In this document: in pieces, positions 1 to 64,000 of the stretch
Layout of the letters: each line of letters begins with the position of its first letter
Numbering within the stretch: position 1 is the first letter of the stretch
DNA from: Berkelbacteria bacterium GW2011_GWE1_39_12
Lineage (GTDB): Bacteria > Patescibacteriota > UBA1384 > UBA12157
Assembly: GCA_001029735.1 (NCBI GenBank)
Contig: CP011213.1
Location: forward strand, 268,087-332,086
Length of the DNA: 64,000 nucleotides
Reading direction: 5' to 3'
The notes under the pieces: generated by a model
Databases searched by the model: none
What the model was told of the DNA's origin: nothing
Seen by the model: only the letters and a program-made list of their open reading frames with translations
Program-made: the position numbers and the translations under genes

Positions 1-130
1 TGTAACGCAAAGGCCACAACCAATACATAAATCTGGATCAACTGTCGGCGTTTTGGCCGTATTTTCTTCTGACATGTTTTCTCCTTATTATTATTTCCCT
101 TCCTTTAGTTTACCTAAAAATAATCTTTTT

Positions 131-237
131 GCAACCTGCAAAAGCATTTGGAGGAATGTGCTGTGTACTCGCAGTGCAACCTGCAAAGACATTTTGGAGG
201 AATGTACTGTGTATTCGCAGTGCAACCTGCAATAGCG
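131..237. repeat. tandem direct repeat, ~46-bp unit x ~2.3 (gcaacctgcaaa..ggaggaatgt.ctgtgta.tcgcagt)
   Basis: Seen directly: unit at 131-175, 176-221, partial 222-237. Intergenic, 3' of the ZIP transporter gene. Confidence 0.8.
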
Positions 238-246
238 AAATTATAG

Positions 247-993
247 TTAAAAAGCTATTTCTAATAAAAAATACAATATGAAAGAAACGAACCCTCCGGC
301 AACGAGTACTCTTTTTCTGCCGATTCTTAGTGAGGTCGGAATTAACTCATGAAACGAAATAAAAAGCATCGCGCCAGCTGCTATTGAGAGAAATATCGGA
401 TTTAGAAAAGAAAAATAATGTATTAAGATCACACCGAGAATTGCCCCTGAAAGAGTCGATATTCCCGAGAATAATGCTGATTTATAGAAAAATTTGTTAC
501 AATTATATTTTGCAGAAGCAACCGTTAGGACATATCCTTCTGGAATATTATGGATGAAAGTTGCGGCTACCAATAAAAAACCAAGATCTGTTGATGATTC
601 AAATGAGCTGGGGATAGCAAATCCTTCAGGAAAATCATGCAAAATCAAACCGATCGCCAAAAGATAGGACATTCTGACCATACATTTTCCGTCACAGTCT
701 TCAATCGCTTTAACAGAGTGGATATGAGGCAATATTCTATTTATTCCCCAAACTACACATGCGCCGATTGTTACCCAAATCAATGATTTAAATTGAATGA
801 TAGAATAAGCGCCAGGTATCAGTTCAAAAAAAGAAATCAAAATCATAACACCGGCAGCAAAGGCAGTCCCGAAAGCAATATGAGTGGCTGACCTTTTGCC
901 ATGACTCCCAAGGATCACACCCAGCAAAGTAGCCAATCCTGAAAGAAAGGCCAAAACTAACACGGGTAAATTTTTTACGATAAACTCAAACAT
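247..993 (-). CDS. ZIP family metal (Zn/Fe) transporter
   Basis: Multi-TM protein with HNIPEG / HDFPEG / HELIP ZIP signature motifs. The longer ORF overlaps tRNA-Glu, so start placed at the MFEF Met (ATG 991-993). Confidence 0.75.
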   Translation of the reverse strand: MFEFIVKNLPVLVLAFLSGLATLLGVILGSHGKRSATHIAFGTAFAAGVMILISFFELIPGAYSIIQFKSLIWVTIGACVVWGINRILPHIHSVKAIEDCDGKCMVRMSYLLAIGLILHDFPEGFAIPSSFESSTDLGFLLVAATFIHNIPEGYVLTVASAKYNCNKFFYKSALFSGISTLSGAILGVILIHYFSFLNPIFLSIAAGAMLFISFHELIPTSLRIGRKRVLVAGGFVSFILYFLLEIAF

Positions 994-1031
994 GTATGAA
1001 TCAAGCTCTTCTTTTGGTTGACTTTTTTGTT

Positions 1032-1108
1032 TGGCAGCGCGGACGGGATTCGAACCCGTGATCTCCTGGATGAGAACCAGGTATCCTAGGCCTCTAGACG
1101 ACCGCGCC
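1032..1108 (-). tRNA. tRNA-Glu (anticodon CUC), CCA encoded
   Basis: Cloverleaf read by hand: acceptor GGCGCGG/CCGCGCT, D-arm GTCTAGAGGCCTAGGAT typical of tRNA-Glu, anticodon loop TTCTCAT, T-arm ACGGGTTCGAATCCCGT, discriminator G + CCA. Confidence 0.8.
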
Positions 1109-1164
1109 ATAAATTATAATTTACTGTAATATTTTTATTTAAGTACCTCTGCTCGATGTCTTCG

Positions 1165-1257
1165 GCCGCTGAAATTTTCTGCTGAATTATGGTCAAATTG
1201 ACATTTGCCGCTGAAATTTTCTGCTGAAAATTATAGACTTCTAGACGACCGCGCCAT
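1165..1257. repeat. 22-bp perfect direct repeat x2 (gccgctgaaattttctgctgaa at 1165 and 1207) plus an 18-bp copy of the tRNA-Glu 5' end (1240-1257 = 1093-1110)
   Basis: Seen directly in sequence, immediately upstream of tRNA-Glu. Confidence 0.8.
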
Positions 1258-1376
1258 ATGAAGTAATTCTAGCAAAAAAACGATAAAAACTCAATATTAA
1301 TTTGCAGATGAAAAAACCACTAGTTTCCTAGTGGTTAAATATCCCCATATATGTAAGTGACATTTCTACCGTCACT

Positions 1377-1658
1377 TTAGCGATATTGGTAATGTAGATC
1401 CCGGAGAGCTGACTCGGTTTGCCGAAGCAGTTTCTCTGTATCTTCCACGCTTTGCTTGCGTGAAAGATGATAACAGGATCTGACCCGGTCAACATAATAG
1501 GCGCGGCAAAGTTTACAATATGCCATGCCTTTTTTATCGATACAATCATGGCAGAGCTTCTCATGAAGAAGCCCTTTGCCAGCGCAAAGAGCACATTCAC
1601 CGAAATATAATTTGCCTCGGTTCTCTAGTGCCGTCCAAGATGGTATCATCCCTTTCAT
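1377..1658 (-). CDS. small Cys-rich (CxxC x3) zinc-ribbon-like protein, function unknown
   Basis: ORF with GGAGGAG RBS 4 nt upstream of ATG at 1658 (MKGMIPSW...). Motifs CALC...CHDC...CKLC. Same strand and immediately downstream of the STAS gene. Confidence 0.5.
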   Translation of the reverse strand: MKGMIPSWTALENRGKLYFGECALCAGKGLLHEKLCHDCIDKKGMAYCKLCRAYYVDRVRSCYHLSRKQSVEDTEKLLRQTESALRDLHYQYR

Positions 1659-1822
1659 TAGTCTCCTCCTGTAATACAACTAACGAACTTTCCTAACGTG
1701 CACTTGATATTGTACTCTTTTTTTAAAAAATGTCAATAGATCAAGCCTTCTTTAGCAGAATCTGACTATCAAATACTACAAAAACAAAAGCCGCTGGTTA
1801 AGAACCGGCGGCTGCATGATTG

Positions 1823-2224
1823 TTAGTTGTGCCATGGGGATGGCGGCTGTTCGAGTTTTTCGAACTGTTTGTATTTTTCGAGGAGGCTATGGGCTGAGGA
1901 GATATCGTCACACAACGCAACATACTTGTCCATTTCGCTTATTTTGAAGATCTTTCGAAAATCAGGAGAAACCACAACGATCAGTCGATTTACGTTATGA
2001 TTAATTAACCAAGACATTATCCACTTAACGCAAATTGAATCGCAGTAAGTAGCTTTCGAAAGATCAAAAACCACAGCGGAAACATTACCAATCTCCTTTT
2101 CCTTTTCTCCCATCTGTTCAAGCGACGATATATCGATTTCACCAGTAAGAGTAACTACCGGGATGTCCAGATACTTAGAAATCTCAATACCAAAATTAGC
2201 CATCTCATCCTCCTTCTCTGACAT
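1823..2224 (-). CDS. STAS-domain protein (anti-sigma-factor antagonist, SpoIIAA-like)
   Basis: Pattern VVTLTGEID..SS..L.......VVFDLSKATYCDSICV...L.........L.VVVSP..RKIFKIS..D matches the anti-anti-sigma STAS fold. Confidence 0.65.
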   Translation of the reverse strand: MSEKEDEMANFGIEISKYLDIPVVTLTGEIDISSLEQMGEKEKEIGNVSAVVFDLSKATYCDSICVKWIMSWLINHNVNRLIVVVSPDFRKIFKISEMDKYVALCDDISSAHSLLEKYKQFEKLEQPPSPWHN

Positions 2225-2552
2225 GGCTATACTAATAGATCAGAAATCATATTTCATTATAGAAAGAGACAATTTTAATCTTCAGTTTTGTTTTTTGAAA
2301 ACCAAAACAGCATCGGCGAAAATAAAACTTGCCCCTAAACCAATAAAGAAAGCCAAAAAACTATCAAGATTGTCATTCTAATATTCTATAAGCTCAGCGT
2401 ACCGCCAAACGGAATTTTTAATAAATATTTGCCAATACCTGCAAGCCCCGTTTCTTATCACACTATTTATCTTCCATTAACACCACACCTCAAAAATATT
2501 TTCATTAAGCTTTAATCTTTGTCATACGTTTGTCACTTCTTGGTTCTCAGCT

Positions 2553-2596
2553 CAAGATCAAAACAAAAACAAACCAACATGTGGCTTGTTTTTGTT
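2553..2596 (-). terminator. hairpin (14-bp stem aaacaaaaacaaacc / ggcttgtttttgttt) + U-rich tract immediately 3' of tRNA-Gln
   Basis: Inverted repeat read directly; on the minus strand it is followed by a T-rich run. Confidence 0.45.
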
Positions 2597-2670
2597 TGGC
2601 TCCGGGACTTGGATTCGAACCAAGATACCTACCTTCAGAGGGTAGTGTCCTGCCGTTAGACGATCCCGGA
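2597..2670 (-). tRNA. tRNA-Gln (anticodon CUG), CCA encoded
   Basis: Acceptor TCCGGGA/TCCCGGA (U1-A72 as in bacterial tRNA-Gln), anticodon stem CTACC/GGTAG, loop CTCTGAA, T-arm TTGGTTCGAATCCAA, G + CCA. Confidence 0.8.
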
Positions 2671-2674
2671 ATAA

Positions 2675-3448
2675 TTAATTGCTTTTCCGATAAAGTTCTC
2701 GATACATTTCTAAGGTTGAGGCAAAAAAACCCTCGGCAAATCCAGATACGTTATTTATTTCACCTTGATATTTATTTAAGCCCAAAATTGCATCGTCATA
2801 ATTTCTTGCCTCTAGTTGGCTTACGTTCATCCTCATCGCTTGTTTTTTAGATTCAAACTCTTCGTCAATTGGAACTAGGCGATTGACATAGATCGGGGTC
2901 CAAACTTGATACGCCCAAATTTCCAAATACTGATCAAGTTTATTTAAACTCATCAGAATTTTATTGACCGCTCGATGATCGGGGTGATTATCTAAAAAAG
3001 AAGGCACAAATATTATATCAGGTTTAAACTCCTCAATCAACTTGCTGAGCGCTTTAACTATAATTTTATCAGCTTTTAAATTACCATCTTCGAAACCAAA
3101 AAAAATTTGTTTTCGTATTCCTAAAATTTTAGCTGATTTCTTTACTTCTTTTCTTCTTATTGCTGCAAGTTTTGGATCTTTTTTAGTTCTTCCGTCTGTA
3201 CCAGCCGATCCGTCACAAAAATAAACAACCATGATCTTGCTGCCGTTTTTCGAAAGTTTTTTAAGTGCGCCGCCGATTCCAAAAACCTCATCATCAGGAT
3301 GAGGCGCTAAAACTAAAACTTTTTCATAGAGAAGATCGTTGATTTCTTCGACATGAAAGTTAAATTTAGTGGCGGAAATGAACTTACCAAAACCGACTGC
3401 TTTCCTTAAACTATTGAGAGATAGCAGAATTTGCCACAACTTGTTCAT
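2675..3448 (-). CDS. PIG-L/LmbE family N-acetylglucosaminyl deacetylase
   Basis: LVLAPHPDDEVFGIGG motif (HPDDE) and downstream His/Asp motifs of the PIG-L family. 38-bp overlap with the upstream GT gene. Confidence 0.7.
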   Translation of the reverse strand: MNKLWQILLSLNSLRKAVGFGKFISATKFNFHVEEINDLLYEKVLVLAPHPDDEVFGIGGALKKLSKNGSKIMVVYFCDGSAGTDGRTKKDPKLAAIRRKEVKKSAKILGIRKQIFFGFEDGNLKADKIIVKALSKLIEEFKPDIIFVPSFLDNHPDHRAVNKILMSLNKLDQYLEIWAYQVWTPIYVNRLVPIDEEFESKKQAMRMNVSQLEARNYDDAILGLNKYQGEINNVSGFAEGFFASTLEMYRELYRKSN

Positions 3449-4529
3449 AGGTTCTTTCTAACTCGACCATCATATCTTTGATATTAAATCTCAATTTTGC
3501 TTCTTTCTGTGCCATTTCCCCCATTTTTTTCGCCATTGATGGATGCCTTAACATTTCCAATATTGCATCTGAAAGCGTTTCTGAATTCGATGGCTCAACC
3601 AATAGACCGGATTTACCCTCCATCACAACTTCGGGAATACCACCTGTGTTGGTAGCTACAACTGGCAAACCAACATCCATTGCCTGGACCATCGCCAAAC
3701 CAAAACTCTCCGAAAGAGAAGGCTGAACATAAAGGTCAAATTTCTCTAAATACTTAACTGGATTAGGAACAAAACCGGTAAACTTTACATAATTTTTAAG
3801 CTTAAGCTTTTTTACCTGGTCAACTAAATGTCGACGATATTCACCATCACCAATAATTTCTAATCTGATTCCAGGAAATTCCTTAATGACTTTTGGAAGT
3901 GCACCAATTAAATACTGAACTCCTTTTTGCTGATTTAATGTCCCGACGGTCGCCAAAAGAAATTCTTGTTCACTTTGAAAAATCTTGGCCTGATGGCTTG
4001 TAGGCTCAATCCCGTTATATATGACTTTGACTTTTTCATAACGAGAAATACTAGAAGAAACCATAAATTCTTTTACAGCTTCCGAAACAGCAATGTTTAA
4101 TGTTGTAAAAATATCTAAAAACCAATTAGCGCTATAGTGAACAAAGTTCATCCATTTACTCTGCAACTTAAATTGCTTGGTCCAAAGATGTTCAGTGTAA
4201 ATAACTGGTTTATTGGCACCTATCGCTGCCAGTCTCCCTAAGACACCAGCTCGGGTTCCGTGAACATGAATAATTTGCGGATTAGACAGTTTAATTTCTT
4301 TTCTAATACGTCGAATTGCTTCCATATCAAAACGGTCATTCATCGGAATTACTTCCAAATCGATGTGTCGATGTAATTTTCTAATTTCTCCGGCTAGAGG
4401 CCCAGGAGGACAAATGCAGTGAAGCGCAAACTTTTCCGTATCTATGTTTTCCAAAATACCTAAAAGATGACGCGGCGCGCCAGCAAGAGAAGAGTCTCCA
4501 ATAATTTCTAAGATACTAATTTTTTTCAT
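3411..4529 (-). CDS. glycosyltransferase family 4 (GT-B, GT4/GT1)
   Basis: C-terminal ESFGLAMVQAMDVGLPVVATNTGGIPEVV motif. Start chosen at MKKISIL (ATG 4527-4529, AAGGA upstream). ORF track extends to a TTG at 4559. Confidence 0.8.
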   Translation of the reverse strand: MKKISILEIIGDSSLAGAPRHLLGILENIDTEKFALHCICPPGPLAGEIRKLHRHIDLEVIPMNDRFDMEAIRRIRKEIKLSNPQIIHVHGTRAGVLGRLAAIGANKPVIYTEHLWTKQFKLQSKWMNFVHYSANWFLDIFTTLNIAVSEAVKEFMVSSSISRYEKVKVIYNGIEPTSHQAKIFQSEQEFLLATVGTLNQQKGVQYLIGALPKVIKEFPGIRLEIIGDGEYRRHLVDQVKKLKLKNYVKFTGFVPNPVKYLEKFDLYVQPSLSESFGLAMVQAMDVGLPVVATNTGGIPEVVMEGKSGLLVEPSNSETLSDAILEMLRHPSMAKKMGEMAQKEAKLRFNIKDMMVELERTYEQVVANSAISQ

Positions 4530-4572
4530 TATAACAATCCTTAGAAATTTCCTCGGCAAACAGCAGTTTGCA

Positions 4573-4605
4573 CATAATTTCTAAGATACTAATTTTCTTT
4601 GCCAT
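4573..4605 (-). repeat. near-exact duplicate of the GT4 gene start (ataatttctaagatactaatttt; 4501-4523 = 4575-4597), creating an out-of-frame 29-codon uORF whose ATG (4603-4605) abuts the gltX stop
   Basis: Seen directly. Copy 2 encodes MAKKISILEIM..., copy 1 MKKISILEII... Confidence 0.6.
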
Positions 4606-4606
4606 C

Positions 4607-6109
4607 TTACTTAGAGTTTAGCATATCAATAGCGGTTTTAATACGTTCCAATGTTTCGTTTTTGCCAAAAAATGAAATCAATTCGAAAGTACCCGGGGAG
4701 GCAGCTTTGCCTGAAAGAGCCACGCGAATTGGCCACAAAACCTCCCCTGCCGAAACACCAATGTTTTCAGCCATAGCTCGTAGTAATTGCTCAATCGAGT
4801 CACGAGTAAAATCAACTTCCTCAGTTAAAACTTTGTAAGATTCTTCAAGCGCTTTCAAAGTTATTTCTTTGGTGGATTTTTTAGCAATTAAAAGCTCGGC
4901 GTCATATTCAGGCTTTTTAAAGAAAAATTCTGTCAGCGCTGGTGCTTCAGATAGCTTTTTCATTCGTTCTTGAACCAGACCAATTACGTCTAATAATTTT
5001 TCGTCTTCTTTTTTAACTAAACTGGCTTTTTCCATATAAGGCAAACATCTTTTTGCTAATTCTCCGAGCTCCATTTGACGAATATAATAACCGTTATAAA
5101 AATTTAGTTTTTCCACGTCGAAAACGGCTGGGCTTTTCCCTACTTGTGAAAAATCAAATTCTCCCACTAATTCATCTAACGTAAAAAACTCTTTATTAAT
5201 CTTAGGCCCGCCTGCATCAGCTGTGCTGGAAGCACTGCGGGCAGGCGTCCATCCCAAAAAAGCCATGAAGTTGATTACTGCTTCTGGCAGATATCCTTCG
5301 TCTCGAAAATCGTGAGTTATCGAAGTCGGATTTTTACGTTTGCTCATTTTAGTTCGGTCAGGATTCAATATCATTGGCAAATGGCCATATTCTGGAACTG
5401 GTAAATTCATTGCATCTGCTAACATCAACTGTTTTGGCGTGTTAGCTAAATGATCATCTCCTCGAACTACATGGGAAATTTTCATTTCAGCATCATCGAC
5501 AATGTTGGATATTAAAAAGATCGGATCGCCATTTGGTTTAACGATAACAAAATCGCCAATCAAATTGGAATCAAATTCCATGGGTCCGTGAATCAAATCT
5601 TTCCATTTGATAGTTTTATTTTCCGGCACCTTAAATCGGATTGCCGGTTTTCTACCTTCTGCTTTGCACTTATCAGCATCTTCTTTCGACAAGTTACGGC
5701 ATCGGCCAGAATATTTAGGCGGCAACTTTTTTTCTTCCAATTCCTTGCGTTCTTTATCTAATTCTTCTTGAGTACAATAGCAATAATAGGCAAAACCATC
5801 TTCCACCATCTTTTTGGCAAATCTTTCATAAATAGGAAGTCTTTCGCTTTGGCGGTAAGGACCATACAGATCAGGTGTTTCCGGACCCTCGTCCCAACCC
5901 AAACCAAGCCAAGAAAGTGCTCCTTCAGCGTCTAGTTCATATTCTTCAGTGGACCTCTCACGGTCAGTATCTTCTATTCTCAAAATAAACCGGCCATCAT
6001 GTTTTTTAGCAAACAACCAGTTAAACAAAGCCGTTCTTGCACTACCAAAATGAAATAAGCCTGTAGGTGATGGTGCAATTCTTGTTCGGACTTCTGCATT
6101 ATCTATCAT
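4607..6109 (-). CDS. gltX: glutamyl-tRNA synthetase
   Basis: HIGH-region (RIAPSPTGLFHFGSART), KMSKRK (KMSKS) motif, length 500 aa. Confidence 0.93.
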   Translation of the reverse strand: MIDNAEVRTRIAPSPTGLFHFGSARTALFNWLFAKKHDGRFILRIEDTDRERSTEEYELDAEGALSWLGLGWDEGPETPDLYGPYRQSERLPIYERFAKKMVEDGFAYYCYCTQEELDKERKELEEKKLPPKYSGRCRNLSKEDADKCKAEGRKPAIRFKVPENKTIKWKDLIHGPMEFDSNLIGDFVIVKPNGDPIFLISNIVDDAEMKISHVVRGDDHLANTPKQLMLADAMNLPVPEYGHLPMILNPDRTKMSKRKNPTSITHDFRDEGYLPEAVINFMAFLGWTPARSASSTADAGGPKINKEFFTLDELVGEFDFSQVGKSPAVFDVEKLNFYNGYYIRQMELGELAKRCLPYMEKASLVKKEDEKLLDVIGLVQERMKKLSEAPALTEFFFKKPEYDAELLIAKKSTKEITLKALEESYKVLTEEVDFTRDSIEQLLRAMAENIGVSAGEVLWPIRVALSGKAASPGTFELISFFGKNETLERIKTAIDMLNSK

Positions 6110-6126
6110 AATTTCCCCATTAAATT

Positions 6127-6480
6127 TTATGATTCCTCGACCGCATTTACAATGTGTGTGATGCTTTCATTTTCCACATTTATAGCCACCACGTCAATTC
6201 TGACCGAATGACTAGGATAAAGTTGCCAAAGAGCTTTAGCTAATTGAACCAACTTTTTCTTTTTAAAAAAATCTACCATATCTTGTGGTGAGCCAAATTC
6301 ATCATTGGTTTTTGTTTTTACTTCACAAATCACGAGATCATCGCCGTCTTCCATCAATAAATCGATTTCGCCACAAACAAGCCGCAAATTCTTTTTGACA
6401 AATTTATAGCCCTTTTTTACCAAATATTCTTTGGCGAGTTCTTCACCTTCGTTACCTAAACTTTTGCTTTGAAAAGTCAT
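6127..6480 (-). CDS. yraN: YraN/UPF0102 family endonuclease-like protein
   Basis: GE(ID)LL...D.LV.(CEVK)TK pattern typical of YraN, ~117 aa. Confidence 0.75.
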   Translation of the reverse strand: MTFQSKSLGNEGEELAKEYLVKKGYKFVKKNLRLVCGEIDLLMEDGDDLVICEVKTKTNDEFGSPQDMVDFFKKKKLVQLAKALWQLYPSHSVRIDVVAINVENESITHIVNAVEES

Positions 6481-6532
6481 TAATTCTTCCTAACGAGAGA
6501 TAGAGTTATAAAAGAATAAACCGAGATCGATC

Positions 6533-7075
6533 TTACTTAGCTTCAGGAGTTTCAGCTGGCTTTTCTTCTGTTGCTTCTTCTATATGAGAGGCGACCGCCT
6601 GTTCAAATTTATCTTTTAGCTTAGCTTCTTCTTCGGCTTTTTGAGCTGCTTTTGCTTCTGCTAATTTAGCTTTTTCAGCTTCAATTTTGGCGACTTCTTC
6701 TTCTCCCATCGCCTCTTCCCAAAGCCCATAGCTCTTAATTTCAGACTTTCTCTTTTTCTTTTTGCCAATTAAGTCGCGTAGAAAATAAAGTTTTGCTCGA
6801 GAGACCTTCACGGATTTAACTTTTTCAAATTTAGTAATAAGTGGCGAATGTAGTGGAAATGTTCTTTCAACACCTATACCGCTGGAGATTTTGCGGACCT
6901 TAACGGAACCGTCTAAGCCTTTACCGTGCTTTAAACCAATACACATACCTTCAAAAATCTGAATACGGGTTTTATTACCTTCAGTGATTTTGAAATGAAC
7001 TTTAATGGTGTCACCCGGACGAATTTCCGGAACATTTTGCTTGCCGAATTTTTTGATTAAATTTTCTGTCTGCAT
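6533..7075 (-). CDS. rplS: 50S ribosomal protein L19 with K/E/A-rich C-terminal extension
   Basis: N-terminal 115 aa match L19 (IRPGDTIKVHFKI.EG.K.RIQIFEG..I). Then a 65-aa low-complexity tail. Confidence 0.88.
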   Translation of the reverse strand: MQTENLIKKFGKQNVPEIRPGDTIKVHFKITEGNKTRIQIFEGMCIGLKHGKGLDGSVKVRKISSGIGVERTFPLHSPLITKFEKVKSVKVSRAKLYFLRDLIGKKKKRKSEIKSYGLWEEAMGEEEVAKIEAEKAKLAEAKAAQKAEEEAKLKDKFEQAVASHIEEATEEKPAETPEAK

Positions 7076-7175
7076 TTTTACTCTATTATTTTTTATTAAA
7101 TTCTTATTTTTATTTATTTTAAATTCTTATTCTTACAACTAATTTTAACACAATTCAATTGTTCTGTCCACACCT

Positions 7176-7219
7176 TAAGAAATAAGGGCGGCGGATCGCG
7201 TATTTTTACAATCCGCCGC
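7176..7219 (-). terminator. hairpin gcggcggat/atccgccgc with U-rich tract, 3' of the 7219..7935 gene
   Basis: 9-bp perfect inverted repeat read directly. Confidence 0.45.
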
Positions 7220-7935
7220 TAATTAAATATGGACATAACCTGTCCAGTAAACGCTCGAATAAACTTCAAGAAAAACGAATTACTCGAAGGTTTTTCGATG
7301 TCTTTCTCGGCTCTCACCGGTGTGAAACGGGCGACCTTTCGGACAAGGACAGACACTAAATCCATCTCTGTTCCGGCCAAGATTCGACTAACTGTTTCTG
7401 ATGCCAAATCAAGGCAGGTCATCACTAGCGGATCGACAGACGGGCCCAAGTCATGCATCAGCCAAAGCTTGGTCGATACTTTCTTCTTCGTCCAGACCGA
7501 TGGAAGAACAGTACCTTGAAATGATACAACTGAATCACCGCCTTGGCTTAAACGAATCGAATCAAGCACGAAGCGGCTAGAAGCGATTGTCAGATATTCA
7601 ATCGCTCTGGGAATGTCGAAATTATCGATTGCATCATCTTTACTAACACCATTAGTAATATAGTAATACGATCTTCTGTATTCAGATGGTAGTCTTTCCA
7701 CTATTGAATAGATTGTCTCTTGGACTTTTTGCAAATGACTTTCAGAAAAGATCATATTTCGGTCTGATTCAACCGATACTATCATTCTATAAGGCATTCC
7801 AGGATCAAAACCCTCTTGCCATTCACCCGGATAATCACGAAGCAGTTTAATTATCGGCGCACGATTTATCAGACGCCTTGATTTTGCTGCATAGCAAATT
7901 ATCGGTTGAGATGCTATCACATCTTCTGCGACCAT
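7219..7935 (-). CDS. hypothetical protein (GC-rich island)
   Basis: Long ORF. AAGGGGG RBS 6 nt before ATG at 7935. No family recognised. Base composition clearly GC-richer than the flanking ribosomal genes. Confidence 0.5.
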   Translation of the reverse strand: MVAEDVIASQPIICYAAKSRRLINRAPIIKLLRDYPGEWQEGFDPGMPYRMIVSVESDRNMIFSESHLQKVQETIYSIVERLPSEYRRSYYYITNGVSKDDAIDNFDIPRAIEYLTIASSRFVLDSIRLSQGGDSVVSFQGTVLPSVWTKKKVSTKLWLMHDLGPSVDPLVMTCLDLASETVSRILAGTEMDLVSVLVRKVARFTPVRAEKDIEKPSSNSFFLKFIRAFTGQVMSIFN

Positions 7936-7962
7936 CTTTTTCACCCCCTTTGCATGAAGAGA

Positions 7963-7990
7963 GGGGACGGCGCATCGCCGTCCCCTTTTT
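7963..7990. terminator. GC-rich hairpin ggggacggcg-cat-cgccgtcccc followed by TTTTT on plus strand (A-rich on the other side). Possible bidirectional terminator/attenuator between two minus-strand genes
   Basis: 10-bp perfect stem read directly. Confidence 0.4.
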
Positions 7991-8009
7991 CGCTGGATCG
8001 CTATAGGAT

Positions 8010-8264
8010 CTACTTACTTAGTCGAAGGCCGACCAGACCATCGTACTTACGTACATGGTCTGCAACATCGGCTGCGTAGAGTTCACTAGAACTCGTGTAG
8101 TTTGTTGAAAACGCTGCGTTCACCTGAGTGATCGCACTGGCTGACCTTCTTGACCTCTCGTCTGAGATCATTTGTCCTTGTCTCGGATCTTGGCTTTTGT
8201 CTCCATGACTTATTGGCTGTATCCAGAAACCAGATTTTTCTCGACTGTAAATTCCATCCTTCAT
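8010..8264 (-). CDS. hypothetical protein (GC-rich island)
   Basis: ORF. Start placed at MKDGIYS (GAGGAAG upstream). ORF track extends to a TTG at 8297. Confidence 0.35.
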   Translation of the reverse strand: MKDGIYSREKSGFWIQPISHGDKSQDPRQGQMISDERSRRSASAITQVNAAFSTNYTSSSELYAADVADHVRKYDGLVGLRLSK

Positions 8265-8497
8265 AATCTTCCTCACTTCATCGTTCGTAAAATGCAAAAT
8301 ACATTGTAAATGCTAAACGACGAAGCGAGTCACGGTCCCATTTTTTCTTCCATGCTGACGCATAGACCCCCTTCCTGTCAGATTGCTCCCCTTGTTGTTT
8401 TTCAACGTGCGACCGATCTTGTGTCGGTCTATACCACAGTCATGTCAGATAAAGCCAAGGCCCCCTTGACCTTAGGTTCGATCTGAATGCTTTATAT

Positions 8498-8770
8498 TTA
8501 CTTAACAGAAATAAAAGACTTTTGAATTTTCATACCAGAAAAACGTTTGACTGCTTTTTTCTCGAAAGAAACAGTCCCCGCTTTTTTGGCATATAGAGTA
8601 TCATCTTCGCCTTGACCGACGTTTTCACCAGCATAGAACTTACTGCCGCGTTGTCGAATCAAAATCTGGCCAGCGAGGGTTTTTGCGCCACCAAAAATCT
8701 TAACGCCTAAGCGCTTTGCCTGACTATCGCGACCTAATTTAGATGTACCCTTGGCTTTTGTATGTGCCAT
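8498..8770 (-). CDS. rpmA: 50S ribosomal protein L27
   Basis: [28 protein letters not shown]...QRG..F..G.NVG.G.DDTL.A matches L27. Start at MAH. Confidence 0.9.
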
Positions 8771-8953
8771 ATTGAACTCCAAACTCGTAATCCGCCAAAC
8801 GGCGAAATTTATAAATATTTTTTAGAAAAAACTCACAAACGATATCTCAATTAAATCATATTTGCCCTCTGTTGTCAAGAAATAGTAAATCTTATTTACC
8901 CATGTTAATATATTCATATACGTTATGCCAAATAAATACATCGCTAATTTTTT

Positions 8954-11900
8954 ATGAAAAATTTCGTTCACCTTCATGTTCACTCTCATTATTCTTTATT
9001 AGATGGTCTGGGAAAAATCCCCGATCTAGTTTCGCGTGCCAAAGAAATGGGTATGGATACCTTGGCGTTAACAGATCACGGCGTCATGTATGGGGCAATC
9101 GAATTTTATCAAGAATGTAAAAAACAGGACATAAAGCCAATTATCGGTGTGGAAATCTATGTTTCTCCTCGAAAAATGACCGATAAAGAACCGGGGATAG
9201 ATAAAACGCCTTATCATTTAGTTCTATTAGCCCAAAACGAAGCAGGCTATTTGAACTTACTTAAAATTACAACTGCCGCTCATCTTGAAGGATATTATTA
9301 CAAACCGCGTGTCGATAAAGCATATTTAAAAAAACATTCCGAAGGATTAATTGCCACAACCGCTTGTTTGGGCGGGGAAATCCCATCGCACGCTAAAAAC
9401 GGCAACATAAAAGCCGCTGAAGATGCCCTTTTAGAATATTTAGAGATTTTCGACAAAGATCATTTTTATCTTGAGTTACAAGATCATCCGAAAATTCCTG
9501 AACAAAAAAAGGCCAACAAGATTTTAATTCATTTAGCCGAAAAGCATGGCATCGGACTCATTGCTACTAATGACGTTCACTATATAAATAAAGACGACGC
9601 CGAAGCTCAAGATGTTTTGCTTTGCATTCAAACCGGTAAATTCCTCTCCGATACCAACCGCATGAGCATGACTGCCGGCGGAGAATTTATTGATATTTCC
9701 TTCCGGTCACCGGAAGAAATGATTGAAACTTTTAAAGAAACGCCTGAAGCCATAACAAATACCGTTAAAATTGCCGAGAGCTGCAATTTAGAAATTGAAC
9801 TAGGCAAATTTAAATTTCCACCTTTTCCCCTACCGGAAGGCGAAACTTACGAAACTTATTTAAGAAAGCTAATTGATGAAAGATTACCAAAAGTCGTCGA
9901 TGTAGTCACGCCGGAAATGAAAGAGAGAATTGATTATGAGTTCGGTGTCATCAAAGATAAGGGCTATCTGGGTTATTTCTTAATTGTTCAGGATTTTTTT
10001 CACTGGGCCAAGGAACATGAAATTCCAACTAATACCAGAGGTTCGGCCGCCGGTTGTTGCGTTTCGTTTGCCTTAGGGATCACTGCACCAAAATTAAATC
10101 CGCTAGATTTCAACTTGCCGTTCGAACGTTTTTTAAACCCTTTTCGCCCATCTGCACCTGATATTGATATTGATATCGCTGACTCAGGCCGTGATGATTT
10201 GATTGCTTATGTGACGGAAAAGTATGGCGCCGACCGTGTCGCTCAAATCTGTACTTTTGGAACAATGGCGGCAAAAGCCGCGATTCGTGATGTCGCCCGT
10301 GTCTTGGGTTTCCCTTATGATTTTGGTGATTATTTAAGCAAGCTAATTCCCCTTTCGACCCAAACTCACTATATCGGCATCAAAGACTCAATAAATTTGG
10401 TTGCAGAATTAAAAAGTAAATACGAAACTGATCCAGACACCAGACGAACTCTTGATCTAGCCGCCAGACTTGAAGGCTGTGCTCGACACGCTTCGGTTCA
10501 TGCCGCTGGCATCGTGATCGCTCCTGAAGAAATTACTAATTTTACGCCGCTAATGCGTGATAACAAGGGTGGCCGAATTGTCACACAGTACGAAATGCAT
10601 GCTGTCGGCGAAGATGGCGTTGGCTTAATTAAAATGGACTTTTTGGGCTTAGCCAACCTTACAATTATTCAAAATGTTTTGAAAATTATTAAAAAAACTC
10701 GCAATATCGATTTGAATTTAGACGATATTCCGATTGATGATCCAAAGGCATTCGAACTTTTAGCTCGAGGCGAAACGATTGGCGTTTTTCAGCTTGAGTC
10801 TGAAGGCATGCGCAAATATATTAAAGAATTAAAGCCGACTACCATTTTCGATATTATGGCCATGGTCGCGCTTTACCGCCCTGGTCCGATGGCTTTTATT
10901 CCTGAGTATATTATGCGAAAAAGAAATCCGGCGCGTATTAAGTATTTGGATCCACGCATGGAAAAAATTCTAAAAAACTCCTTAGGTCTAATTGTTTATC
11001 AAGATGACGTTTTGATGATCGCCATCGAATTGGCAGGCTACAACTGGCAAGAAGTCGACAAATTCCGTAAAGCTATTGGTAAAAAAATCGTCAAAGAAAT
11101 GTCCGCCCAAAAAGAAAAGTTTTTCTCCCAAATCATTGAGCGCGGGATGAAAGAAGAAATCGCCATCGATCTTTGGACTCAAATCGAAACTTTCGCCGGC
11201 TATGGTTTTAACAAATCACACGCTGCCAGTTATGGTTTAGTCGCCTATCAAACCGCATATTTGAAATCTCATTTCCCGTCCGAATACATGGCGGCGCTAC
11301 TTACTTCAGAACAAGCAAGAGACTTAGACAAAGTCGCTTTTGCTTTACAAGAAACTAAGAGAATGAATATTGCCGTACTTCCGCCAGACGTAAATAAATC
11401 CTTTGTCGATTTCGGCGTTATTCCAGAAACTTGGGAAATTAGTTACGCTTTGGCATCAATTAAAAATGTGGGTAAACAATCCGCCGAAACTATTGTTGAA
11501 GAACGCAAAACTAATGGTTTATTTAAAGATTTTCCTGATTTCCTCCAGAGACTTGGCGGTAAAGTTCTAAATAAAAAAATTATCGAGGCCTTGGCACAAG
11601 CCGGCGCTTTAGACAGCTTAATCGAGCGTAACCGGGTTTTGGTTAATATCGATATTATTCTAAAATCCATTTCTGACCAAAACAAAGCCGCTGCCAATCA
11701 AATGGGGCTTTTCGGAGAGACAGCCTTACCTAAAGCGGAACTTCATTTGATCGATGTCCCTCCCGCCGATAAAAAACAAAAACTTACATGGGAGAAAGAG
11801 TTGTTGGGCATGTATGTTTCCGAACATCCCTTAGAAGGCTTGGAAAGATTATTGATGCAAGCCGGAACACCGATTATCACGTTAAAAGAGAAGAAGAAAG

Positions 11901-12400
11901 ACGATCAGGTCACAATTGCCGGTATGATTACGATGGCTAAAAAGATCACCACTAAAAAAGGTGATCCGATGCTTTTTGCTCAAATCGAGGATCAAACGGG
12001 TAAAATTGAAGCCGTAGTTTTCCCAAGAGTTTTGGAAAAAGATCAGGATAAGTGGGTTGCCGATAAAATCGTGGTAGTTAAAGGACGGATTAGCGACAAA
12101 GACGGCCAGATTAATCTTATTGCTTCATCTATCAATATTTTGGATGAAGATCAAAAAATCGTCGAGACAGCAGAGCCAACCAGACTCTTAATCCATTTGA
12201 GCAAAGATGCCACGAGAGAAAAATTAGCCGAAGTCAAAGAAATTTTGGCTAACTATCCCGGCGAGTTAGCAGTCATCTTAAAGGTAGCGCAAAACGGTGG
12301 ATTTACTGAAGTCCAAACTAAAGCTAAAGTCATGCGCGACTACACAATGTTGCAAAAGCTAAAAGATTTATTACCTAATGGGAAAATTATCTTTGACTAA
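8954..12400 (+). CDS. dnaE: DNA polymerase III alpha subunit
   Basis: N-terminal PHP domain (FVHLHVHSHYSLLDG), polymerase core, OB-fold. 1148 aa. Confidence 0.93.
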   Translation: MKNFVHLHVHSHYSLLDGLGKIPDLVSRAKEMGMDTLALTDHGVMYGAIEFYQECKKQDIKPIIGVEIYVSPRKMTDKEPGIDKTPYHLVLLAQNEAGYLNLLKITTAAHLEGYYYKPRVDKAYLKKHSEGLIATTACLGGEIPSHAKNGNIKAAEDALLEYLEIFDKDHFYLELQDHPKIPEQKKANKILIHLAEKHGIGLIATNDVHYINKDDAEAQDVLLCIQTGKFLSDTNRMSMTAGGEFIDISFRSPEEMIETFKETPEAITNTVKIAESCNLEIELGKFKFPPFPLPEGETYETYLRKLIDERLPKVVDVVTPEMKERIDYEFGVIKDKGYLGYFLIVQDFFHWAKEHEIPTNTRGSAAGCCVSFALGITAPKLNPLDFNLPFERFLNPFRPSAPDIDIDIADSGRDDLIAYVTEKYGADRVAQICTFGTMAAKAAIRDVARVLGFPYDFGDYLSKLIPLSTQTHYIGIKDSINLVAELKSKYETDPDTRRTLDLAARLEGCARHASVHAAGIVIAPEEITNFTPLMRDNKGGRIVTQYEMHAVGEDGVGLIKMDFLGLANLTIIQNVLKIIKKTRNIDLNLDDIPIDDPKAFELLARGETIGVFQLESEGMRKYIKELKPTTIFDIMAMVALYRPGPMAFIPEYIMRKRNPARIKYLDPRMEKILKNSLGLIVYQDDVLMIAIELAGYNWQEVDKFRKAIGKKIVKEMSAQKEKFFSQIIERGMKEEIAIDLWTQIETFAGYGFNKSHAASYGLVAYQTAYLKSHFPSEYMAALLTSEQARDLDKVAFALQETKRMNIAVLPPDVNKSFVDFGVIPETWEISYALASIKNVGKQSAETIVEERKTNGLFKDFPDFLQRLGGKVLNKKIIEALAQAGALDSLIERNRVLVNIDIILKSISDQNKAAANQMGLFGETALPKAELHLIDVPPADKKQKLTWEKELLGMYVSEHPLEGLERLLMQAGTPIITLKEKKKDDQVTIAGMITMAKKITTKKGDPMLFAQIEDQTGKIEAVVFPRVLEKDQDKWVADKIVVVKGRISDKDGQINLIASSINILDEDQKIVETAEPTRLLIHLSKDATREKLAEVKEILANYPGELAVILKVAQNGGFTEVQTKAKVMRDYTMLQKLKDLLPNGKIIFD

Positions 12401-12491
12401 CTGTTTGACAATCTTTTAGATTCAATCTATGGTAAAATTAATTTAGTGATACTATCACAAAAAATAAGTCCATTTGGACAAAAGGAGGTTT

Positions 12492-12833
12492 ATGGAAGAA
12501 CACCACACACCATCTCAAAACAGTCTCGACCCTAAAGTTTCCGCTTTGCTTTGCTACTTAATTGGTTTTGTCGGGGGCATTGTCTTTTACGCTATTAGCA
12601 AAGATAAGTTCGTTCGCTTTCATGCCATGCAATCGATCTTTTTAAGTATAGCCGTAGCCGTAATCTTGGCTCTTCTCTTTGTGATTTCAATTGCTTTGCC
12701 TTTCATCTTTTTATTGACTTGGCTGTTTAATCTTGGCGTTTTCGCTATTTGGATTATCATGATGATCAAATCTTACAGCGGTGAAAAGTACAAGCTTCCT
12801 TTTATCGGTGATATGGCCGAAAAATACGCTTAA
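12492..12833 (+). CDS. small membrane protein, DUF4870-like
   Basis: AAAGGAGG RBS before ATG at 12492. Two TM segments, C-terminal YSGEKYKLPFIGD. Confidence 0.55.
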   Translation: MEEHHTPSQNSLDPKVSALLCYLIGFVGGIVFYAISKDKFVRFHAMQSIFLSIAVAVILALLFVISIALPFIFLLTWLFNLGVFAIWIIMMIKSYSGEKYKLPFIGDMAEKYA

Positions 12834-12929
12834 TTTATTAGTAAAAAAAATACGAAAATTCTCCGATTCAAGAATGTTATAATGTAATCAGATTTTCGTA
12901 TTTTTTTAATTTAAATTAAAAGAGTAAAA

Positions 12930-13157
12930 ATGCAAATAAAAGTTTATTCTACTCCAACCTGTCCGTACTGCGTTCAAGCAAAGCAGTATTTCAAAAGTAG
13001 AAACATCGATTTTGAAGATATTGATGTTTCTCTTGACCATGAAAAAGCCCACGAAATGATTGACCTTTCCGGTCAAATGGGCGTGCCTGTTATCAAAATC
13101 GACAACGATGTAATCGTCGGTTTCGATAAGGCAAAGATCGACCAACATTTAAAATAA
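12930..13157 (+). CDS. glutaredoxin / NrdH-like redoxin
   Basis: CPYC active site at residues 11-14. 75 aa thioredoxin fold. Confidence 0.8.
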   Translation: MQIKVYSTPTCPYCVQAKQYFKSRNIDFEDIDVSLDHEKAHEMIDLSGQMGVPVIKIDNDVIVGFDKAKIDQHLK

Positions 13158-13161
13158 TATT

Positions 13162-13719
13162 TTATTTTTTGAGTGCTCTCTTGCGCATTTCGGATATTTT
13201 GTTATGGACAAAATATGGGTTTTCGATGTTTTTAACCTTAATACAATCTGTATAATCGCCTTCAGTCGTTAACTCAATCGTGCCGTAATTTAATAAACTC
13301 GCCATCGGACCTTCAATCTTGTATGTCATATTGTAGATATTATCCAAATCGACCTCCTGCACGATTCGATTAAACAAAGAACCCTGATAAACGTTGATCA
13401 CTCTTTGATTAGTGATAACAAAAACTGAGTTTTTATAGAGAAAGCCTCGTAAGAATCCGTACAAAATTATGATCAATCCGGCCACCGAAAGAACTATCCA
13501 GCTAGCTAAAGCCGTTTTCCAAACTAAAAAGGTGGCAACGACCGCTCCAGTTAAAATTATTAAAATCAGTCCCGCTTTAGCCAGAACCCAAGGGTGCTGA
13601 TGACGTACCAAAATAATTTCCTCATCACCACGTTGATCCTCTAAATCGTAACCCTCATCATCGATTGGCTCGTCGCTTAGTTCTTCTGAGATATCGGTGA
13701 TCTCTGATTTGTCTGCCAT
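13162..13719 (-). CDS. bacterial PH-domain membrane protein (YdbS/YdbT-like)
   Basis: Two TM helices followed by bPH_2-like domain. GGAGGGG RBS before ATG at 13719. Confidence 0.6.
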   Translation of the reverse strand: MADKSEITDISEELSDEPIDDEGYDLEDQRGDEEIILVRHQHPWVLAKAGLILIILTGAVVATFLVWKTALASWIVLSVAGLIIILYGFLRGFLYKNSVFVITNQRVINVYQGSLFNRIVQEVDLDNIYNMTYKIEGPMASLLNYGTIELTTEGDYTDCIKVKNIENPYFVHNKISEMRKRALKK

Positions 13720-13730
13720 TACCCCTCCAA

Positions 13731-14066
13731 TTAAGCTTGCTTTGTGTGCTGCTCGTTCATCTTGTCCCAATTCCAAGAACGATCTTTATTGTTTTCCATC
13801 TTATCTAAAATACTTTTTTCTATATCAATATCTAAAACACCGCATAGGTGCAAAATTCGCTGAATTGCATCACCTAGCTCTTCTTTGAACCCGTCTTTGC
13901 CATCGATATTCTTATGGCGATAGGCTTCAAATGCTTCTGATACTTCTGAATGTATCAGTGCTATTTTCTCTGCCACATTGATATCTTCCGACTTTGTTCC
14001 GAATCCTTTTTCTTTTGCTTGTTGCATTATAATTTCGGTCAAAACGCGAATCGAAATATTTTCCAT
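13731..14066 (-). CDS. MazG-like nucleoside triphosphate pyrophosphohydrolase (small all-alpha NTP-PPase)
   Basis: EVSEAFEAYR...EELGDAIQRILHL pattern of the MazG/HisE family. Confidence 0.65.
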   Translation of the reverse strand: MENISIRVLTEIIMQQAKEKGFGTKSEDINVAEKIALIHSEVSEAFEAYRHKNIDGKDGFKEELGDAIQRILHLCGVLDIDIEKSILDKMENNKDRSWNWDKMNEQHTKQA

Positions 14067-14161
14067 TTTTTCCTTATTACCACAATTCTGTAAAGAATGG
14101 CAAAATTGTGCCTAAAATTAGTACTGCGATTACTGCAATAAAAAACGCTCGCTGGCATGAT

Positions 14162-15265
14162 TTACTCTTGAACACTCGTCCTCCCTCTTCTCCATTGAAG
14201 AATAAGTAATACAATGATTAATATGGCCATAATTCCCAATAACCAAAATAGCGCTTGAATTTTTTCTTCCGTACCAGAAAGAACTGCCACGACCCCAAAT
14301 GCGGCAGCCGCGAAATACAAGATAACAACTGCCTGACGCTGAGAAAAACCAATTGCCAATAACCTGTGATGAAGATGCATTCTATCGGCCACAAACGGCG
14401 ATTTTCCGTGAGTTAAACGGCGTAAGACCACCCAAACGACATCAAGTAACGGTATGCCTAATACCAAAAAAGCAGTGGCTAGTTTTCCACCGGAAATTAC
14501 CGATAACACTCCGAGCATATAACCCAGAAACATGCTGCCGGAATCCCCCATAAAAATTTTGGCCGGATTAAAATTCCAAGGTAAAAAACCAAAAACAGCG
14601 CCTGAAAATATAATCGCAAGTAGCGCTGCCGCCGGCTGGCCTAAAGATAAGCTTAAAAAGAAGATGGCGATGCCGGCTATTAAACTTACACCAGACGCTA
14701 GGCCGTCTAATCCATCTAAGAAGTTCATCGTATTAATCATTAACACAATCCAAAAAACAGTTAACAGATCGCCAAAAACCACAAAGTGATATGTATGTGT
14801 AAATAATGTTATTGGATAAACAAGGTTAGTGAGTTCAACATGTAAGCCACCAGGCAGGCGAATGTAATTCGTACTTACGCCAAACGCCACCACCATCGCC
14901 GCCGCCAAAAAATGTCCGATTAATTTTTGCCAGGGTTTCATCCCGCGTATATCGTCAACGACACCAATAACCAATAAAATCAAAATACCGAGGAGTGCTC
15001 CGAATAATTTTTTATCAAACATAAAAATATGGGCTGAGCCAAAGTTTAAACGGGTTGATACTAAATTATAGCCAATCGCCAAGCACAAAAAAGCCACCAC
15101 AATCGCTACTCCACCCAATCGCGGTGTTGGCGTAGTGTGAACTTTACGAGGTGAAGGAAAATCAGCCCACCCAAATTTTTGCGCCACTTTGATTACCGAA
15201 TAGGTTAAGCCGCCAGAGATTAAGGCTGCAACCACAAAAGGCGCCACATAAAGACTTGTTACCAT
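14162..15265 (-). CDS. MraY/WecA-family polyprenyl-phosphate HexNAc-1-phosphate transferase
   Basis: 10-11 TM helices, DD..GMK, NFLDGLDGLASG, MGDSGSMFLG motifs. No dcw neighbours, so WecA/TagO-like is more likely than MraY. Confidence 0.75.
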   Translation of the reverse strand: MVTSLYVAPFVVAALISGGLTYSVIKVAQKFGWADFPSPRKVHTTPTPRLGGVAIVVAFLCLAIGYNLVSTRLNFGSAHIFMFDKKLFGALLGILILLVIGVVDDIRGMKPWQKLIGHFLAAAMVVAFGVSTNYIRLPGGLHVELTNLVYPITLFTHTYHFVVFGDLLTVFWIVLMINTMNFLDGLDGLASGVSLIAGIAIFFLSLSLGQPAAALLAIIFSGAVFGFLPWNFNPAKIFMGDSGSMFLGYMLGVLSVISGGKLATAFLVLGIPLLDVVWVVLRRLTHGKSPFVADRMHLHHRLLAIGFSQRQAVVILYFAAAAFGVVAVLSGTEEKIQALFWLLGIMAILIIVLLILQWRRGRTSVQE

Positions 15266-15278
15266 AATTACTCAATAA

Positions 15279-15872
15279 TTATTTCTTAATTTTTCCCCAA
15301 TTTTTTTCGTACAAAACGGTTTCTGTAACTAGATCGTAATTTAAAATTTCACTTGGCGTAAACCAAATTTTGATTTCTGCTTCCGCTTCATCAGCTGAAC
15401 CTGAAGCATGAACTAAGGTATGAATTGCGCGTTCAATATCGTCAGCCATTTCATAACTTTCAGTGCTGTAGTCGCCACGGATTGAGCCCATATCTGCGAG
15501 CAAAGGATTTGTTGCACCGGCGGTCTTTCTGCCTAATGCACAGGCGTGTGGACCTTCCCAGATCATCAAAATAATCGGGCGGTCAACTAAATGTTCAATC
15601 AAGCGGCGGCGAGTTCTCTTCGCTAAATCGATCGGGCCCATTCCCGGGTCGATTCCTCTGGCCTGGTAATTTTCAAGTGTCTTGGTGCCTGAAGAGACAT
15701 ACCACTCTTCGTCATCGGGATAGTGTTTTTCAACCTGTTCTTTTGTCGGCGCCACCATTTTACTAGCGATTAATTTCAAACCCCGTCTTTCGAATTTTGA
15801 AACGAATTCACCAATCAAATGACGCTGAATTGACTCAGGTTTTATAAAAACAAGTGTGCGTTCTTTCTGCAT
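15279..15872 (-). CDS. ndk: nucleoside diphosphate kinase (with insertion)
   Basis: ERTLVFIKPESIQRHLIGE..FE..G...ASKM motif. Active-site region ...NP...SIRGDY. GAGGAGAG RBS before ATG at 15872. Confidence 0.8.
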   Translation of the reverse strand: MQKERTLVFIKPESIQRHLIGEFVSKFERRGLKLIASKMVAPTKEQVEKHYPDDEEWYVSSGTKTLENYQARGIDPGMGPIDLAKRTRRRLIEHLVDRPIILMIWEGPHACALGRKTAGATNPLLADMGSIRGDYSTESYEMADDIERAIHTLVHASGSADEAEAEIKIWFTPSEILNYDLVTETVLYEKNWGKIKK

Positions 15873-15997
15873 TTCTCTCCTCGTCAGAAATCGCTGAAGG
15901 GATGTATTTTGCGAAGGCCGGCGTCCCGAATGAAATTCGAGACAGGGCTTGGCGTGGGAGGCCGAAAGCAAAAGATATCTCGAGGCGATTTCGTTTT

Positions 15998-17284
15998 TTA
16001 TTTAAACTTTTTTAATAAACTCATAAATTTTTCTTCGCCAACTGGCGAATTCTCAAATGGTCCAATGATCGCTAAATTCAAATTCTCCGGTTTCATAAAC
16101 TCATTGGCCAAATTCTTCACATCTTCCTTGGTCACTTTCTGCGTTTGCGCTACGACTTGATCTGGATCATCGATTTTATTCCAGAACATTTCCTGCTCGG
16201 CTAAGAAATGGGCCACTGACATCGATTCTTCTAACCCTAAATATAAATGCCCCTTCATATTTTCTTTAGCCCGTGTCAATTCTTCGTCGGTTATATCTTC
16301 AGTTTTGAGTCTTTCAAACTCTTTCAAAATAACTTCGATCGCCTCTTCGATTCTTTTAATATCAACTCCGGCGCCTACATACCAGAAACCAGTGTCGATA
16401 TAATCCGCCATATCTGACGAAACATAATAGCAAAGACCGCGCTTCTCCCTCACTTCAATAAACAGTCGCGAAGACATTGTTCCGCCCATTAAATTGTTCA
16501 AAACTTTCAAAATTGGACGGCGAGAATCTGTTCTTTTTATCGCCCGAAAACCCAACATAAAATGAGCCTGGTCAGTCTTCTTTTCTTCGATTTTAATCTT
16601 GGGTTCTGTTTGAGCTTCTGTTACTTTTTCTTCGACGACCGTACCCATTTTTGGTAAAGCGCCGAAAACTTTTTCAATTTTCTCATTCCAGGCTTCCCCA
16701 TTACTTCCTGCTGCCACAACGACAATATTTTCCGGGTGGTAAAATTTATTTTTAAATTCAACAAACGTATTGCGATCGAATTTTGTCACAGTCCCCGGCA
16801 CGCCAGTGATCATTCGACCCAACGGCGTGTCACCGTATAGCAGATCCTTCATCACATATTCAATCTGTGCCTGCGGCACATCTTTAATCATGTTTATTTC
16901 TTCTAAAATCACGCCTTTTTCCTTGGTGATCTCCGTTTCGTCAAATTTTGAATGAAGCAACATATCGGATAAAACATCCAGCGCCATATCAAAATGAGAA
17001 CTTTCAGCACGGATATAGAAGCCAGTGTATTCTTCCCCTGTAAAAGCGTTAAAACCTGCCCCAACGGAATCTAACTCTCGAGCAATATCCACTGTATTCG
17101 GACGTTTGTCTGTGCCTTTAAAAAACATGTGTTCTAGAAAATGCGCAATACCATTATTTTCTTTATTTTCGAATCTGGAACCGGTACCAACTAAAATAAA
17201 AAGACTAACCGCTTTGGTATTTTTAAGTGGGGCCGTAATTACTCTTAAACCATTGTCCAGTTTTTTGATTGAATAATCTAACAT
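15998..17284 (-). CDS. M16 family zinc peptidase (insulinase-like)
   Basis: Inverted zincin motif GIAHFLEHMFFKGT (HxxEH), length 428 aa. Confidence 0.85.
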   Translation of the reverse strand: MLDYSIKKLDNGLRVITAPLKNTKAVSLFILVGTGSRFENKENNGIAHFLEHMFFKGTDKRPNTVDIARELDSVGAGFNAFTGEEYTGFYIRAESSHFDMALDVLSDMLLHSKFDETEITKEKGVILEEINMIKDVPQAQIEYVMKDLLYGDTPLGRMITGVPGTVTKFDRNTFVEFKNKFYHPENIVVVAAGSNGEAWNEKIEKVFGALPKMGTVVEEKVTEAQTEPKIKIEEKKTDQAHFMLGFRAIKRTDSRRPILKVLNNLMGGTMSSRLFIEVREKRGLCYYVSSDMADYIDTGFWYVGAGVDIKRIEEAIEVILKEFERLKTEDITDEELTRAKENMKGHLYLGLEESMSVAHFLAEQEMFWNKIDDPDQVVAQTQKVTKEDVKNLANEFMKPENLNLAIIGPFENSPVGEEKFMSLLKKFK

Positions 17285-17451
17285 TTATATGCTCACATTC
17301 TAAAATATTTTTTGTTCGCATTTTCAATATACCTCAATAAATTTATATTTTCAATCAATAATTTATACAAATATCCTACATGATAACCACCAGCGATGCT
17401 GGTGGTATCTAACCTGCCGGCTAATCACCGGCGAAAAGTATTCTCTTCTCC

Positions 17452-17552
17452 CCTGTCATTCCAGACTGAATGGTAATATCAGATCTGGAATCCAAAAACA
17501 AGGCCATAAACTGGATTCCCGATGTCGGATTACAATCCGACTCGAGAATGAC
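17452..17552. mobile_element. gene-less hairpin element (MITE-like) closed by a ctgtcattc / gaatgacag inverted repeat; related to the TIR modules around the GIY-YIG gene at 62.2-62.6 kb
   Basis: tgtcattccagac..tctggaatcc (17454-17493) parallels tgtcattccggac..tccggaatcc (62563-62600). Internal palindromes ggaatcca..tggattcc and cggatt..aatccg. Confidence 0.45.
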
Positions 17553-17612
17553 AGATTAAATCAATGCTTTAAAACGCACACACCGGCTAAAGCCGGTAGT
17601 ATTTTCTTTTAA

Positions 17613-17651
17613 CAAAAAAAGGCGCTGTTCGTGAGATAAGCGTCTTTTTTT
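17613..17651 (+). terminator. hairpin aggcgc..gcgtct flanked by A7 / T7 (bidirectional-type intrinsic terminator)
   Basis: Read directly. Confidence 0.45.
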
Positions 17652-17737
17652 GCCCTACTTGAGCGAAGGCTGGCTTTTATATTTTCCATCTTATTTTTAG
17701 TGGAGAAATCCGCAGATTTTCAGCTTGGCTGGAAATC

Positions 17738-17884
17738 TTACTTTAAGGCCGAACCTTCACCGTTTTCGATCCCGTTTTCTTGCTGAATAGTTCCGTCGGC
17801 GGATAAAGTGTATTGAATAGCTTCGTCAACTTGTTCAATTTCTTCTAATTGTTCCGCAACCGGTACTCTATTTTCTTGTTCCAT
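17738..17884 (-). CDS. unannotated small acidic protein (48 aa: MEQENRVPVAEQLEEIEQVDEAIQYTLSADGTIQQENGIENGEGSALK)
   Basis: Not in ORF track (<60 aa). AGGAGAGG RBS 4 nt upstream of ATG 17882-17884. Clean frame to TAA. Confidence 0.5.
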   Translation of the reverse strand: MEQENRVPVAEQLEEIEQVDEAIQYTLSADGTIQQENGIENGEGSALK

Positions 17885-18004
17885 TTTCCTCTCCTTTTTT
17901 AAATTTTGTTTTTGTTTTAAGTTTCCTGCCCTTCCTTTTTTTGAGCATTAAACCATTGTAGCAAAATTTTCAGCGATTGTCAAGTATTGAGGTTTTAGGT
18001 ATTT

Positions 18005-18036
18005 GAAAAGGACCGCTCGTATGAACGGTCCTTTTT
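18005..18036 (-). terminator. hairpin aggaccg-ctcgtatgaa-cggtcct with flanking A/T runs
   Basis: 7-bp stem with T5 on plus and A5 on the other side. Lies 3' of the 18049..18165 minus-strand mini-gene. Confidence 0.55.
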
Positions 18037-18048
18037 CGATAGATGAAA

Positions 18049-18165
18049 TTATGATTCTGAGAAAGCTTCGTATTCTGCAACCAATTCTGCCGCAGCCTTA
18101 CCGAATACTACACAGGTTAGCACTACGACGGTGATCAGCGATGTTGAAATTGCCGCTAGTATCAT
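18049..18165 (-). CDS. 38-aa hydrophobic peptide (MILAAISTSLITVVVLTCVVFGKAAAELVAEYEAFSES)
   Basis: GGAGGTG RBS 6 nt before ATG at 18165. Single TM helix, followed by terminator. Not in ORF track. Confidence 0.45.
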   Translation of the reverse strand: MILAAISTSLITVVVLTCVVFGKAAAELVAEYEAFSES

Positions 18166-18331
18166 TGTGTTCACCTCCGTTTCGTCTTCGAATATTCTCT
18201 GTAATGCGGTCTCGGTCCTCACGCCGGGAAATGATTGATCGATAGAGGCAAGTGCCGTAAACTATCAGGCACACCAGTATCGGTATCACCTTCAGGGTTA
18301 CCGGAACAAAGCTCAGATAATATGAAACCAA
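18098..18331 (-). CDS. hypothetical 77-aa TM protein (TTG start). Overlaps the 38-aa peptide gene in another frame
   Basis: GGAGGAGG 7 nt upstream of the TTG. Only one of the two overlapping calls is likely real. Confidence 0.25.
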   Translation of the reverse strand: MVSYYLSFVPVTLKVIPILVCLIVYGTCLYRSIISRREDRDRITENIRRRNGGEHNDTSGNFNIADHRRSANLCSIR

Positions 18332-18442
18332 TACTCTACCTCCTCCATCACCAGATTCTGCTTCCGTAAATGAAGTAAAGTCTGGGATGAAGGACTAACT
18401 TTGAAAGGTTAGTCCTTGTCTCTTAGTTCTTGGTGGGGTTAA

Positions 18443-18757
18443 TTAAAGTCTTTCTTTCCAATATGCATCTCGGCTAGGAAGATACTTGGGCATTTCTTCA
18501 CTGACGATCGACTTTGACTTGGTTCTCCCTTGCCAAAGAATTATATCGGCAATGAAAAGTACTATCCAGCCCCAATACTCATACTGTGGAACGGGTTGCC
18601 AGCTAACCGGATATTCAGCAGGCATACTCTCAAGCTGGAGGAAACATCCAACTAACAAAAGAGTTGTACCAAACCAAAAACCAAAACCGCAATCCTTTTT
18701 ACGCTCAATTCTTACAATAAATAGCATTAATGCCATAAACGTTAGGAAAATGAACAT
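18443..18757 (-). CDS. hypothetical membrane protein (3 TM), GC-rich island
   Basis: ORF with hydrophobic segments. Hairpin aaggactaac/gttagtcctt at 18391-18418 just 3' of it. Confidence 0.45.
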   Translation of the reverse strand: MFIFLTFMALMLFIVRIERKKDCGFGFWFGTTLLLVGCFLQLESMPAEYPVSWQPVPQYEYWGWIVLFIADIILWQGRTKSKSIVSEEMPKYLPSRDAYWKERL

Positions 18758-19100
18758 ACCCTACCCCCATCGCTTTTTCGATTTCCCACCCTGGAAAACA
18801 CCTAACTTTGCAGCCGTTCTCCAGGTTGGGAATTCGATTTTTAAGGTTCAAAACTATACAGTATAACACATCTATTGCCAAAAGTCAAGTCTTATAACAG
18901 GTTCATTTTGGGCTTTTTTAGCCTAAGTGTCAATAGCCAGGAAAATGCTGATTTTTTCCCTCAATAATTGCTTTTTTTAGCGAGGGATTATATGATTAAA
19001 CTGTACATTATTAAGGAGTTAAACGAAAGCAAAAAGAGACTAAAATGTCCTGAAAAATTAGCTTTAATCTTTTTAGCTTTCAACCCACAAGGAGGTTTTT

Positions 19101-19994
19101 ATGGCTTACAATCCGCTTCGAGTAACGCTTTCCAACATTATCCCGCTTACGGAAGCAAGGGATCATTTTTCGCAGATCGTAAATGAAGTTCAGAAAGACA
19201 AGCTTTATGTTTTAACCAAGGGCGGTAAGCCGGCTGTGGCAATTGTTGATGTTAAATATTTAGAACAAATCACCGGCGGCAATGTAAACACCAGTCATGT
19301 TGAACAAGAAATTCAAAAGAACCCGGCTAAAGTTGGCCGACCTGAAATGTTAAAACACGAGCCAACGAGGACAACATCTACACCTTCAGTTTCATCGTTC
19401 ACCCCAACGCCGCAAAATACTCCACTATCTTCGTCAGTTACTCATCCAACTCCACCTGCTCCACCAAAACCTTTTACTCCACCACCGGTACGACCAAAAC
19501 CCTTTACGCCGCCGCCAATGCCGCCGAAACCGGCTCCGATGCCACTAACACCGCCAATTGAACATCATGAAGCACCTAAACCAGAATTTCATCCTAATCC
19601 CCCACAAACACCAGTATCGTCTCCAACCGCACCACTTAGTTCATTTCCTTCCACTCCTCCTGTTCCAAGCCAAGTTATTTCACCTAAACCAGTCGAAAAG
19701 CCTGCAGAGAATAATACAACTTTAAAAATGCCACCGGTTGTTAATAATGCAATTCCTACTTCCCCAATAGACAAATCGTCAACAACTATGGCTACCAAGC
19801 CTGAGATTATGGCTACTAAGCCTACGACTATGATTGATGTTCACACTATTGACGACGAAGAGGAAGAGGACAAAGACACTTCGCGCAGTGACAATAGTCG
19901 AGTCGAACCAGACGATAAGCCAAACCCGGCTCAATACTCAGGCGGTTCAGCGGTTTCTGGTCATCCAGAACCAGATGACATGCTGATCGATTAG
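19101..19994 (+). CDS. Phd/YefM-like antitoxin-fold N-domain fused to a long Pro/Thr/Ser-rich repetitive tail
   Basis: AAGGAGG RBS. N-terminus ..LTEARDHFSQIVNEV.KD.LYVLTKGGKPAVAIVDVKYLEQI matches YefM/Phd. Tail contains PPKPFTPPPVRPKPFTPPPMPPKPAP repeats and ends acidic (DDEEEEDKD). Confidence 0.6.
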   Translation: MAYNPLRVTLSNIIPLTEARDHFSQIVNEVQKDKLYVLTKGGKPAVAIVDVKYLEQITGGNVNTSHVEQEIQKNPAKVGRPEMLKHEPTRTTSTPSVSSFTPTPQNTPLSSSVTHPTPPAPPKPFTPPPVRPKPFTPPPMPPKPAPMPLTPPIEHHEAPKPEFHPNPPQTPVSSPTAPLSSFPSTPPVPSQVISPKPVEKPAENNTTLKMPPVVNNAIPTSPIDKSSTTMATKPEIMATKPTTMIDVHTIDDEEEEDKDTSRSDNSRVEPDDKPNPAQYSGGSAVSGHPEPDDMLID

Positions 19995-20022
19995 ATCAGA
20001 TAAGCTGATCGATAATTAATAT

Positions 20023-20049
20023 CAAAAAACCGGATTTCTCCGGTTTTTT
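20023..20049. terminator. bidirectional intrinsic terminator aaaaaa-ccggatttctccgg-tttttt between convergent genes
   Basis: Read directly. Confidence 0.6.
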
Positions 20050-20062
20050 GATAAACAATTAT

Positions 20063-20680
20063 TTACTGAGAGCGTTGTTTTAAATGTCTTCTAACGTACC
20101 AAACTATGCCGACAATAATTAAGGTGAGAATAACCCAATCCAACCCATGAAAATAACCACGAAGACTTTCCCAATTATCGCCTAATTCTTTACCAAAGTA
20201 AGCCAAGGCTAAGGACCACGGGAGAGAACCTAGAAACGAGTAAAGAAGAAATCGGCCAAAATGCATGCGTGAAATACCGGCCGGGAAAGAGATAAATGTT
20301 CGTATAACCGGAAGAAGCCGACCGACAAAAACCGTCATCTCGCCTCTTCTTTTAAACCAGCCGTCGGCCAAATCTAAATCATGATGAGAAATCAAAATAT
20401 ATTTACCATATTTTTCAATTAAAGGTCTGCCGCCAACTGCGCCAACCCAATAAGATAACGCCGAACCCCAGGCGCAGCCGACTGCTCCGGCGAGTCCCAC
20501 CAACCACAAATTCAATTCTCCTTTAGAAACCAAAAAACCGGCAAAAGGCATAATTATTTCGCTTGGCAAAGGAATATTAGCTGATTCGATTCCCATCAAC
20601 AGAACAACACCGCCATAGCCTAAGCTCGAAATTACTGACATAATCCAAGATGCAACCGCTCCTAATATCGCTGAAGCCAT
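20063..20680 (-). CDS. DedA/TVP38 family membrane protein
   Basis: ...VFVGRLLPVIRTFISFPAGISRM.F..F...S.LGS.PW motif characteristic of DedA. Confidence 0.8.
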   Translation of the reverse strand: MASAILGAVASWIMSVISSLGYGGVVLLMGIESANIPLPSEIIMPFAGFLVSKGELNLWLVGLAGAVGCAWGSALSYWVGAVGGRPLIEKYGKYILISHHDLDLADGWFKRRGEMTVFVGRLLPVIRTFISFPAGISRMHFGRFLLYSFLGSLPWSLALAYFGKELGDNWESLRGYFHGLDWVILTLIIVGIVWYVRRHLKQRSQ

Positions 20681-20692
20681 GAAAAACCTCCT

Positions 20693-21313
20693 TTAAAAAT
20701 ATTTAAAACCCCAAAAAACTACGGCAGTTAATATAAAAGCGAGTAGTGATCCTGCCAACGCTTGTAAGATAGTGTGTTTTTTTCGATGCACTCTGGACCA
20801 AGCCAACGGAAGAAGCAAAAAGTAAAACCAAGCAAAATTATATCCGAACAAGATTACAGCGACCGTAATAATAGAGGTCAATAGCGCCATGTGAATACTG
20901 ATTTTCCAATAGGCAGTAATAACAGCTACAGCCAAGGCATTAACAGCATAAGTTACAGCCATAACGATCACTGGACGGGCAGCGCCTAAAATAATTAATA
21001 ATACTGCGCCAATCGTTGAAGAAATCCCGGCAATTAAGAAAGGTATTTTTCGCTCATTCCTATCTGAAATATGAATGTCGTGAATTTTTTCTGTTTCCAT
21101 AAGCCATAAAACATATATTCCAGGGATGATGATGCCAAAAACTAGGAAGGTTAAAACCCAGGGTAAAAACTGCGAAAGATTTTGTGAATAGTTATAAGTT
21201 AATAACACTACAAAAAGAACAGCTACGACATATGGGCTAAAAATCGCCGAAATGCCAAAGGCAAGGAAATCTTCCCAAGTTTTAAATTGTTTACCTTTAA
21301 CGTTTTCTTTCAT
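20693..21313 (-). CDS. hypothetical polytopic membrane protein
   Basis: Six or so TM helices, no recognised motif. Sits between the DedA and PAP2 genes on the same strand. Confidence 0.5.
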   Translation of the reverse strand: MKENVKGKQFKTWEDFLAFGISAIFSPYVVAVLFVVLLTYNYSQNLSQFLPWVLTFLVFGIIIPGIYVLWLMETEKIHDIHISDRNERKIPFLIAGISSTIGAVLLIILGAARPVIVMAVTYAVNALAVAVITAYWKISIHMALLTSIITVAVILFGYNFAWFYFLLLPLAWSRVHRKKHTILQALAGSLLAFILTAVVFWGFKYF

Positions 21314-21319
21314 GATATC

Positions 21320-21883
21320 CTACGCCAATCTAATTTTTTTGGCGATATTGATTAACCAGTTATAGGCTACATCCAAATATTCATCAAGTAATTTAATTAT
21401 CCAAGCGGAAAGAAGTCCAACTACAACACCGGCTAAAATATCTGTTGGCCAGTGAATACCGGTTGCGACTCGGAAAAAACAAGTAACCGCAGCAATTGCA
21501 AACATTGCATAAGAAAGCTTTTTGTAACCGGACAGATAAAATGACATCGCAACAGCAAACAACGCAGCTGCGTGATCTGACGGAAAAGAAACCGTTGGAC
21601 GGTGAAAAATCAATTCCTGAACGCCTCCGGAATTAAACGGTCTGTCCCGATTAACCAACTTGCCGATCGTTGACGCTAAAATTGGCCAGGCTAAAATCAC
21701 CGAAAAACCGGCTCTTAATGCCACTTTCTTCGCATTTTCCGGCCAAAACCACAGAGCGATCAAAATCAATGGTAAAGAATAAGTTAAATATTCGGCAAGA
21801 AATTTATTTAAAAAGCCCCAATTAGCAAAAATATGATTCAATTTTAATAAAACTTTCAAATCTAAACTTTGGATCTTATCCAC
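21320..21883 (-). CDS. PAP2-family phosphatase (undecaprenyl-diphosphatase/BcrC-like)
   Basis: KLVNRDRP, SFPSDHAA and GIHWPTDILAG motifs of the PAP2 superfamily. Confidence 0.8.
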   Translation of the reverse strand: MDKIQSLDLKVLLKLNHIFANWGFLNKFLAEYLTYSLPLILIALWFWPENAKKVALRAGFSVILAWPILASTIGKLVNRDRPFNSGGVQELIFHRPTVSFPSDHAAALFAVAMSFYLSGYKKLSYAMFAIAAVTCFFRVATGIHWPTDILAGVVVGLLSAWIIKLLDEYLDVAYNWLINIAKKIRLA

Positions 21884-21922
21884 AAAAGCTCCTTTTCTTT
21901 ACTTTATCAACAATCTTTCTTT

Positions 21923-21952
21923 TTGACAATCAGACTCCATGCGTCGTAAAAT
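21923..21952 (+). promoter_or_regulatory. sigma70-like promoter TTGACA-N18-TAAAAT upstream of the recombinase gene
   Basis: Read directly. Divergent intergenic region. Confidence 0.4.
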
Positions 21953-22056
21953 AAGCATTGAGCAACACTTTTTACAAATTGTCGCTAAACACCCTTGGAT
22001 TTTGCAACGCAATTAATATTTCATCGCAAAATCCAAGCCAATTAAAGGAGGGTTTT

Positions 22057-22995
22057 ATGACTATCTCGTCTAGCATTATCGATTTTTTAGAATATATGGA
22101 AATTGAAAAAGGGCGGTCTCTCGCCTCGGTCAAAAACTACGACCGTTATTTAAGAGATTTTGCGGGTTTTGCCAAGCAAAACGAAATTATAGACCCAGAA
22201 AAAATTGATCAGGATATTGTCCGAAAATATCGACTTAACCTAAATCGTAAAGAAAAAGTAATCTCTAAAAAAACTCAGAATTATTATTTAATCGCACTCA
22301 GATCTTATTTAAAATTTTTAAACCGCCGAGGCATTAAAAGTTTGGATGCCAATCAAATTGAGTTGGCTAAAAGCGATGGTCGACAAATAACATTTTTAGA
22401 GGTAGATGAACTTGATAATTTACTTTCAAAGCCTGACTTGAGTACAATTCAAGGTGTTCGCGATAAGGCAATTTTAACTCTACTCTTTTCTACCGGGCTA
22501 CGTGTTTCAGAAGTCGCCAATTTAAAAAAAGATGATATCAATTTGGAAAAAAAGGAATTTTCGGTTAAAGGCAAAGGCGGCAAGGTTCGCGTAGTTTTTA
22601 TGGATGAAATTGCTCGCCAAGCTTTAAAAAAATATGTCGCTGTGCGACACGACCCATCTGACTATTTATTTATTGGTTATGGCCACACTAATCATCCCAA
22701 CGATAATATTGTTGCAAAAGAAGAACGAATTACGTCCCGTTCGATTCAAAGAATGATAAAAAAATATGCCGCCGAAGCTGTCATAACTAAAGATGTGACG
22801 CCTCATGTTTTGCGCCATAGTTTTGCTACTGACCTTTTAATGAATGGGGCCGACTTACGCGCAGTTCAATCACTGCTAGGCCATTCATCAATCACAACAA
22901 CACAAATTTATACCCATGTTACCGATCAACATCTGCAAGATGTGCATGAAGCTTTTCATGGTAAACGCCAAAACCATCAACAGGAAGACGATTAA
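22057..22995 (+). CDS. tyrosine site-specific recombinase XerC/XerD family
   Basis: AAAGGAGGG RBS. C-terminal HVLRHSFATDLLMNGADLRAVQSLLGHSSITTTQIYTHV with catalytic R..H..R..Y pattern. Likely chromosomal dimer-resolution Xer, since there is no adjacent mobile gene content. Confidence 0.85.
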   Translation: MTISSSIIDFLEYMEIEKGRSLASVKNYDRYLRDFAGFAKQNEIIDPEKIDQDIVRKYRLNLNRKEKVISKKTQNYYLIALRSYLKFLNRRGIKSLDANQIELAKSDGRQITFLEVDELDNLLSKPDLSTIQGVRDKAILTLLFSTGLRVSEVANLKKDDINLEKKEFSVKGKGGKVRVVFMDEIARQALKKYVAVRHDPSDYLFIGYGHTNHPNDNIVAKEERITSRSIQRMIKKYAAEAVITKDVTPHVLRHSFATDLLMNGADLRAVQSLLGHSSITTTQIYTHVTDQHLQDVHEAFHGKRQNHQQEDD

Positions 22996-23258
22996 GTTTT
23001 TGGATGATTTCGATAGAAATCAGCGATTATGTCTTCGGCAGTCTTAACATGCGGCTTAGGTTTTTTCGCTTCTTCTTCCAACACTTCATCCAATTTTTTG
23101 TCTCTTGCTTCTACTGTTTCTTCTAAAAACACATCCATTTCAACTTCATTTGACTTTGGTTTGCGCACCAATTTCTTTTCATCTTCCGCTTCCATTTGAG
23201 CACGCCAAACTGGATCCTCTTCAAAACCAAAAGCTGGTTGTCCGTTTTCTCTTGACAT
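22992..23258 (-). CDS. hypothetical acidic protein (88 aa)
   Basis: ORF overlapping the xer stop by 4 nt. Low-complexity E/K-rich. Confidence 0.45.
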   Translation of the reverse strand: MSRENGQPAFGFEEDPVWRAQMEAEDEKKLVRKPKSNEVEMDVFLEETVEARDKKLDEVLEEEAKKPKPHVKTAEDIIADFYRNHPKT

Positions 23259-23321
23259 ATTTTACTCCTTGAGTTTAATATAACATGTATTTTTCCCCAA
23301 AAAAACGATCTATTTCCATTT

Positions 23322-23342
23322 AAAAAGGGCGCCGAACGCCCT
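23322..23342 (-). terminator. hairpin gggcg-ccgaa-cgccc preceded by A5 (U-tract on minus)
   Basis: 3' of the RsbW-like gene. Confidence 0.5.
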
Positions 23343-23357
23343 GCAGTACTATTAGAT

Positions 23358-23810
23358 TTAGATTGTAAGATTAGCCGCAAAGATATGGCCAATTTGTGCC
23401 TCTGAGTAATCAGCGAGATTAAGAAGAATCGTTCTCCCCATCCCACCGTTTTCACAGTCGACTGGGCGCTCAGGTAGCTTAGGTTCCTTCTCAACTTGTT
23501 CATAAGCCGTATTACTCACTGTAACTGTATAATGATTTTCGACAATAGAAATGACTACAATTACCAAACCAAATCCATGCCGAAATGCATTTGTCACAAC
23601 TTCACCGATTGCAATTTCTGTAAACTGGTTCTCGAAAGGACCTAAGATTTGCTGAATACGCATCCTTACAGTATGAGAGCGTTTGTGATCCTTAGAATTA
23701 CGTTTTTCCCAATCCCGACGGATTGGGTAAACATAAACACCGTGATCATCTCTTGCAACTATAGAACCCCGAAAGAAGCCCCCTGTTCCTACGCTAGCAA
23801 GCATCTTCAT
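23358..23810 (-). CDS. RsbW/SpoIIAB-like anti-sigma factor (HATPase_c serine kinase)
   Basis: GEVVTNAFRHG (N-box) and ENGGMGRTIL (G-box) motifs. 150 aa. Confidence 0.65.
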   Translation of the reverse strand: MKMLASVGTGGFFRGSIVARDDHGVYVYPIRRDWEKRNSKDHKRSHTVRMRIQQILGPFENQFTEIAIGEVVTNAFRHGFGLVIVVISIVENHYTVTVSNTAYEQVEKEPKLPERPVDCENGGMGRTILLNLADYSEAQIGHIFAANLTI

Positions 23811-23885
23811 GCCTCCTATAAAGGTTCGTTCGGACTCTACATTAATAGTACTCTACTGCTTAGAAAATAAATATTTTGTCAAGAA

Positions 23886-23916
23886 TTTAAAAAGCGGCTC
23901 TCAGCGAGAAACCGCT
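23886..23916 (-). terminator. hairpin agcgg..ccgct + U-tract, 3' of the PRTase gene
   Basis: Read directly. Confidence 0.45.
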
Positions 23917-23973
23917 TGTATTTGACTGTTAGATAGTAGACTTGCCCTCCAAATATTCCTTGCCCTTACCGAC

Positions 23974-24675
23974 CTATTTGGTAATAGGAACGCCGTCTTT
24001 ACAAAGCGGACAATCCGCTGCTTCGTAGGATTCCATATCAACCTCAATTAGGTTAGTAAGGTTAGGGGCATCGATCATTTCAGCGGTCACCTTGCCGCAA
24101 TTTGTCATGCAGGCAGCGGCCACTACGATACCGCCAATCTTTTTGACAGCACTGATCACTTTGGCAATAGTGCCGCCAGTTGTCAAAATATCGTCGACAA
24201 CCAACACGCGTTTCCCGACAATCAGCTTGTCATAGCCTCGCTTGAAGATCATTGTCCCATCATCGATCAGGACAGTTTGGCCTGGCAATACTTCTGTCAC
24301 TTTCTTGGTGGCAGATCCTTGAGTGATGATGACGTGAGCGCCAGCTGCTCCTTTATAGAACGCCTGTAGATTCTTCTCAGCGAAAACCGCTAACACCTCT
24401 CGACCGTACTGATTTGAAAGGTGATAAGCGACCCACTGAGAAAGAATTACGCCGCCAACAGTTGGGCCAACGACCACATCTATGCTCTTGTCGTCCACTA
24501 TCGCGGCAATATATTGCCCCAGCTTGGCGATGTCGTGGGTATGCGGATACACCGCATCTTTGTTGACATAAATCTGACCATGTTTGCCAGATGTGTAAAC
24601 AACGTGCAATCCAACCATCATTGCCTTACACTTTTCCAAAATCTCTTCTGCTTTACCCCTGATTACACCTAACAA
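23974..24675 (-). CDS. phosphoribosyltransferase-domain protein (type I PRTase) with C-terminal CPLC
   Basis: VLVVDDILTTGGTIAKVI PRPP-binding motif. Start placed at a TTG preceded by AGGAGG (24675). ORF track extends to 24759. Confidence 0.65.
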   Translation of the reverse strand: MLGVIRGKAEEILEKCKAMMVGLHVVYTSGKHGQIYVNKDAVYPHTHDIAKLGQYIAAIVDDKSIDVVVGPTVGGVILSQWVAYHLSNQYGREVLAVFAEKNLQAFYKGAAGAHVIITQGSATKKVTEVLPGQTVLIDDGTMIFKRGYDKLIVGKRVLVVDDILTTGGTIAKVISAVKKIGGIVVAAACMTNCGKVTAEMIDAPNLTNLIEVDMESYEAADCPLCKDGVPITK

Positions 24676-24856
24676 TATTTTCCTCCTGCTCAGCGCGTTA
24701 AGAAATCTCCCCTTACTCACTGTTAGTGACAGATTAACATAGCAATAAGAAAATTCCAAGATTTACTCTTCAGTTAACCTCTTGACAAAAATTTGATTTC
24801 AGGTTTTTGTTTGCTACAATCGCTTTGTCCGGACTCTACTTTTTGGAGGATTTGAG

Positions 24857-25201
24857 ATGATAACGGGCATTACAGAAATAAGCGTAAGGGATATTGGGGA
24901 GCTTTTCTGCGTCGAGACTCACGAGAGCGATGTCGCCAACTACACTTACTACCTCTATGTCGGCATCGGTGCTGAACTGGTTTTTCAGCATCAGGACTAC
25001 AGAAGATATCACGAACCATTCAACTGTCGACCCAAAGAGGGCGACAGGAATTGGCCAATCGTCGTTGGCAAAGACCTACCCATTTTCACCGACGACAGTG
25101 GCAGGGAAGTTTTTTACAGGGGAAAGGTTTCTCAGATCACTCAACTCGAAAAGGGTGATGAAGCAGCCGTAAAAGACTGCCGGCTCTTTGACCGCATTTA
25201 G
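24857..25201 (+). CDS. hypothetical protein (114 aa)
   Basis: GGAGGA RBS before ATG. No family recognised. Followed by terminator. Confidence 0.55.
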   Translation: MITGITEISVRDIGELFCVETHESDVANYTYYLYVGIGAELVFQHQDYRRYHEPFNCRPKEGDRNWPIVVGKDLPIFTDDSGREVFYRGKVSQITQLEKGDEAAVKDCRLFDRI

Positions 25202-25233
25202 TGAGTCATTTTCCCCATTTGTCATTTTATCTC

Positions 25234-25256
25234 AACCGCCATCTGGCGGTTTTTTA
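25234..25256 (+). terminator. aaccgcca-tc-tggcggtt + T6
   Basis: Read directly. Confidence 0.6.
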
Positions 25257-25429
25257 ATATATATAGAGATCAATTATTCTTTCACTTCTTTGTAGAAAAA
25301 CACAAAAAAGCACTTTTATTATTATGTTACAATTTTTACTCGCAGCTTAACAATTTTTTGCAGTATAAGTTATCGTCTCTTGATGATAACCAATCTGTTT
25401 GCAAAGATTAGCTGCGGAAGGAGGATGAC

Positions 25430-26119
25430 ATGAAAAAGCGTCTGTTAGTTATTTTCTTGCTAATTCTATCCACTCCTCTTACTGCTGAAACGATCGACAT
25501 TGCAAAGATTCAACACGAAAATCACTTTAGCCAATCGGTCCGCCAAAGCGAAAATTATCAGATTTGGCGTAAAATGGGTCATTCCGCGCTAGCTGCTTGC
25601 CACCGAGGTGAGTTGAATTTTAATGCTAAACTTCTAGCCCAAGCCATTCAACACTGTGAACTTTCAGATATCTGCCCAGGTTTAAGTCTTCCGGAAACAC
25701 ATAAATATCTTGCAAAAGATTGTTACTATCAGTGTAAACAAGGGAAATTTATCGATAATGCCAGCAATCTTCAAAAATATATTCAAAAGCTTCACATTCC
25801 GCTGACCAAGATCGATCGGGATTTTAATCAAAAAGAGTTGGTGTTTTTCCTGTCCAGAGAAAAAGCGATCCCTCAATTGATTCAAGTTGAACCAAAAAAG
25901 CTTTCCAGTGAAGACGTCGTGAACTTCCTAATCGCCTTTTCTATTCCATCCTATATGTTTATACACGTTTTATGTAAATACGGGTTAAGCCGCAAAAACC
26001 GACGCCATGCCATAACTATATTGAAATATAACTTGAAAAGATGGGCTGAGCATAAATTTCATCATACCAACTGGCCAACCAGAGGAATTTATTTCCGAGT
26101 TTACCAACAGCTAGAATGA
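25430..26119 (+). CDS. hypothetical secreted protein (signal peptide MKKRLLVIFLLILSTPLTA)
   Basis: GGAAGGAGG RBS, N-terminal signal-like hydrophobic segment. Confidence 0.55.
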   Translation: MKKRLLVIFLLILSTPLTAETIDIAKIQHENHFSQSVRQSENYQIWRKMGHSALAACHRGELNFNAKLLAQAIQHCELSDICPGLSLPETHKYLAKDCYYQCKQGKFIDNASNLQKYIQKLHIPLTKIDRDFNQKELVFFLSREKAIPQLIQVEPKKLSSEDVVNFLIAFSIPSYMFIHVLCKYGLSRKNRRHAITILKYNLKRWAEHKFHHTNWPTRGIYFRVYQQLE

Positions 26120-26133
26120 TAATAGGAGGATCT

Positions 26134-26520
26134 ATGCAAATCCTGATTATTGAAGATAAAAAGTCAAAACTTAGATTAATGAAAGACATATTTGAGAATG
26201 AAATTGGAGTTCCTGCTAATGAAATATCTGTCGCGCTAAATTTAGAAAGCGCAAAAAGAATCATCAGTGAACATTTCGCTTCTCTAAAAATCATTGTCTT
26301 CGACGGCAGAGTCCCACTATCAGAGCTAAATTACGAGCTGGTAACCACAATCGCATTAGTTGAGGAAACCGCCAAAAATGGCTTTCTCGGACTAATGATA
26401 GCCAATTCAGGCGATCTTAATAACTCCCTTCTAGTGGCTGGCTGCAATATCGCTTTCGATTCCGTCATGTTCGACACTTTTAGCATATTTTTGCAGACCA
26501 TCAAAGACTCCTTAGCATAA
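26134..26520 (+). CDS. stand-alone receiver (REC/CheY-like) domain protein, degenerate
   Basis: TAGGAGGA RBS. ILIIEDKK...IIVFDGRVP resembles the REC fold but lacks a clear output domain. Confidence 0.4.
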   Translation: MQILIIEDKKSKLRLMKDIFENEIGVPANEISVALNLESAKRIISEHFASLKIIVFDGRVPLSELNYELVTTIALVEETAKNGFLGLMIANSGDLNNSLLVAGCNIAFDSVMFDTFSIFLQTIKDSLA

Positions 26521-26539
26521 CCATCCCGCCGGCGCATAA

Positions 26540-26557
26540 CCGCTTCGGCGGTTTTTT
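26540..26557 (+). terminator. ccgcttcggcgg + T6
   Basis: Read directly. Confidence 0.6.
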
Positions 26558-26584
26558 AATCTTTTTCGAATGTTGGTTAACTGG

Positions 26585-26613
26585 TTGAAAAACTTTAATT
26601 TAAAGAATATAAT
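26585..26613 (+). promoter_or_regulatory. sigma70 promoter TTGAAA-N17-TATAAT upstream of ychF
   Basis: Read directly. -10 ends 6 nt before the ATG region. Confidence 0.5.
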
Positions 26614-26619
26614 GACTTT

Positions 26620-27735
26620 ATGAGCCTATCCATTGGCATTGTGGGTCTACCAAACGTGGGTAAATCCACTTTATTTAATGCCTTAGTCAAAAATTCGCAG
26701 GCGCAAGCCGCCAATTATCCATTTTGTACCATCGACCCAAACGTCGGTGTAGTTGAAGTACCTGATAAAAGGCTAAAAGTTTTAAGCGATATTTCTCACT
26801 CGGCCCAGATTGTTCCAGCCATTGTAGAATTCGTCGATATCGCCGGATTAGTTGCCGGCGCTTCCAAAGGCGAAGGCTTGGGCAATAAATTTTTAGCTAA
26901 TATCCGTGAAACCGACGCCATCTGCGAAGTCGTTCGAGTTTTCGAAGACGAAAAAATCGTTCATGTGGCCAATAAAATTGACCCAATTTCCGATATCAAA
27001 GTTATTGAAACAGAACTAGCAATTAAAGATCTAGAAACTGTTGAGAAACGGTTACAATCTTTGGAGAAAGACAAACGAGCTGGCAACAAAGAAGCGATCA
27101 AACAATCTGAGATCTTAAATAAGATCAAAGTCTTGCTTGACGAGGGCAGGATGGCTCGAGAAACTAATTTAGATGAGGATGATGCTGCAGCTATCAAGGA
27201 ACTCGGCCTTCTGACCCTAAAACCGGTTTTCTATGTTTTTAATGTTTCTGAAAAACAACTCGCTAATCCGGTCATTGCGAGTGAAACGAAGCAATCGATT
27301 GAAAAGATCGCCGCGGCCTCCGGCCTCGCGATGACAAATATTATTATTTTATGCACCAAAATTGAAGCCGAGTTAAATGAATTATCGGATGAAGAAAAGC
27401 AAGAATATTTAAACGAATTAGGCATTGAACATTCAGGCATGGAAGTACTCGCCCAAAAAGCTTATGATGTTTTGAATTTACAAACCTATCTAACCTCTGG
27501 TGAGAAAGAAACTCGCGCTTGGACAATTAAAAAAGGTGCCACTGCACCTCAAGCTGCCGGCGTTATCCATGGAGATTTTGAACGCGGCTTTATTGCGGCT
27601 GATATCGTCAAATACGACGATTTTGTCGCTAATAATGGCTGGGCCGGCGCTAAAGAAAAAGGGTTGGTCAAAACCCAAGGTAAGGACTATATCGTTCAAG
27701 ATGGTGATATCGTAATCTTTAAGTTCAATGTTTAA
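26620..27735 (+). CDS. ychF: ribosome-binding ATPase YchF (Obg family)
   Basis: [19 protein letters not shown]-loop, coiled-coil insert, C-terminal TGS domain. 371 aa. Confidence 0.9.
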
Positions 27736-27816
27736 ATGATGCAATCCGCCAGCTGGCGGAGGCGGCGTCGTTCTATTCAAATTTAACGTTTAAGTACTCA
27801 AACCTGTAAACACGCC

Positions 27817-27845
27817 TTGATTTTTGCACTCTTGAGGTTTAATAT
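27817..27845 (+). promoter_or_regulatory. sigma70-like promoter TTGATT-N17-TAATAT
   Basis: Read directly upstream of the 27860 gene. Confidence 0.35.
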
Positions 27846-27859
27846 GTTGACATAAGGGG

Positions 27860-28516
27860 GTGATTTCGTTGCAGATCACAAAGCAAATTGATCCGCCGGT
27901 TTTGCCTGTCAAACCCACTTTATACAAATCGGATGCACTGGAAATTGTAGTCCGTATTATTGAGGCGGCTTTATTCCTCTTCGGATTGTTTTTGTTTTCG
28001 AGTATTCTCAACCGCCTCCATACGTTCGGAAGAAGCATGGTTATCTTGATGGTGCTAATCGGTATTTTTGCGTTGGATAGGTTCTTCGACTACTTGTTTT
28101 CATTTTTTCCCGACAACCGCGAAAAGTTCAATGTCTATCGCAACAAGAAGAAAAAGATTCTTCAAGATCACCAGCAGGACATCGAAGTCAAGACACAGCA
28201 ATTCCGATCGATCATGCACCCTTTGGTTTGCTGGGAATACTACCCTCATTCTTTTGCACCGCACTACGAGGTGACCTGGTACTTTGGCGGTAACGAACCG
28301 GAAACTAATGAGTTCGGTGGCGTCTACGTCACCCGGGTCAAAGGTAATGGCTCAGTCCAATTCCCCGAGGCATATTTTGACCGTCAAGGCCAACTTAATC
28401 TGGGGAGCAAAATTGTTCTTTATGTGAAGTCAGAAATTGGTGATTTTACCGTTCCTCAGTCCATCATCAACAACATCACTGTTTTTAATGACGACTCAAC
28501 GACAGGAAGAAAGTAA
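27860..28516 (+). CDS. hypothetical membrane protein (2 TM N-terminal)
   Basis: AAGGGGG RBS. GTG at 27860 or TTG at 27869. No family recognised. Confidence 0.5.
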   Translation: MISLQITKQIDPPVLPVKPTLYKSDALEIVVRIIEAALFLFGLFLFSSILNRLHTFGRSMVILMVLIGIFALDRFFDYLFSFFPDNREKFNVYRNKKKKILQDHQQDIEVKTQQFRSIMHPLVCWEYYPHSFAPHYEVTWYFGGNEPETNEFGGVYVTRVKGNGSVQFPEAYFDRQGQLNLGSKIVLYVKSEIGDFTVPQSIINNITVFNDDSTTGRK

Positions 28517-28659
28517 TTTCTTCCTTTTTTAAACTTAAAAATTTAGTACTTAAAAAGGGCTAAATAAATAGCCCTAACGCTCTCCCCAAGATAGATCTGG
28601 GTGTTCAAAATCGATAAATTACTTGTTCATATATGGTTCGACCTCAGTGATCGAAAACT

Positions 28660-28716
28660 TCAAATCCCCCGAGTGACACGTACATCAAAGGCCAAATGAG
28701 CTAATGAATCAGGCAT
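28660..28716 (-). CDS. possible 18-aa peptide (MPDSLAHLAFDVRVTRGI)
   Basis: GGGAGGA RBS 7 nt upstream of ATG. Terminator-like hairpin agggcta..tagccct at 28548-28573 on the same strand. Speculative. Confidence 0.2.
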   Translation of the reverse strand: MPDSLAHLAFDVRVTRGI

Positions 28717-28795
28717 TGTTAAGTTCCTCCCATCTCAACAGAACAACTAAATATACCAAACTTTTATATAAAGGTAAAATAATAAGCCATTACAC

Positions 28796-28824
28796 TTGAC
28801 AAATTATCTCTACGGGTATATAAT
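28796..28824 (+). promoter_or_regulatory. perfect-consensus sigma70 promoter TTGACA-N17-TATAAT
   Basis: Read directly. 40 nt upstream of the ATG at 28865. Confidence 0.6.
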
Positions 28825-28864
28825 ATTGGCGCATTCTACGAACGTGTCTAAAAAGGAGGATATT

Positions 28865-29227
28865 ATGATTGGTTCGTTCGGGAAAAGAATAGAATGCGCG
28901 ATAGAGTGCGACGGCAAAAATTGCATTGTGATGATCAGCCATGACGGGGTTGGCTGTGAAACAGTGCTTGAAGCCTTCCAACGACTTAAAAGGGTGGCAT
29001 CGCCCCAACAAAACGTCGTTTTGATCGTCGACGATGATTGCTGTGCCGGTGAGTGCATCGCCGGATTAGTGGTTAGCATAAGACGATGGCAAGGCGGCAA
29101 TGGCGGCCGCACTATAATCGCCGCCGATTCATCCGCCTTTCGGAGGAATTTCGCTCACTTCGGTTTCAAGAATATCGGAATTCCTGTCTTCAGAGACACT
29201 TGCGAAGCATTCCAATTGCTCGCATAA
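28865..29227 (+). CDS. Cys-rich N-terminus + STAS-like C-terminal domain protein (120 aa)
   Basis: AAAAGGAGGA RBS. CAIECDGKNC..C..., then VVLIVDDDCCAGECIAGLVVSIRRW...GRTIIAADSSAFRRNFAHFGFKNIGIPVFRDTCEAFQLL, which resembles STAS/anti-sigma antagonists. Confidence 0.5.
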   Translation: MIGSFGKRIECAIECDGKNCIVMISHDGVGCETVLEAFQRLKRVASPQQNVVLIVDDDCCAGECIAGLVVSIRRWQGGNGGRTIIAADSSAFRRNFAHFGFKNIGIPVFRDTCEAFQLLA

Positions 29228-29236
29228 TATATTGAC

Positions 29237-29262
29237 AAGCCTACCAACAGGTAGGCTTTTTT
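29237..29262 (+). terminator. aagcctacc-aacag-ggtaggctt + T6
   Basis: Read directly. Confidence 0.6.
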
Positions 29263-29356
29263 AGTTGACAAAAATTTTCAAATCATTTAATAATGGAATA
29301 TAAAACATTTCGATCGCTTTCTGATCGGATATTCCACTGCCGCTCGGAGGTAAGCC

Positions 29357-29599
29357 ATGATAAAGTCAGGTGAAGGCGAAGACGGCGACATTGGCGTCGT
29401 TACTAGTAACGAATGCTCGCTGTATTCGAGTTGTACCTATAGAGACCAGAAGAGACCAACCCCAACCGACAACCAAGCTGGCGAGCAGCTTGCCGAATTT
29501 CACTACCAAAATACCGGAAAAATAGGCTGTCGTCCGGAGACTTGTCCTCATAACCCTGATCGTCATGTTGGCAGCCCTGGAGATTTTGGCCACCCGTAG
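29357..29599 (+). CDS. hypothetical small protein (80 aa, Cys-containing)
   Basis: GGAGG RBS. Followed by strong terminator. Confidence 0.5.
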   Translation: MIKSGEGEDGDIGVVTSNECSLYSSCTYRDQKRPTPTDNQAGEQLAEFHYQNTGKIGCRPETCPHNPDRHVGSPGDFGHP

Positions 29600-29623
29600 T
29601 TCTTTACTTTCTCTCCTATCCCT

Positions 29624-29646
29624 CCCCGCGTTCTGCGGGGTTTTTT
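29624..29646 (+). terminator. ccccgcg-ttc-tgcgggg + T6
   Basis: Read directly. Confidence 0.65.
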
Positions 29647-29657
29647 AAATCAAAGTA

Positions 29658-29686
29658 TTGCTAAAGAAAAAAATATATGGTAGAAT
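29658..29686 (+). promoter_or_regulatory. sigma70-like promoter TTGCTA-N17-TAGAAT for the rpsF-ssb-rpsR operon
   Basis: Read directly. Confidence 0.45.
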
Positions 29687-29772
29687 CGTTCTAGATTGCA
29701 TATTCCCGTTTTTAACAACAACGGTTCCATTGTTTACTTTTAAAGTAAGCAGATAGCAGTCAGAAAGGACAA

Positions 29773-30360
29773 ATGAACAATTACGAAATCACGTTTATCA
29801 CCCGTGAAAATTTGGGTGAAAAACCAGTTAAAGATGTGTTGGATAATTTTTCCGGCCACATCTTGGGAATCTCCTCAATTGGCGAACGACAATTTGCTTA
29901 TCCGATCCAAAAAGAAACTCGCGGTGTTTACACTACGATTCTTTTCGAGTTGGATCCGTCAAAATTTGCTGATCTAAACCGCAAATTGACTTTAACCGAA
30001 GAGATCCTGCGATTTCTTATTACGACCAAAAAGCCATCGGCAATGAAGGCGTTGGAAGAAGTGGCAGCCGAAGTTGAGCAAGCAGAAATTACAGCTCCTA
30101 TCGCAATTGCCGCACCTGCAGAAATTGCCGCACCAGCAGAAATCAAAGAAACTATCATAGAAGAGCCAAAGGTTGAAGTTGAGGTCAAAGAAGAAGTCGT
30201 AAAAGCCGAACCAAAGAAAGTCACGAAAGCCAAAAAAATCGAAGCTCCAGTTGAAAAGAAAGCTTCAAAAGAAGTTAAAGAAATAGAAGAAGAAACCGAA
30301 TCAGAAGAAGATCGCTTAAAAGAATTAGATAAAAAATTAGACGAATTATTAAAGGATTAA
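29773..30360 (+). CDS. rpsF: 30S ribosomal protein S6 with long acidic/Ala-rich C-terminal extension
   Basis: N-terminal ~95 aa match S6 (YEITFI...). Tail has APIAIAAPAEIAAPAEI repeats and a KE-rich end. Confidence 0.88.
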   Translation: MNNYEITFITRENLGEKPVKDVLDNFSGHILGISSIGERQFAYPIQKETRGVYTTILFELDPSKFADLNRKLTLTEEILRFLITTKKPSAMKALEEVAAEVEQAEITAPIAIAAPAEIAAPAEIKETIIEEPKVEVEVKEEVVKAEPKKVTKAKKIEAPVEKKASKEVKEIEEETESEEDRLKELDKKLDELLKD

Positions 30361-30369
30361 AGGAGAAAT

Positions 30370-30867
30370 ATGTTTAGTTTAAATCGTGCTCAAATCGTTG
30401 GCAATTTAACCCGCGACCCCGAGATGCGATCCACTCCAAACGGTCAATCCGTAACCTCCTTTTCCGTCGCCACTAATCGCCGCTGGAAAGACAAAGACGG
30501 CACCACCCAGGATCAAACAGAATTTCATAATGTTGTGGCTTGGGGCAAGCTTGCCGAAATTTCCAGCCAATACTTAAAAAAAGGCAACAAAGTTTATATC
30601 GAAGGCCGCCTTTCAACCAGAAGTTGGGAAGGCCAAGATGGCAGTAAGAAAAACCGCACCGAAATCGTTACTGAAAATATTATTTTCTTAACGCCAAAAG
30701 GCGCTGCCGGCGAAGCTGTTCCTTCTGCTCCAGACATGGAAGAATTTCCGATCGAAGAAAAAGCTGCTGACGCACCTAAAAAAGATAAGAAAGAAGCCAA
30801 GAATCCGCCAGCTGGCGGAAAATCTGACGAGTTAGACGAAATCAACCTAGACGATATTCCATTTTAA
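30370..30867 (+). CDS. ssb: single-stranded DNA-binding protein
   Basis: OB-fold (VGNLTRDPE.R.TPNG..V..FSVAT......W.....EF...V.WGKLAE). Gly/Pro-rich linker and acidic C-terminal DDIPF tip. Confidence 0.9.
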   Translation: MFSLNRAQIVGNLTRDPEMRSTPNGQSVTSFSVATNRRWKDKDGTTQDQTEFHNVVAWGKLAEISSQYLKKGNKVYIEGRLSTRSWEGQDGSKKNRTEIVTENIIFLTPKGAAGEAVPSAPDMEEFPIEEKAADAPKKDKKEAKNPPAGGKSDELDEINLDDIPF

Positions 30868-30965
30868 ATAAGGTAAATTATGGCCAAGCTACCACTTGGC
30901 ACGGAATTTTACAGAAAGTAAAAATAATTGGCAAAAGCCAATTTCTGAAATTTAAGGATTAAATT

Positions 30966-31190
30966 ATGAAAAAAACATTTTCAAACGTAAAAAAACATTG
31001 CTATTTCTGCAAGAAAAAAATTGACGACATCGACTACAAAGATACCAATCTTTTAGGCCGATACATTACCGCATGGGCAAAAATGAAGGCTGGCCATGAT
31101 ACCGGTGTATGTTCCCGCCATCAACGTCGCTTAGCAGAAGCGATCAAACGAGCCCGCTACATGGCTTTAATGCCATACGTCAAAAGATAA
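30966..31190 (+). CDS. rpsR: 30S ribosomal protein S18
   Basis: CYFCKKKI..IDYKD..LL.RYI.....RHQR.LA.AIKRAR..AL.PY. Conserved rpsF-ssb-rpsR order. Confidence 0.9.
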   Translation: MKKTFSNVKKHCYFCKKKIDDIDYKDTNLLGRYITAWAKMKAGHDTGVCSRHQRRLAEAIKRARYMALMPYVKR

Positions 31191-31226
31191 GTTAGTTATA
31201 GGCTTTCAGACTTTAAGGACTGAATT

Positions 31227-31790
31227 ATGCTGACAATTAGCGATCTAAAAATCGGTACAAAGATTATTTTTAATGATGAACCACATCAGGTTATTTTTGC
31301 GCAACATTCTAAACAGGGCCGTGCTGGCGCAGTTTTGCGTAGCAAATTAAAAAATTTGCTTAACGGTGCAACAGTTGACCATACCTTTGCCGGCGCAGAA
31401 AAAATCGAGGAAGCGGAATTACAGCTTAAAAAAGCTCAATATTTATACAAAGCTGAAGAACCACCGGTATACTTTTTTATGGACCCAACCGATTTCGAGC
31501 AATTTTCCTTAACTCAAAAACAGGTTGCCGAAAACGGTAAGTTTCTTAAAGAAGGCGAAGAAGTTGATATTTTGTATTATGACGGCGAAGCAATCAATAT
31601 TCAGCTTCCAATCAAAATTAAAATGAAAATTACATATACAGAACCTGGTTTTAAAGGCAATTCCGCTTCCACGGTTCAAAAACCAGCCACACTCGAAACC
31701 GGCGCTCAAGTTAACGTTCCCCTTTTCATTAAAGAAAACGATGAAGTGATAGTCGACACCCGTGATGGAAGTTATGTCGAAAGAGCTTAA
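31227..31790 (+). CDS. efp: elongation factor P
   Basis: 187 aa, three OB-like domains. Typical EF-P N-terminus (MLTISDLKIGTKI) followed by the KPGKG-region analogue. Confidence 0.88.
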   Translation: MLTISDLKIGTKIIFNDEPHQVIFAQHSKQGRAGAVLRSKLKNLLNGATVDHTFAGAEKIEEAELQLKKAQYLYKAEEPPVYFFMDPTDFEQFSLTQKQVAENGKFLKEGEEVDILYYDGEAINIQLPIKIKMKITYTEPGFKGNSASTVQKPATLETGAQVNVPLFIKENDEVIVDTRDGSYVERA

Positions 31791-31847
31791 ACTTTAGATT
31801 TAGATGTTCTCTAAAAATCGAGTGTCGCCGCGGAAATTTCTAGCGAA

Positions 31848-31892
31848 ATTATCATCGATACTCGTGACGGAAGCTACGTTGAAAGAGCTTAA
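31848..31892 (+). pseudogene. diverged duplicate of the last ~45 nt of efp (encodes ..IIIDTRDGSYVERA*), 57 nt downstream of the real stop
   Basis: attatcatcgatactcgtgacggaagctacgttgaaagagcttaa compared with the efp end gtgatagtcgacacccgtgatggaagttatgtcgaaagagcttaa. Confidence 0.6.
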
Positions 31893-31938
31893 AAAAAAAT
31901 TAGACTAAAAAGGAGCATCCGTAGATACTCCTGTACTA

Positions 31939-32553
31939 TTAAAATCGCCGATTCAAAAATTGTTTCTGCTTAACAGGTGGTTCCTGAGGACCGGCCTCGG
32001 CCATTTGAATAACTGAATTAACCCTCTGGGCGTAATCCCCGCCCAGTCTTTGAAAATCCGAAAGAACTTTCTTCAGATCTGCGACCAGTGCACGGCGGAT
32101 TCTCGGGTTTTCGCTGCCGGCAAAGTAATCCATTTCCTTAATACCTTTTTCAAAAGAGCCCGCCAACATTCGATGATATGCCCGAGAAAAAAGAGACTGT
32201 CTACGCCAATATTTTTCCGCGGCTGTTTGCGGATCAAAATTTATCCGACTTTCCGCTTCTGCCGCGAAAATGGCATGAACACGGTTCCAGCTCCTTGGCT
32301 CAATTTCTTCCATAAGAACCGGACGAACTTGGGGGTTCATGTAAAAAAGATGTTCACCGACTTTTTCAAGTACACCCAGCGAGATAAGTTCCCGCCAAAT
32401 CTCTTCCTGCTCATGTTTTCGAAAGTGGCATTCGCTCGTAAATACGGCGAAAGCTGCTGGGGAAGTGAAAATAATACCGGCTGAAAGTAAAACAGCCGTC
32501 CGCCTAAGCCTGGAGTCTTTTTTCAAGGTATTCATCATTTCGCCAATTTCCAT
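31939..32553 (-). CDS. hypothetical protein (204 aa; N-terminal hydrophobic segment)
   Basis: GGAGG RBS 7 nt before ATG at 32553. No family recognised. Confidence 0.5.
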   Translation of the reverse strand: MEIGEMMNTLKKDSRLRRTAVLLSAGIIFTSPAAFAVFTSECHFRKHEQEEIWRELISLGVLEKVGEHLFYMNPQVRPVLMEEIEPRSWNRVHAIFAAEAESRINFDPQTAAEKYWRRQSLFSRAYHRMLAGSFEKGIKEMDYFAGSENPRIRRALVADLKKVLSDFQRLGGDYAQRVNSVIQMAEAGPQEPPVKQKQFLNRRF

Positions 32554-32688
32554 CAGAAACCTCCAACGATGCGAATTCGTCCAAATCTTAACAAATATTT
32601 TGTCAAAAGTCAACCATAACCCAGCTATTTTAATGTGATATAATAAGATCGATTTAAATGCAAAATTTCACTAAAAATAAATTATCGA

Positions 32689-33195
32689 ATGTTTATCGAA
32701 GCAAAAAAAATTATTGGTTTACCAATCGCTGCCATGGACGCAGAAGCAAAAGTTGGCGAAGTCCGTGACCTTGTTTTTGATCCTAATAATGGCAATTTAT
32801 TAGGATTATTGGTAAAAATGGAAGGCCTCCTTGGGCCAACCTTAGCTCTTTCCTTTATCGATATTTTGGAATGGGATCCGAACGGCATCGTCACCGAAAG
32901 CTTAGAAAATCTCGTTCCGGCTTCAGAAATTGTTAGAATAAACGAAATAATAAAGAATAAAATACGTTTAATCGGCATGTCTGCCAGAACTGAATCTGGG
33001 AAAAGATTAGGTATTGTTCAAGATTTGCTTATCGACACAGAATTAAGTGTAATTGCAAAGTATTACCTAAAAGATTTAATTTCAGGATTAGAAAGAGTCT
33101 TACCAGCTGATAAGGTTGTAAGAATCGAGAAAGAAGTAATTTTTACAGACGATTCGGCTATTATTCCTACAGGAGTCCAAAATGCCACCGCTTAA
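32689..33195 (+). CDS. PRC-barrel-like domain protein (two repeats)
   Basis: Two ~70-aa repeats with the G..V.D.v.D...G...glvv pattern. Confidence 0.45.
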   Translation: MFIEAKKIIGLPIAAMDAEAKVGEVRDLVFDPNNGNLLGLLVKMEGLLGPTLALSFIDILEWDPNGIVTESLENLVPASEIVRINEIIKNKIRLIGMSARTESGKRLGIVQDLLIDTELSVIAKYYLKDLISGLERVLPADKVVRIEKEVIFTDDSAIIPTGVQNATA

Positions 33196-33520
33196 AGCGC
33201 ACTCCAAATTCTCAATCGATGTTATAAATATTGTTGCCCAAATCCCCAAGGGCAAGTTAATGACCTATTCAAAAGTCGCCGAAAAAGCCGGCTCACCTAG
33301 AGCCTATCGCGCTGTCGGCAGTATTTTAAATCGTAATTTTAGGAACCAAGGTAATCAATTACCTGGAATTTCAGGTATTCCAATTCCTTGTCATCGCGTG
33401 GTTCGTGCCGACGGTCATATAGGTGACTATGCTAAAGGGCCTAAAGAAAAAGAAAAATTGCTCGAGATTGAAGGCCATGTCGTGGAAAACGGCAAACTAA
33501 AATTAATGAATTTAGCTTAA
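33182..33520 (+). CDS. methylated-DNA-protein-cysteine methyltransferase family (MGMT/Ogt C-terminal domain only)
   Basis: YSKVAEKAG.P.A.RAVG....N.......PCHRVV motif with the active-site PCHR. Confidence 0.8.
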   Translation: MPPLKAHSKFSIDVINIVAQIPKGKLMTYSKVAEKAGSPRAYRAVGSILNRNFRNQGNQLPGISGIPIPCHRVVRADGHIGDYAKGPKEKEKLLEIEGHVVENGKLKLMNLA

Positions 33521-33607
33521 TTTATACCGAGTCAACGCTCTAGAATAATTGACTTTAAAGCCGGCTGTGTTAGGCTCTATTTGGAAACTGACAAGGAGGT
33601 GCACCTT

Positions 33608-34072
33608 ATGAATTACAATGACTGGCATTCATATCGGGTGTTTTTTATGCCGGCTAAAAATCAGTCTGGATTTGATATTTATCTGAAACATCTAAAAACC
33701 CTCGACACTACACTTGTAACAAGTAAAAGCATAATTCGTGATATCATCTGTTGGCACAAGAAGACCCAAGGCATGCATACGACTATCCTTGATACACGTG
33801 ATTCTGTTTTAATCAAAGTGGAGTGCAGTCATCAAGAAATCGAAGTGATTTTTGCCAAGACCTATGTTCCAGTAAAAACTGCTTCTTTCATCTCGATTTA
33901 TGATCCGCCCGAGACCCTGAATTTTGAGGATTTTCTCAGGAGCCGTACGGCTATCCTTGCCTCAATGTTCAATGACGCAGAAACTTTTTGTCAAGCGCTA
34001 CGGACCAAAGATTATTATCTGAAAGAAATTAGAAATGCCGGCTATCAAGTTGTCAGCATCAAACTTTCATGA
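33608..34072 (+). CDS. hypothetical protein (155 aa)
   Basis: AAGGAGG RBS. No family recognised. Confidence 0.5.
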   Translation: MNYNDWHSYRVFFMPAKNQSGFDIYLKHLKTLDTTLVTSKSIIRDIICWHKKTQGMHTTILDTRDSVLIKVECSHQEIEVIFAKTYVPVKTASFISIYDPPETLNFEDFLRSRTAILASMFNDAETFCQALRTKDYYLKEIRNAGYQVVSIKLS

Positions 34073-34098
34073 CCCGCTGTTATTATTAGCGGGTTTTT
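34072..34098 (+). terminator. acccgct-gttattatt-agcgggt + T5
   Basis: Read directly. Confidence 0.6.
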
Positions 34099-34100
34099 AC

Positions 34101-34129
34101 TTGACTAAAACCATTTCTTACCATATAAT
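34101..34129 (+). promoter_or_regulatory. sigma70 promoter TTGACT-N17-TATAAT
   Basis: Read directly. 35 nt upstream of the ATG at 34164. Confidence 0.55.
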
Positions 34130-34163
34130 CGCACTAACGCACCTTGTACAACGGAGGACCATA

Positions 34164-34736
34164 ATGTCGCAGTTCTCACCTAGAATCGATGTTCCAGTTA
34201 TTGGACTTAACCTTCGCTCTCCTGGGCAAGGAGATTCAACCATTTTTGCTATTCATATTGGAAATATAATCATCTCGAATGGAATCAGCGGACTTGGAGT
34301 TAAAGAGTCGCTTGATCGTATAGCTCATGCCGGCGAACTCAGTTGCGGAGGCAGGCTATACATTGTCCGAAATGAAAATGGGACAGTTGATCTAGTGTGT
34401 CAGAGATGTGCTACCAGAGTTTTGCTGGGCATGACGCCTAAAGTTGCGTATGGCCACTGGGTTAGGCTTTCGGCCATCATGAGTTATGTTACATTTGGTC
34501 CAGACAATATATCTCATCCGGCTATGAAAGCTTCTCGCATTATCAAATGCTCAGATTCGCTGAGTAAATCACTAGGAGCCAGCCATGTGATTTACTTCTC
34601 ATCTGCCGATAAGCCTGGTTTTGCCATCGCAAAAATTATTGGCAAGAAATTACCACAAGATGTCTGCAACCGACATTTTCCCGGTGTTAATGTGAACCCT
34701 GAACCACAAATCGCGCTAATCGAACAATCAATCTAA
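34164..34736 (+). CDS. hypothetical protein (190 aa, several Cys)
   Basis: ACGGAGGA RBS. GC-richer than surroundings. Confidence 0.5.
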   Translation: MSQFSPRIDVPVIGLNLRSPGQGDSTIFAIHIGNIIISNGISGLGVKESLDRIAHAGELSCGGRLYIVRNENGTVDLVCQRCATRVLLGMTPKVAYGHWVRLSAIMSYVTFGPDNISHPAMKASRIIKCSDSLSKSLGASHVIYFSSADKPGFAIAKIIGKKLPQDVCNRHFPGVNVNPEPQIALIEQSI

Positions 34737-34756
34737 CCCGCTCCGGCGGGTTTTTT
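34736..34756 (+). terminator. acccgctccggcgggt + T6
   Basis: Read directly. Confidence 0.6.
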
Positions 34757-34761
34757 CATAC

Positions 34762-34808
34762 AAAAAAACGGCCCGCCAGGTTAAGCATGGCATTTAGGCC
34801 GTTTTTTT
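34762..34808 (-). terminator. A7-cggcc...ggccg-T7 structure 3' of groEL (bidirectional)
   Basis: Read directly. Loop is long, so confidence is lower. Confidence 0.35.
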
Positions 34809-34825
34809 CACTTATCTTTTATAGA

Positions 34826-36481
<1,656 letters not shown>

Positions 36482-36552
36482 TTAAAAGTTTTTAAGTCTA
36501 TCAAGTCTGTAAAGTTTTACCTTAAGGACTACACGGACTTTTTAGTTAGACG

Positions 36553-36837
36553 TTATCCTATAACGCCGAGTATATCTTTTTCTGACAAAATTATTACCGT
36601 TTCGCCGTCAAGCTTAAATTCGTCACCAGCGTATTCTTTGTACAAAACTTTGTCGCCAGCTTTAACATTCATTTCCATCAACTTGCCGTCTTCGATTCTA
36701 CCTGGACCGACAGATAAAACTTCACCTTGGTGAGATTTCTCTTTGGCGGTGTCTGGAATAAACAATCCAGACTTTGTTTTCGATAGTTCTTCAATTGGCT
36801 TTAACACCACTCTGTCTGCAAGCGGTTTGAGTTTCAC
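36553..36837 (-). CDS. groS: co-chaperonin GroES (Cpn10)
   Basis: KLKPLADRVVLKPIEE..KT.SGL.IPD.AKEK...GEVL.VGPG. GTG start. Confidence 0.9.
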   Translation of the reverse strand: MKLKPLADRVVLKPIEELSKTKSGLFIPDTAKEKSHQGEVLSVGPGRIEDGKLMEMNVKAGDKVLYKEYAGDEFKLDGETVIILSEKDILGVIG

Positions 36838-36902
36838 TTTGTGTCCTTTCTTTTAATTTATTTATTTTAGTTCAAAAAAACTCCATCCTTGAAGTTTTTT
36901 AT

Positions 36903-36952
36903 AAGTGCTGGGAAGAAAAGCCAAGGGGGATAGACTTCCCTCCCAGCACCTT
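36903..36952. promoter_or_regulatory. inverted repeat aagtgctgggaag-N19-cttccc(tc)ccagcac upstream of groES / 3' of the 36997 gene; not a canonical CIRCE
   Basis: Read directly. Core 9-bp arms gtgctggga / tcccagcac. Confidence 0.4.
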
Positions 36953-36996
36953 ATATTCTATCCTATCAGGGTATTTTGTCAAGGTTTTTGCGGTTA

Positions 36997-37626
36997 TTAT
37001 TCTTTTATTGGGTGAAAACAGAGTTCCTTGTCTGAAACTCTGATTCGTCCTTTGGGCGATTCCAATGTTCTTTTGTCGGTTAAGATTCTTTTCTTCTGAA
37101 TTTTCCCCAATATCTTCTCTAAATTATCTCCAAAACTTCCAGATAATATTTTTTCTCCTAAGGCTCGAATAGATGGCATGATCCTACTTTCAGATACAAG
37201 TGATCTATTTTCAACAACCGGAAAATTTTCTTTTTTCATCCAATCATTCTTTTTCAAATATTTACTATATGTATTATCAATATCGGTTAACGGGATTAGC
37301 TGGGAAAAAACTCTGGCGTGATATTCGTTGTGGGGTTTAACGTCTAAATAATCCGTTGTCTGGTATCTGTTCAAGCAAATCATTCCCGCCACTTTCTCCC
37401 CTTGCCTTCTATATCCTGAAAGCTCGGTAATTAAAGTCACAAAAAAACGACAAATCCAAATGCGATGTTTTTGCGCAATAATTAAAAAGTCGATGTCGGA
37501 AGTTACCTTGGCTTCACCTCTTGAGAGTGATCCATTTAGACCAACCATCCGAACAAAAGGCGCCAGCTGTAACCAATAGGCCACCACTTTCGCGCGTCTT
37601 AAATATTCTTTTTCAAATACTTTCAT
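36997..37626 (-). CDS. nucleotidyltransferase-fold protein (Pol-beta-like NTase)
   Basis: GLNGSLSRGEAKVTSDIDFLII = GS-x(9-13)-DxD minimal NTase motif. Confidence 0.65.
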   Translation of the reverse strand: MKVFEKEYLRRAKVVAYWLQLAPFVRMVGLNGSLSRGEAKVTSDIDFLIIAQKHRIWICRFFVTLITELSGYRRQGEKVAGMICLNRYQTTDYLDVKPHNEYHARVFSQLIPLTDIDNTYSKYLKKNDWMKKENFPVVENRSLVSESRIMPSIRALGEKILSGSFGDNLEKILGKIQKKRILTDKRTLESPKGRIRVSDKELCFHPIKE

Positions 37627-37699
37627 ATCTATCTTGTATCATATTATTGGAATTGATAGAATAGGATTGAGCTTGTCAATTTAAACCTAGGAGTTTGCG

Positions 37700-38671
37700 A
37701 TGAAAATATTTTCGGGCATTCAGCCATCTGGCGTCGTTCATTTAGGTAACTATTTGGGCGCTATGAAAAATTGGGCCAATTTACAGAATTCGCCAGCTGG
37801 CGAAAACGAAGCCATTTTTTGCGTCGTTGATTATCACGCCATTACAGTTGATTATCCAAAAGACGAAATGCCGCAACGAATTATTAATGCTGCCAAAGAT
37901 ATTTTAGCCTCCGGCGTTGATCCTAATAAATCGACTTTATTTCTTCAATCCGACATTCCCGAACACACCGAACTTGCTTGGTTATTAAATACAATTACCA
38001 CTATGGGTGAACTTTCGCGGATGACCCAATACAAAGATAAAACTGCTAAACACGAGGAGCGTGCCGGCTTATTCGATTATCCTGTCCTCATGGCCGCCGA
38101 CATTATGATCTACAAAGCTGAAGGCGTTCCAGTTGGTGAAGATCAGGTCCAGCATGTCGAGCTGACTCGCGATTTAGTCCGACGATTTAACTCTAAGTTT
38201 GGCGATACTTTCCCTGAACCAAAACCACTATTAACTGAAGCCAAGCGAGTTATGAGTCTTTCGGGGTCAGGTAAAATGAGTAAATCCGACTCCCCTTCAA
38301 CCTATATCGCTATGACCGATGAACCGGATGTTATTCGCAAAAAGATATCGTCCGCTGTTACCGACGACGGACAATCCGATGATATTTCGCAATCAACTAT
38401 CAACTTGATTAATCTCTATGGCGAATTTGCCGGCCAAGGAGAAGCCGACAAATTCATGGAACAAAGAAAAGCTAAGACCATTAAATATTCAGAATTTAAA
38501 CCTGCTCTGGCCGAAGCCATCATAAATGAACTTGAACCATTTCAAAAACGCCGCGCCGGAGTAACAGATGAAGAAGTTAAAAAGATCTTCACCGATGGTG
38601 CTGCCAAACTTCGTCCAATCGCCCAGGAAACATTGAAAGAAGTTAAAGAAAAAATGGGTCTTATAATTTAA
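37700..38671 (+). CDS. trpS: tryptophanyl-tRNA synthetase
   Basis: IFSGIQPSGVVHLGNYLGA (HIGH-like) and GKMSKSD (KMSKS). 323 aa. Confidence 0.9.
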   Translation: MKIFSGIQPSGVVHLGNYLGAMKNWANLQNSPAGENEAIFCVVDYHAITVDYPKDEMPQRIINAAKDILASGVDPNKSTLFLQSDIPEHTELAWLLNTITTMGELSRMTQYKDKTAKHEERAGLFDYPVLMAADIMIYKAEGVPVGEDQVQHVELTRDLVRRFNSKFGDTFPEPKPLLTEAKRVMSLSGSGKMSKSDSPSTYIAMTDEPDVIRKKISSAVTDDGQSDDISQSTINLINLYGEFAGQGEADKFMEQRKAKTIKYSEFKPALAEAIINELEPFQKRRAGVTDEEVKKIFTDGAAKLRPIAQETLKEVKEKMGLII

Positions 38672-38682
38672 CAAGGAGTATA

Positions 38683-39162
38683 ATGTCATTAGAACAAAAT
38701 GATCAATCTCAAGAATCAGAACAAGACCAAAAACCGATCGTGGTTGAAAGTGAAGATTTTGAAATTCAGGGCGTTCGCCTACAAAAACAAAACGAAGCCA
38801 TTGCAGAATCTCTCGATTCCAAAGGCCGAAAAGCTCTAGAAATATTGCTCACGTCTCCTTATGAAGAAGGGCTTGCGACTGATCGAGTCAGTTTGCTAGG
38901 AATTCTCGTAAAATATTATCAAAACGCAGAAATACAAAACCCCGGTTGCTTAGATGAAAAATTAAATGAGGCCTCCGCAAAAATTATCGAGGTACAAAAA
39001 GAAATCGCCACGTTAGAAAAAAGTGTCGAAAAATACAGCGATAATCCAAATATTTCTGTGACTTTCAAGGGTATTTTAGATCAACGAAAAGACCTTCTTA
39101 AGTCCCAAGAGGCCTTTCTCAAGGCAATGCAAATTTTAAAGGGTGAAGAAAAAGCAGTCTAA
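38683..39162 (+). CDS. hypothetical coiled-coil protein
   Basis: ORF 11 nt after trpS. No family recognised. Confidence 0.45.
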   Translation: MSLEQNDQSQESEQDQKPIVVESEDFEIQGVRLQKQNEAIAESLDSKGRKALEILLTSPYEEGLATDRVSLLGILVKYYQNAEIQNPGCLDEKLNEASAKIIEVQKEIATLEKSVEKYSDNPNISVTFKGILDQRKDLLKSQEAFLKAMQILKGEEKAV

Positions 39163-39259
39163 AAAGAAATTTTTGCAGAAAGGTGTAAACAAATTACTAC
39201 CTTTCGCGAAAGCCATGCTTTAGAGGTTAAGAAATGGGTTTTATAATTTAATATTTATT

Positions 39260-39703
39260 ATGAATGATATTAAAATCGAACAACTAAAGAGTCTAAATAA
39301 AAAAGATTATCATGATTGCATGAACTTATTGCCCCAATTATTACCTACGGTAAAATTGCCAAGTTATGCTGAATTTGAAAAAATTATTAAATCCCCAACT
39401 ACAAATTTATTTATTGCAAGGGAAGAAAGTTCCCAACAAATAATCGGTATGCTAACTCTGATTTTTTATCGAATTCCTGTAGGCCTTTGCTCACGCATAG
39501 AAGATGTAATTATTGATGAAAATCATCGAAGAAAAGGGCTTGGCACTAGTCTTTGTAATGCTGCCATCGAAGATGCTAAAAAAGCTGAGGCAATGAAAAT
39601 CGATCTTACCTCAAACCCATCAAGGGAAGAGGCTCATCGCCTTTATGAGTCGCTTGGATTTTCCATCTATAATACAAGTGTTTATCGATTAGTCCTTCAC
39701 TAA
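39260..39703 (+). CDS. GNAT family N-acetyltransferase
   Basis: IEDVIIDENHRRKGLGTSLC (motif A with R/Q-x-x-G-x-G/A). Confidence 0.8.
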   Translation: MNDIKIEQLKSLNKKDYHDCMNLLPQLLPTVKLPSYAEFEKIIKSPTTNLFIAREESSQQIIGMLTLIFYRIPVGLCSRIEDVIIDENHRRKGLGTSLCNAAIEDAKKAEAMKIDLTSNPSREEAHRLYESLGFSIYNTSVYRLVLH

Positions 39704-39732
39704 ATCTAATCAAAATTTATTAAGGAGGGATT

Positions 39733-40239
39733 TTGAATAATCCTGCAAATTTTAATCAACCAGAACAGCAACCAGCTTCCGCCCCGGCACCAGTGGAGTC
39801 AGTTTTGGTTAATGAGCCAGTTCCAGCCCAGCAAATCCCAGCCAAACCGCTTATTGATAAAACAAAACTAACTAAAGTTATCATTATTTTGTTGGTTATC
39901 TTGATCATAGCTGTCGGTGGTGGTTTAGTTTATAGCTCATATAACAATAAGGCAAAAGCTAAGGACGCTAAAATTCGGGCTGATCTTCAAGAGATGAAAG
40001 TTTCTGCAGAGAAATATTACGATGAACATACAAATTCTTACAAAGATTGGACACCGGATCAAGGTCTAATTGCAGATGTAAAGAGCCAAGGCTCGGAGAT
40101 CCAATCCGAGATTACCGATCAACAATTCACTATCACCGCTTTACTTCCCAAAGCAAAAAATTATTATTGCGTTAAAAGAGATGCAATCATCGAAGTGGAC
40201 CAAACTACTCTCCAATCACTCTGTCCAATTACCAAATAA
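39733..40239 (+). CDS. pseudopilin/GspG-like (type IV pilin fold) protein with a non-canonical N-terminal TM anchor, paralog 1
   Basis: TTG start after AAGGAGGG. After the TM helix, NKAKAKDAKIRADLQEMKVSAEKYYDEHTNSYKDWTPDQGL parallels GspG ([38 protein letters not shown]). C-terminal Cys pair (YYC...LC). Confidence 0.5.
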   Translation: MNNPANFNQPEQQPASAPAPVESVLVNEPVPAQQIPAKPLIDKTKLTKVIIILLVILIIAVGGGLVYSSYNNKAKAKDAKIRADLQEMKVSAEKYYDEHTNSYKDWTPDQGLIADVKSQGSEIQSEITDQQFTITALLPKAKNYYCVKRDAIIEVDQTTLQSLCPITK

Positions 40240-40247
40240 GAGATTAA

Positions 40248-40715
40248 ATGAACAATCAAACTGATCAAATACTAACCCAACAGCCAATTAGTACCCCTCC
40301 GGTGAAAAAGCCTACGAGTTCTACGGCCGTTGTCTTGATTATCATTGGATCGATCATAGGGGTAATGATTATAATCGGTATTTTATCTGTAATGGTAACC
40401 GCTTCACTTGGCGGAGCAAAAGACAAAGCCAAGGATGTTAAAATCAAATCTGACGTGCACCAATTGAGGGCAATGGCCGAAACCTATTATAGCGATAATA
40501 AAGATTCTTACACTGGCTGGAAGCCAGACCAAGGAATCTTAAGCGATTTGGCCAACCAGAAATCAACCTTACAATTTGTCGCCAAAGACCAAAAAATAGC
40601 CCTCTTTGCTAAGCTAACAACTGACAATAATTATTACTGCAGTGATGAAATTCACTCCATTGTGGTTTCAGAAGTTACGCTTGATAAGGGTTGCCCGTTG
40701 CCCGTTATCAATTGA
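40248..40715 (+). CDS. pseudopilin/GspG-like protein, paralog 2
   Basis: Same architecture as paralog 1 (~35% identity): GAKDKAKDVKIKSDVHQLRAMAETYYSDNKDSYTGWKPDQGIL, C-terminal YYC...GC. Confidence 0.5.
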   Translation: MNNQTDQILTQQPISTPPVKKPTSSTAVVLIIIGSIIGVMIIIGILSVMVTASLGGAKDKAKDVKIKSDVHQLRAMAETYYSDNKDSYTGWKPDQGILSDLANQKSTLQFVAKDQKIALFAKLTTDNNYYCSDEIHSIVVSEVTLDKGCPLPVIN

Positions 40716-40771
40716 CAACTCAACCATAAGACTTTAAAATGTACCTAGATCAACACAAAGGAGACGATCGT

Positions 40772-40888
40772 ATGAAAAAGGTATTTTTAATGTTAGCCGC
40801 GATTGCCGTCGTTGTTTTGATATGCGATGGCGTCAAAAAATTCGCCTTAGATCAAGCTGATCTTGGCCTGGAAATGCTGGACGCATAA
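40772..40888 (+). CDS. 38-aa TM peptide (MKKVFLMLAAIAVVVLICDGVKKFALDQADLGLEMLDA)
   Basis: AAAGGAGA RBS 7 nt upstream. Not in ORF track. Confidence 0.45.
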   Translation: MKKVFLMLAAIAVVVLICDGVKKFALDQADLGLEMLDA

Positions 40889-40898
40889 GGAGAACAGG

Positions 40899-41021
40899 AT
40901 GAAAAAAGACGCGGACATTTCTTATTGGACTGCCTTTTTATGTCTGGCTTTCATCATCGTTTCGATTTTTATCGATTCAGCTAATAGCTTTCTAAACCGA
41001 ATCCTTCACAAAACCGCTTAA
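40899..41021 (+). CDS. 40-aa TM peptide (MKKDADISYWTAFLCLAFIIVSIFIDSANSFLNRILHKTA)
   Basis: TAAGGAGA RBS. Followed by terminator. Not in ORF track. Confidence 0.45.
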   Translation: MKKDADISYWTAFLCLAFIIVSIFIDSANSFLNRILHKTA

Positions 41022-41035
41022 CTGCGGTTTTTTTA
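41012..41035 (+). terminator. aaccgc-ttaact-gcggtt + T7
   Basis: Read directly. Confidence 0.6.
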
Positions 41036-41036
41036 A

Positions 41037-42392
41037 TTATCCTCGAATTATTCCTAGCACTTCGTCCTTTTTTTCTTCCATCAATTCTTTGGATTTTGCC
41101 TCTAAACACAATCGTAAAAGCGGTTCTGTGTTTGACGAACGAACATTGAATCGCCAATCTGGGTACTCTATCGAGATGCCATCTAACTCGTCTTGTTTGC
41201 CGTCGGCATATTTTTCTTTAATTTCTTTGATTTTTGCCTGAGCATCATTTACTTCGGTGTTAATTTCTCCTGGCATAAAGTATTTATCAAAATATGGTTT
41301 CAAAAGCGCATCTAAGTCGCCTTTTTTTGAAACCAATTCAAGAACTAAAAGTAGTGGGATAATACCGGAATCTGCATACCAAAAGTCCTTAAAATAGGTG
41401 TGTCCCGAAGACTCGCCGCAAAAAATGCCGTCTACTTCACGCATTTTTTCTTTAATAAACGAATGACCCACCCGTGAAACAACTGCGTTCCCCCCGTTTT
41501 CTTTTGCTGAATCAATTATTGCCCAAGTAAAGCGCGGATCGTAAACAATTGTGGAGCCAGGTTTTTTCTCTAGTTGTAATTTGATTAGCAAAGCGTTCAA
41601 GTAATAAGGCTCGAGAAAATTTCCGGATTTTGTGCAAAAGAAAACTCGGTCAGCATCCGCATCCCATGCTACCCCAAGATCAGCATTCGATGATTTAACA
41701 AGTTCAACAAATTCAGGTCGATTTTCCGGTCGGAACGGATCTGGCCGGCCCTTTGGAAAATTACCATCTGGAGTATTATTTAAGCCGACTATTTCAAGCG
41801 GAAGATTACCGGCTTCAATAACTTTTTTTAGCACTTCTCCCTCTAAACCAAAATTCGGATTATAAACAAGCTTTAATGGTTTAATAGCGGAAATATCAAC
41901 ATACTTTAAAACAAATTGAGCAAAGTCGACCATTATATCTTTCTTTTCGACTGAACCCTTCGTATCACTGTCCACTTTCTCTTTGCCAGCGATGATCAAA
42001 TCTCGCATCTCGTAAATACCGGTATCAGAAGATATTGGCTTTGCTTCTTCTCGAACCATTTTTAAACCATTGTATTCAGCCGGGTTATGCGAGGCCGTTA
42101 CTTGTAAGCCACCCTGATAACCGAAATTGCCGACAGCGTAGTAAAGCATTTCGGTTGAGATTAAGCCAACATCAACAACATCTATCCCCGCATCAGTTAA
42201 ACTTTTAATCAAACTTTCGGATAGTTTTTCAGACGAAAGACGAACATCATGACCAACCGCAATTTTGCCGTTAGGCTGGACTACTTTGACATAGGCTTGG
42301 CCGATTTTGTAGATCAAATCCTCGTTTATTTCCGACGGGTAAATCCCTCTAATATCATATGCCTTAAAAATTCCGGCATTAATTTCTTGCAT
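41037..42392 (-). CDS. phosphoglucomutase/phosphomannomutase
   Basis: GGLQVTASHNPAEYNGLK (phosphoserine loop TASHNP) and four alpha-D-phosphohexomutase domains. 451 aa. Confidence 0.88.
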   Translation of the reverse strand: MQEINAGIFKAYDIRGIYPSEINEDLIYKIGQAYVKVVQPNGKIAVGHDVRLSSEKLSESLIKSLTDAGIDVVDVGLISTEMLYYAVGNFGYQGGLQVTASHNPAEYNGLKMVREEAKPISSDTGIYEMRDLIIAGKEKVDSDTKGSVEKKDIMVDFAQFVLKYVDISAIKPLKLVYNPNFGLEGEVLKKVIEAGNLPLEIVGLNNTPDGNFPKGRPDPFRPENRPEFVELVKSSNADLGVAWDADADRVFFCTKSGNFLEPYYLNALLIKLQLEKKPGSTIVYDPRFTWAIIDSAKENGGNAVVSRVGHSFIKEKMREVDGIFCGESSGHTYFKDFWYADSGIIPLLLVLELVSKKGDLDALLKPYFDKYFMPGEINTEVNDAQAKIKEIKEKYADGKQDELDGISIEYPDWRFNVRSSNTEPLLRLCLEAKSKELMEEKKDEVLGIIRG

Positions 42393-42672
42393 TTTTTTCC
42401 TTTCAATATTTTAAGAAAATTCCGCAACAAGCTCAAAATTCACCAAAAATTTTCTTTCTTGGCTATAGTTTCATTTTACTTCCATGAGAATCATTTTACA
42501 AATATGAAAAAGCCGACGAAAATCCGCCGGCTGTCTCTCAAGTTCTAAGCAATCGGGACGACTTACGCGTTTTTTTACTCCGTGCGCTCGAAGTGCTTAA
42601 AAATTGAGGATGAAGATCCGATTGTAATACAGTTATTGCATTGATTGGCCTGTACAGGTCGGATCATCCCTG

Positions 42673-43089
42673 TTACAGGCTAAGACGATACTTTGAGTCA
42701 GTCCAAACCTTTTTCTGAGTTACGTATTCGGTTCGACCGACCCCAAAGGGTAGAACACCTGACGAGGCGGGCCTATCAATCCCCATCAGGTTGAAACGAT
42801 CAGCCAAGTTTGCAACTTGCTCCGCTTGAAAGCCGGGAGCCAAGGCAACATGGCCGGTCGTCCAGACGAACCCTACCAGGCTAAGACCGTAGAAGCCCGA
42901 TAGAGCGAGCAGGTGGAACGGGGTGAGCGACTCTGAAGCAACGAAATACATCCGTAAACCTCCCGCGACCAGCTCGGACAAGTGATAATTTCGGCACTCG
43001 ATTGCCGACATCGGAAATGATCCGACAAATCGAATATAGATTTTTCGCTCATCAGTGTCAAGATCTGTCAAGCGGTTATTAAACGCCAA
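42673..43089 (-). CDS. hypothetical protein (138 aa; GC-rich)
   Basis: TTG start. 11-nt overlap with upstream partner. Confidence 0.4.
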   Translation of the reverse strand: MAFNNRLTDLDTDERKIYIRFVGSFPMSAIECRNYHLSELVAGGLRMYFVASESLTPFHLLALSGFYGLSLVGFVWTTGHVALAPGFQAEQVANLADRFNLMGIDRPASSGVLPFGVGRTEYVTQKKVWTDSKYRLSL

Positions 43090-43543
43090 ACTCGGTCAGG
43101 TAGTTGTTGGCAGCTGTAATGGCCAGAAAATAATCATCTTTGTCTGACATCATCCCGTCTATTTCAAAACACATCGAGCTCTGCAGGTCGATATTATCTC
43201 CATGAATACGCGCTTCTTGCCCTAGATATATTGTCTTGAAATAACCTCGTTTCATTACCTCATCGAAAGATTCAGGCGGCAACTCAAATGTATCATTAAT
43301 CATGATCACTTTCCCGTCGGCCCGGATATCTATTAGAAAACCAAAAGCACAGTCATCAATCACGGCGATAAATAGGTTGCGGGAAGGAATCAGGCCACAA
43401 TTTGATAAGGCTAACTTCTTGATTTCGTCATACGTCTCTTCGTCCAACCCGCAATAAATTCCTGGACCGGAATTAGTGTTTTCATCTCCTTCAACACATT
43501 CGAGGAAGGCCAAAGTTTTCTCGGGTTGAGTCGCAATCAACAT
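43079..43543 (-). CDS. hypothetical protein (154 aa; GC-rich)
   Basis: ORF divergent from pyrG. No family recognised. Confidence 0.45.
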   Translation of the reverse strand: MLIATQPEKTLAFLECVEGDENTNSGPGIYCGLDEETYDEIKKLALSNCGLIPSRNLFIAVIDDCAFGFLIDIRADGKVIMINDTFELPPESFDEVMKRGYFKTIYLGQEARIHGDNIDLQSSMCFEIDGMMSDKDDYFLAITAANNYLTEFGV

Positions 43544-43634
43544 GTCTACACCCCCTTACCAAGATCTTAAACCTAATATTTTAAGTTCGTCAAATTTGAC
43601 AAATGAAAATACCATTGCTAAGTTGAAGATAACA

Positions 43635-45248
43635 ATGACCAAATATATCTTTGTCACCGGAGGCGTTCTCTCCGGACTCGGCAAGGGGGTAACAGCCGCC
43701 TCTATCGGTAATCTTTTGGTCTCTCAGGGATTCAATGTTTGGATGCAAAAATTTGATCAGTACTTAAATGTCGATGCCGGGACCATAAATCCCAATAAGC
43801 ATGGTGAAGTTTTTGTTTTGGATGACGGCGCTGAAACCGATCTTGATCTAGGTCATTACGAAAGATTTATCGATACCTCACTAAATAGAACCTCTTCAGT
43901 TATGACCGGTCAAATCTACAAAGCTATTTTGGAAAACGAACGAGCTGGCAAATATTTAGGCCAAGACATTCAAGTGATTCCTCATGTCACCGATGAAGTG
44001 AAACTCCGCATCACTCGAGCTGCTAAGGAAAGTAAGTGCGATATTTTAATCACGGAAATCGGCGGCACGATTGGCGATTACGAAGGTATGCATTTCGTTG
44101 AAGCTATCCGCCAGATGCGACACGATGTCGGTCAAAACAACGTCCTTTATGTTCACGTTGGGTTTTTACCTTATTTAGGCGCCTCGGAAGAATTAAAGTC
44201 TAAACCAATTCAAAACAGTGTTCACGATCTTTCAGGGCTTGGCATCCAACCGGATATTTTAATCGCCCGTGCCGATCATCCGGTCGAAAAATCGATGATT
44301 AAAAAGATTGCCTTATTCACTGGAATCGATGTTGAATCAATTATTCCTTTAGAAACAGTTGATTCGATTTACAAAGTTCCTCAAATTCTACAGAAATTTA
44401 ATGCCGATAAGATTGTCGCCGCCAAACTAAAACTTAAAATAAAAAATGGTAGCAGAACAAAATGGAATGAATTTATTAAAAAAATCGAGATAGATAAAAA
44501 GAAGACCGTAAAAATTGCTTTGATCGCTAAATATATGGGGCTGAAAGACACTTATTTTTCAGTTACCGAAAGTCTGAAAATCGCCGGAATTTGGCAAGGG
44601 GTCAAAACTGAAGTTGATTGGATCGATTCCGAAGAATTAGAAAATCTTCCGCCAAAAAAGATCGCTGCAAAATTTAAAGAGTACGATGGGATTTTAGTGC
44701 CAGGAGGCTTTGGAAGCCGCGGAATTGAAGGGAAAATTAGCGCTATAAAATATGCACGTGAGCATAAAAAACCGTTTTTAGGGCTGTGCTATGGCATGCA
44801 ACTAGCAACAATTGAGTTCGCCAGACACGTGGCAGGTTTGAAAGACGCTAACACTACTGAAGTTAATCCAAAAACATCTCATCCGGTTATTCATATCATG
44901 CCGGACCAAGAAAAAAAGATGCTCAAAAACGACTACGGCGGCACCATGAGACTTGGCGCATATCCTTGTAAAATAATAGATAATACAAAAACTGCCAAAG
45001 CATACGGAGAAAAAAATATTTCCGAGCGTCACCGCCACCGCTATGAATTTAATAATGAATATCGCGAGATCTTAACTAAAAAAGGCCTAGTAATTTCAGG
45101 CACTTCGCCCGATGATTTATTAGTCGAGATTATAGAGCTAAAAGATCATCCCTTTTTCATTGCAACCCAGTTTCACCCAGAATTTAAATCCAGACCTCTA
45201 AAACCCCATCCTCTCTTTTACGAGTTCGTCAAAAGTGCTTTAAAGTAA
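43635..45248 (+). CDS. pyrG: CTP synthase
   Basis: MTKYIFVTGGVLSGLGKG N-terminus, synthetase domain, C-terminal GATase (GLCYGMQ...). Start at ATG 43635, M32 of the ORF-track reading. Confidence 0.93.
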   Translation: MTKYIFVTGGVLSGLGKGVTAASIGNLLVSQGFNVWMQKFDQYLNVDAGTINPNKHGEVFVLDDGAETDLDLGHYERFIDTSLNRTSSVMTGQIYKAILENERAGKYLGQDIQVIPHVTDEVKLRITRAAKESKCDILITEIGGTIGDYEGMHFVEAIRQMRHDVGQNNVLYVHVGFLPYLGASEELKSKPIQNSVHDLSGLGIQPDILIARADHPVEKSMIKKIALFTGIDVESIIPLETVDSIYKVPQILQKFNADKIVAAKLKLKIKNGSRTKWNEFIKKIEIDKKKTVKIALIAKYMGLKDTYFSVTESLKIAGIWQGVKTEVDWIDSEELENLPPKKIAAKFKEYDGILVPGGFGSRGIEGKISAIKYAREHKKPFLGLCYGMQLATIEFARHVAGLKDANTTEVNPKTSHPVIHIMPDQEKKMLKNDYGGTMRLGAYPCKIIDNTKTAKAYGEKNISERHRHRYEFNNEYREILTKKGLVISGTSPDDLLVEIIELKDHPFFIATQFHPEFKSRPLKPHPLFYEFVKSALK

Positions 45249-45299
45249 AAATTGTTTTGCCATTGCGAGCAAAGCGAAGCAATCTTTTTTTGGATAGCA

Positions 45300-45334
45300 A
45301 AAAGCCCGCTGGTTAAAACCAAACGGGCCTTTTA
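45300..45334 (+). terminator. pyrG terminator aagcccg-ctggttaaaaccaaa-cgggcct + T4
   Basis: Read directly. Duplicated at 46181-46210. Confidence 0.55.
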
Positions 45335-45347
45335 AGTCGAGGGTTCG

Positions 45348-45668
45348 CTAGAAACGATGAAACTTAGTTATGATGGGCTGCGTCTGACCAGTACAGGGCT
45401 TTTCTCCGCTAGCATACCAGCAGAAGGTAGGGCCCGCCGAGTCTTCAGAATACATTGTGGCCAAAGTTATCTTTCGGCCTTCTCGGACTACTGAAGATCT
45501 TCTCGTATCTGCCTTTATACCTTCGTATTGAGTTCGCTCTGCTGGCACATAGACCATAATATATGGCTGCTGATCTTGAGGCATCTTCAATAGTTTTGCA
45601 AGCTCAGGGCCAACGGCATCATCGCTAAACTCAAACATAAACAAACCAATAGGCTCATCTTTTCCCAT
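45348..45668 (-). CDS. hypothetical protein (106 aa; GC-rich cassette gene)
   Basis: AGGAGGAGGA RBS. Sits between the two pyrG-3' repeat copies. Confidence 0.5.
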   Translation of the reverse strand: MGKDEPIGLFMFEFSDDAVGPELAKLLKMPQDQQPYIMVYVPAERTQYEGIKADTRRSSVVREGRKITLATMYSEDSAGPTFCWYASGEKPCTGQTQPIITKFHRF

Positions 45669-45805
45669 AGTTTCCTCCTCCTATCTTGTGATTGCTTAAT
45701 TTTTTCAAGCAACTGCATATTCTAATACATTCTTGCTTTTTTGTCAACCATAAAAAGACCTATTTGGTAGGTCATTGAATCAAAATTTGTAAAAATTTTA
45801 TTCGC

Positions 45806-46205
45806 TCGGCGGCACCATGAGACTTGGTGCATATCCTTGCAAAATAATAGATAATACAAAAACCGCCAAAGCATACGGAGAAAAGAATATTTCCGAGCGT
45901 CATCGCCACCGCTATGAATTTAATAATGAATATCGTGATCTCTTAACTGATAAAGGTTTAGTTATCGCTGGTACTTCCCCTGATGATTTATTAGTCGAGA
46001 TTATCTAAAGAATCATCCCTTTTTCATTGCAACCCAATTTCATCCAGAATTTCTTTCTCGTCCTCTTAAGCCTCACCCTCTTTTTGTTGAGTTTTTGAAA
46101 AAATGCTCTAAAGTAAAAATTGTTTTGTCATTGCGAGCAAAGCGAAGCAGTCTTTTTTGGATAGCAAAAAGCCCGCTGGTTAAAACCAAACGGGCTTCTT
46201 TTAAT
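45806..46205 (+). pseudogene. second copy of the pyrG 3' end (~250 bp, frame-disrupted by a small deletion) + its terminator; ~90% identical to 44927-45340
   Basis: ORF 45817..46008 translates [40 protein letters not shown]..., nearly identical to pyrG residues ~435-500. The downstream terminator is also duplicated. Confidence 0.8.
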
Positions 46206-46229
46206 AGTTTATTTACCCTTTTCAGGGCA

Positions 46230-46421
46230 TCAAACCTTTTCCAGATCACCTTTGCTGTCGATAACCCAGCCAGGAACACTGATTGCCCCGCTGGCGATTG
46301 CTGCTTTGAGGAAATTCCCCTGCAGTCCGTTCTCGACGCCCGGAATATGAGTACCGGAGAGCTTCTTTTGTAGCTCTTCGACGAGCTGCTGCTCAGGCTT
46401 CTTCTTGTTTCGTCCGAACAT
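46230..46421 (-). CDS. hypothetical small protein (63 aa; GC-rich)
   Basis: AGGAGGAAGAA-ATG context. Confidence 0.45.
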
Positions 46422-46612
46422 TTCTTCCTCCTAATCCCTGCCTCATCTAAAGCTGCGGGAATGCCAGAACGGCATTGAGAAATCTGGTACAAAAGCCAAA
46501 AAGGCATTAAGGTACAAATTGCGACTTTCATCGCCGAAACTTACGATTTTCGTCACAAGCTTCGGGACGAGGCCGTGGGTCAAAAGACCCACGGCCGCCT
46601 ATTTAAACCCTG

Positions 46613-46933
46613 CTACTCAGGAACAGGGCAGTAGCCCTGTTTTTTCCAACCCTCCCAACCTTTTTCTGGTCGGGAGGAGATGCAGACATACGTCCGCTCG
46701 TCCTGCTTTCGCAGGGCTTCTTTTCTAAGCGCCTCGATTATCAGACGCTTGTTCCTGACCACGTCGTCCATGCTGATACTGTTACCATCGATTTTTACAA
46801 AAAGATGGTCGTTTATCATTCTAGCCGTCACAAACTCTCCCTCAGCCACCTTAAAGGTAACCCGAGGATAGAGATCCCCTGCCGCCGGAGATGTTGTGCT
46901 GTGTAGAGACAGCACTAAGTTATTTTTTTTCAT
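46613..46933 (-). CDS. hypothetical protein (106 aa; GC-rich)
   Basis: GGAGGGAAGAA-ATG context (same RBS style as the 63-aa gene). Start at MKKNN (46933). Confidence 0.45.
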   Translation of the reverse strand: MKKNNLVLSLHSTTSPAAGDLYPRVTFKVAEGEFVTARMINDHLFVKIDGNSISMDDVVRNKRLIIEALRKEALRKQDERTYVCISSRPEKGWEGWKKQGYCPVPE

Positions 46934-47128
46934 TTCTTCCCTCCGATCCGACTTTAACTGCCACACTGGGTCAGTTGCATTTTGATAGATCAATGCCATC
47001 GAACCGATTCGAAGATTTTGCCCTGCTTAGCACGGCGTGGCCAAACATTTACCAAAGTAAATGCTCGACACATACTGCGCTAAATCTAAAATATATGATA
47101 AAAAACTTATTACAATAATTGCCAATTT

Positions 47129-47350
47129 AACCACCAGTTACACCTGTTAAGATATAAACCTGGTCATACCTGTTTAGCCTCGCAAAAACGCCATTTTGGC
47201 ATTTTTTAAGACCAATCGTACCATATTTAACCTGTTAAATTGGGCATGAGTTGTCAAAGTTCTTTGCAATCTGCCTTTTGGGCTTCCGATTGTCCAACAA
47301 GAAAGTATAACACAAAAAGACCAAAAAGTCAAGCCATTAACAGGTTAGAT
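47129..47350. repeat. iteron-like sites: ACCTGTTAA x3 direct (47143, 47170, 47229; the last a near-palindrome TTAACCTGTTAA) and one inverted (47335 TTAACAGGTTA)
   Basis: Read directly. 450-bp non-coding stretch upstream of the 46933 gene and 3' of VanW. Confidence 0.4.
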
Positions 47351-47380
47351 TGGCAATTTTACATTAGTGCTTTTTTGATC

Positions 47381-49291
47381 TTATTCGCTCGGCGGCGTAT
47401 ATCCTTCGCCATACAAAAATGTATTTGGCACTGGGACATATTTACTAGTAAAAGTTTCGTTCTCTAAAACTTTGCCGTCAGCAGCGGTAACTTTATATGT
47501 GAAACTGGCGGTGCAACCGTTGATTGCTTTCTCAACTTGTCGAACCGCACCTGGTGCCATCGTTGCAGAAAAGCTATAAACGGCGCCGCCTGGCGTGGTG
47601 TAGTTTCCAACCCATGGAGTACTTATTTCTGCTGTTCGTCCGTCTTTTGTGCCGTAAATTTGAAATTCCAAAGTATTTTGACCGGCAATCGCCCAAATCA
47701 AAATCGGCGTACTCATATTATTTACAAATCTAAAGTCTGGGGCTGGGTCATAAATTGTCGCGTCCATTCCAACAGGCGGCTCATAATAACTTACACGAAA
47801 AGAATGATTTGTTCTTTGAGTGATTTTTAGACCTGAATTTAAGGCGGCCCGAAATAAAGTGGTGGAAACTTGACATAAGCCGCCGCCATATTCCGGCGCA
47901 ACCTGAGTGCTGTTTTTTATCACAAGCTCTGGTAAAAACCCGGTTGAACCGTCAATCACTCCTATAGTTTTAATCGTCGAAAATTCCTGACCAGGCTGGA
48001 TGATTGTTCCGGAAATTTTTTGCGAACCAAGCGTTAAGTTATGAATTCTATTTGATGGTGAACCCTTCCAAGAAGTTTTGCCTTCCCCTACTAATTCGCT
48101 TAATCCCATTTGCTCGGCTGAATCAGAGGTAACCTTGGGCTGAGTTGTTTTTACCGGTAAGCTAACTGTTTTGGCTTGTCCTAGGATCGCCTGAGTAATC
48201 ATCTGAAAAGACTTTGCTTTATCTAATTCATAACCTGTTTGAGAATTTTGGAATGCGGTTACCTTGCCATCTTGAACTTGGAATTTAGCATCTTTAGCTT
48301 CTTGATTTATGCCGCCAGCAATTGAATCAAGATATTGATTTATCTTACTTTGATCGGTAGTCATTACAAGTATCCAATTTTGATCGTTATTGCTACCTGT
48401 ACTTTTTAGATCGATTTTATCCGTTAAGACATTCCCTTGTTTCACTTGACCCGTAAATTTCAACCAACCAGCAAAGTTTTCAGGTTTCAACTCAAAATTT
48501 TGCTTTTCCGTTTTCAAAATAACAGATGTGACCAATGATTGGCGAACTTCGCCAATCAAAGCTTCGGCAGCGGCTTTTTTTACTTTAGGCTGAATGTCAA
48601 CAACAGAAATTTGAAAAGTTGATTTTTCTTTTAAGTAACCGAAAGAATTTAGAACGTCGTTAACTACTTTACCGAAGTCACTCTTCTTGCCGGATTTCTC
48701 TTCGACTACTATTGGATTTAGATCTTTTATCTCAATAGTGGCATCTCTTTCTGGCACATCAATTTTATTAGTAATTTCCAAAATTTGTGAATTCAGCTTT
48801 GTTCGATCGTAATTAAAAACAATACTCTCCCGATTACCTAAAAACAAAGCTCTGAGTTGTTCCTTAATAATCTGATTGAAACTGCCTTCTCGACCGATCC
48901 GCCAAGCTTCATCAACTGAAGAGTTAACATTATAGTTAACATTAAAATCATTGGAATTGATTTTCCAATTTTGGTCTAAGTAGTTTAATTGAACTTCTGA
49001 GTGGCCAACATTGGCAATTTTGCTTTGCAAAATGACAGATGCCTCAGCCTTAGTCTTGCCGCCCAAATTCACATCGCCAAAATATGTTTTTGGCATAATC
49101 CTATTCTGGTATGTCAAATTAAATATAAAAATAAAAAGACCAACAAAAATTAGAGCTAAGCCAATTGCCAAACCTAATTTCATTAGGTTCTTGTTTTGAC
49201 TTAATTTAACAAAGCCTGCCCGCAACGTTTTCGGCGTTGCTAATGCCGGCGAGTCGATCTCTTTCCCTAATTGGCCTTTTTTTTGAGCCAC
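47381..49291 (-). CDS. VanW-domain protein (N-terminal TM + repeated beta-rich domains + C-terminal VanW)
   Basis: C-terminal region GGGLCQVSTTLFRAALNSGLKITQRTNHSFRVSYYEPPVGMDATIY is the VanW signature. Confidence 0.75.
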   Translation of the reverse strand: MAQKKGQLGKEIDSPALATPKTLRAGFVKLSQNKNLMKLGLAIGLALIFVGLFIFIFNLTYQNRIMPKTYFGDVNLGGKTKAEASVILQSKIANVGHSEVQLNYLDQNWKINSNDFNVNYNVNSSVDEAWRIGREGSFNQIIKEQLRALFLGNRESIVFNYDRTKLNSQILEITNKIDVPERDATIEIKDLNPIVVEEKSGKKSDFGKVVNDVLNSFGYLKEKSTFQISVVDIQPKVKKAAAEALIGEVRQSLVTSVILKTEKQNFELKPENFAGWLKFTGQVKQGNVLTDKIDLKSTGSNNDQNWILVMTTDQSKINQYLDSIAGGINQEAKDAKFQVQDGKVTAFQNSQTGYELDKAKSFQMITQAILGQAKTVSLPVKTTQPKVTSDSAEQMGLSELVGEGKTSWKGSPSNRIHNLTLGSQKISGTIIQPGQEFSTIKTIGVIDGSTGFLPELVIKNSTQVAPEYGGGLCQVSTTLFRAALNSGLKITQRTNHSFRVSYYEPPVGMDATIYDPAPDFRFVNNMSTPILIWAIAGQNTLEFQIYGTKDGRTAEISTPWVGNYTTPGGAVYSFSATMAPGAVRQVEKAINGCTASFTYKVTAADGKVLENETFTSKYVPVPNTFLYGEGYTPPSE

Positions 49292-49304
49292 CTTGATGTC
49301 CCCT

Positions 49305-49520
49305 CTACTTACCGTTCAATATTTCTTCTAATAAAGATTTAGCTAAATTCCTATCATCCACCCCTGGACTTCTGCTTGAATACAAATATAGGTGGCATTG
49401 ATCCTTTTCTTTCAAGCACGAAGGAAAAGAACTGGCAGGTAGACTAACTTTTCTGCCTTCAATTTCCACCTCAATCTCGTCCCCGGTTTTCACACCAATT
49501 TTGCAAGTTAGTTTAGACAT
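49305..49520 (-). CDS. hypothetical small protein (71 aa)
   Basis: ORF on the same strand between the hppA and VanW genes. Confidence 0.4.
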   Translation of the reverse strand: MSKLTCKIGVKTGDEIEVEIEGRKVSLPASSFPSCLKEKDQCHLYLYSSRSPGVDDRNLAKSLLEEILNGK

Positions 49521-49603
49521 ATGTAGCTATACTAATGTCGTAGGGATATTTGAGTGAAACCCGGTTGAAAACGAAGGACCATCCCCGAGACATTTATCAA
49601 TTA

Positions 49604-51604
49604 TTATTTCAGGAACTTTACAATCAACAAGGCTACGATGTTTAGAATCTTAATCATCGGATTAATGGCCGGGCCGGCAGTATCTTTGTATGGATCGCCA
49701 ACAGTGTCACCGGTAACCGCTGCCTGATGAGCACGCGAGCCTTTGCCGCCCAGATTACCTTCTTCAATATATTTTTTAGCATTATCCCAAGCTCCACCTC
49801 CGGAAGTCATTGAAATAGCAACAAACAAACCAGTGATAATCGAGCCAACCAATAATCCGCCCAAGGCGACTGGGCCCAAAATGAAACCAACTAAGATCGG
49901 AGTAACAACCGGGATCAAGGCTGGAACAATCATCTGCTTAATAGCGGCGGAAGTGACAATATCAACTGTCTTGGAATAATCTGGCTTGGCTGTGCCTTCC
50001 ATAATGCCTTTGATTTCTTTAAACTGTCGGCGTACTTCTTTAACAACTGCACCGGCGGTTTTACCAACAGCTTCCATTGAAAGTGAAGCGAAAATATAAG
50101 GTAACAATCCACCAAGGAATAAACCAACTAAAACTTTTGGATCAGTCAATTCAAACACAAGGTTACTACCAACGTGGGTATTTTTATAATCCTGAACGTA
50201 AGAAGCAAACAAAACTAAGGCAGCTAATCCAGCCGAGGCAATAGCATAGCCTTTAGTAACAGCTTTAGTTGTATTACCAACAGCATCCAATGGATCAGTC
50301 ACATTGCGAACGGACTCTGGCAAGTCGGCCATCTCGGCAATACCACCAGCATTATCAGTAATTGGACCGTATGCATCAATTGCTACCACGATGCCAGTCA
50401 TTGAAAGCATTGAAAAAGCGGCAATGGCAATGCCGAACAAACCGGCTAATTCGAAAGCACCCAAAATAGCAACGGAAATAAAGATAATTGGCCAAGCAGT
50501 TGCTTTCATTGAAACGGCCAAACCTTGAATGACATTTGTGCCATGACCAGTTTCGGAAGCGTTGGCAATACTTTTAACAGGTGAATATTTGGTTGAAGTG
50601 TAGTATTCAGTCACAATTACCATCGCAACCGTCAAACCAACACCGATCAAGGAACAGTAGAATAAAGATAACGGATTCTCAACTAAACCACCCATAATCT
50701 GTTTGGTGGCAAAGTAGAAACCAATTGAAGAAAAAATCGCAGCCGCGGCTAAACCTTTATACATGGCGTTCATGATTTTTTCACCTGAGAGTCTCACAAA
50801 GAACGTTCCCAAAACAGAAGCGATAATCGAAATGCCACCTAAAACTAATGGGTAAACAATCGCATCTGGCGAGGTAAAGAGTAATGAGGCAAGCAACATG
50901 GCTGCAACAGCAGTGATGGCATAGGTTTCAAAAAGATCAGCGGCCATACCGGCACAGTCACCAACGTTATCACCAACATTATCAGCAATAACAGCTGGGT
51001 TTCTCGGGTCATCTTCTGGAATTCCAGCTTCAACTTTTCCAACTAAATCAGCACCAACATCGGCTGCTTTAGTATAAATACCACCACCCAAACGAGCAAA
51101 GATTGAAATTAACGAGCCGCCAAAACCTAAACCGATTAAAGCGCCAACATCATGAGTAAAATAATAAAGTCCGGCTACGCCGAGCAAGCCCAAGCCAACA
51201 ACGAGTAGTCCTGTAACAGCGCCACCACGGAAAGCCAGTGACAAAGCTGGGGCCAAGCCATGGCGGGCTTCTTCAGCTGTGCGAACATTGGCGCGGACAG
51301 CAACATTCATACCAATATAGCCAGCGGCCGAAGAAAATATTGCGCCGACCAAGAAACCGATAGCGGTGTTTAGACCAAGAAGAAAATAAAGAATAACAAC
51401 TAATACGACAGCAATGATGCCGACCGTCTTATACTGACGGTTTAAATAAGCTTTCGCGCCTTCTTGAATTGCTGCTGCAATTTCCTGCATTTTTTTGTTG
51501 CCCGGCGATTTCTTCAAAACTTGCCAGACTAAGAATAAACCATACAAGATACCGACGGCGGCAGAGGCAAACGCAATAAGGTACGAATAATTCGTGATAG
51601 ACAT
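49604..51604 (-). CDS. hppA: membrane-bound proton/sodium-translocating pyrophosphatase
   Basis: [40 protein letters not shown] and [14 protein letters not shown] signature motifs. 666 aa, ~16 TM. Confidence 0.93.
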
Positions 51605-51697
51605 GGGGACCTCCGGGTAGGTTAATAGGTTTACAGAAGCGTTAGAAGCTATAGAAACATCAGTATTACTGTTGCCCCTATCGCACCTGTCGCCTCT

Positions 51698-52819
51698 TTA
51701 AACCTGTTTAATTATTTTTAATGTTTTTTCTGCGGTTTTTTGCCAAGTAAAACCTTGAGCGACGACTTTTCCTTTTCGAATCAAGTCAGCCCTTAAGGTT
51801 TCATCTTCTAAAACCTTTTTTATTTTATCACTTATCTCTTCTGTTTTAAAGGGGTCAAAATATAAAGCTGCGTCTTTGTAGATTTCCGGCAAAACCGAGT
51901 TGTTTGCCGCTACCACCGGTGTCCCTGCTTGCATTGCTTCAAGTCCTGGCAAACCAAACCCTTCGTAAAGAGACGGAAAGACAAAAACAGTCGCCAACTT
52001 ATACCAACATGACAGGTCTTCGTCTGTGACGAATCCCGTCAAAAGAATATCATTTTTGACTCCACTCTTGTCAATACTTTCAAAAAGTCGATGGTGCTCC
52101 GGGTCTACTTTGCCAACCAAAACAAGCTTCGACGGAATTTGCGACTTCACTTTGGCAAACGCATCCACCAAAGTGGGCAAGTTTTTATGCGGCCTGTACT
52201 GTCCTACATACAAAACGACCTGCTCGTTGATTTTATACTTTTTCTTTAGTTCCTCGACATTTTCTTGCCTACATTCCAAGACAGATTTATCGTCCGCAGC
52301 TTCATAAATGACCTCTACATTAGCCGGATCGATATGAAAAATATCCACAATATCTCGTTTTGTGTTTTCAGATATAGCGATAATCTTAGCCGCATTCTGA
52401 CAAGCACTTTTAATTACATAATTAAATGCCATTTTTTTAATCGCATTTGTGCGCTTAGCGGTATCGGGAAACTTAATTAGCGTCAGGTCATGGATTACAG
52501 TGATAAATTTCTTTTTGTAATTGACTGGATGGTTGAAATTTAAAAAAAGCATTAGATCCGGTTTTTCTGCCTCGAAAATTTTTGGCAGTTTAAGCTGCTC
52601 AGCTAAAGAATAATGTTCAATCTCTGTAATTACTACTTCAACATTGGAATTTTTACTTTCGTTGGTCAGTAAAAATTCATCAGCATCTTTTTGCGTCATA
52701 AAAAAAATATACTCGTTTTTTGAATCGAGCTGTAACAGATTCTTGATTAAGTTTTGGCTGTATCGCCCAATCCCCGCTACCTCCGAACGATACATTCTGG
52801 CATCAATCCCAATTTTCAT
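51698..52819 (-). CDS. glycosyltransferase family 4
   Basis: C-terminal PSLYEGFGLPGLEAMQAGTPVVAANNSVLPEI (E-x7-E GT4 motif). Confidence 0.85.
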   Translation of the reverse strand: MKIGIDARMYRSEVAGIGRYSQNLIKNLLQLDSKNEYIFFMTQKDADEFLLTNESKNSNVEVVITEIEHYSLAEQLKLPKIFEAEKPDLMLFLNFNHPVNYKKKFITVIHDLTLIKFPDTAKRTNAIKKMAFNYVIKSACQNAAKIIAISENTKRDIVDIFHIDPANVEVIYEAADDKSVLECRQENVEELKKKYKINEQVVLYVGQYRPHKNLPTLVDAFAKVKSQIPSKLVLVGKVDPEHHRLFESIDKSGVKNDILLTGFVTDEDLSCWYKLATVFVFPSLYEGFGLPGLEAMQAGTPVVAANNSVLPEIYKDAALYFDPFKTEEISDKIKKVLEDETLRADLIRKGKVVAQGFTWQKTAEKTLKIIKQV

Positions 52820-53229
52820 GTTGTTACCACTGTTTCCTTAAAAACCCAGAATTTATTGGCAGAAAAGTTCCAAACCATCACGACTGCAGTTGCAATTAAT
52901 AACCCGTAAAAATCAAAGATCCGTAAAACTGAAACGGTCAAATACATAATTGAAAGATTTAAGCCGAAACCGACCGTGGAAACAATTAAAAACTTTCCGA
53001 ACTCTTGAGTCTTTTGCTCATTGGCCGATTTAAATGTCCATCTACGGTTCCAGGTGTAGGAGTTAATAACTGAAACCAGGAATGATACGCCTTTGGCCAC
53101 TATATAATAAATACCCAAATACCGGGTTTCAACAAAATAGATCCCGGCATCAACAATAAATGAAGAGAAGCCGACAACGCCAAATTTCACAAACTGACGA
53201 ACCATTTTGCTTTGCAAAAAATCTTTCAT
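52816..53229 (-). CDS. GtrA-family membrane protein (glycan flippase accessory)
   Basis: 4 TM, FVKFGVVGFSSFIVDAGIY N-terminus typical of GtrA. Confidence 0.75.
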   Translation of the reverse strand: MKDFLQSKMVRQFVKFGVVGFSSFIVDAGIYFVETRYLGIYYIVAKGVSFLVSVINSYTWNRRWTFKSANEQKTQEFGKFLIVSTVGFGLNLSIMYLTVSVLRIFDFYGLLIATAVVMVWNFSANKFWVFKETVVTT

Positions 53230-53309
53230 AATTTCCTCAGGAATTTACGCGCAAAACTTTAGTTTTACTATAGTCATAATATATCTTATTTACTAATCTT
53301 TCTCAAATT

Positions 53310-53340
53310 AAAAATCCCCCTGCAATAATGTACAGGGGGA
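53310..53340 (-). terminator. ccccctg-caataatgta-caggggg preceded by A5
   Basis: Read directly. 3' of the 53354 gene. Confidence 0.55.
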
Positions 53341-53353
53341 TAAATAGCTCCGA

Positions 53354-53992
53354 TCAGACCCATCCGTGAATCAGATGGTGAACTCGAACCAACTGTTCAC
53401 GCTTGAGCCAAGCGGCTCGGTTACGAGTGTGCGGTTGGATAGACTCGTTGTCATAGACTTCAGAGTCCCAGACCGCCGCTGTCTCAATGCCTTCTACCGC
53501 CAGCATCCGGACAATCCGGTTGGTCATTCCCGCGTGATCCACCAGGTAAACGGATTCATCGGATTTGATGAACTGCTTGCCTAACTGAATCACGTTTTTA
53601 GACGTGAAGTACTTCTCGGGATCCTTGGCCGGTGGCCAAATGCCATTTATTCGGTGGCGATTGGCATAAAACCAATACCGATCGAGGCCAAAGAGAATTT
53701 CCCACTGGCAAACGATCGGCAGGATGAGCTGCGCGGCAATCTTCTGAGCTTTTTGACCAAAAAGCCGATTAGGCTCTCCGGGATCGAAACTCAATCTCAT
53801 TGCCTCGACTGTCCGATAGTCGTCGCAACCATTGGCCTCGTAGATTGCTCTGACTTTCCCTAAATCGGCGTCTGTGTAAGTGTTCCGGCCAAAAGCTTGG
53901 CCAAAAACTACTTTGGCGTCACGAGCACACTGTCTAGTCGATGGTCTCATATCTAAGACGTTCAAATATGCGACTAGCCCAACTGTTTTCAT
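53354..53992 (-). CDS. hypothetical protein (212 aa; GC-rich island within glycan cluster)
   Basis: AAGGAGG RBS 8 nt before ATG. No family recognised. Confidence 0.5.
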   Translation of the reverse strand: MKTVGLVAYLNVLDMRPSTRQCARDAKVVFGQAFGRNTYTDADLGKVRAIYEANGCDDYRTVEAMRLSFDPGEPNRLFGQKAQKIAAQLILPIVCQWEILFGLDRYWFYANRHRINGIWPPAKDPEKYFTSKNVIQLGKQFIKSDESVYLVDHAGMTNRIVRMLAVEGIETAAVWDSEVYDNESIQPHTRNRAAWLKREQLVRVHHLIHGWV

Positions 53993-54087
53993 CGTCGCTG
54001 CCTCCTTTCAACCATTGTCTGCGCTTTAATTAGCGACATAAAACTATAGCATCTAACCTGAGGAATGTCAATATGCTAATCGTTATT

Positions 54088-54807
54088 TTAGTACTTTTTT
54101 GCCCAAGTGTTTTTTTTAATTATCCAGAGGTCGTTCAAAGTGGCAAAAGTCATAAAATTTGTCACTCGAGAGTTTTCAACATTATACCAGTCAACCGCCA
54201 CTTCTTTAACCTTGTAGCCATTTTTGCGGGCGATCACTAGTAATTCCATGTCAAAACCCCAGCGATCGATGGTTTGTTTTGGAAAGATATCGAGAACTGC
54301 TTTTTCAGAGAAAAGCTTGAAACCACATTGAGTATCTTTTGATTTTATTCCTAAAAATAAGCGAATCAGTAAGTTTCCCCCTCGAGAAATAAAACGGCGA
54401 AATAGTGGCTGGGCCGTCTTAATTGAATCTTTTCTAAGGTATCTCGAGCCAACAATTATTTCACTTTGTTTTATATATTTCTGTAATTTTTTAATTTCTG
54501 ATATATCAGTCGAATTGTCAGAGTCCATCATTAAGCGCCACTGTCCTTTGGCTGCCAACATGCCGGTTTTTACCGCATACCCCTTGCCGCGGTTATTTTT
54601 ATAAGAAACAATTTTAAAATTTGGCCAGGTCTTGATCAATTCGTTAACTTTTTTACGAGTATTATCTGTTGAGCCATCGTTAACGATAATTACTTCACCA
54701 TCGTATTTTTGCTTCTCCAAAAACGCCTTAAGGATAATTAAGGTGTCAAGCAGCCTTTTTTCTTCATTGAAGGCCGGCAAAATAATTGATAAATAAGGTT
54801 TATCCAT
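54088..54807 (-). CDS. glycosyltransferase family 2 (polyprenyl-phosphate sugar synthase-like)
   Basis: LSIILPAFNEE.R.......IVNDGSTDNT...DSDNS...E (DXD) pattern. Confidence 0.85.
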   Translation of the reverse strand: MDKPYLSIILPAFNEEKRLLDTLIILKAFLEKQKYDGEVIIVNDGSTDNTRKKVNELIKTWPNFKIVSYKNNRGKGYAVKTGMLAAKGQWRLMMDSDNSTDISEIKKLQKYIKQSEIIVGSRYLRKDSIKTAQPLFRRFISRGGNLLIRLFLGIKSKDTQCGFKLFSEKAVLDIFPKQTIDRWGFDMELLVIARKNGYKVKEVAVDWYNVENSRVTNFMTFATLNDLWIIKKNTWAKKY

Positions 54808-54915
54808 AATTTCTTTCTAAGAAATTTCCGCGACAAGCTTTAGCTTGGCTATAATTTCCAAAAAAATTTCCGCGACGATCAAGCTTGTCTTAACTCAAAA
54901 CTCTATCATATTTTT

Positions 54916-56532
54916 TTAATTTTGTCCAGTAGTTAAATAGTCCCAATAATAAATTGTTTCAAATTGGCCAGTTGGCGTTTCTTTTAAAAACCATTTAAAC
55001 GGAATACCTTCTTCATTATGGAGCTTTAAGAAGTACTGTTGCGCACACATGGCAATCAAGCCGTTAACAGGTTTATCCGGTAAAGATTTTACTTTGATAT
55101 CCTGAATTGAGAGCGGCCAGGACGAGTAACAGTCAAAATAAACTTCGTTAATATTTTTTTCGCTTAAAACCTCTGAAAAACGATTTAAATTTTGCCCCCA
55201 GTCGTAATTAGAATCTGATATCTGGAGAGTCCCGTCTTTAATGCCAGATTTGTTCATAAAGGAAAGATAGTCTGGAAAGGTTAGAAGATTGGTTAAAATA
55301 GCTGCAATCGTTAAAATTAATATCACAGCCTTAAGCGATTTATTTCTGGTCAAAATCAAACCGCCGGCAAGAATATAAAGGAATGGATAGATAACCAAGA
55401 TATGTCTAACCCCAATATCGATATGCCCCGTCATGCTAAAAAGAAAATAGAATAACGGCGCTAAGATTAAAAGTAAAACCGCATGCTTTTTGTGATTTAT
55501 TTTTCTTAGATTTTTAATTACTGATAAAGCTAAAATTACAACAATAGCCAAGGGCGTTTTGTACCAAAAAGCATAAGGAAAATAGTCCCAAAAACCCATT
55601 TGGCTAAATTTGCCATTTAGGTAGGCCAAATGACCGTATTTATTGTGATCGGTCACCATGCCAAAGCCGTCCCAAAATTTCATTAGAGGTAGAATAAACC
55701 ATTTGGCCAGGTTTTTGAACCAACTGAGCCCGAAGAAGTTGTGCAGATTATATTGGTAGAAGGACCAGCGCCAATCAAACCACATGGAAACAATATAGAT
55801 CAACCAAACCATAAAAAAGGCAATCGCCATACTTACTAGAAGCTTTGATATTTTATCCCAATCCAGTTTTTGTTTTTTTAAAAAGATAAATAAGAAATAA
55901 AGCAAGGCAGCGAACAGTAAAACAGTGAGCCCTGAAAATTTGCTTAACAACAGTAAACCCGTCGCCAGTCCAAAATAAATGGCGTTTTTCCAAGAAGATT
56001 CTTCAATAAAGTTACAAAGAAGATACAAATTTAACAAAGCACTGAAAGTGATGATTACATCCGTTGTGGCCAAATGCCCGTTCGCCAATAAGTTGGGGCA
56101 AATTGCCGCCAAAAAGGTTGAAAACAAAGCTCCGTTGGCCCCCCAAAGTTTCTTTGACCAGAGGAAAACCATCGCCATCGTTGCCAAAAACAACAAAATC
56201 ACTGGAAAACGACCCCAGAAAATTATCCTTTCGGCACTATTTCCCATTTGGTAGATAAATTTATAACCGTAATCATACTGATCGAGAGCGCCTGGCGGCT
56301 CTTCCGGAAGCTTAGGATTTACAAAAACTTTAATAAATATTCCCGAAAAGTCGTTCATTAAAGGCGGATGCTCGGTATTATATTTATAGCTACCTTTAAC
56401 TATATGCAAATAACCTGCAGACAGATGAACAGGTTCATCAGCGGTAATAGAGTCGGTTTTGGCCAAATAAATCATTAAGCCAAAAGAGGCTACAAATATT
56501 AGAGCCAGAGTAATCTTTTGCCATAACTTCAT
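54916..56532 (-). CDS. polytopic membrane glycosyltransferase, GT39/ArnT/PMT-like (lipid-carrier-dependent)
   Basis: ~13 TM. N-terminal loop ITADEPVHLSAGY with the DE-motif typical of GT-C enzymes. Partner of the neighbouring GT2 synthases. Confidence 0.55.
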   Translation of the reverse strand: MKLWQKITLALIFVASFGLMIYLAKTDSITADEPVHLSAGYLHIVKGSYKYNTEHPPLMNDFSGIFIKVFVNPKLPEEPPGALDQYDYGYKFIYQMGNSAERIIFWGRFPVILLFLATMAMVFLWSKKLWGANGALFSTFLAAICPNLLANGHLATTDVIITFSALLNLYLLCNFIEESSWKNAIYFGLATGLLLLSKFSGLTVLLFAALLYFLFIFLKKQKLDWDKISKLLVSMAIAFFMVWLIYIVSMWFDWRWSFYQYNLHNFFGLSWFKNLAKWFILPLMKFWDGFGMVTDHNKYGHLAYLNGKFSQMGFWDYFPYAFWYKTPLAIVVILALSVIKNLRKINHKKHAVLLLILAPLFYFLFSMTGHIDIGVRHILVIYPFLYILAGGLILTRNKSLKAVILILTIAAILTNLLTFPDYLSFMNKSGIKDGTLQISDSNYDWGQNLNRFSEVLSEKNINEVYFDCYSSWPLSIQDIKVKSLPDKPVNGLIAMCAQQYFLKLHNEEGIPFKWFLKETPTGQFETIYYWDYLTTGQN

Positions 56533-56547
56533 GAGTCTAATCTATTA

Positions 56548-57636
56548 CTACTTTGAGTATTTAGCAATAATCGTTTGAAAAACGCTGTAGGCTTTTCTAT
56601 TAGCCACCATTTGACCAACGCCATTTGGACCATCATCAGCTTGGATCAGCCCATAGCGGTCAGTGTAGCCACCCTTAGCGTGATTAGGAAGATCAGTTAG
56701 CTCAAATGCGAAAAATCCTTTTATCGAGCCTGAATTATAAGCCCACTCTGCCATATCGCCGATAAACTGAGCTTGTTTATCCTCATTCATTTTAAATTCG
56801 GTACCGTCTTTATCCGGTCTTTGACCAACTTCAACCAGCATAACTGGTTTATTAAAAGAATTTAACCTATCCAAAATATTAGTTCCGTCGGCTAATTTAT
56901 TATCTTTCATTTGGCCCATGTCAGAAAACCAATCCCAGCCGATTATATCGTACATAACCTGTTTTTCAGCCATGATCTGCAAAAAGGCATATTGAGTCCA
57001 TTGCCCCGAAATAACTGTTTTAGCTGCAGGATCACCTGCTTTTACGCCGGCGCTCGCCCCTTTTAACCATTGGCAGATCTTTTCGGCCTTAGCTAAATTA
57101 TAATGATCGATTTTATCTCCTGAAAATTCCGCGCCTTTAAGTGACCAACTTGTGATCTCGTTCTCTAATTGATAATAATCGACTCTACCAACTTCTTCCT
57201 TGGCGATACTATAAGCTAAATTATAACCATCGGTATACGGATCAGCCGAACGAGTCATATCGCCTTTTTGGTTAATCATTATATATGGACGCATGTCTGT
57301 ATCTAAAATCTCGTTAATAATGGCATTATTGACGGCTAGTGGATCTTCTTTGCCATTAAGTACACCACCCGGCTCCCATGTCACCCGAACATAATCGAGA
57401 TTTAATTTTTTGGCTTTATAAATTTGCTCGGAAAAAACTTTTGGCTGAAAATTTGGTACCAAAGCAAAGGCACGAGTAGTTACACCCCAAACAAAAGGTT
57501 TATTTTTTCTAACAGTTTTAGCCACTTCCGTCGAGGTGGTCGATGTATTGTTATTGCCAGAAAAATACCGCCATAAAAACCAACCAGCGGCCCCAACTAT
57601 AACAATTAAAGATAAAACAATGAGTACTTTTTTCAT
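56548..57636 (-). CDS. membrane-anchored glycoside hydrolase, GH5-like (TIM barrel)
   Basis: N-terminal TM, then YQLENEITSW (acid/base NEP-type motif) and MLVEVG (nucleophile Glu). Confidence 0.5.
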   Translation of the reverse strand: MKKVLIVLSLIVIVGAAGWFLWRYFSGNNNTSTTSTEVAKTVRKNKPFVWGVTTRAFALVPNFQPKVFSEQIYKAKKLNLDYVRVTWEPGGVLNGKEDPLAVNNAIINEILDTDMRPYIMINQKGDMTRSADPYTDGYNLAYSIAKEEVGRVDYYQLENEITSWSLKGAEFSGDKIDHYNLAKAEKICQWLKGASAGVKAGDPAAKTVISGQWTQYAFLQIMAEKQVMYDIIGWDWFSDMGQMKDNKLADGTNILDRLNSFNKPVMLVEVGQRPDKDGTEFKMNEDKQAQFIGDMAEWAYNSGSIKGFFAFELTDLPNHAKGGYTDRYGLIQADDGPNGVGQMVANRKAYSVFQTIIAKYSK

Positions 57637-57657
57637 GCTCCTCCTTTTGAAAATTTA

Positions 57658-58344
57658 CTAATCAATAAACCTATATTTTATTAAAACCCAAATCGCTTGC
57701 ATACCGTCACGCCAGGTTATTTTTTTGCCATCTTTGATCGATCGGCCATGATATCTAATTGGCACATCAACGATTTCATAGCCACGTTTAGCAACTTTTG
57801 CCGTCACTTCCGGACAAAATTCGAAACGCTGGCATTTTAAAGGTATTTTTTTAATCACTTCAGACCTAAAAGCTTTGTACGCTGTCGCCTCGTCACTAAT
57901 ATGAGTTCCATAAAGCAGATTAGCAGTGAAGGTCAAAATCTTATTAGCGACAAAATTTGGCCATCTCATACCAGTAATTTCACCTTTAAATCTTGAACCA
58001 AAAACCACTTTGGCGTTTTCTTTGATAAACGGCTCCAAAATCGTCGGATAGTCATCTACAGTATACTCCATATCAGCGTCTTGAATCAAAATTATGTCGC
58101 CGGTAGAGATTTTTAGGCCTTTTCTGATCGCCGCACCTTTTCCCTGATTTTTCGCTTGAAAACAAATTTTAATTTCTGAATCAAGCGAATACCTATTAAT
58201 TAATTGTTTCGTCTGATCGACCGAGCCATCATCAACAATAATAATTTCTTTGTCCATGGTAATTGGCGCTTGTCTCACCGCCTTGATAACCTTCTCGATA
58301 TTTTTCTCTTCATTATAGACAGGAATGATAATCGATAATTTCAT
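57658..58344 (-). CDS. glycosyltransferase family 2 (dolichyl/polyprenyl-phosphate mannose/glucose synthase-like)
   Basis: LSIIIPVYNEEKNI.....IIVDDGSVDQT...QDADMEY. Confidence 0.85.
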   Translation of the reverse strand: MKLSIIIPVYNEEKNIEKVIKAVRQAPITMDKEIIIVDDGSVDQTKQLINRYSLDSEIKICFQAKNQGKGAAIRKGLKISTGDIILIQDADMEYTVDDYPTILEPFIKENAKVVFGSRFKGEITGMRWPNFVANKILTFTANLLYGTHISDEATAYKAFRSEVIKKIPLKCQRFEFCPEVTAKVAKRGYEIVDVPIRYHGRSIKDGKKITWRDGMQAIWVLIKYRFID

Positions 58345-59726
58345 GACTGGATAAGATTCCTCTCAATTTTATGGAGCGTTTTTTGTTTTTTTGCCAAGTA
58401 AAACCCTAAGACAAACAAGGCTACAAAAATCACTATCCACAACAGGTTAAGGTTTAATCCTAATTTGTGCTGAAGCGGAAACCATTTTTCAAAATCATAT
58501 GGAAAGAAGCTCTTCATAATATTCAGATTATCATAGAGATGTTTATTAATAACTGAGAACGGATCCATCTTTCCTCTTAAGCCAAGCATAAGAGACGGCA
58601 CCATAAGTAAACCAAAAAACACTCTAAAAAACCACTTAAACGGCAAAATTAAAACCTCTGCCAATGCCGGCGCTAAAACCGGTAGAATTGTCATAATCAT
58701 TCGGGCCGTTGGCGCCTGACCGCCGCTCCAATCACTGAAAATGCCTGTCATAAACCAAAGAAAACCGGCTAAATATGTGACTTGCCAAAACAATTTACGG
58801 TTATTAACGAATAATGCGCCTAGGCCTAAAAAGGCCGCCAAATAAATTGGCGCTGAAGCAATTAATCCATCTTTAAGGTTAACTAATAGCCCGATCAGGC
58901 CTTCATACTGAGAAAAGAAACTAGAGGCTTTTTCTTGGCCAGAAAAGATTGAACCATAAGCGTATAAATTAAACCCAATCACTAACAAGATACTAGCTAA
59001 AAATAAGCTAACCAAAGTTTTGTTTTTAACCCCTAGATTCCAAAAATCCTTTAATTTATTTAAACGAAATTTACTGAAATCTATGCCCGGATAAAGAAAC
59101 AAAGGCACAAAAATCAAATATTTAATATGAATCCAAGGTAAAAATGCTACTGCCAAAGAGCTCAACCAATTAGGTTCTTCCCATTTCCTCAGCGCGTAAA
59201 TAACACATAAGGCAGCAAGTGGTTCATAAAACAAAAAATAGGTTTGAACGGCGATCGGCAATGAGAGAGCCATAACAAATGGCACGAATAAAGATAAATA
59301 AAAACCATAGCCTTTTTCTCTTAACCAAAGAAAAACATTGGCTGTTAAAGTAAGAACGATAATATTCTGCAAAATCACCAGAAAAAGTCTGGGATTATTC
59401 GAGAGGAAGAAAAACGGAGTTAAGATTATAGGCCAGCCAAGCCCATGCTTTGGAAAATGTTTGGTATCAGAAATATCAACTGAGTGAACCTTAAAATCAG
59501 GTGACGGAAAAAAATTTAAAAAGTGTTTTGTGTTCTGCTCTTGAATTAAGTTCGCTGTCTTAAAGGTGGCCAAGCTGTCGGCAATAGACATATAACTCGG
59601 TTCGTCACCGACCAACGGAATAGTATTAATAAATCTTCGATCCCATCTTAAGTTAAACAAAAAAAGAACCAGAAAAACTGCTCCAATAAAAACCGTTTGA
59701 ATTATTCTTGTTTTTCTTTTGTCCAT
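58341..59726 (-). CDS. hypothetical polytopic membrane protein (probable GT-C-like glycosyltransferase)
   Basis: ~12 TM. Start uncertain (ATG 59726 or TTG 59762). Overlaps neighbours, so translationally coupled. Confidence 0.45.
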   Translation of the reverse strand: MDKRKTRIIQTVFIGAVFLVLFLFNLRWDRRFINTIPLVGDEPSYMSIADSLATFKTANLIQEQNTKHFLNFFPSPDFKVHSVDISDTKHFPKHGLGWPIILTPFFFLSNNPRLFLVILQNIIVLTLTANVFLWLREKGYGFYLSLFVPFVMALSLPIAVQTYFLFYEPLAALCVIYALRKWEEPNWLSSLAVAFLPWIHIKYLIFVPLFLYPGIDFSKFRLNKLKDFWNLGVKNKTLVSLFLASILLVIGFNLYAYGSIFSGQEKASSFFSQYEGLIGLLVNLKDGLIASAPIYLAAFLGLGALFVNNRKLFWQVTYLAGFLWFMTGIFSDWSGGQAPTARMIMTILPVLAPALAEVLILPFKWFFRVFFGLLMVPSLMLGLRGKMDPFSVINKHLYDNLNIMKSFFPYDFEKWFPLQHKLGLNLNLLWIVIFVALFVLGFYLAKKQKTLHKIERNLIQS

Positions 59727-60904
59727 CTGCTCAAGGATAACATAAACCCAAATAAAAGCCAAAAGATCAAACTAAGATCATTTTTGAAATATGGGGTGTC
59801 CACTAACCCCTGCAAAACCAGAGCTGTCATGGCCGCCAATAGCATCTTTGATCCATCGTTTTTGAATTCTGAAAATCCAGTTCTATAGAAGAAAATCAAA
59901 AGCCCAATAAAGGCAATAAAACCAAATAAACCAGTTGTTAAGTAAAACATTAGAAAAACATTATGAGAAGAAAGTGCTAAGGGCGAAATAAATTCTTTAA
60001 AATTAACCCGGTCTTTCGTTAAATCGGTAAAAGCATTTTGATAGCTTCCTAAACCAACCCCCAGAATCGGATGGTCTTTAATCATTTCGATAGATGTTTG
60101 CCAGATTTGCCAGCGTACATTATTACTGGAAACAACTCGGCCGCCCGAAGCCTTAAAGTTTGGTCTGAAAGCATAAGCGCTACCTAAAATTGCGATGGCG
60201 ATAAGAATAAATAATCCGATTCTAAGATAAGATTTAGCTTTAATTTTAGACCAAAAATGCAAAATTAATAAAAAAGTTATACCTGCAACAGTTGCAAGAA
60301 GACCAGATCTTGAACCTGTTAGATAAATACCGATGATGTTTATTAAAACAACGGCGCCGGCAATAATTGCCATTGGATATTTTTTCTTTTGCAATAAACC
60401 TACGCCGTAACCAGTTAGCAAAACTGTAAGCGGCGTCAAAAATAATGCGACATAGTTAGGATTATAACCAAAAATACCAATCACTCGCCCATCGACCGTC
60501 ACATTATGCATCAATTTTTGCACGATACTATAAACACTAACAGCAAGACTTGAGCCCATAAAACCATAGATTGTCCAACGAAAATCTTTCGGTTCTAAAT
60601 AGCACATGATCAGCCAAAAAACCAAAATCGGATCAAGAAAATAAGCTTTAAATTGACCTAAAGCTGCAGATTTAGCAGGGCTCACATACACGGAAACCAT
60701 AGCGGCGATCAACAAAATACCGATTATTAGCCAAACGCGTTTTTTTATCTTTAACATTTGGCAATAACCTAAATTAATTAGACCATAAAAGAAAATTATA
60801 TAGATGACGATTTCTAAAAGAGTTGTCGGAATCCCGCCAAAAATGTCAAAACGGATTAAATAAGTAGGCAAAAGAAGGGCGATTAGCCCTATCAAATATT
60901 TCAT
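59702..60904 (-). CDS. O-antigen ligase/polymerase-like (Wzy_C) membrane protein
   Basis: ~11 TM with large periplasmic loop near the C-terminal third (GSRSGLLATV...). Confidence 0.55.
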   Translation of the reverse strand: MKYLIGLIALLLPTYLIRFDIFGGIPTTLLEIVIYIIFFYGLINLGYCQMLKIKKRVWLIIGILLIAAMVSVYVSPAKSAALGQFKAYFLDPILVFWLIMCYLEPKDFRWTIYGFMGSSLAVSVYSIVQKLMHNVTVDGRVIGIFGYNPNYVALFLTPLTVLLTGYGVGLLQKKKYPMAIIAGAVVLINIIGIYLTGSRSGLLATVAGITFLLILHFWSKIKAKSYLRIGLFILIAIAILGSAYAFRPNFKASGGRVVSSNNVRWQIWQTSIEMIKDHPILGVGLGSYQNAFTDLTKDRVNFKEFISPLALSSHNVFLMFYLTTGLFGFIAFIGLLIFFYRTGFSEFKNDGSKMLLAAMTALVLQGLVDTPYFKNDLSLIFWLLFGFMLSLSRWTKEKQE

Positions 60905-60993
60905 TCTATATCTATTCTACTGCCGTCATTTTTTAATTGCAAAGAATTAAAAAACCCCATATCTTATGATACAGGGCTATAAATAGTTAGCGA

Positions 60994-61188
60994 TCATCTT
61001 TCTCCGAGATGAATGTGTTTCACCGCCGGCGGAAGCTTTGGCTTGCCGTGCGGCGCCGCAACTTTCTTATTCAGATCGCTCACAAAAGCCTTGGTTGCTC
61101 TCGACACAACAAGACATGTTATGACGATCGTCATGAACGCCAATAGAACGAATACGAATACCATCCATCGCTTTACACTTGGTGTCAT
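60994..61188 (-). CDS. small membrane protein (64 aa; GC-rich)
   Basis: AAGGAGG RBS 7 nt upstream. One TM helix. Confidence 0.45.
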   Translation of the reverse strand: MTPSVKRWMVFVFVLLAFMTIVITCLVVSRATKAFVSDLNKKVAAPHGKPKLPPAVKHIHLGER

Positions 61189-61217
61189 CGCTCTTCCTCC
61201 TTTGGATCACCGGCTTA

Positions 61218-61328
61218 TCATTTGATCTGTAAATTCGCTAGATAAACTCCGCAGACAGCAGAAACTATCAAAAGTACTGCTAAAATAATTTCTCCTATCG
61301 TCCATCTGTTTCTCCAAAATTTTCTCAC
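61218..61328 (-). CDS. possible 36-aa TM peptide (GTG start: MRKFWRNRWTIGEIILAVLLIVSAVCGVYLANLQIK)
   Basis: AAGGAGG 7 nt before GTG. Not in ORF track. Speculative. Confidence 0.3.
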   Translation of the reverse strand: MRKFWRNRWTIGEIILAVLLIVSAVCGVYLANLQIK

Positions 61329-61440
61329 CCAAATTCCTCCTTAACGCGTTTTGTTTCCTAAATTGTCAATAAACATTTGTAATAACTTACAACCCTACAA
61401 TATAATTACCCTTTTGTCAAGATTATATACCTTTTTATAG

Positions 61441-61473
61441 CAAAAGCCCCCGAAGCATATAGCCACGGGGGCT
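61441..61473 (-). terminator. agcccccg-N13-cgggggct preceded by A4
   Basis: 8-bp GC stem 3' of the 61494 gene. U-tract short. Confidence 0.4.
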
Positions 61474-61493
61474 CTCTTGGCACATTAGCGCCG

Positions 61494-62009
61494 TTATTCG
61501 AAATGAATGTGATCTTTGTAGATCCTATCGACGTAAACTGTCAGATTAGCCTCGCCATTCTTGCTGAAAGTCGCCGCAGTTGAAACTTGGTCTGATTTTC
61601 CCCAATTCTGGTGATTCTTAACTTGGCCAGTGATTGTAATTTCCTCTCCTGGATTTCCAGTCAGAATAAGGCAAAACGAAGATCTTGCCCTCTCTGGGAG
61701 GAGCAATAGCATCAAACCCGGATAGATACATGATTGAGATGGAAATTGCCCCATTCTATCACCAACGGGTTCAATTGTGACCAAGACGCGCTGGACTCTA
61801 CCTTTTATCGTTAATTCCAAACTCGGTCTCTGCGTAACCGACGGGTGAAGCACAATCTTCTCGTTTTTCTTCGCTTGAAGAGCGTGGTCTGCGATCCGAT
61901 TAATCATTACCGGAATGACAACAACCAGTAATATCATAACAATCAAGACCCCGATTGTACCTTCTTTATTGGTAATGCCACGATTGTTTCCAAAACCAGA
62001 TTTTCTCAT
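61494..62009 (-). CDS. hypothetical membrane-anchored protein (171 aa; GC-rich)
   Basis: ORF with N-terminal TM. No family recognised. Confidence 0.45.
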   Translation of the reverse strand: MRKSGFGNNRGITNKEGTIGVLIVMILLVVVIPVMINRIADHALQAKKNEKIVLHPSVTQRPSLELTIKGRVQRVLVTIEPVGDRMGQFPSQSCIYPGLMLLLLPERARSSFCLILTGNPGEEITITGQVKNHQNWGKSDQVSTAATFSKNGEANLTVYVDRIYKDHIHFE

Positions 62010-62185
62010 TTAGATGCCTCCTACATTTGTCTGATTTTTTTGTGTTTCTGGCAATCTTCCGCCAAATTGTTAACACAAAACTATACCCCAAAAACGTCGC
62101 TTTGTCAAGACAGATAGAGCATTAAATCTTGAATTTATCTCAAAGAATCAATTATAGATACCGGATCCGGTTGCCAACCGATCCG

Positions 62186-62641
62186 GTATGACATTTTATC
62201 TAAAAACTTGTCATCCCGGACCGGCTGCAGCAGGATCCGGGATCCAGTAGACTTGTCATCCAGGGCTTGACTTGGGATCCAGATCTTCCCAGCCCGGATT
62301 ATCTTTTTCTATTAGTTCTATCTTCCATATCCTTTCCCAATTTTTGAGCTGTTTTTCTCTTTGAAGAGCTGATTTTATGTCATTGGTTTCTTCAAAATAA
62401 ACTAGACGGTTCACATTATATTTGCCGGTAAATCCATCTGAAGTTTTAGTCTTGTGTTGATAAATTCGCTTTGAGAGATCGGATGTGACTCCAATATACA
62501 GAGTACCGTTTCTTTTACTGGCCATGATGTAAACATAGTAATGTTTCATGGTTCTTTCTTTTGTCATTCCGGACAGGTCGACGCATGATCCGGAATCCAG
62601 GATAGATACCGGATCCTGCTTTCAGCCGGTCCGGCATGACA
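62186..62641. mobile_element. GIY-YIG nuclease gene flanked by ~35-bp terminal inverted repeats (TTGTCATsCCGGACCGGCTG....CAGGATCCGG) plus extra TGTCATyCC motif copies
   Basis: Left TIR 62207-62241 cttgtcatcccggaccggctgcagcaggatccggg. Right TIR (reverse complement of 62607-62641) attgtcatgccggaccggctgaaagcaggatccgg, about 31/35 identical. Additional motif copies at 62186 (rc), 62252, 62560. Confidence 0.55.
62256..62549 (-). CDS. GIY-YIG nuclease family protein (UPF0213/COG2827-like)
   Basis: MKHYYVYIMASKRNGTLYIGVTSDLSKRIYQHKTK...NRLVYFEE...AL..EKQLK.W (GIY..YIG..R..QH..E..N). Alternative ATG at 62567 lies inside the repeat motif. Confidence 0.8.
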   Translation of the reverse strand: MKHYYVYIMASKRNGTLYIGVTSDLSKRIYQHKTKTSDGFTGKYNVNRLVYFEETNDIKSALQREKQLKNWERIWKIELIEKDNPGWEDLDPKSSPG

Positions 62642-62649
62642 ATTCAGTA

Positions 62650-63972
62650 TTAGGCTTTTTCGCCGCGTAAAATGAGGTTTTGGACAGCCATTAAAAGACC
62701 GACGAGAATCCAAATATGGATAATATATAAGGTTGAAAAGAAGTTATACTGAACCATTACTCCGACAAATGCCGCAAAAAGCCCGAACATAGTGGCGCGT
62801 AAAAACGGCTCTTTCGCCCGCTTTAAGGCTGCGAAACTTCGCCAAATAACCACCAAAAGGACCAAACCATAGGAAATCGCCCCAACCATACCAGTTTCAG
62901 CCAAAAGCTCGATAAACTGATTATTTACAATATCCCATCCTGTTTTAGGTGCAACTGGCGGATAGTCTTTGGCATATGGACCATAATTGCCGATTCCGAT
63001 CCCCAAAACCGGATTTTTCTTAAAAGCCGCATAGGCAAAATCAAAAGTACTTAAACGCCCTTGGACAGATTCGCTGCCGGTTTTCGCATCCTGCAAAGTG
63101 GCATGGGAAATAAAGTTATTTAAAGCTCGGCTTTCACTCTTCAGAAGAGCAAAATAAACTCCGCCTGCCACCGCCAAGAAGATGACAAAGATTGTAACTG
63201 TTTTACGGGTAAAAATTTGTTTAAAATAATAGATCGCAAAAAGTAGCAATGTGACTGCCAGCCCTAAATATCCGCCTCTGGAAACTGTTAAAACAAAATT
63301 AAGGAGCAAAACTGCCATCAAACTGATTAGCCACCAGCGCTTAAAAATGTTAACGTGCCCAAAATAATAAGCGAGCGCTAGTGAAAGCGGAATCAAGAGA
63401 TAGTTGGCAAAATACAGCGGCTCCATTGAAAGAGCTTGAATACGTGGAAAACCAAAAACCTTCGAATCATAACCGACCTTTAACTGAGTAATTGAATTTG
63501 GAAGTCCAACAACATTACCGCCAAATTGGAACAAGCCAAAAAGACCAATAAAACTGGCCGAAATAAACAAGGCCCAGATTGTTTTCTCGAGAGCCGATTT
63601 ATCTGGAATCATATTGACAGTCATAAATGAGAGAACGATGGTAAATAAGGAGAAAATTATCACTTCGATGCCGCGAGACAGGTTCAAAGCTTGGGTCAGT
63701 GAAAGCATTAAAGCAATAATAAACAACGATATTGGCCAAGCCAACGCATTCGGCTGAATCTTCCATTTTTTACCGTTAAACATTGAAGCCAAAAGCCAAG
63801 TTAGGATCGTTAAAAAACCAAGGATTGTATTAATTTTGACATCAACTCCCCCAAAAGCCAGGGTAGGAACACGTTCAAAGGGCAAGAAAAAGACGATGAG
63901 CAAAAATCCCAAGAATGGGTTTCTAAAAGTGAAATAAGATAAGATAATACCACCCAATAATAGCGGTACCAA
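62650..63972 (-). CDS. O-antigen ligase/polymerase-like (Wzy_C) membrane protein
   Basis: ~12 TM, 440 aa. N-terminus may lie beyond the ORF-track Met. Second Wzy_C-like gene in the cluster. Confidence 0.55.
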   Translation of the reverse strand: MVPLLLGGIILSYFTFRNPFLGFLLIVFFLPFERVPTLAFGGVDVKINTILGFLTILTWLLASMFNGKKWKIQPNALAWPISLFIIALMLSLTQALNLSRGIEVIIFSLFTIVLSFMTVNMIPDKSALEKTIWALFISASFIGLFGLFQFGGNVVGLPNSITQLKVGYDSKVFGFPRIQALSMEPLYFANYLLIPLSLALAYYFGHVNIFKRWWLISLMAVLLLNFVLTVSRGGYLGLAVTLLLFAIYYFKQIFTRKTVTIFVIFLAVAGGVYFALLKSESRALNNFISHATLQDAKTGSESVQGRLSTFDFAYAAFKKNPVLGIGIGNYGPYAKDYPPVAPKTGWDIVNNQFIELLAETGMVGAISYGLVLLVVIWRSFAALKRAKEPFLRATMFGLFAAFVGVMVQYNFFSTLYIIHIWILVGLLMAVQNLILRGEKA

Positions 63973-64000
63973 AGCGTAACCGAGAGATCCGAAATGAGCC

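Follow-up and report, generated by a model that had tools for sequence, protein, structure and literature searches.

Among the described systems closest to the locus studied here are the REP/REPIN elements of Proteobacteria, which reportedly occur together with RAYT genes coding for an HUH Y1 transposase, as described by Nunvar in 2010 and by Bertels and Rainey in 2011. To our knowledge, the enzymes driving palindromic repeat families so far are essentially these HUH RAYTs. The Rickettsia palindromic elements (RPEs), said to have been described by Ogata et al. in 2000, are as far as we know confined to Rickettsia, and we know of no enzyme associated with them. Double-hairpin elements (DHEs) are described from fungal mitochondrial genomes in PMC10085805, which cites Paquin et al. 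2000. Our analysis of a 64-kb stretch of a Berkelbacteria genome (hereafter, the window) leads us to interpret its segment 17453-17554, with a probability of about 0.7, as a gene-less doublet of a REPIN/RPE-like, cross-phylum family of selfish palindromic DNA and as a non-autonomous relative of an element that bears a GIY-YIG nuclease gene. Five points can be stated as observed: the membership of this segment in the family, the compensatory conservation of the hairpins, the association of the family termini with GIY-YIG genes, the absence of the doublet at the orthologous locus, and the in-frame insertions in protein-coding genes. Full-text literature searches found no published account of an association between GIY-YIG genes and palindromic repeats.

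The doublet (17453-17554, without strand assignment) is composed of a unit A, a spacer and an inverted unit B, and is closed by a 9-bp terminal inverted repeat, CTGTCATTC / GAATGACAG. These are the arms ctgtcattc (17453-17461) and gaatgacag (17546-17554) already recognized in the initial annotation, with coordinates off by 1-2 nt; they are 9 nt long and 100% complementary. Unit A (17454-17496, plus strand) reads TGTCATTCCAGA-[CTGAATGGTAATATCAGA]-TCTGGAATCCAAA, with an 8-bp outer stem ATTCCAGA/TCTGGAAT, and unit B (17510-17553, minus strand) reads TGTCATTCTCGA-GTCGGATTGTAATCCGAC-ATCGGGAATCCAGT and belongs to a subfamily common to other Berkelbacteria. Both are about 40 nt long, have the form TGTCAT-stem-loop-stem-ATCCAG, and conform to the unit consensus (TGTCAY, a stem of 8 bp or longer, an inner hairpin free to vary, RTCCAG). 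The spacer between them (17497-17509, without strand assignment) has an unconserved sequence and equals the position of the GIY-YIG gene in gene-bearing relatives. The segment thereby displays an inverted pair of units, outward-facing TGTCA...TGACA termini and a short spacer, and it contains no gene, as previously proposed. Its RNA folding energy is -38.9 kcal/mol (z -4.8 compared with shuffles), DNA folding gives a z of -5.1, and the predicted fold, either a four-way junction or two hairpins, has z values from -4.2 to -5.1 on either strand.

A gene-bearing relative is present in the same genome, at 62256-62549 on the minus strand of the window, where a GIY-YIG nuclease gene is accompanied by five units. 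The internal parallel claimed between tgtcattccagac..tctggaatcc (17454-17493) and tgtcattccggac..tccggaatcc (62562-62600) holds and includes a compensatory G>A / C>T change within the stem, and the far end, for which a resemblance had been noted, goes beyond it, being a second, inverted copy of the unit, TGTCATTCTCGA-GTCGGATTGTAATCCGAC-ATCGGGAATCCAG, on the minus strand. In the window, TGTCATYCCRGR with at most 1 mismatch occurs 9 times, compared with 1.3 expected, and this number was reached by 0 of 100 shuffles. The plain pairwise alignment that had been suggested for linking the two loci failed to do so, with BLAST matches of 9-13 nt that are not significant (E 0.2), an outcome set beforehand in the initial annotation as refuting its proposal, so that the relationship requires a structural model. 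Our covariance model R2, built from 58 units of other genomes with the window sequence excluded, recognizes exactly seven units over the 64 kb: the two of the doublet (unit A, 41.6 bits, E 4.8e-10; unit B, 47.3 bits, E 9.3e-12) and the five around the GIY-YIG gene. The doublet thus belongs, as judged by an independent model, to the repeat family that flanks the GIY-YIG gene, and the link between the two loci is one of conserved unit architecture with variable loops rather than of a long alignment.

Three of the five units, all R2 matches, lie downstream of the GIY-YIG gene within 62153-62283: 62153-62193 (minus strand, 44.2 bits), 62209-62248 (plus strand, 43.7 bits) and the degenerate 62254-62283 (plus strand, 18.7 bits), which overlaps the stop of the gene and supplies its final codons and TGA stop. 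The other two (62562-62601, plus strand, 43.5 bits, and 62601-62641, minus strand, 38.6 bits) form a complete doublet at 62562-62641, directly upstream of the start codon, and a GIY-YIG homologue in a viral contig (L014) adjoins a similarly arranged doublet. The encoded 97-aa protein has a minimal Slx1/UPF0213-type domain (PF01541, E 1e-17). The closest solved structures to its predicted structure (pLDDT 89) are UPF0213 BH0048 (1zg2), followed by Slx1 (rmsd 2.5 A) and HIGLE, and I-TevI comes at rank 17 of the fold search. Slx1 is a nuclease acting on branched DNA. The protein is a bare catalytic domain, devoid of the DNA-binding extension that homing endonucleases use for long targets. Stand-alone Slx1-like GIY-YIG proteins form at least 7,986 clusters in bacteria, and we know of no established role for them.

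The family extends well outside this genome. A pattern scan of the genome collection retrieved the unit in at least 120 genome stretches; the matches listed include Alphaproteobacteria, Anaerolineae, several Patescibacteria, Ignavibacteria, Nitrospinota, Elusimicrobiota and deltaproteobacterial orders such as Desulfobacterales and Syntrophobacterales, and 25 stretches of viral contigs also carry it. The doublet is the usual form, an inverted partner, strictly defined, accompanying 71 of the 124 units, and the spacers of these 71 doublets vary from 7 to 65 nt with no conservation of sequence. Most loci are gene-less, with a GIY-YIG gene adjoining the units at 2 of the 120 listed genome loci and none at the remaining 118. 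Seen from the side of the nuclease, the usual locus is a gene with a TGTCAY unit upstream and an RTGACA unit downstream: within 150 nt, the former was found at 56 of 73 GIY-YIG loci and the latter at 59 of 73, each compared with a background of 7%, and both termini were present at 46 of 73 (again versus 7%), between roughly one fifth and one third of the loci lacking detectable termini. Since the same termini bracket GIY-YIG genes elsewhere, the doublet is aptly described as a gene-less counterpart of the GIY-YIG-associated element. This part of the non-autonomous derivative originally proposed is upheld by the shared termini; the direction implied by it, loss of the gene, is not, the data being compatible with a gene that invades doublets.

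Some members of the family reside inside protein-coding genes. The window contains, besides the intergenic doublet and the 62-kb cluster, a doublet of a sister subfamily at 27270-27336 (plus strand, GGTCATTGCGAG..GCAATC / GATCGC..CTCGCGATGACA), which lies in frame within ychF and encodes a 23-residue stretch; GTCATCCTGAG.. and GTCATTGCGAG.. denote sister subfamilies. The ychF insertion site holds different subfamilies in the window and in L233, and it is empty in L234. In another Berkelbacterium, atpG carries two in-frame family members, and further ones are found between Pfam domains in NadE, in a GT4/GT1 glycosyltransferase and in a class I tRNA synthetase. At least four doublets occur within the 16 kb sampled from a related Berkelbacterium.

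In the reading that we prefer, the element is made of two inverted units with TGTCA...TGACA termini and conserved unit borders 5'-TGTCAT ... ATCCAG-3'. Complete copies have a gene for a stand-alone GIY-YIG nuclease of ~95 aa (Slx1/UPF0213 type) between the units, whereas gene-less copies, which outnumber them by far, have just a spacer of 7-65 nt. The units would extrude as hairpins or as a cruciform, the structure-specific nuclease, acting in trans from a gene-bearing copy (62256-62549, for example), would nick the conserved borders, and the element would be copied via break repair, in a homing or gene-conversion-like manner, without target duplication. An RNA function would be unnecessary. 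The link between nuclease and repeat is correlative, and it is from this correlation that we infer mobilization by the Slx1-like enzyme. The doublet is not a recent product of the resident GIY-YIG copy, because loops and stem variants differ between the two and their alignment is not significant; the copies closest to it occur in another Berkelbacterium (L070, L125), where the unit B subfamily is near-identical.

The same arrangement might have arisen in the reverse direction. Doublets would then be primary, spreading by other means or being kept by the host, and the GIY-YIG gene would be a free-standing homing endonuclease copied into the spacer with the units as homology arms, making 17453-17554 an uninvaded landing pad. 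We regard this as possible, if rather unlikely. It would account for the position of the gene, which is exactly that of the spacer, for the absence of target-site duplication, expected of repair-mediated copying, and for GIY-YIG proteins being ~70% identical across phyla despite the varying subfamilies of their flanking units. The occurrence of two unit subfamilies at one ychF site in two lineages could likewise reflect conversion. Homing endonucleases are presented in PMC1564403 as recognizing uninterrupted targets and not their own DNA, a preference that would also suit such a landing pad. However, the arrival of gene-less doublets at new sites, coding regions included, is left unexplained, the 97-aa protein is devoid of the extension mentioned above, and, as spacers are unconserved, there is no obvious sequence target in them. 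More tentatively than our main reading, and with odds that we put somewhat below even, we propose an undescribed kind of cross-phylum selfish DNA, a GIY-YIG counterpart of the REPIN-RAYT system, in which a ~95-aa Slx1-like GIY-YIG nuclease would mobilize, or home into, TGTCA...TGACA doublets that spread with no duplication of the target and time and again insert in-frame peptides of 25-45 residues into essential proteins (YchF, ATP synthase gamma, NadE, tRNA synthetases).

The surroundings of the doublet bear on its mobility and on a possible use by the host. A bidirectional terminator hairpin (17612-17652, without strand assignment), outside the element and kept in relatives, ends a minus-strand 48-aa gene (17738-17884). 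A promoter-like -35/-10 pair for the M16 peptidase gene (17326-17354, minus strand; TTGAAA, 17 nt, TATATT; 10/12 matches, as a consensus match only) lies between the M16 start codon and the doublet, which is thus placed between terminator and promoter. A duplicated CCGG hairpin with AGTATTYTCTT flanks the doublet at unequal distances (17417-17447 and 17581-17608), an observation that our preferred model does not explain. The doublet is missing at the syntenic M16 locus of two related Berkelbacteria, L229 (M16 77% identical) and L231 (68%), which have intergenic gaps of 156 and 102 nt, respectively, compared with 453 nt in the window, and which keep the genuine terminator. The initial annotation had described an insertion between the M16 peptidase gene and a plus-strand terminator: the insertion is consistent with these two absences, and it is only the strand assignment that has to be abandoned, the terminator being bidirectional. 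According to our preferred reading, the doublet would have arrived between terminator and promoter, upstream of the M16 gene, in the window's lineage of Berkelbacteria. The intergenic DNA of the relatives is too diverged for base-by-base alignment, so that a precise empty site at this locus is not definable, and loss of the doublet in the relatives, instead of insertion in the window's lineage, is conceivable. Neither strain-level presence/absence polymorphism at the doublet nor any near the GIY-YIG gene was detected, arrangements being identical in all contigs with the exact M16 protein and in all those with the exact 171-aa neighbour protein of the latter, respectively; a database record for the 440-aa ORF was not found. 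The flanks of the doublet (..tcccc | gatta..) contain no target-site duplication, and adjacent direct repeats are at chance level in 90 other doublets.

A repeat of mobile origin used by the host in the manner of REP/BIME, be it as an insulator or terminator backup, as an mRNA 3'-end stabilizer or as DNA bound by a nucleoid or topology protein, seems to us distinctly improbable. The position of the doublet, with a terminator on one side and a promoter-like site on the other, would favour such a use, as would the preference of doublets across genomes for convergent over divergent gene ends (13 versus 5), the maintenance of the hairpins by compensatory changes, and one Berkelbacteria copy (L070, 3514-3604) located just ahead of a terminator-like hairpin. 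Against it, close relatives do without the doublet at this locus and keep the genuine terminator, no T-run follows either hairpin of units A and B in the intrinsic-terminator test, and the terminator scan gave terminator-like sites solely at 17581-17598, outside the doublet. Orientation relative to the neighbouring genes is unbiased (15 versus 18), and copies lie within coding regions, where a role of this kind would be senseless.

The hairpin structure is under selection, and the stems covary strongly. In the family alignment, 93.8% of the cells pair, compared with at most 48% in slid controls, the covariation score is 0.413 versus 0.100 in shuffles, and 10 of 14 pairs have changes on both sides; where the scan patterns imposed no base, 33 of 35 and 105 of 109 distinct units show Watson-Crick pairs. 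The four-way junction was considered as the conserved structure and rejected, as the stem variants of A and B units often differ within a doublet; conservation therefore extends no further than the hairpins of the two units and their TGTCAT/ATGACA termini of 6 nt. This family-wide covariation, together with the stable fold predicted on either strand, would fit a structured ncRNA, be it an sRNA with a four-way junction or a 5' leader on the M16 mRNA, for which the resemblance to the GIY-YIG flanks would be secondary. We consider this very improbable. The helices between units that such a junction needs are unconserved, the two strands fold equally well across 94 doublets (42 versus 51, p 0.40), G-T pairs are no commoner in the units than A-C mismatches, the predicted M16 promoter is downstream of the element, the doublet is not conserved at the orthologous locus, and its relatives are translated within proteins. 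A known ncRNA family, named in the initial annotation as evidence that would speak against a repeat, was looked for in Rfam and none matched the doublet: at gathering score there was no relevant match in the whole window or in 20 related loci, and with E up to 10 the best matches overlapping it within 17300-17700 were sub-threshold (11.6-18.3 bits, E 1.6-5.2). Lastly, a chance palindrome unrelated to the 62-kb locus, to which the non-significant BLAST comparison might point, is refuted by the motif enrichment, the fold z-scores of about -5, the independent covariance-model matches (E around 1e-10 to 1e-11) and the near-identical unit B subfamily of another Berkelbacterium.

A tie to palindromic substrates would endow stand-alone GIY-YIG proteins with a testable role, the structure-specific cutting of hairpins or cruciforms, and, if true, a nuclease superfamily would join the short list of enzymes driving palindromic repeat families. 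Doublets also cause mis-annotation, with start codons called inside ATGACA termini, spurious small ORFs and unit-encoded tails on GIY-YIG proteins; if the cross-phylum class of selfish DNA proposed above is real, its repeats would also explain stereotyped peptide tails and small 'hypothetical proteins' in annotations. In the streamlined CPR genomes, doublets moreover give rise to real in-frame insertions in essential proteins, and they can on that account serve as natural markers for permissive sites and for recent movement of DNA in organisms that resist cultivation.

Compared with known systems, the doublet recalls DHEs in being a small, potentially mobile unit of two adjacent GC-rich hairpins. 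As portrayed in PMC10085805, DHEs occur both between genes and within rRNA genes, with near-identical copies across species, but they are mitochondrial, unrelated in sequence and without a documented obligatory nuclease partner, so that the likeness is by analogy only. The homing endonucleases I-TevI and the Seg proteins also tie a GIY-YIG nuclease to selfish DNA that spreads by break repair without target duplication, whereas, following PMC1564403, homing enzymes are HEase/UvrC-branch proteins with long DNA-binding extensions, unlike the bare Slx1-branch domain of the window. The MITE-like character initially proposed is borne out in part: the element is short and gene-less, its terminal inverted repeats are perfect (9 of 9 bp) and its termini are common to a gene-bearing element in the same genome. 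It departs from MITEs in that target-site duplication, a classical hallmark, and a DDE transposase are lacking, its interior consists essentially of two hairpins with free loops and not of a deleted parent copy, and it does not align significantly with the resident gene-bearing copy; the gene-bearing copies that share its ends encode a nuclease and not a known transposase. With RPEs, the family shares palindromic repeats of about 100 nt that are intergenic as well as in frame in conserved protein genes, where the peptides that they contribute fall at surface or linker positions that tolerate them, the copy at 17453-17554 being itself intergenic. It differs from them by its recurrent GIY-YIG partner and its defined two-unit architecture, and the likeness drawn here is one of features. 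The gene flanked by the units is also what distinguishes them from REP/REPIN elements, since it codes for a minimal GIY-YIG protein of Slx1/UPF0213 type, with PF01541 as its only Pfam match, and not for the HUH Y1 transposase (Y1_Tnp) of RAYTs. In addition, the conserved tail is TGTCAT/ATCCAG instead of GTAG, the family crosses many phyla, CPR included, and in-frame copies are tolerated in protein genes. The two systems agree in other respects: the palindromes are short and imperfect, and their 5' tail is conserved; they lie mainly between genes, favour convergent gene ends and come without target-site duplication; gene-less copies are abundant (hundreds) and those flanking one small nuclease or transposase gene are rare; and units typically arranged as inverted doublets flank a candidate mobilizing gene.

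Our analyses show that the segment at 17453-17554 of the window is bounded by a 9-bp perfect inverted repeat (CTGTCATTC / GAATGACAG), inside which one ~40-nt module is present twice in opposite orientations, forming a doublet: unit A on the plus strand (17454-17496; TGTCATTCCAGA-CTGAATGGTAATATCAGA-TCTGGAATCC) and unit B on the minus strand (17510-17553; TGTCATTCTCGA-GTCGGATTGTAATCCGAC-ATCGGGAATCCAG). Every unit forms a hairpin with an outer stem that starts within a conserved TGTCAT and finishes in ATCCAG, and the single-stranded segment folds into a four-way junction (RNA folding energy -38.9 kcal/mol for the plus strand and -44.9 for the minus strand, DNA folding energy -22.6, z-scores for RNA and DNA all -4.2 to -5.1). 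The inverted repeat, the two modules and the folding z-scores therefore bear out the hairpin of the initial annotation, whose closing repeat and internal module, placed at 17452-17552, were off by only 1-2 nt. The far end, in which it had seen a resemblance to the right end of a GIY-YIG-associated element, does show that resemblance and is more than a look-alike, being a complete second unit.

For the 14-pair hairpin, 93.8% of cells over 66 units are paired, with both-side changes in 10 of the 14 pairs and a covariation score of 0.413 versus 0.100 in shuffled data, a value reached by 0 of 500 shuffles; with slid partners as a control, pairing falls to 48% or less. As a selection-free check, stem positions that the scan patterns left free form Watson-Crick pairs in 33 of 35 viral and 105 of 109 genomic units, with nine A:T pairs observed versus ~1 predicted by independence. 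The A and B units of one doublet often differ in stem variant, so conservation covers the two hairpins and the TGTCAT/ATGACA ends but does not extend to the helices that join the units in the four-way junction. RNA folding energy favours neither strand in a set of 94 distinct doublets (mean difference 0.26 +/- 3.7 kcal/mol, 42 versus 51, p 0.40), G-T pairs are not commoner than A-C mismatches in the units, and, next to co-directional genes, doublets point either way about equally often (15 versus 18). These three observations oppose a strand-specific RNA and, together with the lack of an Rfam match to the element or to any of 20 related loci, uphold the earlier view that the segment is not an ncRNA.

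In the window, a PF01541 GIY-YIG domain (E 1e-17) lies in a 97-aa ORF on the minus strand (62256-62549) that is surrounded by five units: a complete doublet directly upstream of the start codon (62562-62641) and three units downstream (62153-62283), one of which (62254-62283) provides the ORF's final codons and TGA stop. There, CCCTGGATGACA encodes the end residues ..DPKSSPG and the stop; unit-encoded tails in GIY-YIG homologues include WIPTQVGND, LDPGSEAGMT and MCHPRLDRGS. Gene callers start the ORF at an ATG within the upstream ATGACA terminus (62547-62567), giving 103 aa instead of 97. In gene direction, the order at 62153-62641 is A, B', gene, B', B', A, with more units than the simple A-gene-B' form, which suggests nested or tandem insertions, elements landing beside each other. 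Pairwise alignment of the studied doublet with this locus yielded BLAST matches of only 9-13 nt (E 0.2), and taken by itself would therefore have spoken against the proposed link. A covariance model of 58 units, all from other genomes, was searched against the window with speed filters off and gave exactly seven matches in the 64 kb: the two units of the studied doublet (41.6 and 47.3 bits; E 5e-10 and 9e-12) and the five at the GIY-YIG gene. The relation is thus real and rests in a conserved architecture with free loops, and the matches to both loci confirm the segment as a gene-less relative of the GIY-YIG-associated repeat.

Among the genome matches listed, a GIY-YIG homologue adjoins the unit in only 2 of 120 loci. 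From the gene side, we surveyed 80 metagenome loci encoding GIY-YIG relatives (54-74% identity), where a gene-oriented unit typically ends 10-25 nt before the ATG and an inverted unit begins at the stop codon or just beyond. Termini were counted in the 73 loci with enough flank: TGTCAY occurs within 150 nt upstream of the gene in 56, RTGACA within 150 nt downstream in 59, and both in 46, against a background of 7% per 180-nt window. With units and termini on either side, the gene thus sits in the place of the doublet spacer. Stem subfamilies GTCATCCTGAG.. and GTCATTGCGAG.. flank other members of this protein family, a very large one with at least 7,986 clusters at E <= 1e-5 and ~70% identity across phyla. 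The AlphaFold model of the 97-aa protein is confident (pLDDT 89.4); the closest solved structure is UPF0213 protein BH0048 (1zg2), followed by Slx1 of the Slx1-Slx4 branched-DNA nuclease (6seh; rmsd 2.5 A, 73 columns), HIGLE and the UvrC N-terminal domain, with I-TevI only 17th. This Slx1-like ranking fits the scheme of Dunin-Horkawicz et al. (PMC1564403), who placed stand-alone prokaryotic GIY-YIG domains in the Slx1 cluster.

An exact-pattern scan of species-representative genomes for TGTCATTCCRGA..TCYGGAATCC found the unit in at least 120 genome stretches, and a looser scan in 25 viral-contig stretches. Hosts among the matches listed include Alphaproteobacteria, Anaerolineae, deltaproteobacterial orders such as Desulfobacterales and Syntrophobacterales, Ignavibacteria, Nitrospinota, Nitrospiraceae, Elusimicrobiota, Marinimicrobia and, within Patescibacteria, Berkel-, Doudna-, Morani- and Saccharibacteria. 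Units usually occur as doublets: among the matches listed, 71 of 124 units are followed 7-65 nt downstream by an inverted partner under a strict definition, and many more have one by eye. In multi-copy genomes with differing flanks, TGTCA and TGACA mark the exact limits of similarity. The nearest relatives of the studied doublet (stretches L070 and L125) come from one assembly of another Berkelbacterium and have the window's unit B subfamily (..TCTCGAG-TCGG..GTA..CCGAC-ATCGGGAATC..). Some viral contigs carry single 31-nt units (TGTCATTCCCGA-N9-ATCGGGAATCC), more than 10 in 39 kb, and not doublets (L006, L007, L017 and L027 of IMGVR_UViG_3300028837_002970; L008 and L012; L009; L021); no GIY-YIG homologue was found in the examined stretches of these contigs, and their units may have a different role, as regulatory hairpins or nuclease sites. 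In one Anaerolineae assembly (L040, L050, L112, L113, L118), the doublet lies within a larger ~250-nt repeat, with ~90 nt conserved upstream and ~70 nt downstream, and related genomes hold other doublet copies with unrelated flanks; this is a composite repeat, which the doublet has invaded or which has captured it.

At the M16 locus, two Berkelbacteria relatives (L229 and L231) have the same order of VTT-domain gene, Phd-like gene, 48-51-aa ORF, terminator and M16 peptidase gene. Their gaps between small ORF and M16 gene measure 156 and 102 nt, versus 453 nt in the window, and neither contains a unit; the studied doublet sits between the conserved terminator and a promoter-like M16 site. Similar modules flank it at unequal distances (17417-17447 and 17581-17608), each a CCGGCTAA..CCGG hairpin followed by AGTATT[C/T]TCTT; neither was found in the relatives at this locus, and they may stem from a duplication of the target or a composite insertion, or belong to a second small repeat. 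The 48-aa ORF of the window (17738-17884, minus strand) has no Pfam match and is probably a real small protein gene: with its terminator it is conserved in L229 (ORF 69% identical), and L231 has a called 48-aa ORF in the corresponding place.

Family members inside protein genes are more telling evidence of insertion than this gap. The window's ychF (26620-27735, plus strand), whose product is 100% identical to YchF of an NCBI Berkelbacteria record, contains an in-frame, translated, GC-rich doublet of a sister subfamily (GTCATTGCGAG..GCAATC / ..CTCGCGATGACA; 27270-27336). At the same ychF position, the doublet of another Berkelbacterium (L233, 1150-1255) belongs to a third subfamily (GTCATCCTGAG..CTCAGGATGAC), and other Berkelbacteria, including L234, have no insert, suggesting either a hot spot or conversion between subfamilies. 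In L070, atpG (50-1021, plus strand; ATP synthase gamma subunit) holds two in-frame doublets of the studied doublet's own subfamily (295-380 and 670-755), both translated ..VILE[TP]EGTPTSRIQDLDSRSG.., and a third, intergenic doublet (3514-3604) follows the atp operon and directly precedes a terminator-like hairpin. In Elusimicrobiota and Doudnabacteria, doublets occur in frame and exactly between Pfam domains of NadE (L085, aa 266-291, CN-hydrolase and NAD-synthase), a glycosyltransferase (L077, aa 193-236, GT4 and GT1) and a class I tRNA synthetase (L110, aa 224-254, catalytic and anticodon-binding), suggesting that inter-domain linkers generally tolerate them. The in-gene copies have inserted as DNA, and the proteins tolerate them as linker peptides. 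Neither the studied doublet nor 90 other doublets have a target-site duplication.

The family consists of palindromic DNA elements of two units with conserved borders. Gene-less copies are numerous and copies with a nuclease gene between the units are rare, and insertion takes place at new sites, coding DNA included, without target duplication. We consider 17453-17554 a selfish gene-less member of this GIY-YIG-associated family, with a probability of about 0.7. As to how it moves, the units might extrude as hairpins or cruciforms, an Slx1-like structure-specific GIY-YIG nuclease acting in trans might nick the conserved borders, and the element might then be copied through break repair; that this particular nuclease moves the element is a tentative proposal, clearly less probable than family membership. 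Its main rival keeps the same parts, including the gene in the spacer's place, and reverses the direction, the doublets being landing pads for a homing nuclease gene. A domesticated REP-like role, against which the missing doublet in the relatives' M16 gap and the copies in coding DNA speak, is less likely, as is an RNA function, for which the conserved hairpins might speak and against which the strand symmetry does.

The studied copy is ordinary for its family; it is the family that is of real interest, and it appears to be undescribed so far: full-text searches, with incomplete literature coverage, found no paper tying GIY-YIG genes to REP-, RAYT-, RPE- or MITE-type repeats. The initial labels of "MITE" and "derivative" claim more than the evidence carries; a classical MITE would have a target-site duplication, which these doublets lack. 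Mitochondrial double-hairpin elements (PMC10085805) are an analogue in shape only. Rickettsia palindromic elements (RPEs) are alike in their behaviour within genes, where they insert as linker peptides. Likest in working is REPIN-RAYT: inverted doublets of short palindromes and a single flanked gene are common to both systems, but the gene flanked here is GIY-YIG, not RAYT.

Follow-up and report, generated by a model that had tools for sequence, protein, structure and literature searches.

The window, a 64-kb stretch of the chromosome of a CPR (Patescibacteria) bacterium with 40% G+C, contains on the forward strand two adjacent genes coding for paralogous proteins. ORF1 (39733..40239, +) codes for a putative pilin-derived, signal-anchored protein of 168 aa (AKM82151.1 / UT28_C0001G0342), and ORF2 (40248..40715, +) for its paralog of 155 aa (DD449_03555). 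The pair had been described in an initial annotation of the sequence as about 35% identical, and BLASTP agrees, giving 36% identity over 114 aa (E 5e-25). The start codon of ORF1 is a TTG, located 4 nt past a Shine-Dalgarno sequence, AAGGAGGG (39722..39729, +), recognised by reading the sequence. This start appears credible because the ortholog of ORF1 at another locus (L001) retains both the identical ribosome binding site and the TTG.

Both proteins share the same layout, in which a polar tail leads through a basic patch to an uncharged hydrophobic helix that is directly continued by a pilin-like alpha1C helix. In ORF1 the polar N-terminal tail (aa 1-42; 39859 being the first position past it, the tail itself covering 39733..39858, +) is predicted to be cytoplasmic and disordered, with pLDDT values of 53-63. 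This prediction fits the comparison with the ortholog P0002, in which the tail is 47% identical and contains indels; the corresponding identity is 73% in the transmembrane segment and 61% in the domain. Synonymous sites between the two orthologs are saturated and dN/dS is not computable. The tail is followed by the basic patch KTKLTK and the uncharged hydrophobic helix (aa 43-68; 39859..39936, +), in which Ile50 stands at the position of pilin Glu5, and then by the alpha1C helix and the putative pilin head (39937..40236, +), with Cys146 and Cys164 encoded at 40168-40170 and 40222-40224. In ORF2 the hydrophobic anchor spans aa 22-56 (40311..40415, +), with Ser35 aligned to pilin Glu5 and Gly44 to pilin Gly14, and the alpha1C helix and head (40416..40712, +) contain Cys131 and Cys149, whose codons are 40638-40640 and 40692-40694. 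Polar tails of 30-45 aa had been noted initially; the lengths that we obtain are about 26 aa for ORF2 and about 48 aa for ORF1.

Type IV pilins are defined by a class III signal, which consists of a short basic leader, Gly at position -1, Phe at +1 and Glu at +5; assembly is held to require both Glu5 and N-terminal processing. ORF1 and ORF2 have neither a short basic leader ending with Gly (or Ala/Ser) at -1 nor Phe/Met at +1 together with Glu at +5. When the two proteins are aligned to pilins, the residues at -1, +1 and +5 are Lys45, Leu46 and Ile50 in ORF1 and Leu30, Ile31 and Ser35 in ORF2, position 14 of the profile built from the two paralogs falling on pilin Glu5. No G/A-[FM..]-T-L-I-E motif is present near the two genes in any of the six frames, and the list of open reading frames offers neither protein another start from which a short leader would result. 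A wrong start or a frameshift concealing a prepilin motif, which had been indicated as the finding that would turn these proteins into ordinary pseudopilins, was therefore rejected, on the basis of the empty six-frame search and of the start conserved in L001. The lack of a G/(F/M)TLIE motif and of Glu5, already pointed out from the sequence, is thus borne out by both the frame search and the aligned positions. The same holds for the family to which the two proteins belong (see below). Among 32 members, the hydrophobic segment contains no Asp or Glu at all, and a Gly is found at its boundary in only 4 of them, N-flank residues being read by eye. In the same set the tail has a median length of 32 aa (range 13-57) and consists for 61% of Pro, Gln, Asn, Ser or Thr, and the uncharged segment has a median length of 28 aa (range 18-31).

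The relationship with pilins was assessed with profile methods. The two-paralog profile matches the N-terminal helices of geopilin (9egp, E 1.9e-4) and PulG (5wda, E 3.7e-4), and at the sequence level this likeness to the pilin N-terminal helix is well above chance. The NCBIfam GspG model TIGR01710 gave a best E value of 2.8e-5; its scores of 24.2 bits (ORF2) and 14.1 bits (ORF1) fall far short of the curated cut-off of 88.85, and membership in the GspG family was rejected. Pfam likewise returned no meaningful match for the two proteins. No match to PF08334 (T2SSG) was found among the proteins of the window or in 26 family members. With the remaining pilin models (N_methyl, Pilin_GH and the others of Pfam-A, E <= 0.01) these 26 members also gave no match, except for one hit to ComP_DUS with an E value of 0.0077. 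A profile of canonical CPR pilins, on the other hand, matches the two proteins at E 2e-26 and 9e-21. A word-indexed protein search was too insensitive, since ORF2 retrieved only itself and the family profile seven proteins. A HMMER scan of 1.84 billion representative sequences (E <= 1e-3) gave 4560 matches, and in the best 150 of them canonical GFTLIE pilins are intermixed with relatives devoid of the motif. These best 150 fall into three groups. Canonical CPR pilins, about 130-150 aa long and beginning with MxxxKG↓FTLIELLVVIAIIGIL, number 89. Another 37 proteins (142-182 aa) are motif-less and combine a polar tail with a Lys-rich patch and a long helix free of charges. In 23 longer proteins the same domain comes after other membrane modules; according to Pfam, these are mostly Zn-ribbon + RDD fusions.

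When a set of 26 motif-less proteins (A2) was compared with one of 35 canonical pilins (A3), hhalign gave a probability of 100% and an E value of 2.9e-39 over 115 columns, running from the canonical IIGIL to the last Cys. Judged from this alignment, homology to canonical CPR pilins begins at about residue 12-14 and extends as far as the Cys pair near the C terminus. The initial annotation had recognised a Cys pair at the C-terminal end of each protein; it is present, it is invariant in the family, and it aligns with a pair that is likewise invariant in canonical CPR pilins. The aligned cysteines point to a C-terminal disulfide-bonded region as in pilins, the bond itself being predicted. In a neighbour-joining tree of the domain, which carries no support values, 33 of the 37 motif-less short proteins fall in one clade, and the Zn-ribbon/RDD fusions branch at several points among canonical pilins. 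Anchor swaps of a parallel kind are seen in these fusions and in a T2SSG-like head carried on a linker. No name for family members was present in any of the sources checked, and in the literature we found no account of signal-less pilin relatives in CPR bacteria. By these sequence comparisons, ORF1 and ORF2 are part of an undescribed protein clade, present in Berkelbacteria-like CPR bacteria, that descends from type IV pilins and is invisible to Pfam.

Structure prediction, which had been proposed as a check and could have returned a non-pilin fold, gave a pilin fold for both proteins. The AF2 model of ORF1 (mean pLDDT 84.8) has a long helix at residues 43-98, a short helix at 110-118 and four strands; that of ORF2 (mean pLDDT 79.7) has a long helix at 25-83, a short helix at 95-103 and three strands. 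The long helices are 56 residues (ORF1) and 59 residues (ORF2) in length and are accompanied by a small sheet. In both models an alpha/beta head is packed on alpha1C. The N-terminal alpha helix of pilins has about 53 residues, and its hydrophobic first half is highly conserved. Structural neighbours are PilA4 of T. thermophilus (6xxd), PilE of P. aeruginosa (4noa) and PilV of N. meningitidis (5v23). For GspG chains the values were 3.8 (PulG) and 4.3 (EpsG) with the ORF2 model and 4.7 (EpsG) with that of ORF1. According to the models, the nearest relatives of the two proteins are type IV(a) pilins and not GspG. The segments after the membrane helix, initially likened to GspG, do exist and are pilin-like; the assignment to GspG did not hold, given the missed cut-off and the greater nearness of type IV(a) pilins. 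Because the sequence features of a PilD substrate are lacking, the GspG cut-off is missed and the pilin fold and Cys pair are present, we file the family as pilin-derived but probably not pilin in the functional sense.

The distribution of conserved positions along the protein differs from that of canonical pilins. The N-terminal helix has a pairwise identity of 30% in the motif-less family as compared to 78% in canonical CPR pilins, with an entropy of 2.05 bits vs. 0.60 bits, values in which the conservation of the canonical helix may be inflated, the canonical set being made of top matches to the query profile. In the head the relation is opposite, with 36% pairwise identity in the family and 26% in canonical CPR pilins. 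The usual pilin pattern is thus inverted across a conserved clade, the helix being variable and the head conserved. In our reading of this reversal, the helix would have been freed from the packing constraint of a filament core and the head would have acquired a conserved task.

The genomic context of the family was compared among loci. Eight of them share a common neighbourhood (the window, L001, L002, L007, L011, L012, L014 and L017), in the order nucleotidyltransferase (-), trpS (+), one or two family genes, sometimes a GNAT gene, a convergent PGM/PMM gene and CTP synthase. Between trpS and the phosphoglucomutase gene, one or two pilin-like genes make up the conserved unit. Two family genes are found in the window and in L011, where they are in tandem, and in L014, where they flank trpS. 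Elsewhere, a family member lies between LemA and an M48 peptidase (L003), beside a G5-domain protein (L015), or 22 nt ahead of the gene for a canonical pilin bearing KRKS↓FTLIE (L019). This last locus is the exception among the 11 family contexts examined, since in the other 10 no pilus genes are nearby. Within the 64-kb window there are no canonical pilin or pilus-machine genes. The canonical pilins of L006 and L008, by comparison, are inside clusters with the order pilB-pilT-pilC-pilin-pilD-minor pilin. A PilT search matched 120 other genomes; the source genome is absent from the result, which is uninformative about its pilus machine. A4-based scans of genomes and metagenomes gave 4 and 6 loci, respectively, mostly canonical pilins.

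Downstream of ORF2, two small open reading frames are found on the same strand, each with one hydrophobic segment and with an AGGAGA Shine-Dalgarno sequence 5-7 nt before its ATG. Micro-ORF 1 (40772..40888, +; 38 aa; AKM82153.1, UT28_C0001G0344) is putatively coding, and micro-ORF 2 (40899..41021, +; 40 aa) is uncalled in all records found. The Shine-Dalgarno sequence of micro-ORF 2 overlaps the stop codon of micro-ORF 1. Such strong sites with a start codon are fairly specific, 30 of the 59 in the window starting open reading frames of at least 80 aa. Both peptides had been taken as unannotated: the reading frames and their ribosome binding sites are there, and micro-ORF 1 is in fact annotated in GenBank, while missing from the TPA record. 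Its product was considered as a lipoprotein and rejected, given that Ile, which is not known as a standard lipobox residue, precedes the Cys and that the only NCBIfam match had an E value of 0.055. The terminator noted after the two genes corresponds to a hairpin with T-runs on both strands (41010..41031, no strand assigned), located between convergent transcription units and probably acting as a bidirectional terminator. In L001, the closest of the syntenic loci and one that has no micro-ORFs, only a comparable terminator hairpin lies between the pilin-like gene and PGM/PMM.

In the initial annotation, the paralogs and the micro-peptides had been combined into one functional surface module of four genes. 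The same strand, the tight spacing, the strong Shine-Dalgarno sequences and the overlap of stop codon and ribosome binding site speak for such a module, which we nevertheless consider improbable. A promoter-like site, TTGACA-17-TAAAAT (40712..40740, +), which with 11 of 12 consensus positions is a consensus match only, lies 30 nt upstream of the micro-ORFs and separates them from ORF2. In addition, none of the syntenic loci in which that space is visible (L001, L002, L007, L011 and L012) has the micro-ORFs, and in L002 the space is occupied by unrelated small membrane proteins. The product of micro-ORF 1 is the sole member of its 90%-identity cluster, that of micro-ORF 2 is not in a collection of 15 billion proteins, and a single-protein metagenome scan for a close relative gave no match. 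It is plausible, though unproven, that the micro-ORFs are a separate, genome-specific bicistronic unit outside the pilin-like system. Of the first interpretation as a whole, the anchored pilin-fold proteins devoid of a prepilin motif stand and the four-gene module does not.

Canonical type IV(a) pilins, which in CPR and monoderm bacteria carry K-K-G/A↓F-T-L-I-E, resemble the family in the long alpha1, the small antiparallel sheet and the C-terminal Cys pair. The family differs from them in having a polar tail of 13-57 aa in place of the short leader with Gly-1, Phe+1 and Glu+5, an unconserved N-terminal helix, and genes mostly outside pilus operons. GspG (TIGR01710, PF08334; PulG 5wda, EpsG 4lw9) has a similar helix motif after the membrane segment. 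In the Zn-ribbon + RDD + pilin-like fusions of CPR bacteria (P0006, P0024, P0025, P0039, P0061) a pilin head and alpha1C are likewise carried on a non-prepilin anchor; these proteins differ in their multi-pass RDD anchor and cytoplasmic zinc ribbon, and branch outside the family studied here. PilN and PilO (GspL and GspM) have a short cytoplasmic N terminus, one membrane helix and an external helix with a small alpha/beta domain. The overall layout of the family is the same, whereas ORF1 and ORF2 lack the ferredoxin-like external domain of the PilN/PilO type. TadG/CpaL of Tad pili similarly has a pilin-like N-terminal module in a protein that does not make up the bulk of the fibre, and to our knowledge TadG is not processed by prepilin peptidase; by description, TadG/CpaL proteins differ in being large, in having vWA domains, in being encoded in tad operons and in their location at the pilus tip or base. 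The CPR 'Pam' pili have Ig-like donor-strand pilins unrelated to the family (2026 preprint).

Taken from the sequences, the best explanation, which we regard as probable, is that ORF1 and ORF2 are uncleaved, non-polymerising, membrane-anchored pilin-head proteins in which an ordinary anchor has replaced the class III signal. They would insert as prepilins do, the N terminus staying in the cell and the C terminus facing outward, and the basic patch on the N-terminal side and the Cys pair of the head support this placing of the tail in the cytoplasm. Prepilin peptidase (PilD) would neither cut nor methylate them, and because the Phe1/Glu5 register is absent they would be unable to join a filament as ordinary subunits. 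With no cleavage and no normal polymerisation, they would thus be permanent bitopic proteins with a pilin head, clamped by the disulfide and carried by a helical stalk of some 55 residues, exposed at the cell surface. Formation of the disulfide outside the cell is plausible in CPR bacteria, because MdbA-like and VKOR families are enriched in them (PMC6744442). The head would most likely serve a conserved role in binding or envelope contact and not in fibre formation.

A different possibility, to which we give limited weight, is that the uncleaved proteins work inside the pilus machine, either as a terminal or anchor subunit under the last pilin or as resident pilin mimics tuning assembly, retraction or signalling. 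The family retains the regions through which pilins pack against one another, namely alpha1C and the C-terminal half of alpha1N (GIL.A.V.VSL); one member (that of L019) directly precedes a canonical pilin gene, and type IV pili are widespread in Berkelbacteria. However, 10 of the 11 contexts have no nearby pilus gene, eight loci being at the trpS/pgm position, and the fall of helix conservation to 30% would not be expected for a subunit of the filament core. In a speculative form of this idea, which we likewise hold to be rather unlikely, they may be uncleavable pilins, tethered by their cytoplasmic tails and still recognised by the pilus machine, which stop or anchor the filament at its base or act as membrane-resident mimics setting pilus length or dynamics. 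We know of no counterpart of an uncleavable stop or anchor subunit in any type IV filament system. If true, such an anchor pilin might bear on the grip of ultra-small CPR cells on their hosts.

Explanations in which the proteins are cut have less in their favour. They might be secreted, odd minor pilins with an unusually long leader that PilD or another peptidase would cut off at a non-canonical site. A Gly does occur within the hydrophobic segment, at the place of Gly-1 in P0012, P0049, P0063 and P0082; yet none of the 32 members has a Gly at a fixed position or a Glu at +5, the residues aligned with -1, +1 and +5 in ORF1 and ORF2 are those given above, and the candidate Gly is buried 5-6 residues deep in the membrane and not placed at the cytoplasmic interface, which makes this reading improbable. 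Cleavage of a Sec signal peptide by signal peptidase I, with release of a soluble pilin-like head, seems more doubtful still and in our opinion quite improbable. Small residues (S-A, G-A) are present at the C-terminal end of the hydrophobic run, but the SxxSAR motif also occurs in canonical pilins, where it is uncut; a run with a median of 28 aa after a tail of 13-57 aa is unlike Sec signals, and AF2 gives one continuous, high-confidence helix across the site. As to the view that these genes are decaying pilin pseudogenes that lost their signal, the only point in agreement with it is that the motif by which pilins are defined is gone. The reading frames are intact in over 30 clusters (50% identity), the Cys pair is invariant, and head, synteny, start codon and ribosome binding site are conserved; these data effectively refute the view, and we find it hardly credible.

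The preferred reading, of anchored pilin-head proteins, describes a pilin-derived family and not a new machine or a new function. CPR bacteria rely on contact with the surface of host cells, and their envelope proteome is largely unannotated. The finding suggests that evolution can put the pilin head to new use as a fixed module of the cell surface. It would also provide "hypothetical proteins" overlooked by current domain libraries with a structural label and with a topology open to testing.

The canonical pilins of Berkelbacteria, found in two further loci (L006, 5013..6110; L018, 4001..5107), carry the motif MKKA|FTLIE, in which the residue at position -1 is Ala, not Gly. In both loci the surrounding gene order is pilB-pilT-pilC-pilin-pilin-pilD-minor pilin. 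Among the contexts found, a single one ties the family of ORF1 and ORF2 to a true pilin gene. In this locus (L019), a family member (54..506) is located 22 nt upstream of the gene of a 216-aa canonical-type pilin (528..1178), which has Ser at position -1 (KRKS|FTLIE) and contains a Pro-Gly-Thr-Leu repeat.

In a 270-aa protein encoded by another locus (L003, 4821..5633), a long polar N terminus precedes a single membrane helix, which is followed by a Ser/Thr/Pro-rich linker and a head that weakly resembles T2SSG; the prepilin motif is absent from this protein. A family member is the second gene downstream of its gene, the intervening one being LemA, and two genes further downstream there is an M48 peptidase gene.

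The HMMER scan with the paralog profile also matched CPR fusion proteins, in which a pilin-like helix and head are preceded either by a multi-pass module with a zinc ribbon and RDD or by membrane domains of other kinds (P0006, P0024, P0025, P0039, P0061 and about 18 others). Fusions with pilin-like heads are likewise encoded at L009 4095..5765 and L023 208..1884. Because these fusions branch at several points among the canonical pilins in the tree, their distribution suggests that anchor swaps occurred repeatedly.

In the window, the interval between trpS and ORF1 (38683..39703) contains a 159-aa acidic coiled-coil-like ORF, for which the family search gave no matches, and a GNAT acetyltransferase. 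Both are missing from L001, a related locus sharing the neighbourhood, and in another (L012) the GNAT gene is located after the pilin-like gene. Evidently, the position flanked by trpS and pgm accepts variable insertions. Downstream of ORF2, the N terminus of micro-ORF 1 (40772..40888), MKKVFLMLAAIAVVVLIC, is signal-peptide-like and ends with Cys. This Cys is directly preceded by Ile, which to our knowledge is not among the standard lipobox residues, and the one indication that the peptide is a lipoprotein is an NCBIfam lipoprotein match (E 0.055).

The interval of about 1.15 kb between PGM/PMM and CTP synthase is missing in the syntenic loci L002 and L007. It holds an island (42600..43090) with a G+C content of 55-56%, as compared to 40% for the genome, accompanied by a minus-strand ORF (43079..43543). 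The folding z-score of the island was -4.06 on the minus strand, where none of 100 shuffles was equally stable, and -2.0 on the plus strand. An Rfam search of the island gave no matches, even at E <= 1. A so far unknown structured RNA, or a small insertion, may account for this island.

A long glycosylation cluster on the minus strand of the window (51698..63972) encodes a GT4, GtrA, two GT2, a PMT_2-type mannosyltransferase, a GH44-like protein and two Wzy_C membrane proteins, both of the O-antigen ligase/O-oligosaccharyltransferase type. The products of this cluster could add glycans to surface proteins.

Follow-up and report, generated by a model that had tools for sequence, protein, structure and literature searches.

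How did a broken second copy of the pyrG 3' end come to lie between pyrG and the neighboring VanW-domain gene in the groundwater organism Berkelbacteria bacterium GW2011_GWE1_39_12, and with it the small genes that surround it? We analysed a stretch of 64,000 nucleotides (the window), in which the boundaries of the pyrG-VanW interval and the repeat within it are as follows:

43635-45248, plus strand: intact pyrG (CTP synthase, 537 aa; Pfam CTP_synth_N E=1e-112, GATase E=1.5e-40)
44936-45248, plus strand: coding part of repeat copy 1, the last 313 bp of pyrG
45249-45333, plus strand: terminator block T1, 85 bp, non-coding, 94-96% identical to 46117-46200
45798-45813, minus strand: VanW 3'-end fragment of 16 nt, the last five codons and the stop (exact 16-mer)
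45807-46116, plus strand: pyrG 3' pseudogene fragment, repeat copy 2 (match to the pyrG tail, two frame-breaking indels)
46117-46200, plus strand: terminator block T2, a duplicate of T1 with a 43-nt run identical to it
47381-49291, minus strand: intact VanW-domain gene, 636 aa (Pfam VanW E=3e-41, PG_binding_4 E=4e-28)

Repeat search and MAFFT alignment pair 44936-45333 with 45807-46200. The copies are 87% identical by BLAST over 403 columns with 4 gaps (89% by MAFFT column identity), and 54 of about 400 positions differ. The duplication of some 400 bp of pyrG end and terminator described in the sequence-only reading is real, although its repeated coding part is 313 bp and not about 250 bp. The product of the intact pyrG matches a Candidatus Berkelbacteria CTP synthase at 100%. 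Copy 2 had been called a pseudogene fragment, and rightly so because it is without the first 434 codons of pyrG, has a 4-bp deletion between 46004 and 46005 that leads to a stop at 46006-46008, and carries one additional A inside the run 46098-46103; after frame correction its amino acids are 91% identical to those of copy 1. T1 contains the hairpin motif (G)CCATTGCGAGCAAAGCGAAGCAATC, of which a third copy is located at 27273-27296, and a bidirectional GCCCG...CGGGC terminator hairpin (DNA fold).

The left edge of copy 2 is the exact point at which the copy of the VanW end meets pyrG. The 16-mer TTATTCGCTCGGCGGC is present at exactly two sites in the 64-kb window, 45798-45813 and 47381-47396 (mean of 0.04 matches in shuffled sequence, allowing up to 2 mismatches). 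The match widens to 18/19 nt (45795-45813 and 47378-47396), and a second match of 16/18 (45726-45743 and 47360-47377) follows, which is offset outward by 51 nt in the first copy. The join is made at CGGCGGC, a microhomology of 7 nt, all G+C, at 45807-45813, which is also found in pyrG at 44936-44942 (codons Gly435-Gly436) and in VanW at 47390-47396; to its left lies the VanW 3' end and to its right pyrG from codon 435. That the block is bounded by a 16-nt repeat and joined to pyrG at this heptamer, as had been noted earlier, can be read directly from the letters.

All data at hand are short-read metagenome assemblies and the two units resemble two alleles, as would be the case had an assembler chained two strain variants of the interval. 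We consider such an artefact scarcely conceivable. The region is matched by at least seven distinct contigs from NCBI, ENA, JGI and Logan assemblies of different samples and made with different assemblers, which have the same structure at 99.9-100% identity; five compared contigs are 99.98-100% identical over 43000-49500. The junction ...TTATTCGCT-CGGCGGC-ACCATGAG... overlaps one parental context by only 16 nt and the other by 21 nt, and the k-mer spanning it is present in neither, so that a graph mis-join could not have made it and it must have been in the reads. With 54 of about 400 positions differing, the copies are also easily resolved. The Logan contigs (k=31) end at 46166, inside the 43-nt run common to T1 and T2, as a true repeat would lead one to expect.

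In related genomes the interval is a variable hotspot with three empty sites and at least three other cargos. The uninterrupted pyrG-VanW junction that had been asked for is present in three Berkelbacteria lineages: the gap is 33 bp in L022 (from sequence) and in L023/24 (from gene coordinates), and in L025/26 the two genes overlap by 4 bp. Elsewhere the interval is occupied by a 188-aa Ser hydrolase (L012-14 and L016/17), a Type ISP R-M gene together with a 377-aa gene and a radical SAM gene (L015), an AbiEii toxin (L008) or another plus-strand gene (P0005 contig). None of the relatives with cargo at this site has a duplication of the pyrG or VanW 3' end, and the T1/T2 terminator motif is absent from their pyrG-VanW loci. 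The same duplicated structure in relatives would have indicated an old fixed duplication; none has it. The further proposal, that cassettes were inserted repeatedly and regenerated the pyrG 3' end each time, does not agree with these data, as there is one duplication only and none in the cargo-bearing relatives. The hotspot concept is reportedly that of Oliveira et al. 2017. As at integration hotspots and small variable segments between conserved core genes (Touzain et al. 2010, PMC2884548), the same two flanking genes enclose no cargo in some lineages and a hydrolase, an R-M cluster, an AbiE toxin or ORFans in others; different from the earlier cases are the CPR (Berkelbacteria) clade and the molecular scar of one exchange gone wrong.

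The cargo here consists of three small genes, all on the minus strand, with associated elements:

45348-45668, minus strand: ORFan gene 106a, 106 aa, ribosome-binding site AGGAGGAGG (ORF list)
45719-45773, minus strand: promoter-like site and terminator-like hairpin upstream of 106a (consensus scan)
46230-46421, minus strand: ORFan gene 63, 63 aa, ribosome-binding site AGGAGGAAGAA-ATG (ORF list)
46422-46720, minus strand: structured RNA segment, the 3' end of 106b and the spacer before gene 63 (fold)
46613-46933, minus strand: ORFan gene 106b, 106 aa, ribosome-binding site GGAGGGAAGAA-ATG (ORF list)
46934-47332, minus strand: long structured leader of 106b (promoter scan, fold)

The blocks after T1 and T2 are unrelated and have nothing in common beyond their ends. 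Searches of the small proteins found only the proteins themselves (106a and 106b among 5.8 billion proteins, gene 63 in an exhaustive HMMER search of 1.84 billion representatives), and for 106a Pfam, PHROG, NCBIfam and PADLOC all gave no match. Phage or plasmid relatives, for which a search had been suggested, were not found, nor were relatives among viral contigs. AF2 structure predictions reached a pLDDT of 49.5 for 106a and 41.5 for 106b, the latter being annotated by NCBI as a 128-aa version starting at 46999. Gene 63 is GC3-rich (GC1/2/3 of 0.61/0.36/0.59) and looks coding by composition; the values for 106b are 0.52/0.38/0.55. Any function of these genes would be putative. The three small ORFs are all present, and the description of them as GC-rich holds for 46230-46933 (49.6% compared with 40% for the genome) but not for the block between the copies (41.6%). 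The GGAGG initiation context, earlier described as unusual, is common: about 8 of the 38 host genes in the window have a GGAGG Shine-Dalgarno.

The divergence between the two tails carries a signature of selection. In the frame-corrected comparison we counted 28 synonymous and 14 nonsynonymous changes, with 29 of the 42 at third codon positions (dS 0.63, dN 0.06, dN/dS 0.10; binomial test P=4.6e-5 against a ratio of 0.5, the lowest to be expected had copy 2 been neutral from the split onward), and polarising with relatives leaves only about 4 nonsynonymous changes on the copy 2 branch. The low ratio and the few changes on that branch indicate that both tails evolved in working pyrG genes; judged by its codons, copy 2 was part of a working pyrG until recently. 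The tails are closest to each other (87-90% nucleotide identity, compared with 67-77% to any sampled relative) and share a block of 16 residues that is found in no relative, which points to a sister lineage as the donor. Along the repeat the divergence is mosaic, with 5 differences in the first 120 nt (5/5 synonymous), 42 in the following 200 nt and about 4 in the last 78 nt, and the terminator blocks are 94-96% identical, compared with 58% at the adjacent coding synonymous sites (Fisher P=1.3e-8).

Purifying selection on both tails, as well as the microhomology junction, would also be accounted for by a large tandem duplication of both whole genes, with two functional pyrG long kept and a later deletion from the first VanW 3' end to codon 435 of the second pyrG at CGGCGGC. 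We regard this as very improbable: two pyrG would have had to persist until dS reached about 0.6, and this in a genome with no contig longer than 915 kb, the unrelated cargo blocks are left unaccounted for, and a duplicated pyrG was found in none of the relatives compared. The abrupt mosaic is directly explained by a tandem duplication in situ from pyrG codon 435 to the VanW stop, through slippage or illegitimate recombination at CGGCGGC. Homologous recombination with a diverged relative would later have overwritten about 45056-45255 in the working pyrG tail, and one unit would have exchanged its cargo for another. Identity is about 95-96% on either side of the repeat's middle (44936-45055 and the terminator block) and drops to about 79% in the central 200 nt alone; this divergent block stops close to the end of the pyrG reading frame, beyond which no homology with other lineages would be expected, and the junction fits equally well. 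This course of events is nonetheless rather unlikely in our judgment, since three events are required in place of a single one, the two cargo blocks have no similarity except at their ends, and a result of five synonymous differences out of five over the first 120 nt is marginally unlikely for a copy 2 that was neutral from the duplication onward.

We favor, at a probability of about 0.6, the reading that two sister Berkelbacteria lineages exchanged a variable intergenic island in an aberrant manner and that the locus is the fossil of this event. In the ancestral state pyrG and the VanW gene would have been convergent and abutting, and the gap between them would have become a hotspot in this clade with cargo differing by lineage, arranged as pyrG-T-[106a]-VanW in one and as pyrG-T-[63, 106b, structured leader]-VanW in the other. 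DNA of one lineage would then have entered the other, with natural transformation as the simplest route, bringing the pyrG 3' end, block T and the cargo, but of the VanW 3' end no more than about 16 nt. At one end homologous recombination may have taken place in pyrG; at the other, because there was too little VanW homology, the DNA would have been joined illegitimately at the 7-nt CGGCGGC inside the recipient pyrG, with the result that the donor island was added and not swapped in. This would leave pyrG itself intact and a second tail of it orphaned (45807-46116), in which the two frame-breaking indels arose later. Unrelated cargo after T1 and T2 is expected under this exchange, the blocks being two alleles of the hotspot. 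Between the copies lies what reads like an entire donor interval, with terminator hairpin, promoter and 106a: the promoter-like site TTGACA-17-TAGAAT (45747 to 45719, 11/12 consensus match) is preceded by the terminator-like hairpin (45773 to 45757), which sits in the 51-nt segment missing downstream of intact VanW and would be the VanW terminator in the donor arrangement. Neither parental arrangement was found un-duplicated on any contig, and the donor lineage is for this reason hypothetical; we infer both the uptake route and which copy is the donor's. Two further points speak against the exchange. For the mosaic, the terminator module would have to be conserved or to have been shared recently, or gene conversion would have had to follow, and a join upstream of the anchor end makes a duplication, whereas classical homology-facilitated illegitimate recombination (HFIR) usually deletes or replaces recipient DNA.

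The structure fits HFIR or a Campbell circle. Campbell-type integration of a circle with pyrG 3' homology, as earlier suggested, is compatible with it: a circle closed at CGGCGGC would give the identical product, and by sequence the two routes are indistinguishable. HFIR, a microhomology join of 3-10 bp combined with a homologous anchor, is documented in S. pneumoniae, A. baylyi and P. stutzeri, in natural transformation (de Vries & Wackernagel 2002; Prudhomme et al. 2002; Meier & Wackernagel 2003; summarised in PMC6382021). As in those cases one end lies in extended homology (the pyrG tail), the other at a GC-rich microhomology whose 7 nt are within the 3-10 bp range, and there is a net gain of DNA without homologue in the recipient. 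In contrast to the experiments, the event is here deduced from the natural genome of an uncultivated CPR bacterium, and the join lies inside the anchor gene, giving a 398-bp duplication in place of a deletion or replacement. HFIR is likewise the mechanism put forward for the orphaned 3' ends of T6SS and Rhs arrays (Kirchberger et al. 2017, PMC5361080). At T6SS effector-immunity, Rhs and CDI loci, as here, the constant 5' part of the gene stays in place; the module that arrives carries a 3' end of its own and displaces the resident one, which is left downstream as an orphan (PMC5361080). Unlike these arrays, our locus concerns a housekeeping CTP synthase and not a polymorphic toxin, shows one displacement only and not a string, and has ORFans as cargo with no recognisable toxin/immunity pairs.

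The locus is a clear but ordinary trace of gene exchange and not a new mobile element. Some genomic islands and prophages integrate at a gene's 3' end, bring a substitute for it and leave attL/attR direct repeats. The direct repeats of a gene 3' end found here, with an intact gene upstream and an orphan downstream, are this classical signature, and a dedicated integrative element or cassette system might target the pyrG 3' end or the terminator and bring its own replacement tail, with an integrase acting in trans or since lost. The terminator block with its 43-nt identical run and a hairpin motif of a dispersed repeat family would suit such an element, as would a hotspot site with defence genes in relatives. 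We find it improbable. No recombinase domain was found in the ORFs of the interval or in called genes about 10 kb to either side, which also leaves the foreign mobile element of the sequence-only reading unsupported; the repeat is 398 bp long and a mosaic of 79-96% identity, with no short identical att-like core, and its left edge is an illegitimate VanW/pyrG junction, not expected from a site-specific reaction. The cargo is without phage, plasmid or viral-contig relatives, and at the site in cargo-bearing relatives neither such repeats nor the terminator motif occur. The piece of VanW 3' end retained at the junction indicates that what was added is this chromosomal interval from a sister lineage and not an element with a pyrG mimic of its own.

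As a separate observation, minus-strand RNA structure is unusually strong in the block 46201-47380. The segment 46422-46720 (MFE -138.4 kcal/mol, z = -8.0) contains a perfect 11-bp hairpin at 46571-46596 and has no match in Rfam; sliding windows here reach z values down to -9.3, compared with 72 control values that never fall below -4.5. The leader of 106b has a promoter-like site TTGACT-17-(TG)TATACT (47332 to 47304) and folds with z = -4.8 on the minus strand compared with -1.2 on the plus strand. It contains three TAACAGGT motifs out of the eight observed in the window (1.3 expected), and its region includes a 242-bp unit (47117-47358) bounded by inverted repeats (15/16).

Between the convergent genes pyrG and the VanW-domain gene lies an interval of 2.13 kb, in which the 3' end of pyrG and the terminator behind it are found a second time, together with three small ORFs. 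The features are, from left to right:

43635-45248, plus strand, intact pyrG
44936-45333, copy 1 of the repeat (last 313 bp of pyrG and 85 bp of non-coding DNA)
45249-45333, terminator block of copy 1
45348-45668, minus strand, ORF 106a (106 aa)
45798-45813, 16-mer identical to the end of the VanW gene (47381-47396)
45807-46200, copy 2 of the repeat
46117-46200, terminator block of copy 2
46230-46421, minus strand, ORF of 63 aa
46613-46933, minus strand, ORF 106b (106 aa)
47381-49291, minus strand, VanW-domain gene

The duplication was confirmed by both BLAST (87% identity) and MAFFT (89%). The sequence-only reading had put it at ~250 bp of pyrG plus a 90-bp terminator; the repeat itself stands, with the lengths corrected to 313 bp and 85 bp. 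The frame break described for the second copy is also present, as a 4-bp deletion at 46004/46005 leads to a stop at 46006-46008, and an additional A lies within the run 46098-46103. The proposed 16-bp direct repeat, TTATTCGCTCGGCGGC, is exact and occurs in the window at two places only, directly left of copy 2 and at the end of VanW, where it spans five codons and the stop. Its last seven bases, CGGCGGC, equal the Gly-Gly codons at the start of the pyrG repeat, so the junction is a 7-nt, all-G+C microhomology common to both genes; the bases flanking CGGCGGC are unrelated on both sides between the two parental contexts. A further 16/18 match to the DNA downstream of VanW (45726-45743 / 47360-47377), separated from the 16-mer by a 51-nt segment with a terminator-like hairpin, suggests, if weakly on its own, that the VanW-downstream homology reaches past the 16-mer.

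We found that the duplication is not an assembly artefact, a point which the sequence-only reading had left to be checked. Assemblies of different samples (NCBI, ENA, JGI, Logan) contain at least seven distinct contigs that agree with the window over this region at 99.9-100% identity, and the five compared directly over 43000-49500 do so at 99.98-100%. Because the junction overlaps its parental contexts by just 16 nt (VanW) and 21 nt (pyrG), a de Bruijn path through it is impossible without reads that contain the junction. Three k=31 Logan contigs (L021, L028, L029) end at 46166, 30 nt inside a 43-nt run that is identical in both terminator blocks, and this break is the expected unitig end at a true two-copy repeat.

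Scans of genome and metagenome collections with VanW yielded only relatives at ≤51% identity, and the informative contexts were reached via pyrG homologues with 74-87% identity. Contigs and loci with related regions are listed here under our L and P numbers.

Content of the pyrG-VanW junction in relatives, with the identity of the flanking gene
L022, pyrG 76%: empty, 33-bp spacer
L023/24, pyrG 74%: empty, 33-bp spacer (from gene coordinates)
L025/26, pyrG 75%: empty, 4-bp gene overlap
L012-14, pyrG 83%: one 188-aa Ser hydrolase
L016/17, pyrG 87%: one 188-aa Ser hydrolase
L015, pyrG 84%: 5.3 kb with a Type ISP restriction-modification gene, a 377-aa gene and a radical SAM gene
L008, VanW 50%: AbiEii toxin
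P0005 contig, pyrG 83%: another plus-strand gene

The uninterrupted pyrG-VanW junction that had been suggested for comparison is thus found at three empty sites (L022, L023/24, L025/26), which makes direct adjacency the ancestral state. Flanked by conserved core genes and holding at least four different cargos, the site qualifies as a genuine hotspot. Duplications of the pyrG or VanW 3' end were found in none of L008, L012, L015, L016 and L022; the relatives' loci likewise lack the terminator motif and any remnant related to the present cargo. Two of the cargos are of defence type: L015:2333-7506 gives a Type_ISP_C match (E=5e-83) next to the 377-aa unknown and the radical SAM gene, and L008:7635-8479 an AbiEii toxin match (E=4e-17) and, upstream of it, a small ORF.

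After correction of the two indels of copy 2, the pyrG tails were found to be separated by 42 changes, of which 28 are synonymous, 14 are nonsynonymous and 29 fall on third codon positions (dS 0.63, dN 0.06, dN/dS 0.10). For a copy 2 that was already a pseudogene at the split, a pairwise dN/dS of ≥0.5 would be expected, and this is rejected (binomial test, P=4.6e-5). When the nine amino-acid differences were polarised with relatives, ~4 fell on copy 2 and 2 on copy 1, so there is no nonsynonymous excess on copy 2. The tails share 87-90% nucleotide identity with each other, compared to 67-77% with any sampled relative, and have in common a block of 16 protein letters that differs in every relative. 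The low dN/dS argues for two functional pyrG alleles, and together with the mutual closeness it indicates that both tails would have evolved as parts of functional pyrG genes in sister lineages, with the indels being recent. Exact-protein look-ups of 106a, 106b, the 63-aa ORF and VanW did not recover an un-duplicated arrangement.

The divergence between the copies is mosaic. There are 5 differences in the 120 nt of 44936-45055, all synonymous, 42 in the 200 nt of a central diverged block (45056-45255), and ~4 in the 78 nt of 45256-45333, in the non-coding terminator block. The whole block carries 4 substitutions and one indel over 85 aligned positions, while 28/66 synonymous sites have changed (Fisher P=1.3e-8). 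Such near-identical terminator blocks complicate an origin of the acquired DNA from a donor genome. The terminator module may be under constraint or of recent common origin through sharing, or gene conversion may have made its copies alike. A mosaic could also be left if the interval was duplicated in situ at the microhomology, a diverged allele then replaced the middle of the functional tail, and the cargo turned over, a sequence of events that we consider unlikely. Regarding the cargo, tblastn detected no remnant of the relatives' 188-aa hydrolase in the window, so the present cargo is not an in-situ replacement of a decayed hydrolase.

The simplest reading is that two island alleles were set in tandem by one homologous crossover and one illegitimate join. 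The first allele would be pyrG, terminator block, an insert of terminator, promoter and 106a, and VanW; the second pyrG, terminator block, an insert of the 63-aa ORF, 106b, structured leader and promoter, and VanW. The homologous crossover would have taken place in pyrG and the illegitimate join at CGGCGGC. If the incoming DNA ended ~16 nt into VanW, a double crossover swapping the islands would have been impossible, so the island would have been added instead of exchanged. The same product would result from a circle closed at CGGCGGC and integrated in Campbell fashion, and the Campbell-type integration via pyrG 3' homology proposed earlier hence fits equally well, as the sequence by itself does not distinguish between these routes. 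Which copy is foreign, how the DNA was taken up and that a donor lineage existed is what we infer from this arrangement.

With extended homology at one end and a microhomology join at the other, the structure matches homology-facilitated illegitimate recombination (HFIR). HFIR joins of 3-10 bp have been described in S. pneumoniae, A. baylyi and P. stutzeri (PMC6382021), and the process has been put forward as the origin of orphaned 3' ends in arrays of T6SS, Rhs and CDI genes (PMC5361080). At the present locus a 398-bp homologous block (44936-45333 / 45807-46200) provides the anchor, and the 7-nt CGGCGGC join lies within the 3-10 bp range with flanks that differ in the parental contexts. Mechanistically, the event falls into known classes, namely HFIR or Campbell-type integration, orphaned 3' ends and integration hotspots. 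We regard the locus as a well-resolved, probable scar that island exchange left at a hotspot between core genes of a CPR bacterium; the junction can be seen here together with both alleles and the empty site, so that the steps of recombination are legible in the sequence. This provides a nucleotide-level case of variable-island exchange between core genes in an uncultivated bacterium with a reduced genome, and would imply homologous exchange of chromosomal DNA between diverged Berkelbacteria lineages, now and then resolved illegitimately. Within this clade, the pyrG-VanW junction is also a spot where new cassettes of a defence or selfish kind may be sought.

A dedicated mobile element at the locus is unlikely. 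No integrase or recombinase was recognised in the interval, whose three ORFs contain no Pfam domain, and no recombinase family was present among the called genes within ~10 kb on each side (in L003, a contig matching the window). Scans of IMG/VR with each of the three proteins, and blastn searches of phage and plasmid collections with the interval as query, gave no phage, plasmid or viral-contig relatives apart from the pyrG homology. The earlier view of an insertion of foreign cassettes, for which a search of the small proteins against phages and plasmids had been suggested, thus found no support in a recombinase, an att-like core or the relationships of the cargo. A site-specific island is likewise improbable on the grounds that the repeat contains no short identical att core and is instead 398 bp long and mosaic (79-96% identity), that its left edge is the junction with the VanW fragment, and that occupied sites in relatives (L008, L012, L015, L016) show no such repeats. 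A dif/Xer-type site was rejected, as the GC skew shows no turn here and such sites are much shorter than this repeat.

The three small ORFs of the interval are all ORFans. For 106a and 106b, a word-indexed search of 5.8 billion proteins returned self matches only, and the 63-aa ORF likewise matched only itself when 1.84 billion representatives were searched exhaustively with HMMER. No family matches were found in Pfam, PHROGs, NCBIfam or PADLOC, nor paralogues elsewhere in the window or among the three ORFs. AlphaFold2 models (pLDDT 49.5 for 106a, 41.5 for 106b) were too poor for a fold search. GC1/GC2/GC3 amounts to 0.51/0.43/0.43 in 106a, 0.61/0.36/0.59 in the 63-aa ORF and 0.52/0.38/0.55 in 106b, and each has a strong, well-spaced RBS. 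With GC1 above GC2, raised GC3 and a strong RBS, the 63-aa ORF and 106b are probably real genes. The GC-richness first ascribed to all small ORFs applies clearly to 46230-46933 (49.6%) and not to the remainder of the interval, and the GGAGG initiation context is not unusual, being used by ~8/38 host genes.

A very strong RNA structure is predicted for the minus strand of 46422-47320, with -138.4 kcal/mol (z = -8.0) for 46422-46720. In sliding windows of 160 nt, z falls to -9.3 and is ≤-2.7 throughout 46450-47250, compared to a mean of -0.6 (sd 1.5, minimum -4.5) in 72 control values from elsewhere in the window. For the 106b leader (370-nt, 46934-47320) z is -4.8 on the minus versus -1.2 on the plus strand. 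The strand-specific structured region covers the 3' end of 106b, the spacer ahead of the 63-aa gene and the 106b leader. A promoter-like site is present at 47332 to 47304 and includes an extended -10 element. No credible Rfam family (E up to 1) was detected in 45200-47450 or 42350-43650. It is conceivable, if quite improbable, that 46201-47380 is no inert cargo and encodes, as a self-contained unit of ~1.1 kb, a promoter-driven, exceptionally structured minus-strand RNA with two ORFan peptides, which would form a new, RNA-centred CPR cassette of toxin-antitoxin or defence type. The tandem arrangement would then be kept because both alleles are addictive or protective, at a hotspot that holds R-M and Abi genes in relatives. 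The relatives carry Type ISP R-M and AbiEii. The present cargo has no PADLOC, Pfam or PHROG match; the structured RNA and the ORFan peptides are the only part that could prove to be new biology.

Within this region, a 242-bp unit (47117-47358) has 16-nt terminal inverted repeats, AATTGCCAATTTAACC / GGTTAGATTGGCAATT (15/16 match), flanked by TTACAAT/TTACATT (6/7 match), and so may be MITE-like. No other copy with ≤2 mismatches was found within the 64-kb window. Three TAACAGGT motifs cluster in it, with 8 observed in the whole window versus 1.3 expected.

The terminator block holds the motif (G)TCATTGCGAGCAAAGCGAAGCAATC, of which a third copy (21/24) with 11-nt inverted-repeat flanks is located at 27273-27296 inside ychF and points to a dispersed repeat family. 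The surrounding stretch 27271-27335 of ychF (26620-27735, plus strand), GTCATTGCGAGTGAAACGAAGCAATC ... CTCGCGATGAC, matches the hairpin motif of both pyrG terminator blocks, and the copy forms an in-frame part of the YchF coding sequence.

On the other side of pyrG, 42393-43634 is a second lineage-specific insert, and the distance between the PGM/PMM gene and pyrG is 1.24 kb here versus 78-142 bp in relatives. The insert carries ORFan genes that encode 92/138 aa and 154 aa and have no family matches, and its part 42600-43078 has 55% GC, an RNA fold z of -4.05 on the minus and -2.6 on the plus strand, and no Rfam match. Finally, a 212-aa gene at 53354-53992 (minus strand), between the GtrA and glycosyltransferase genes and without a Pfam match in the L003 gene table, looks foreign relative to its neighbours by its composition (GC3 0.55, in a region of 51% GC).
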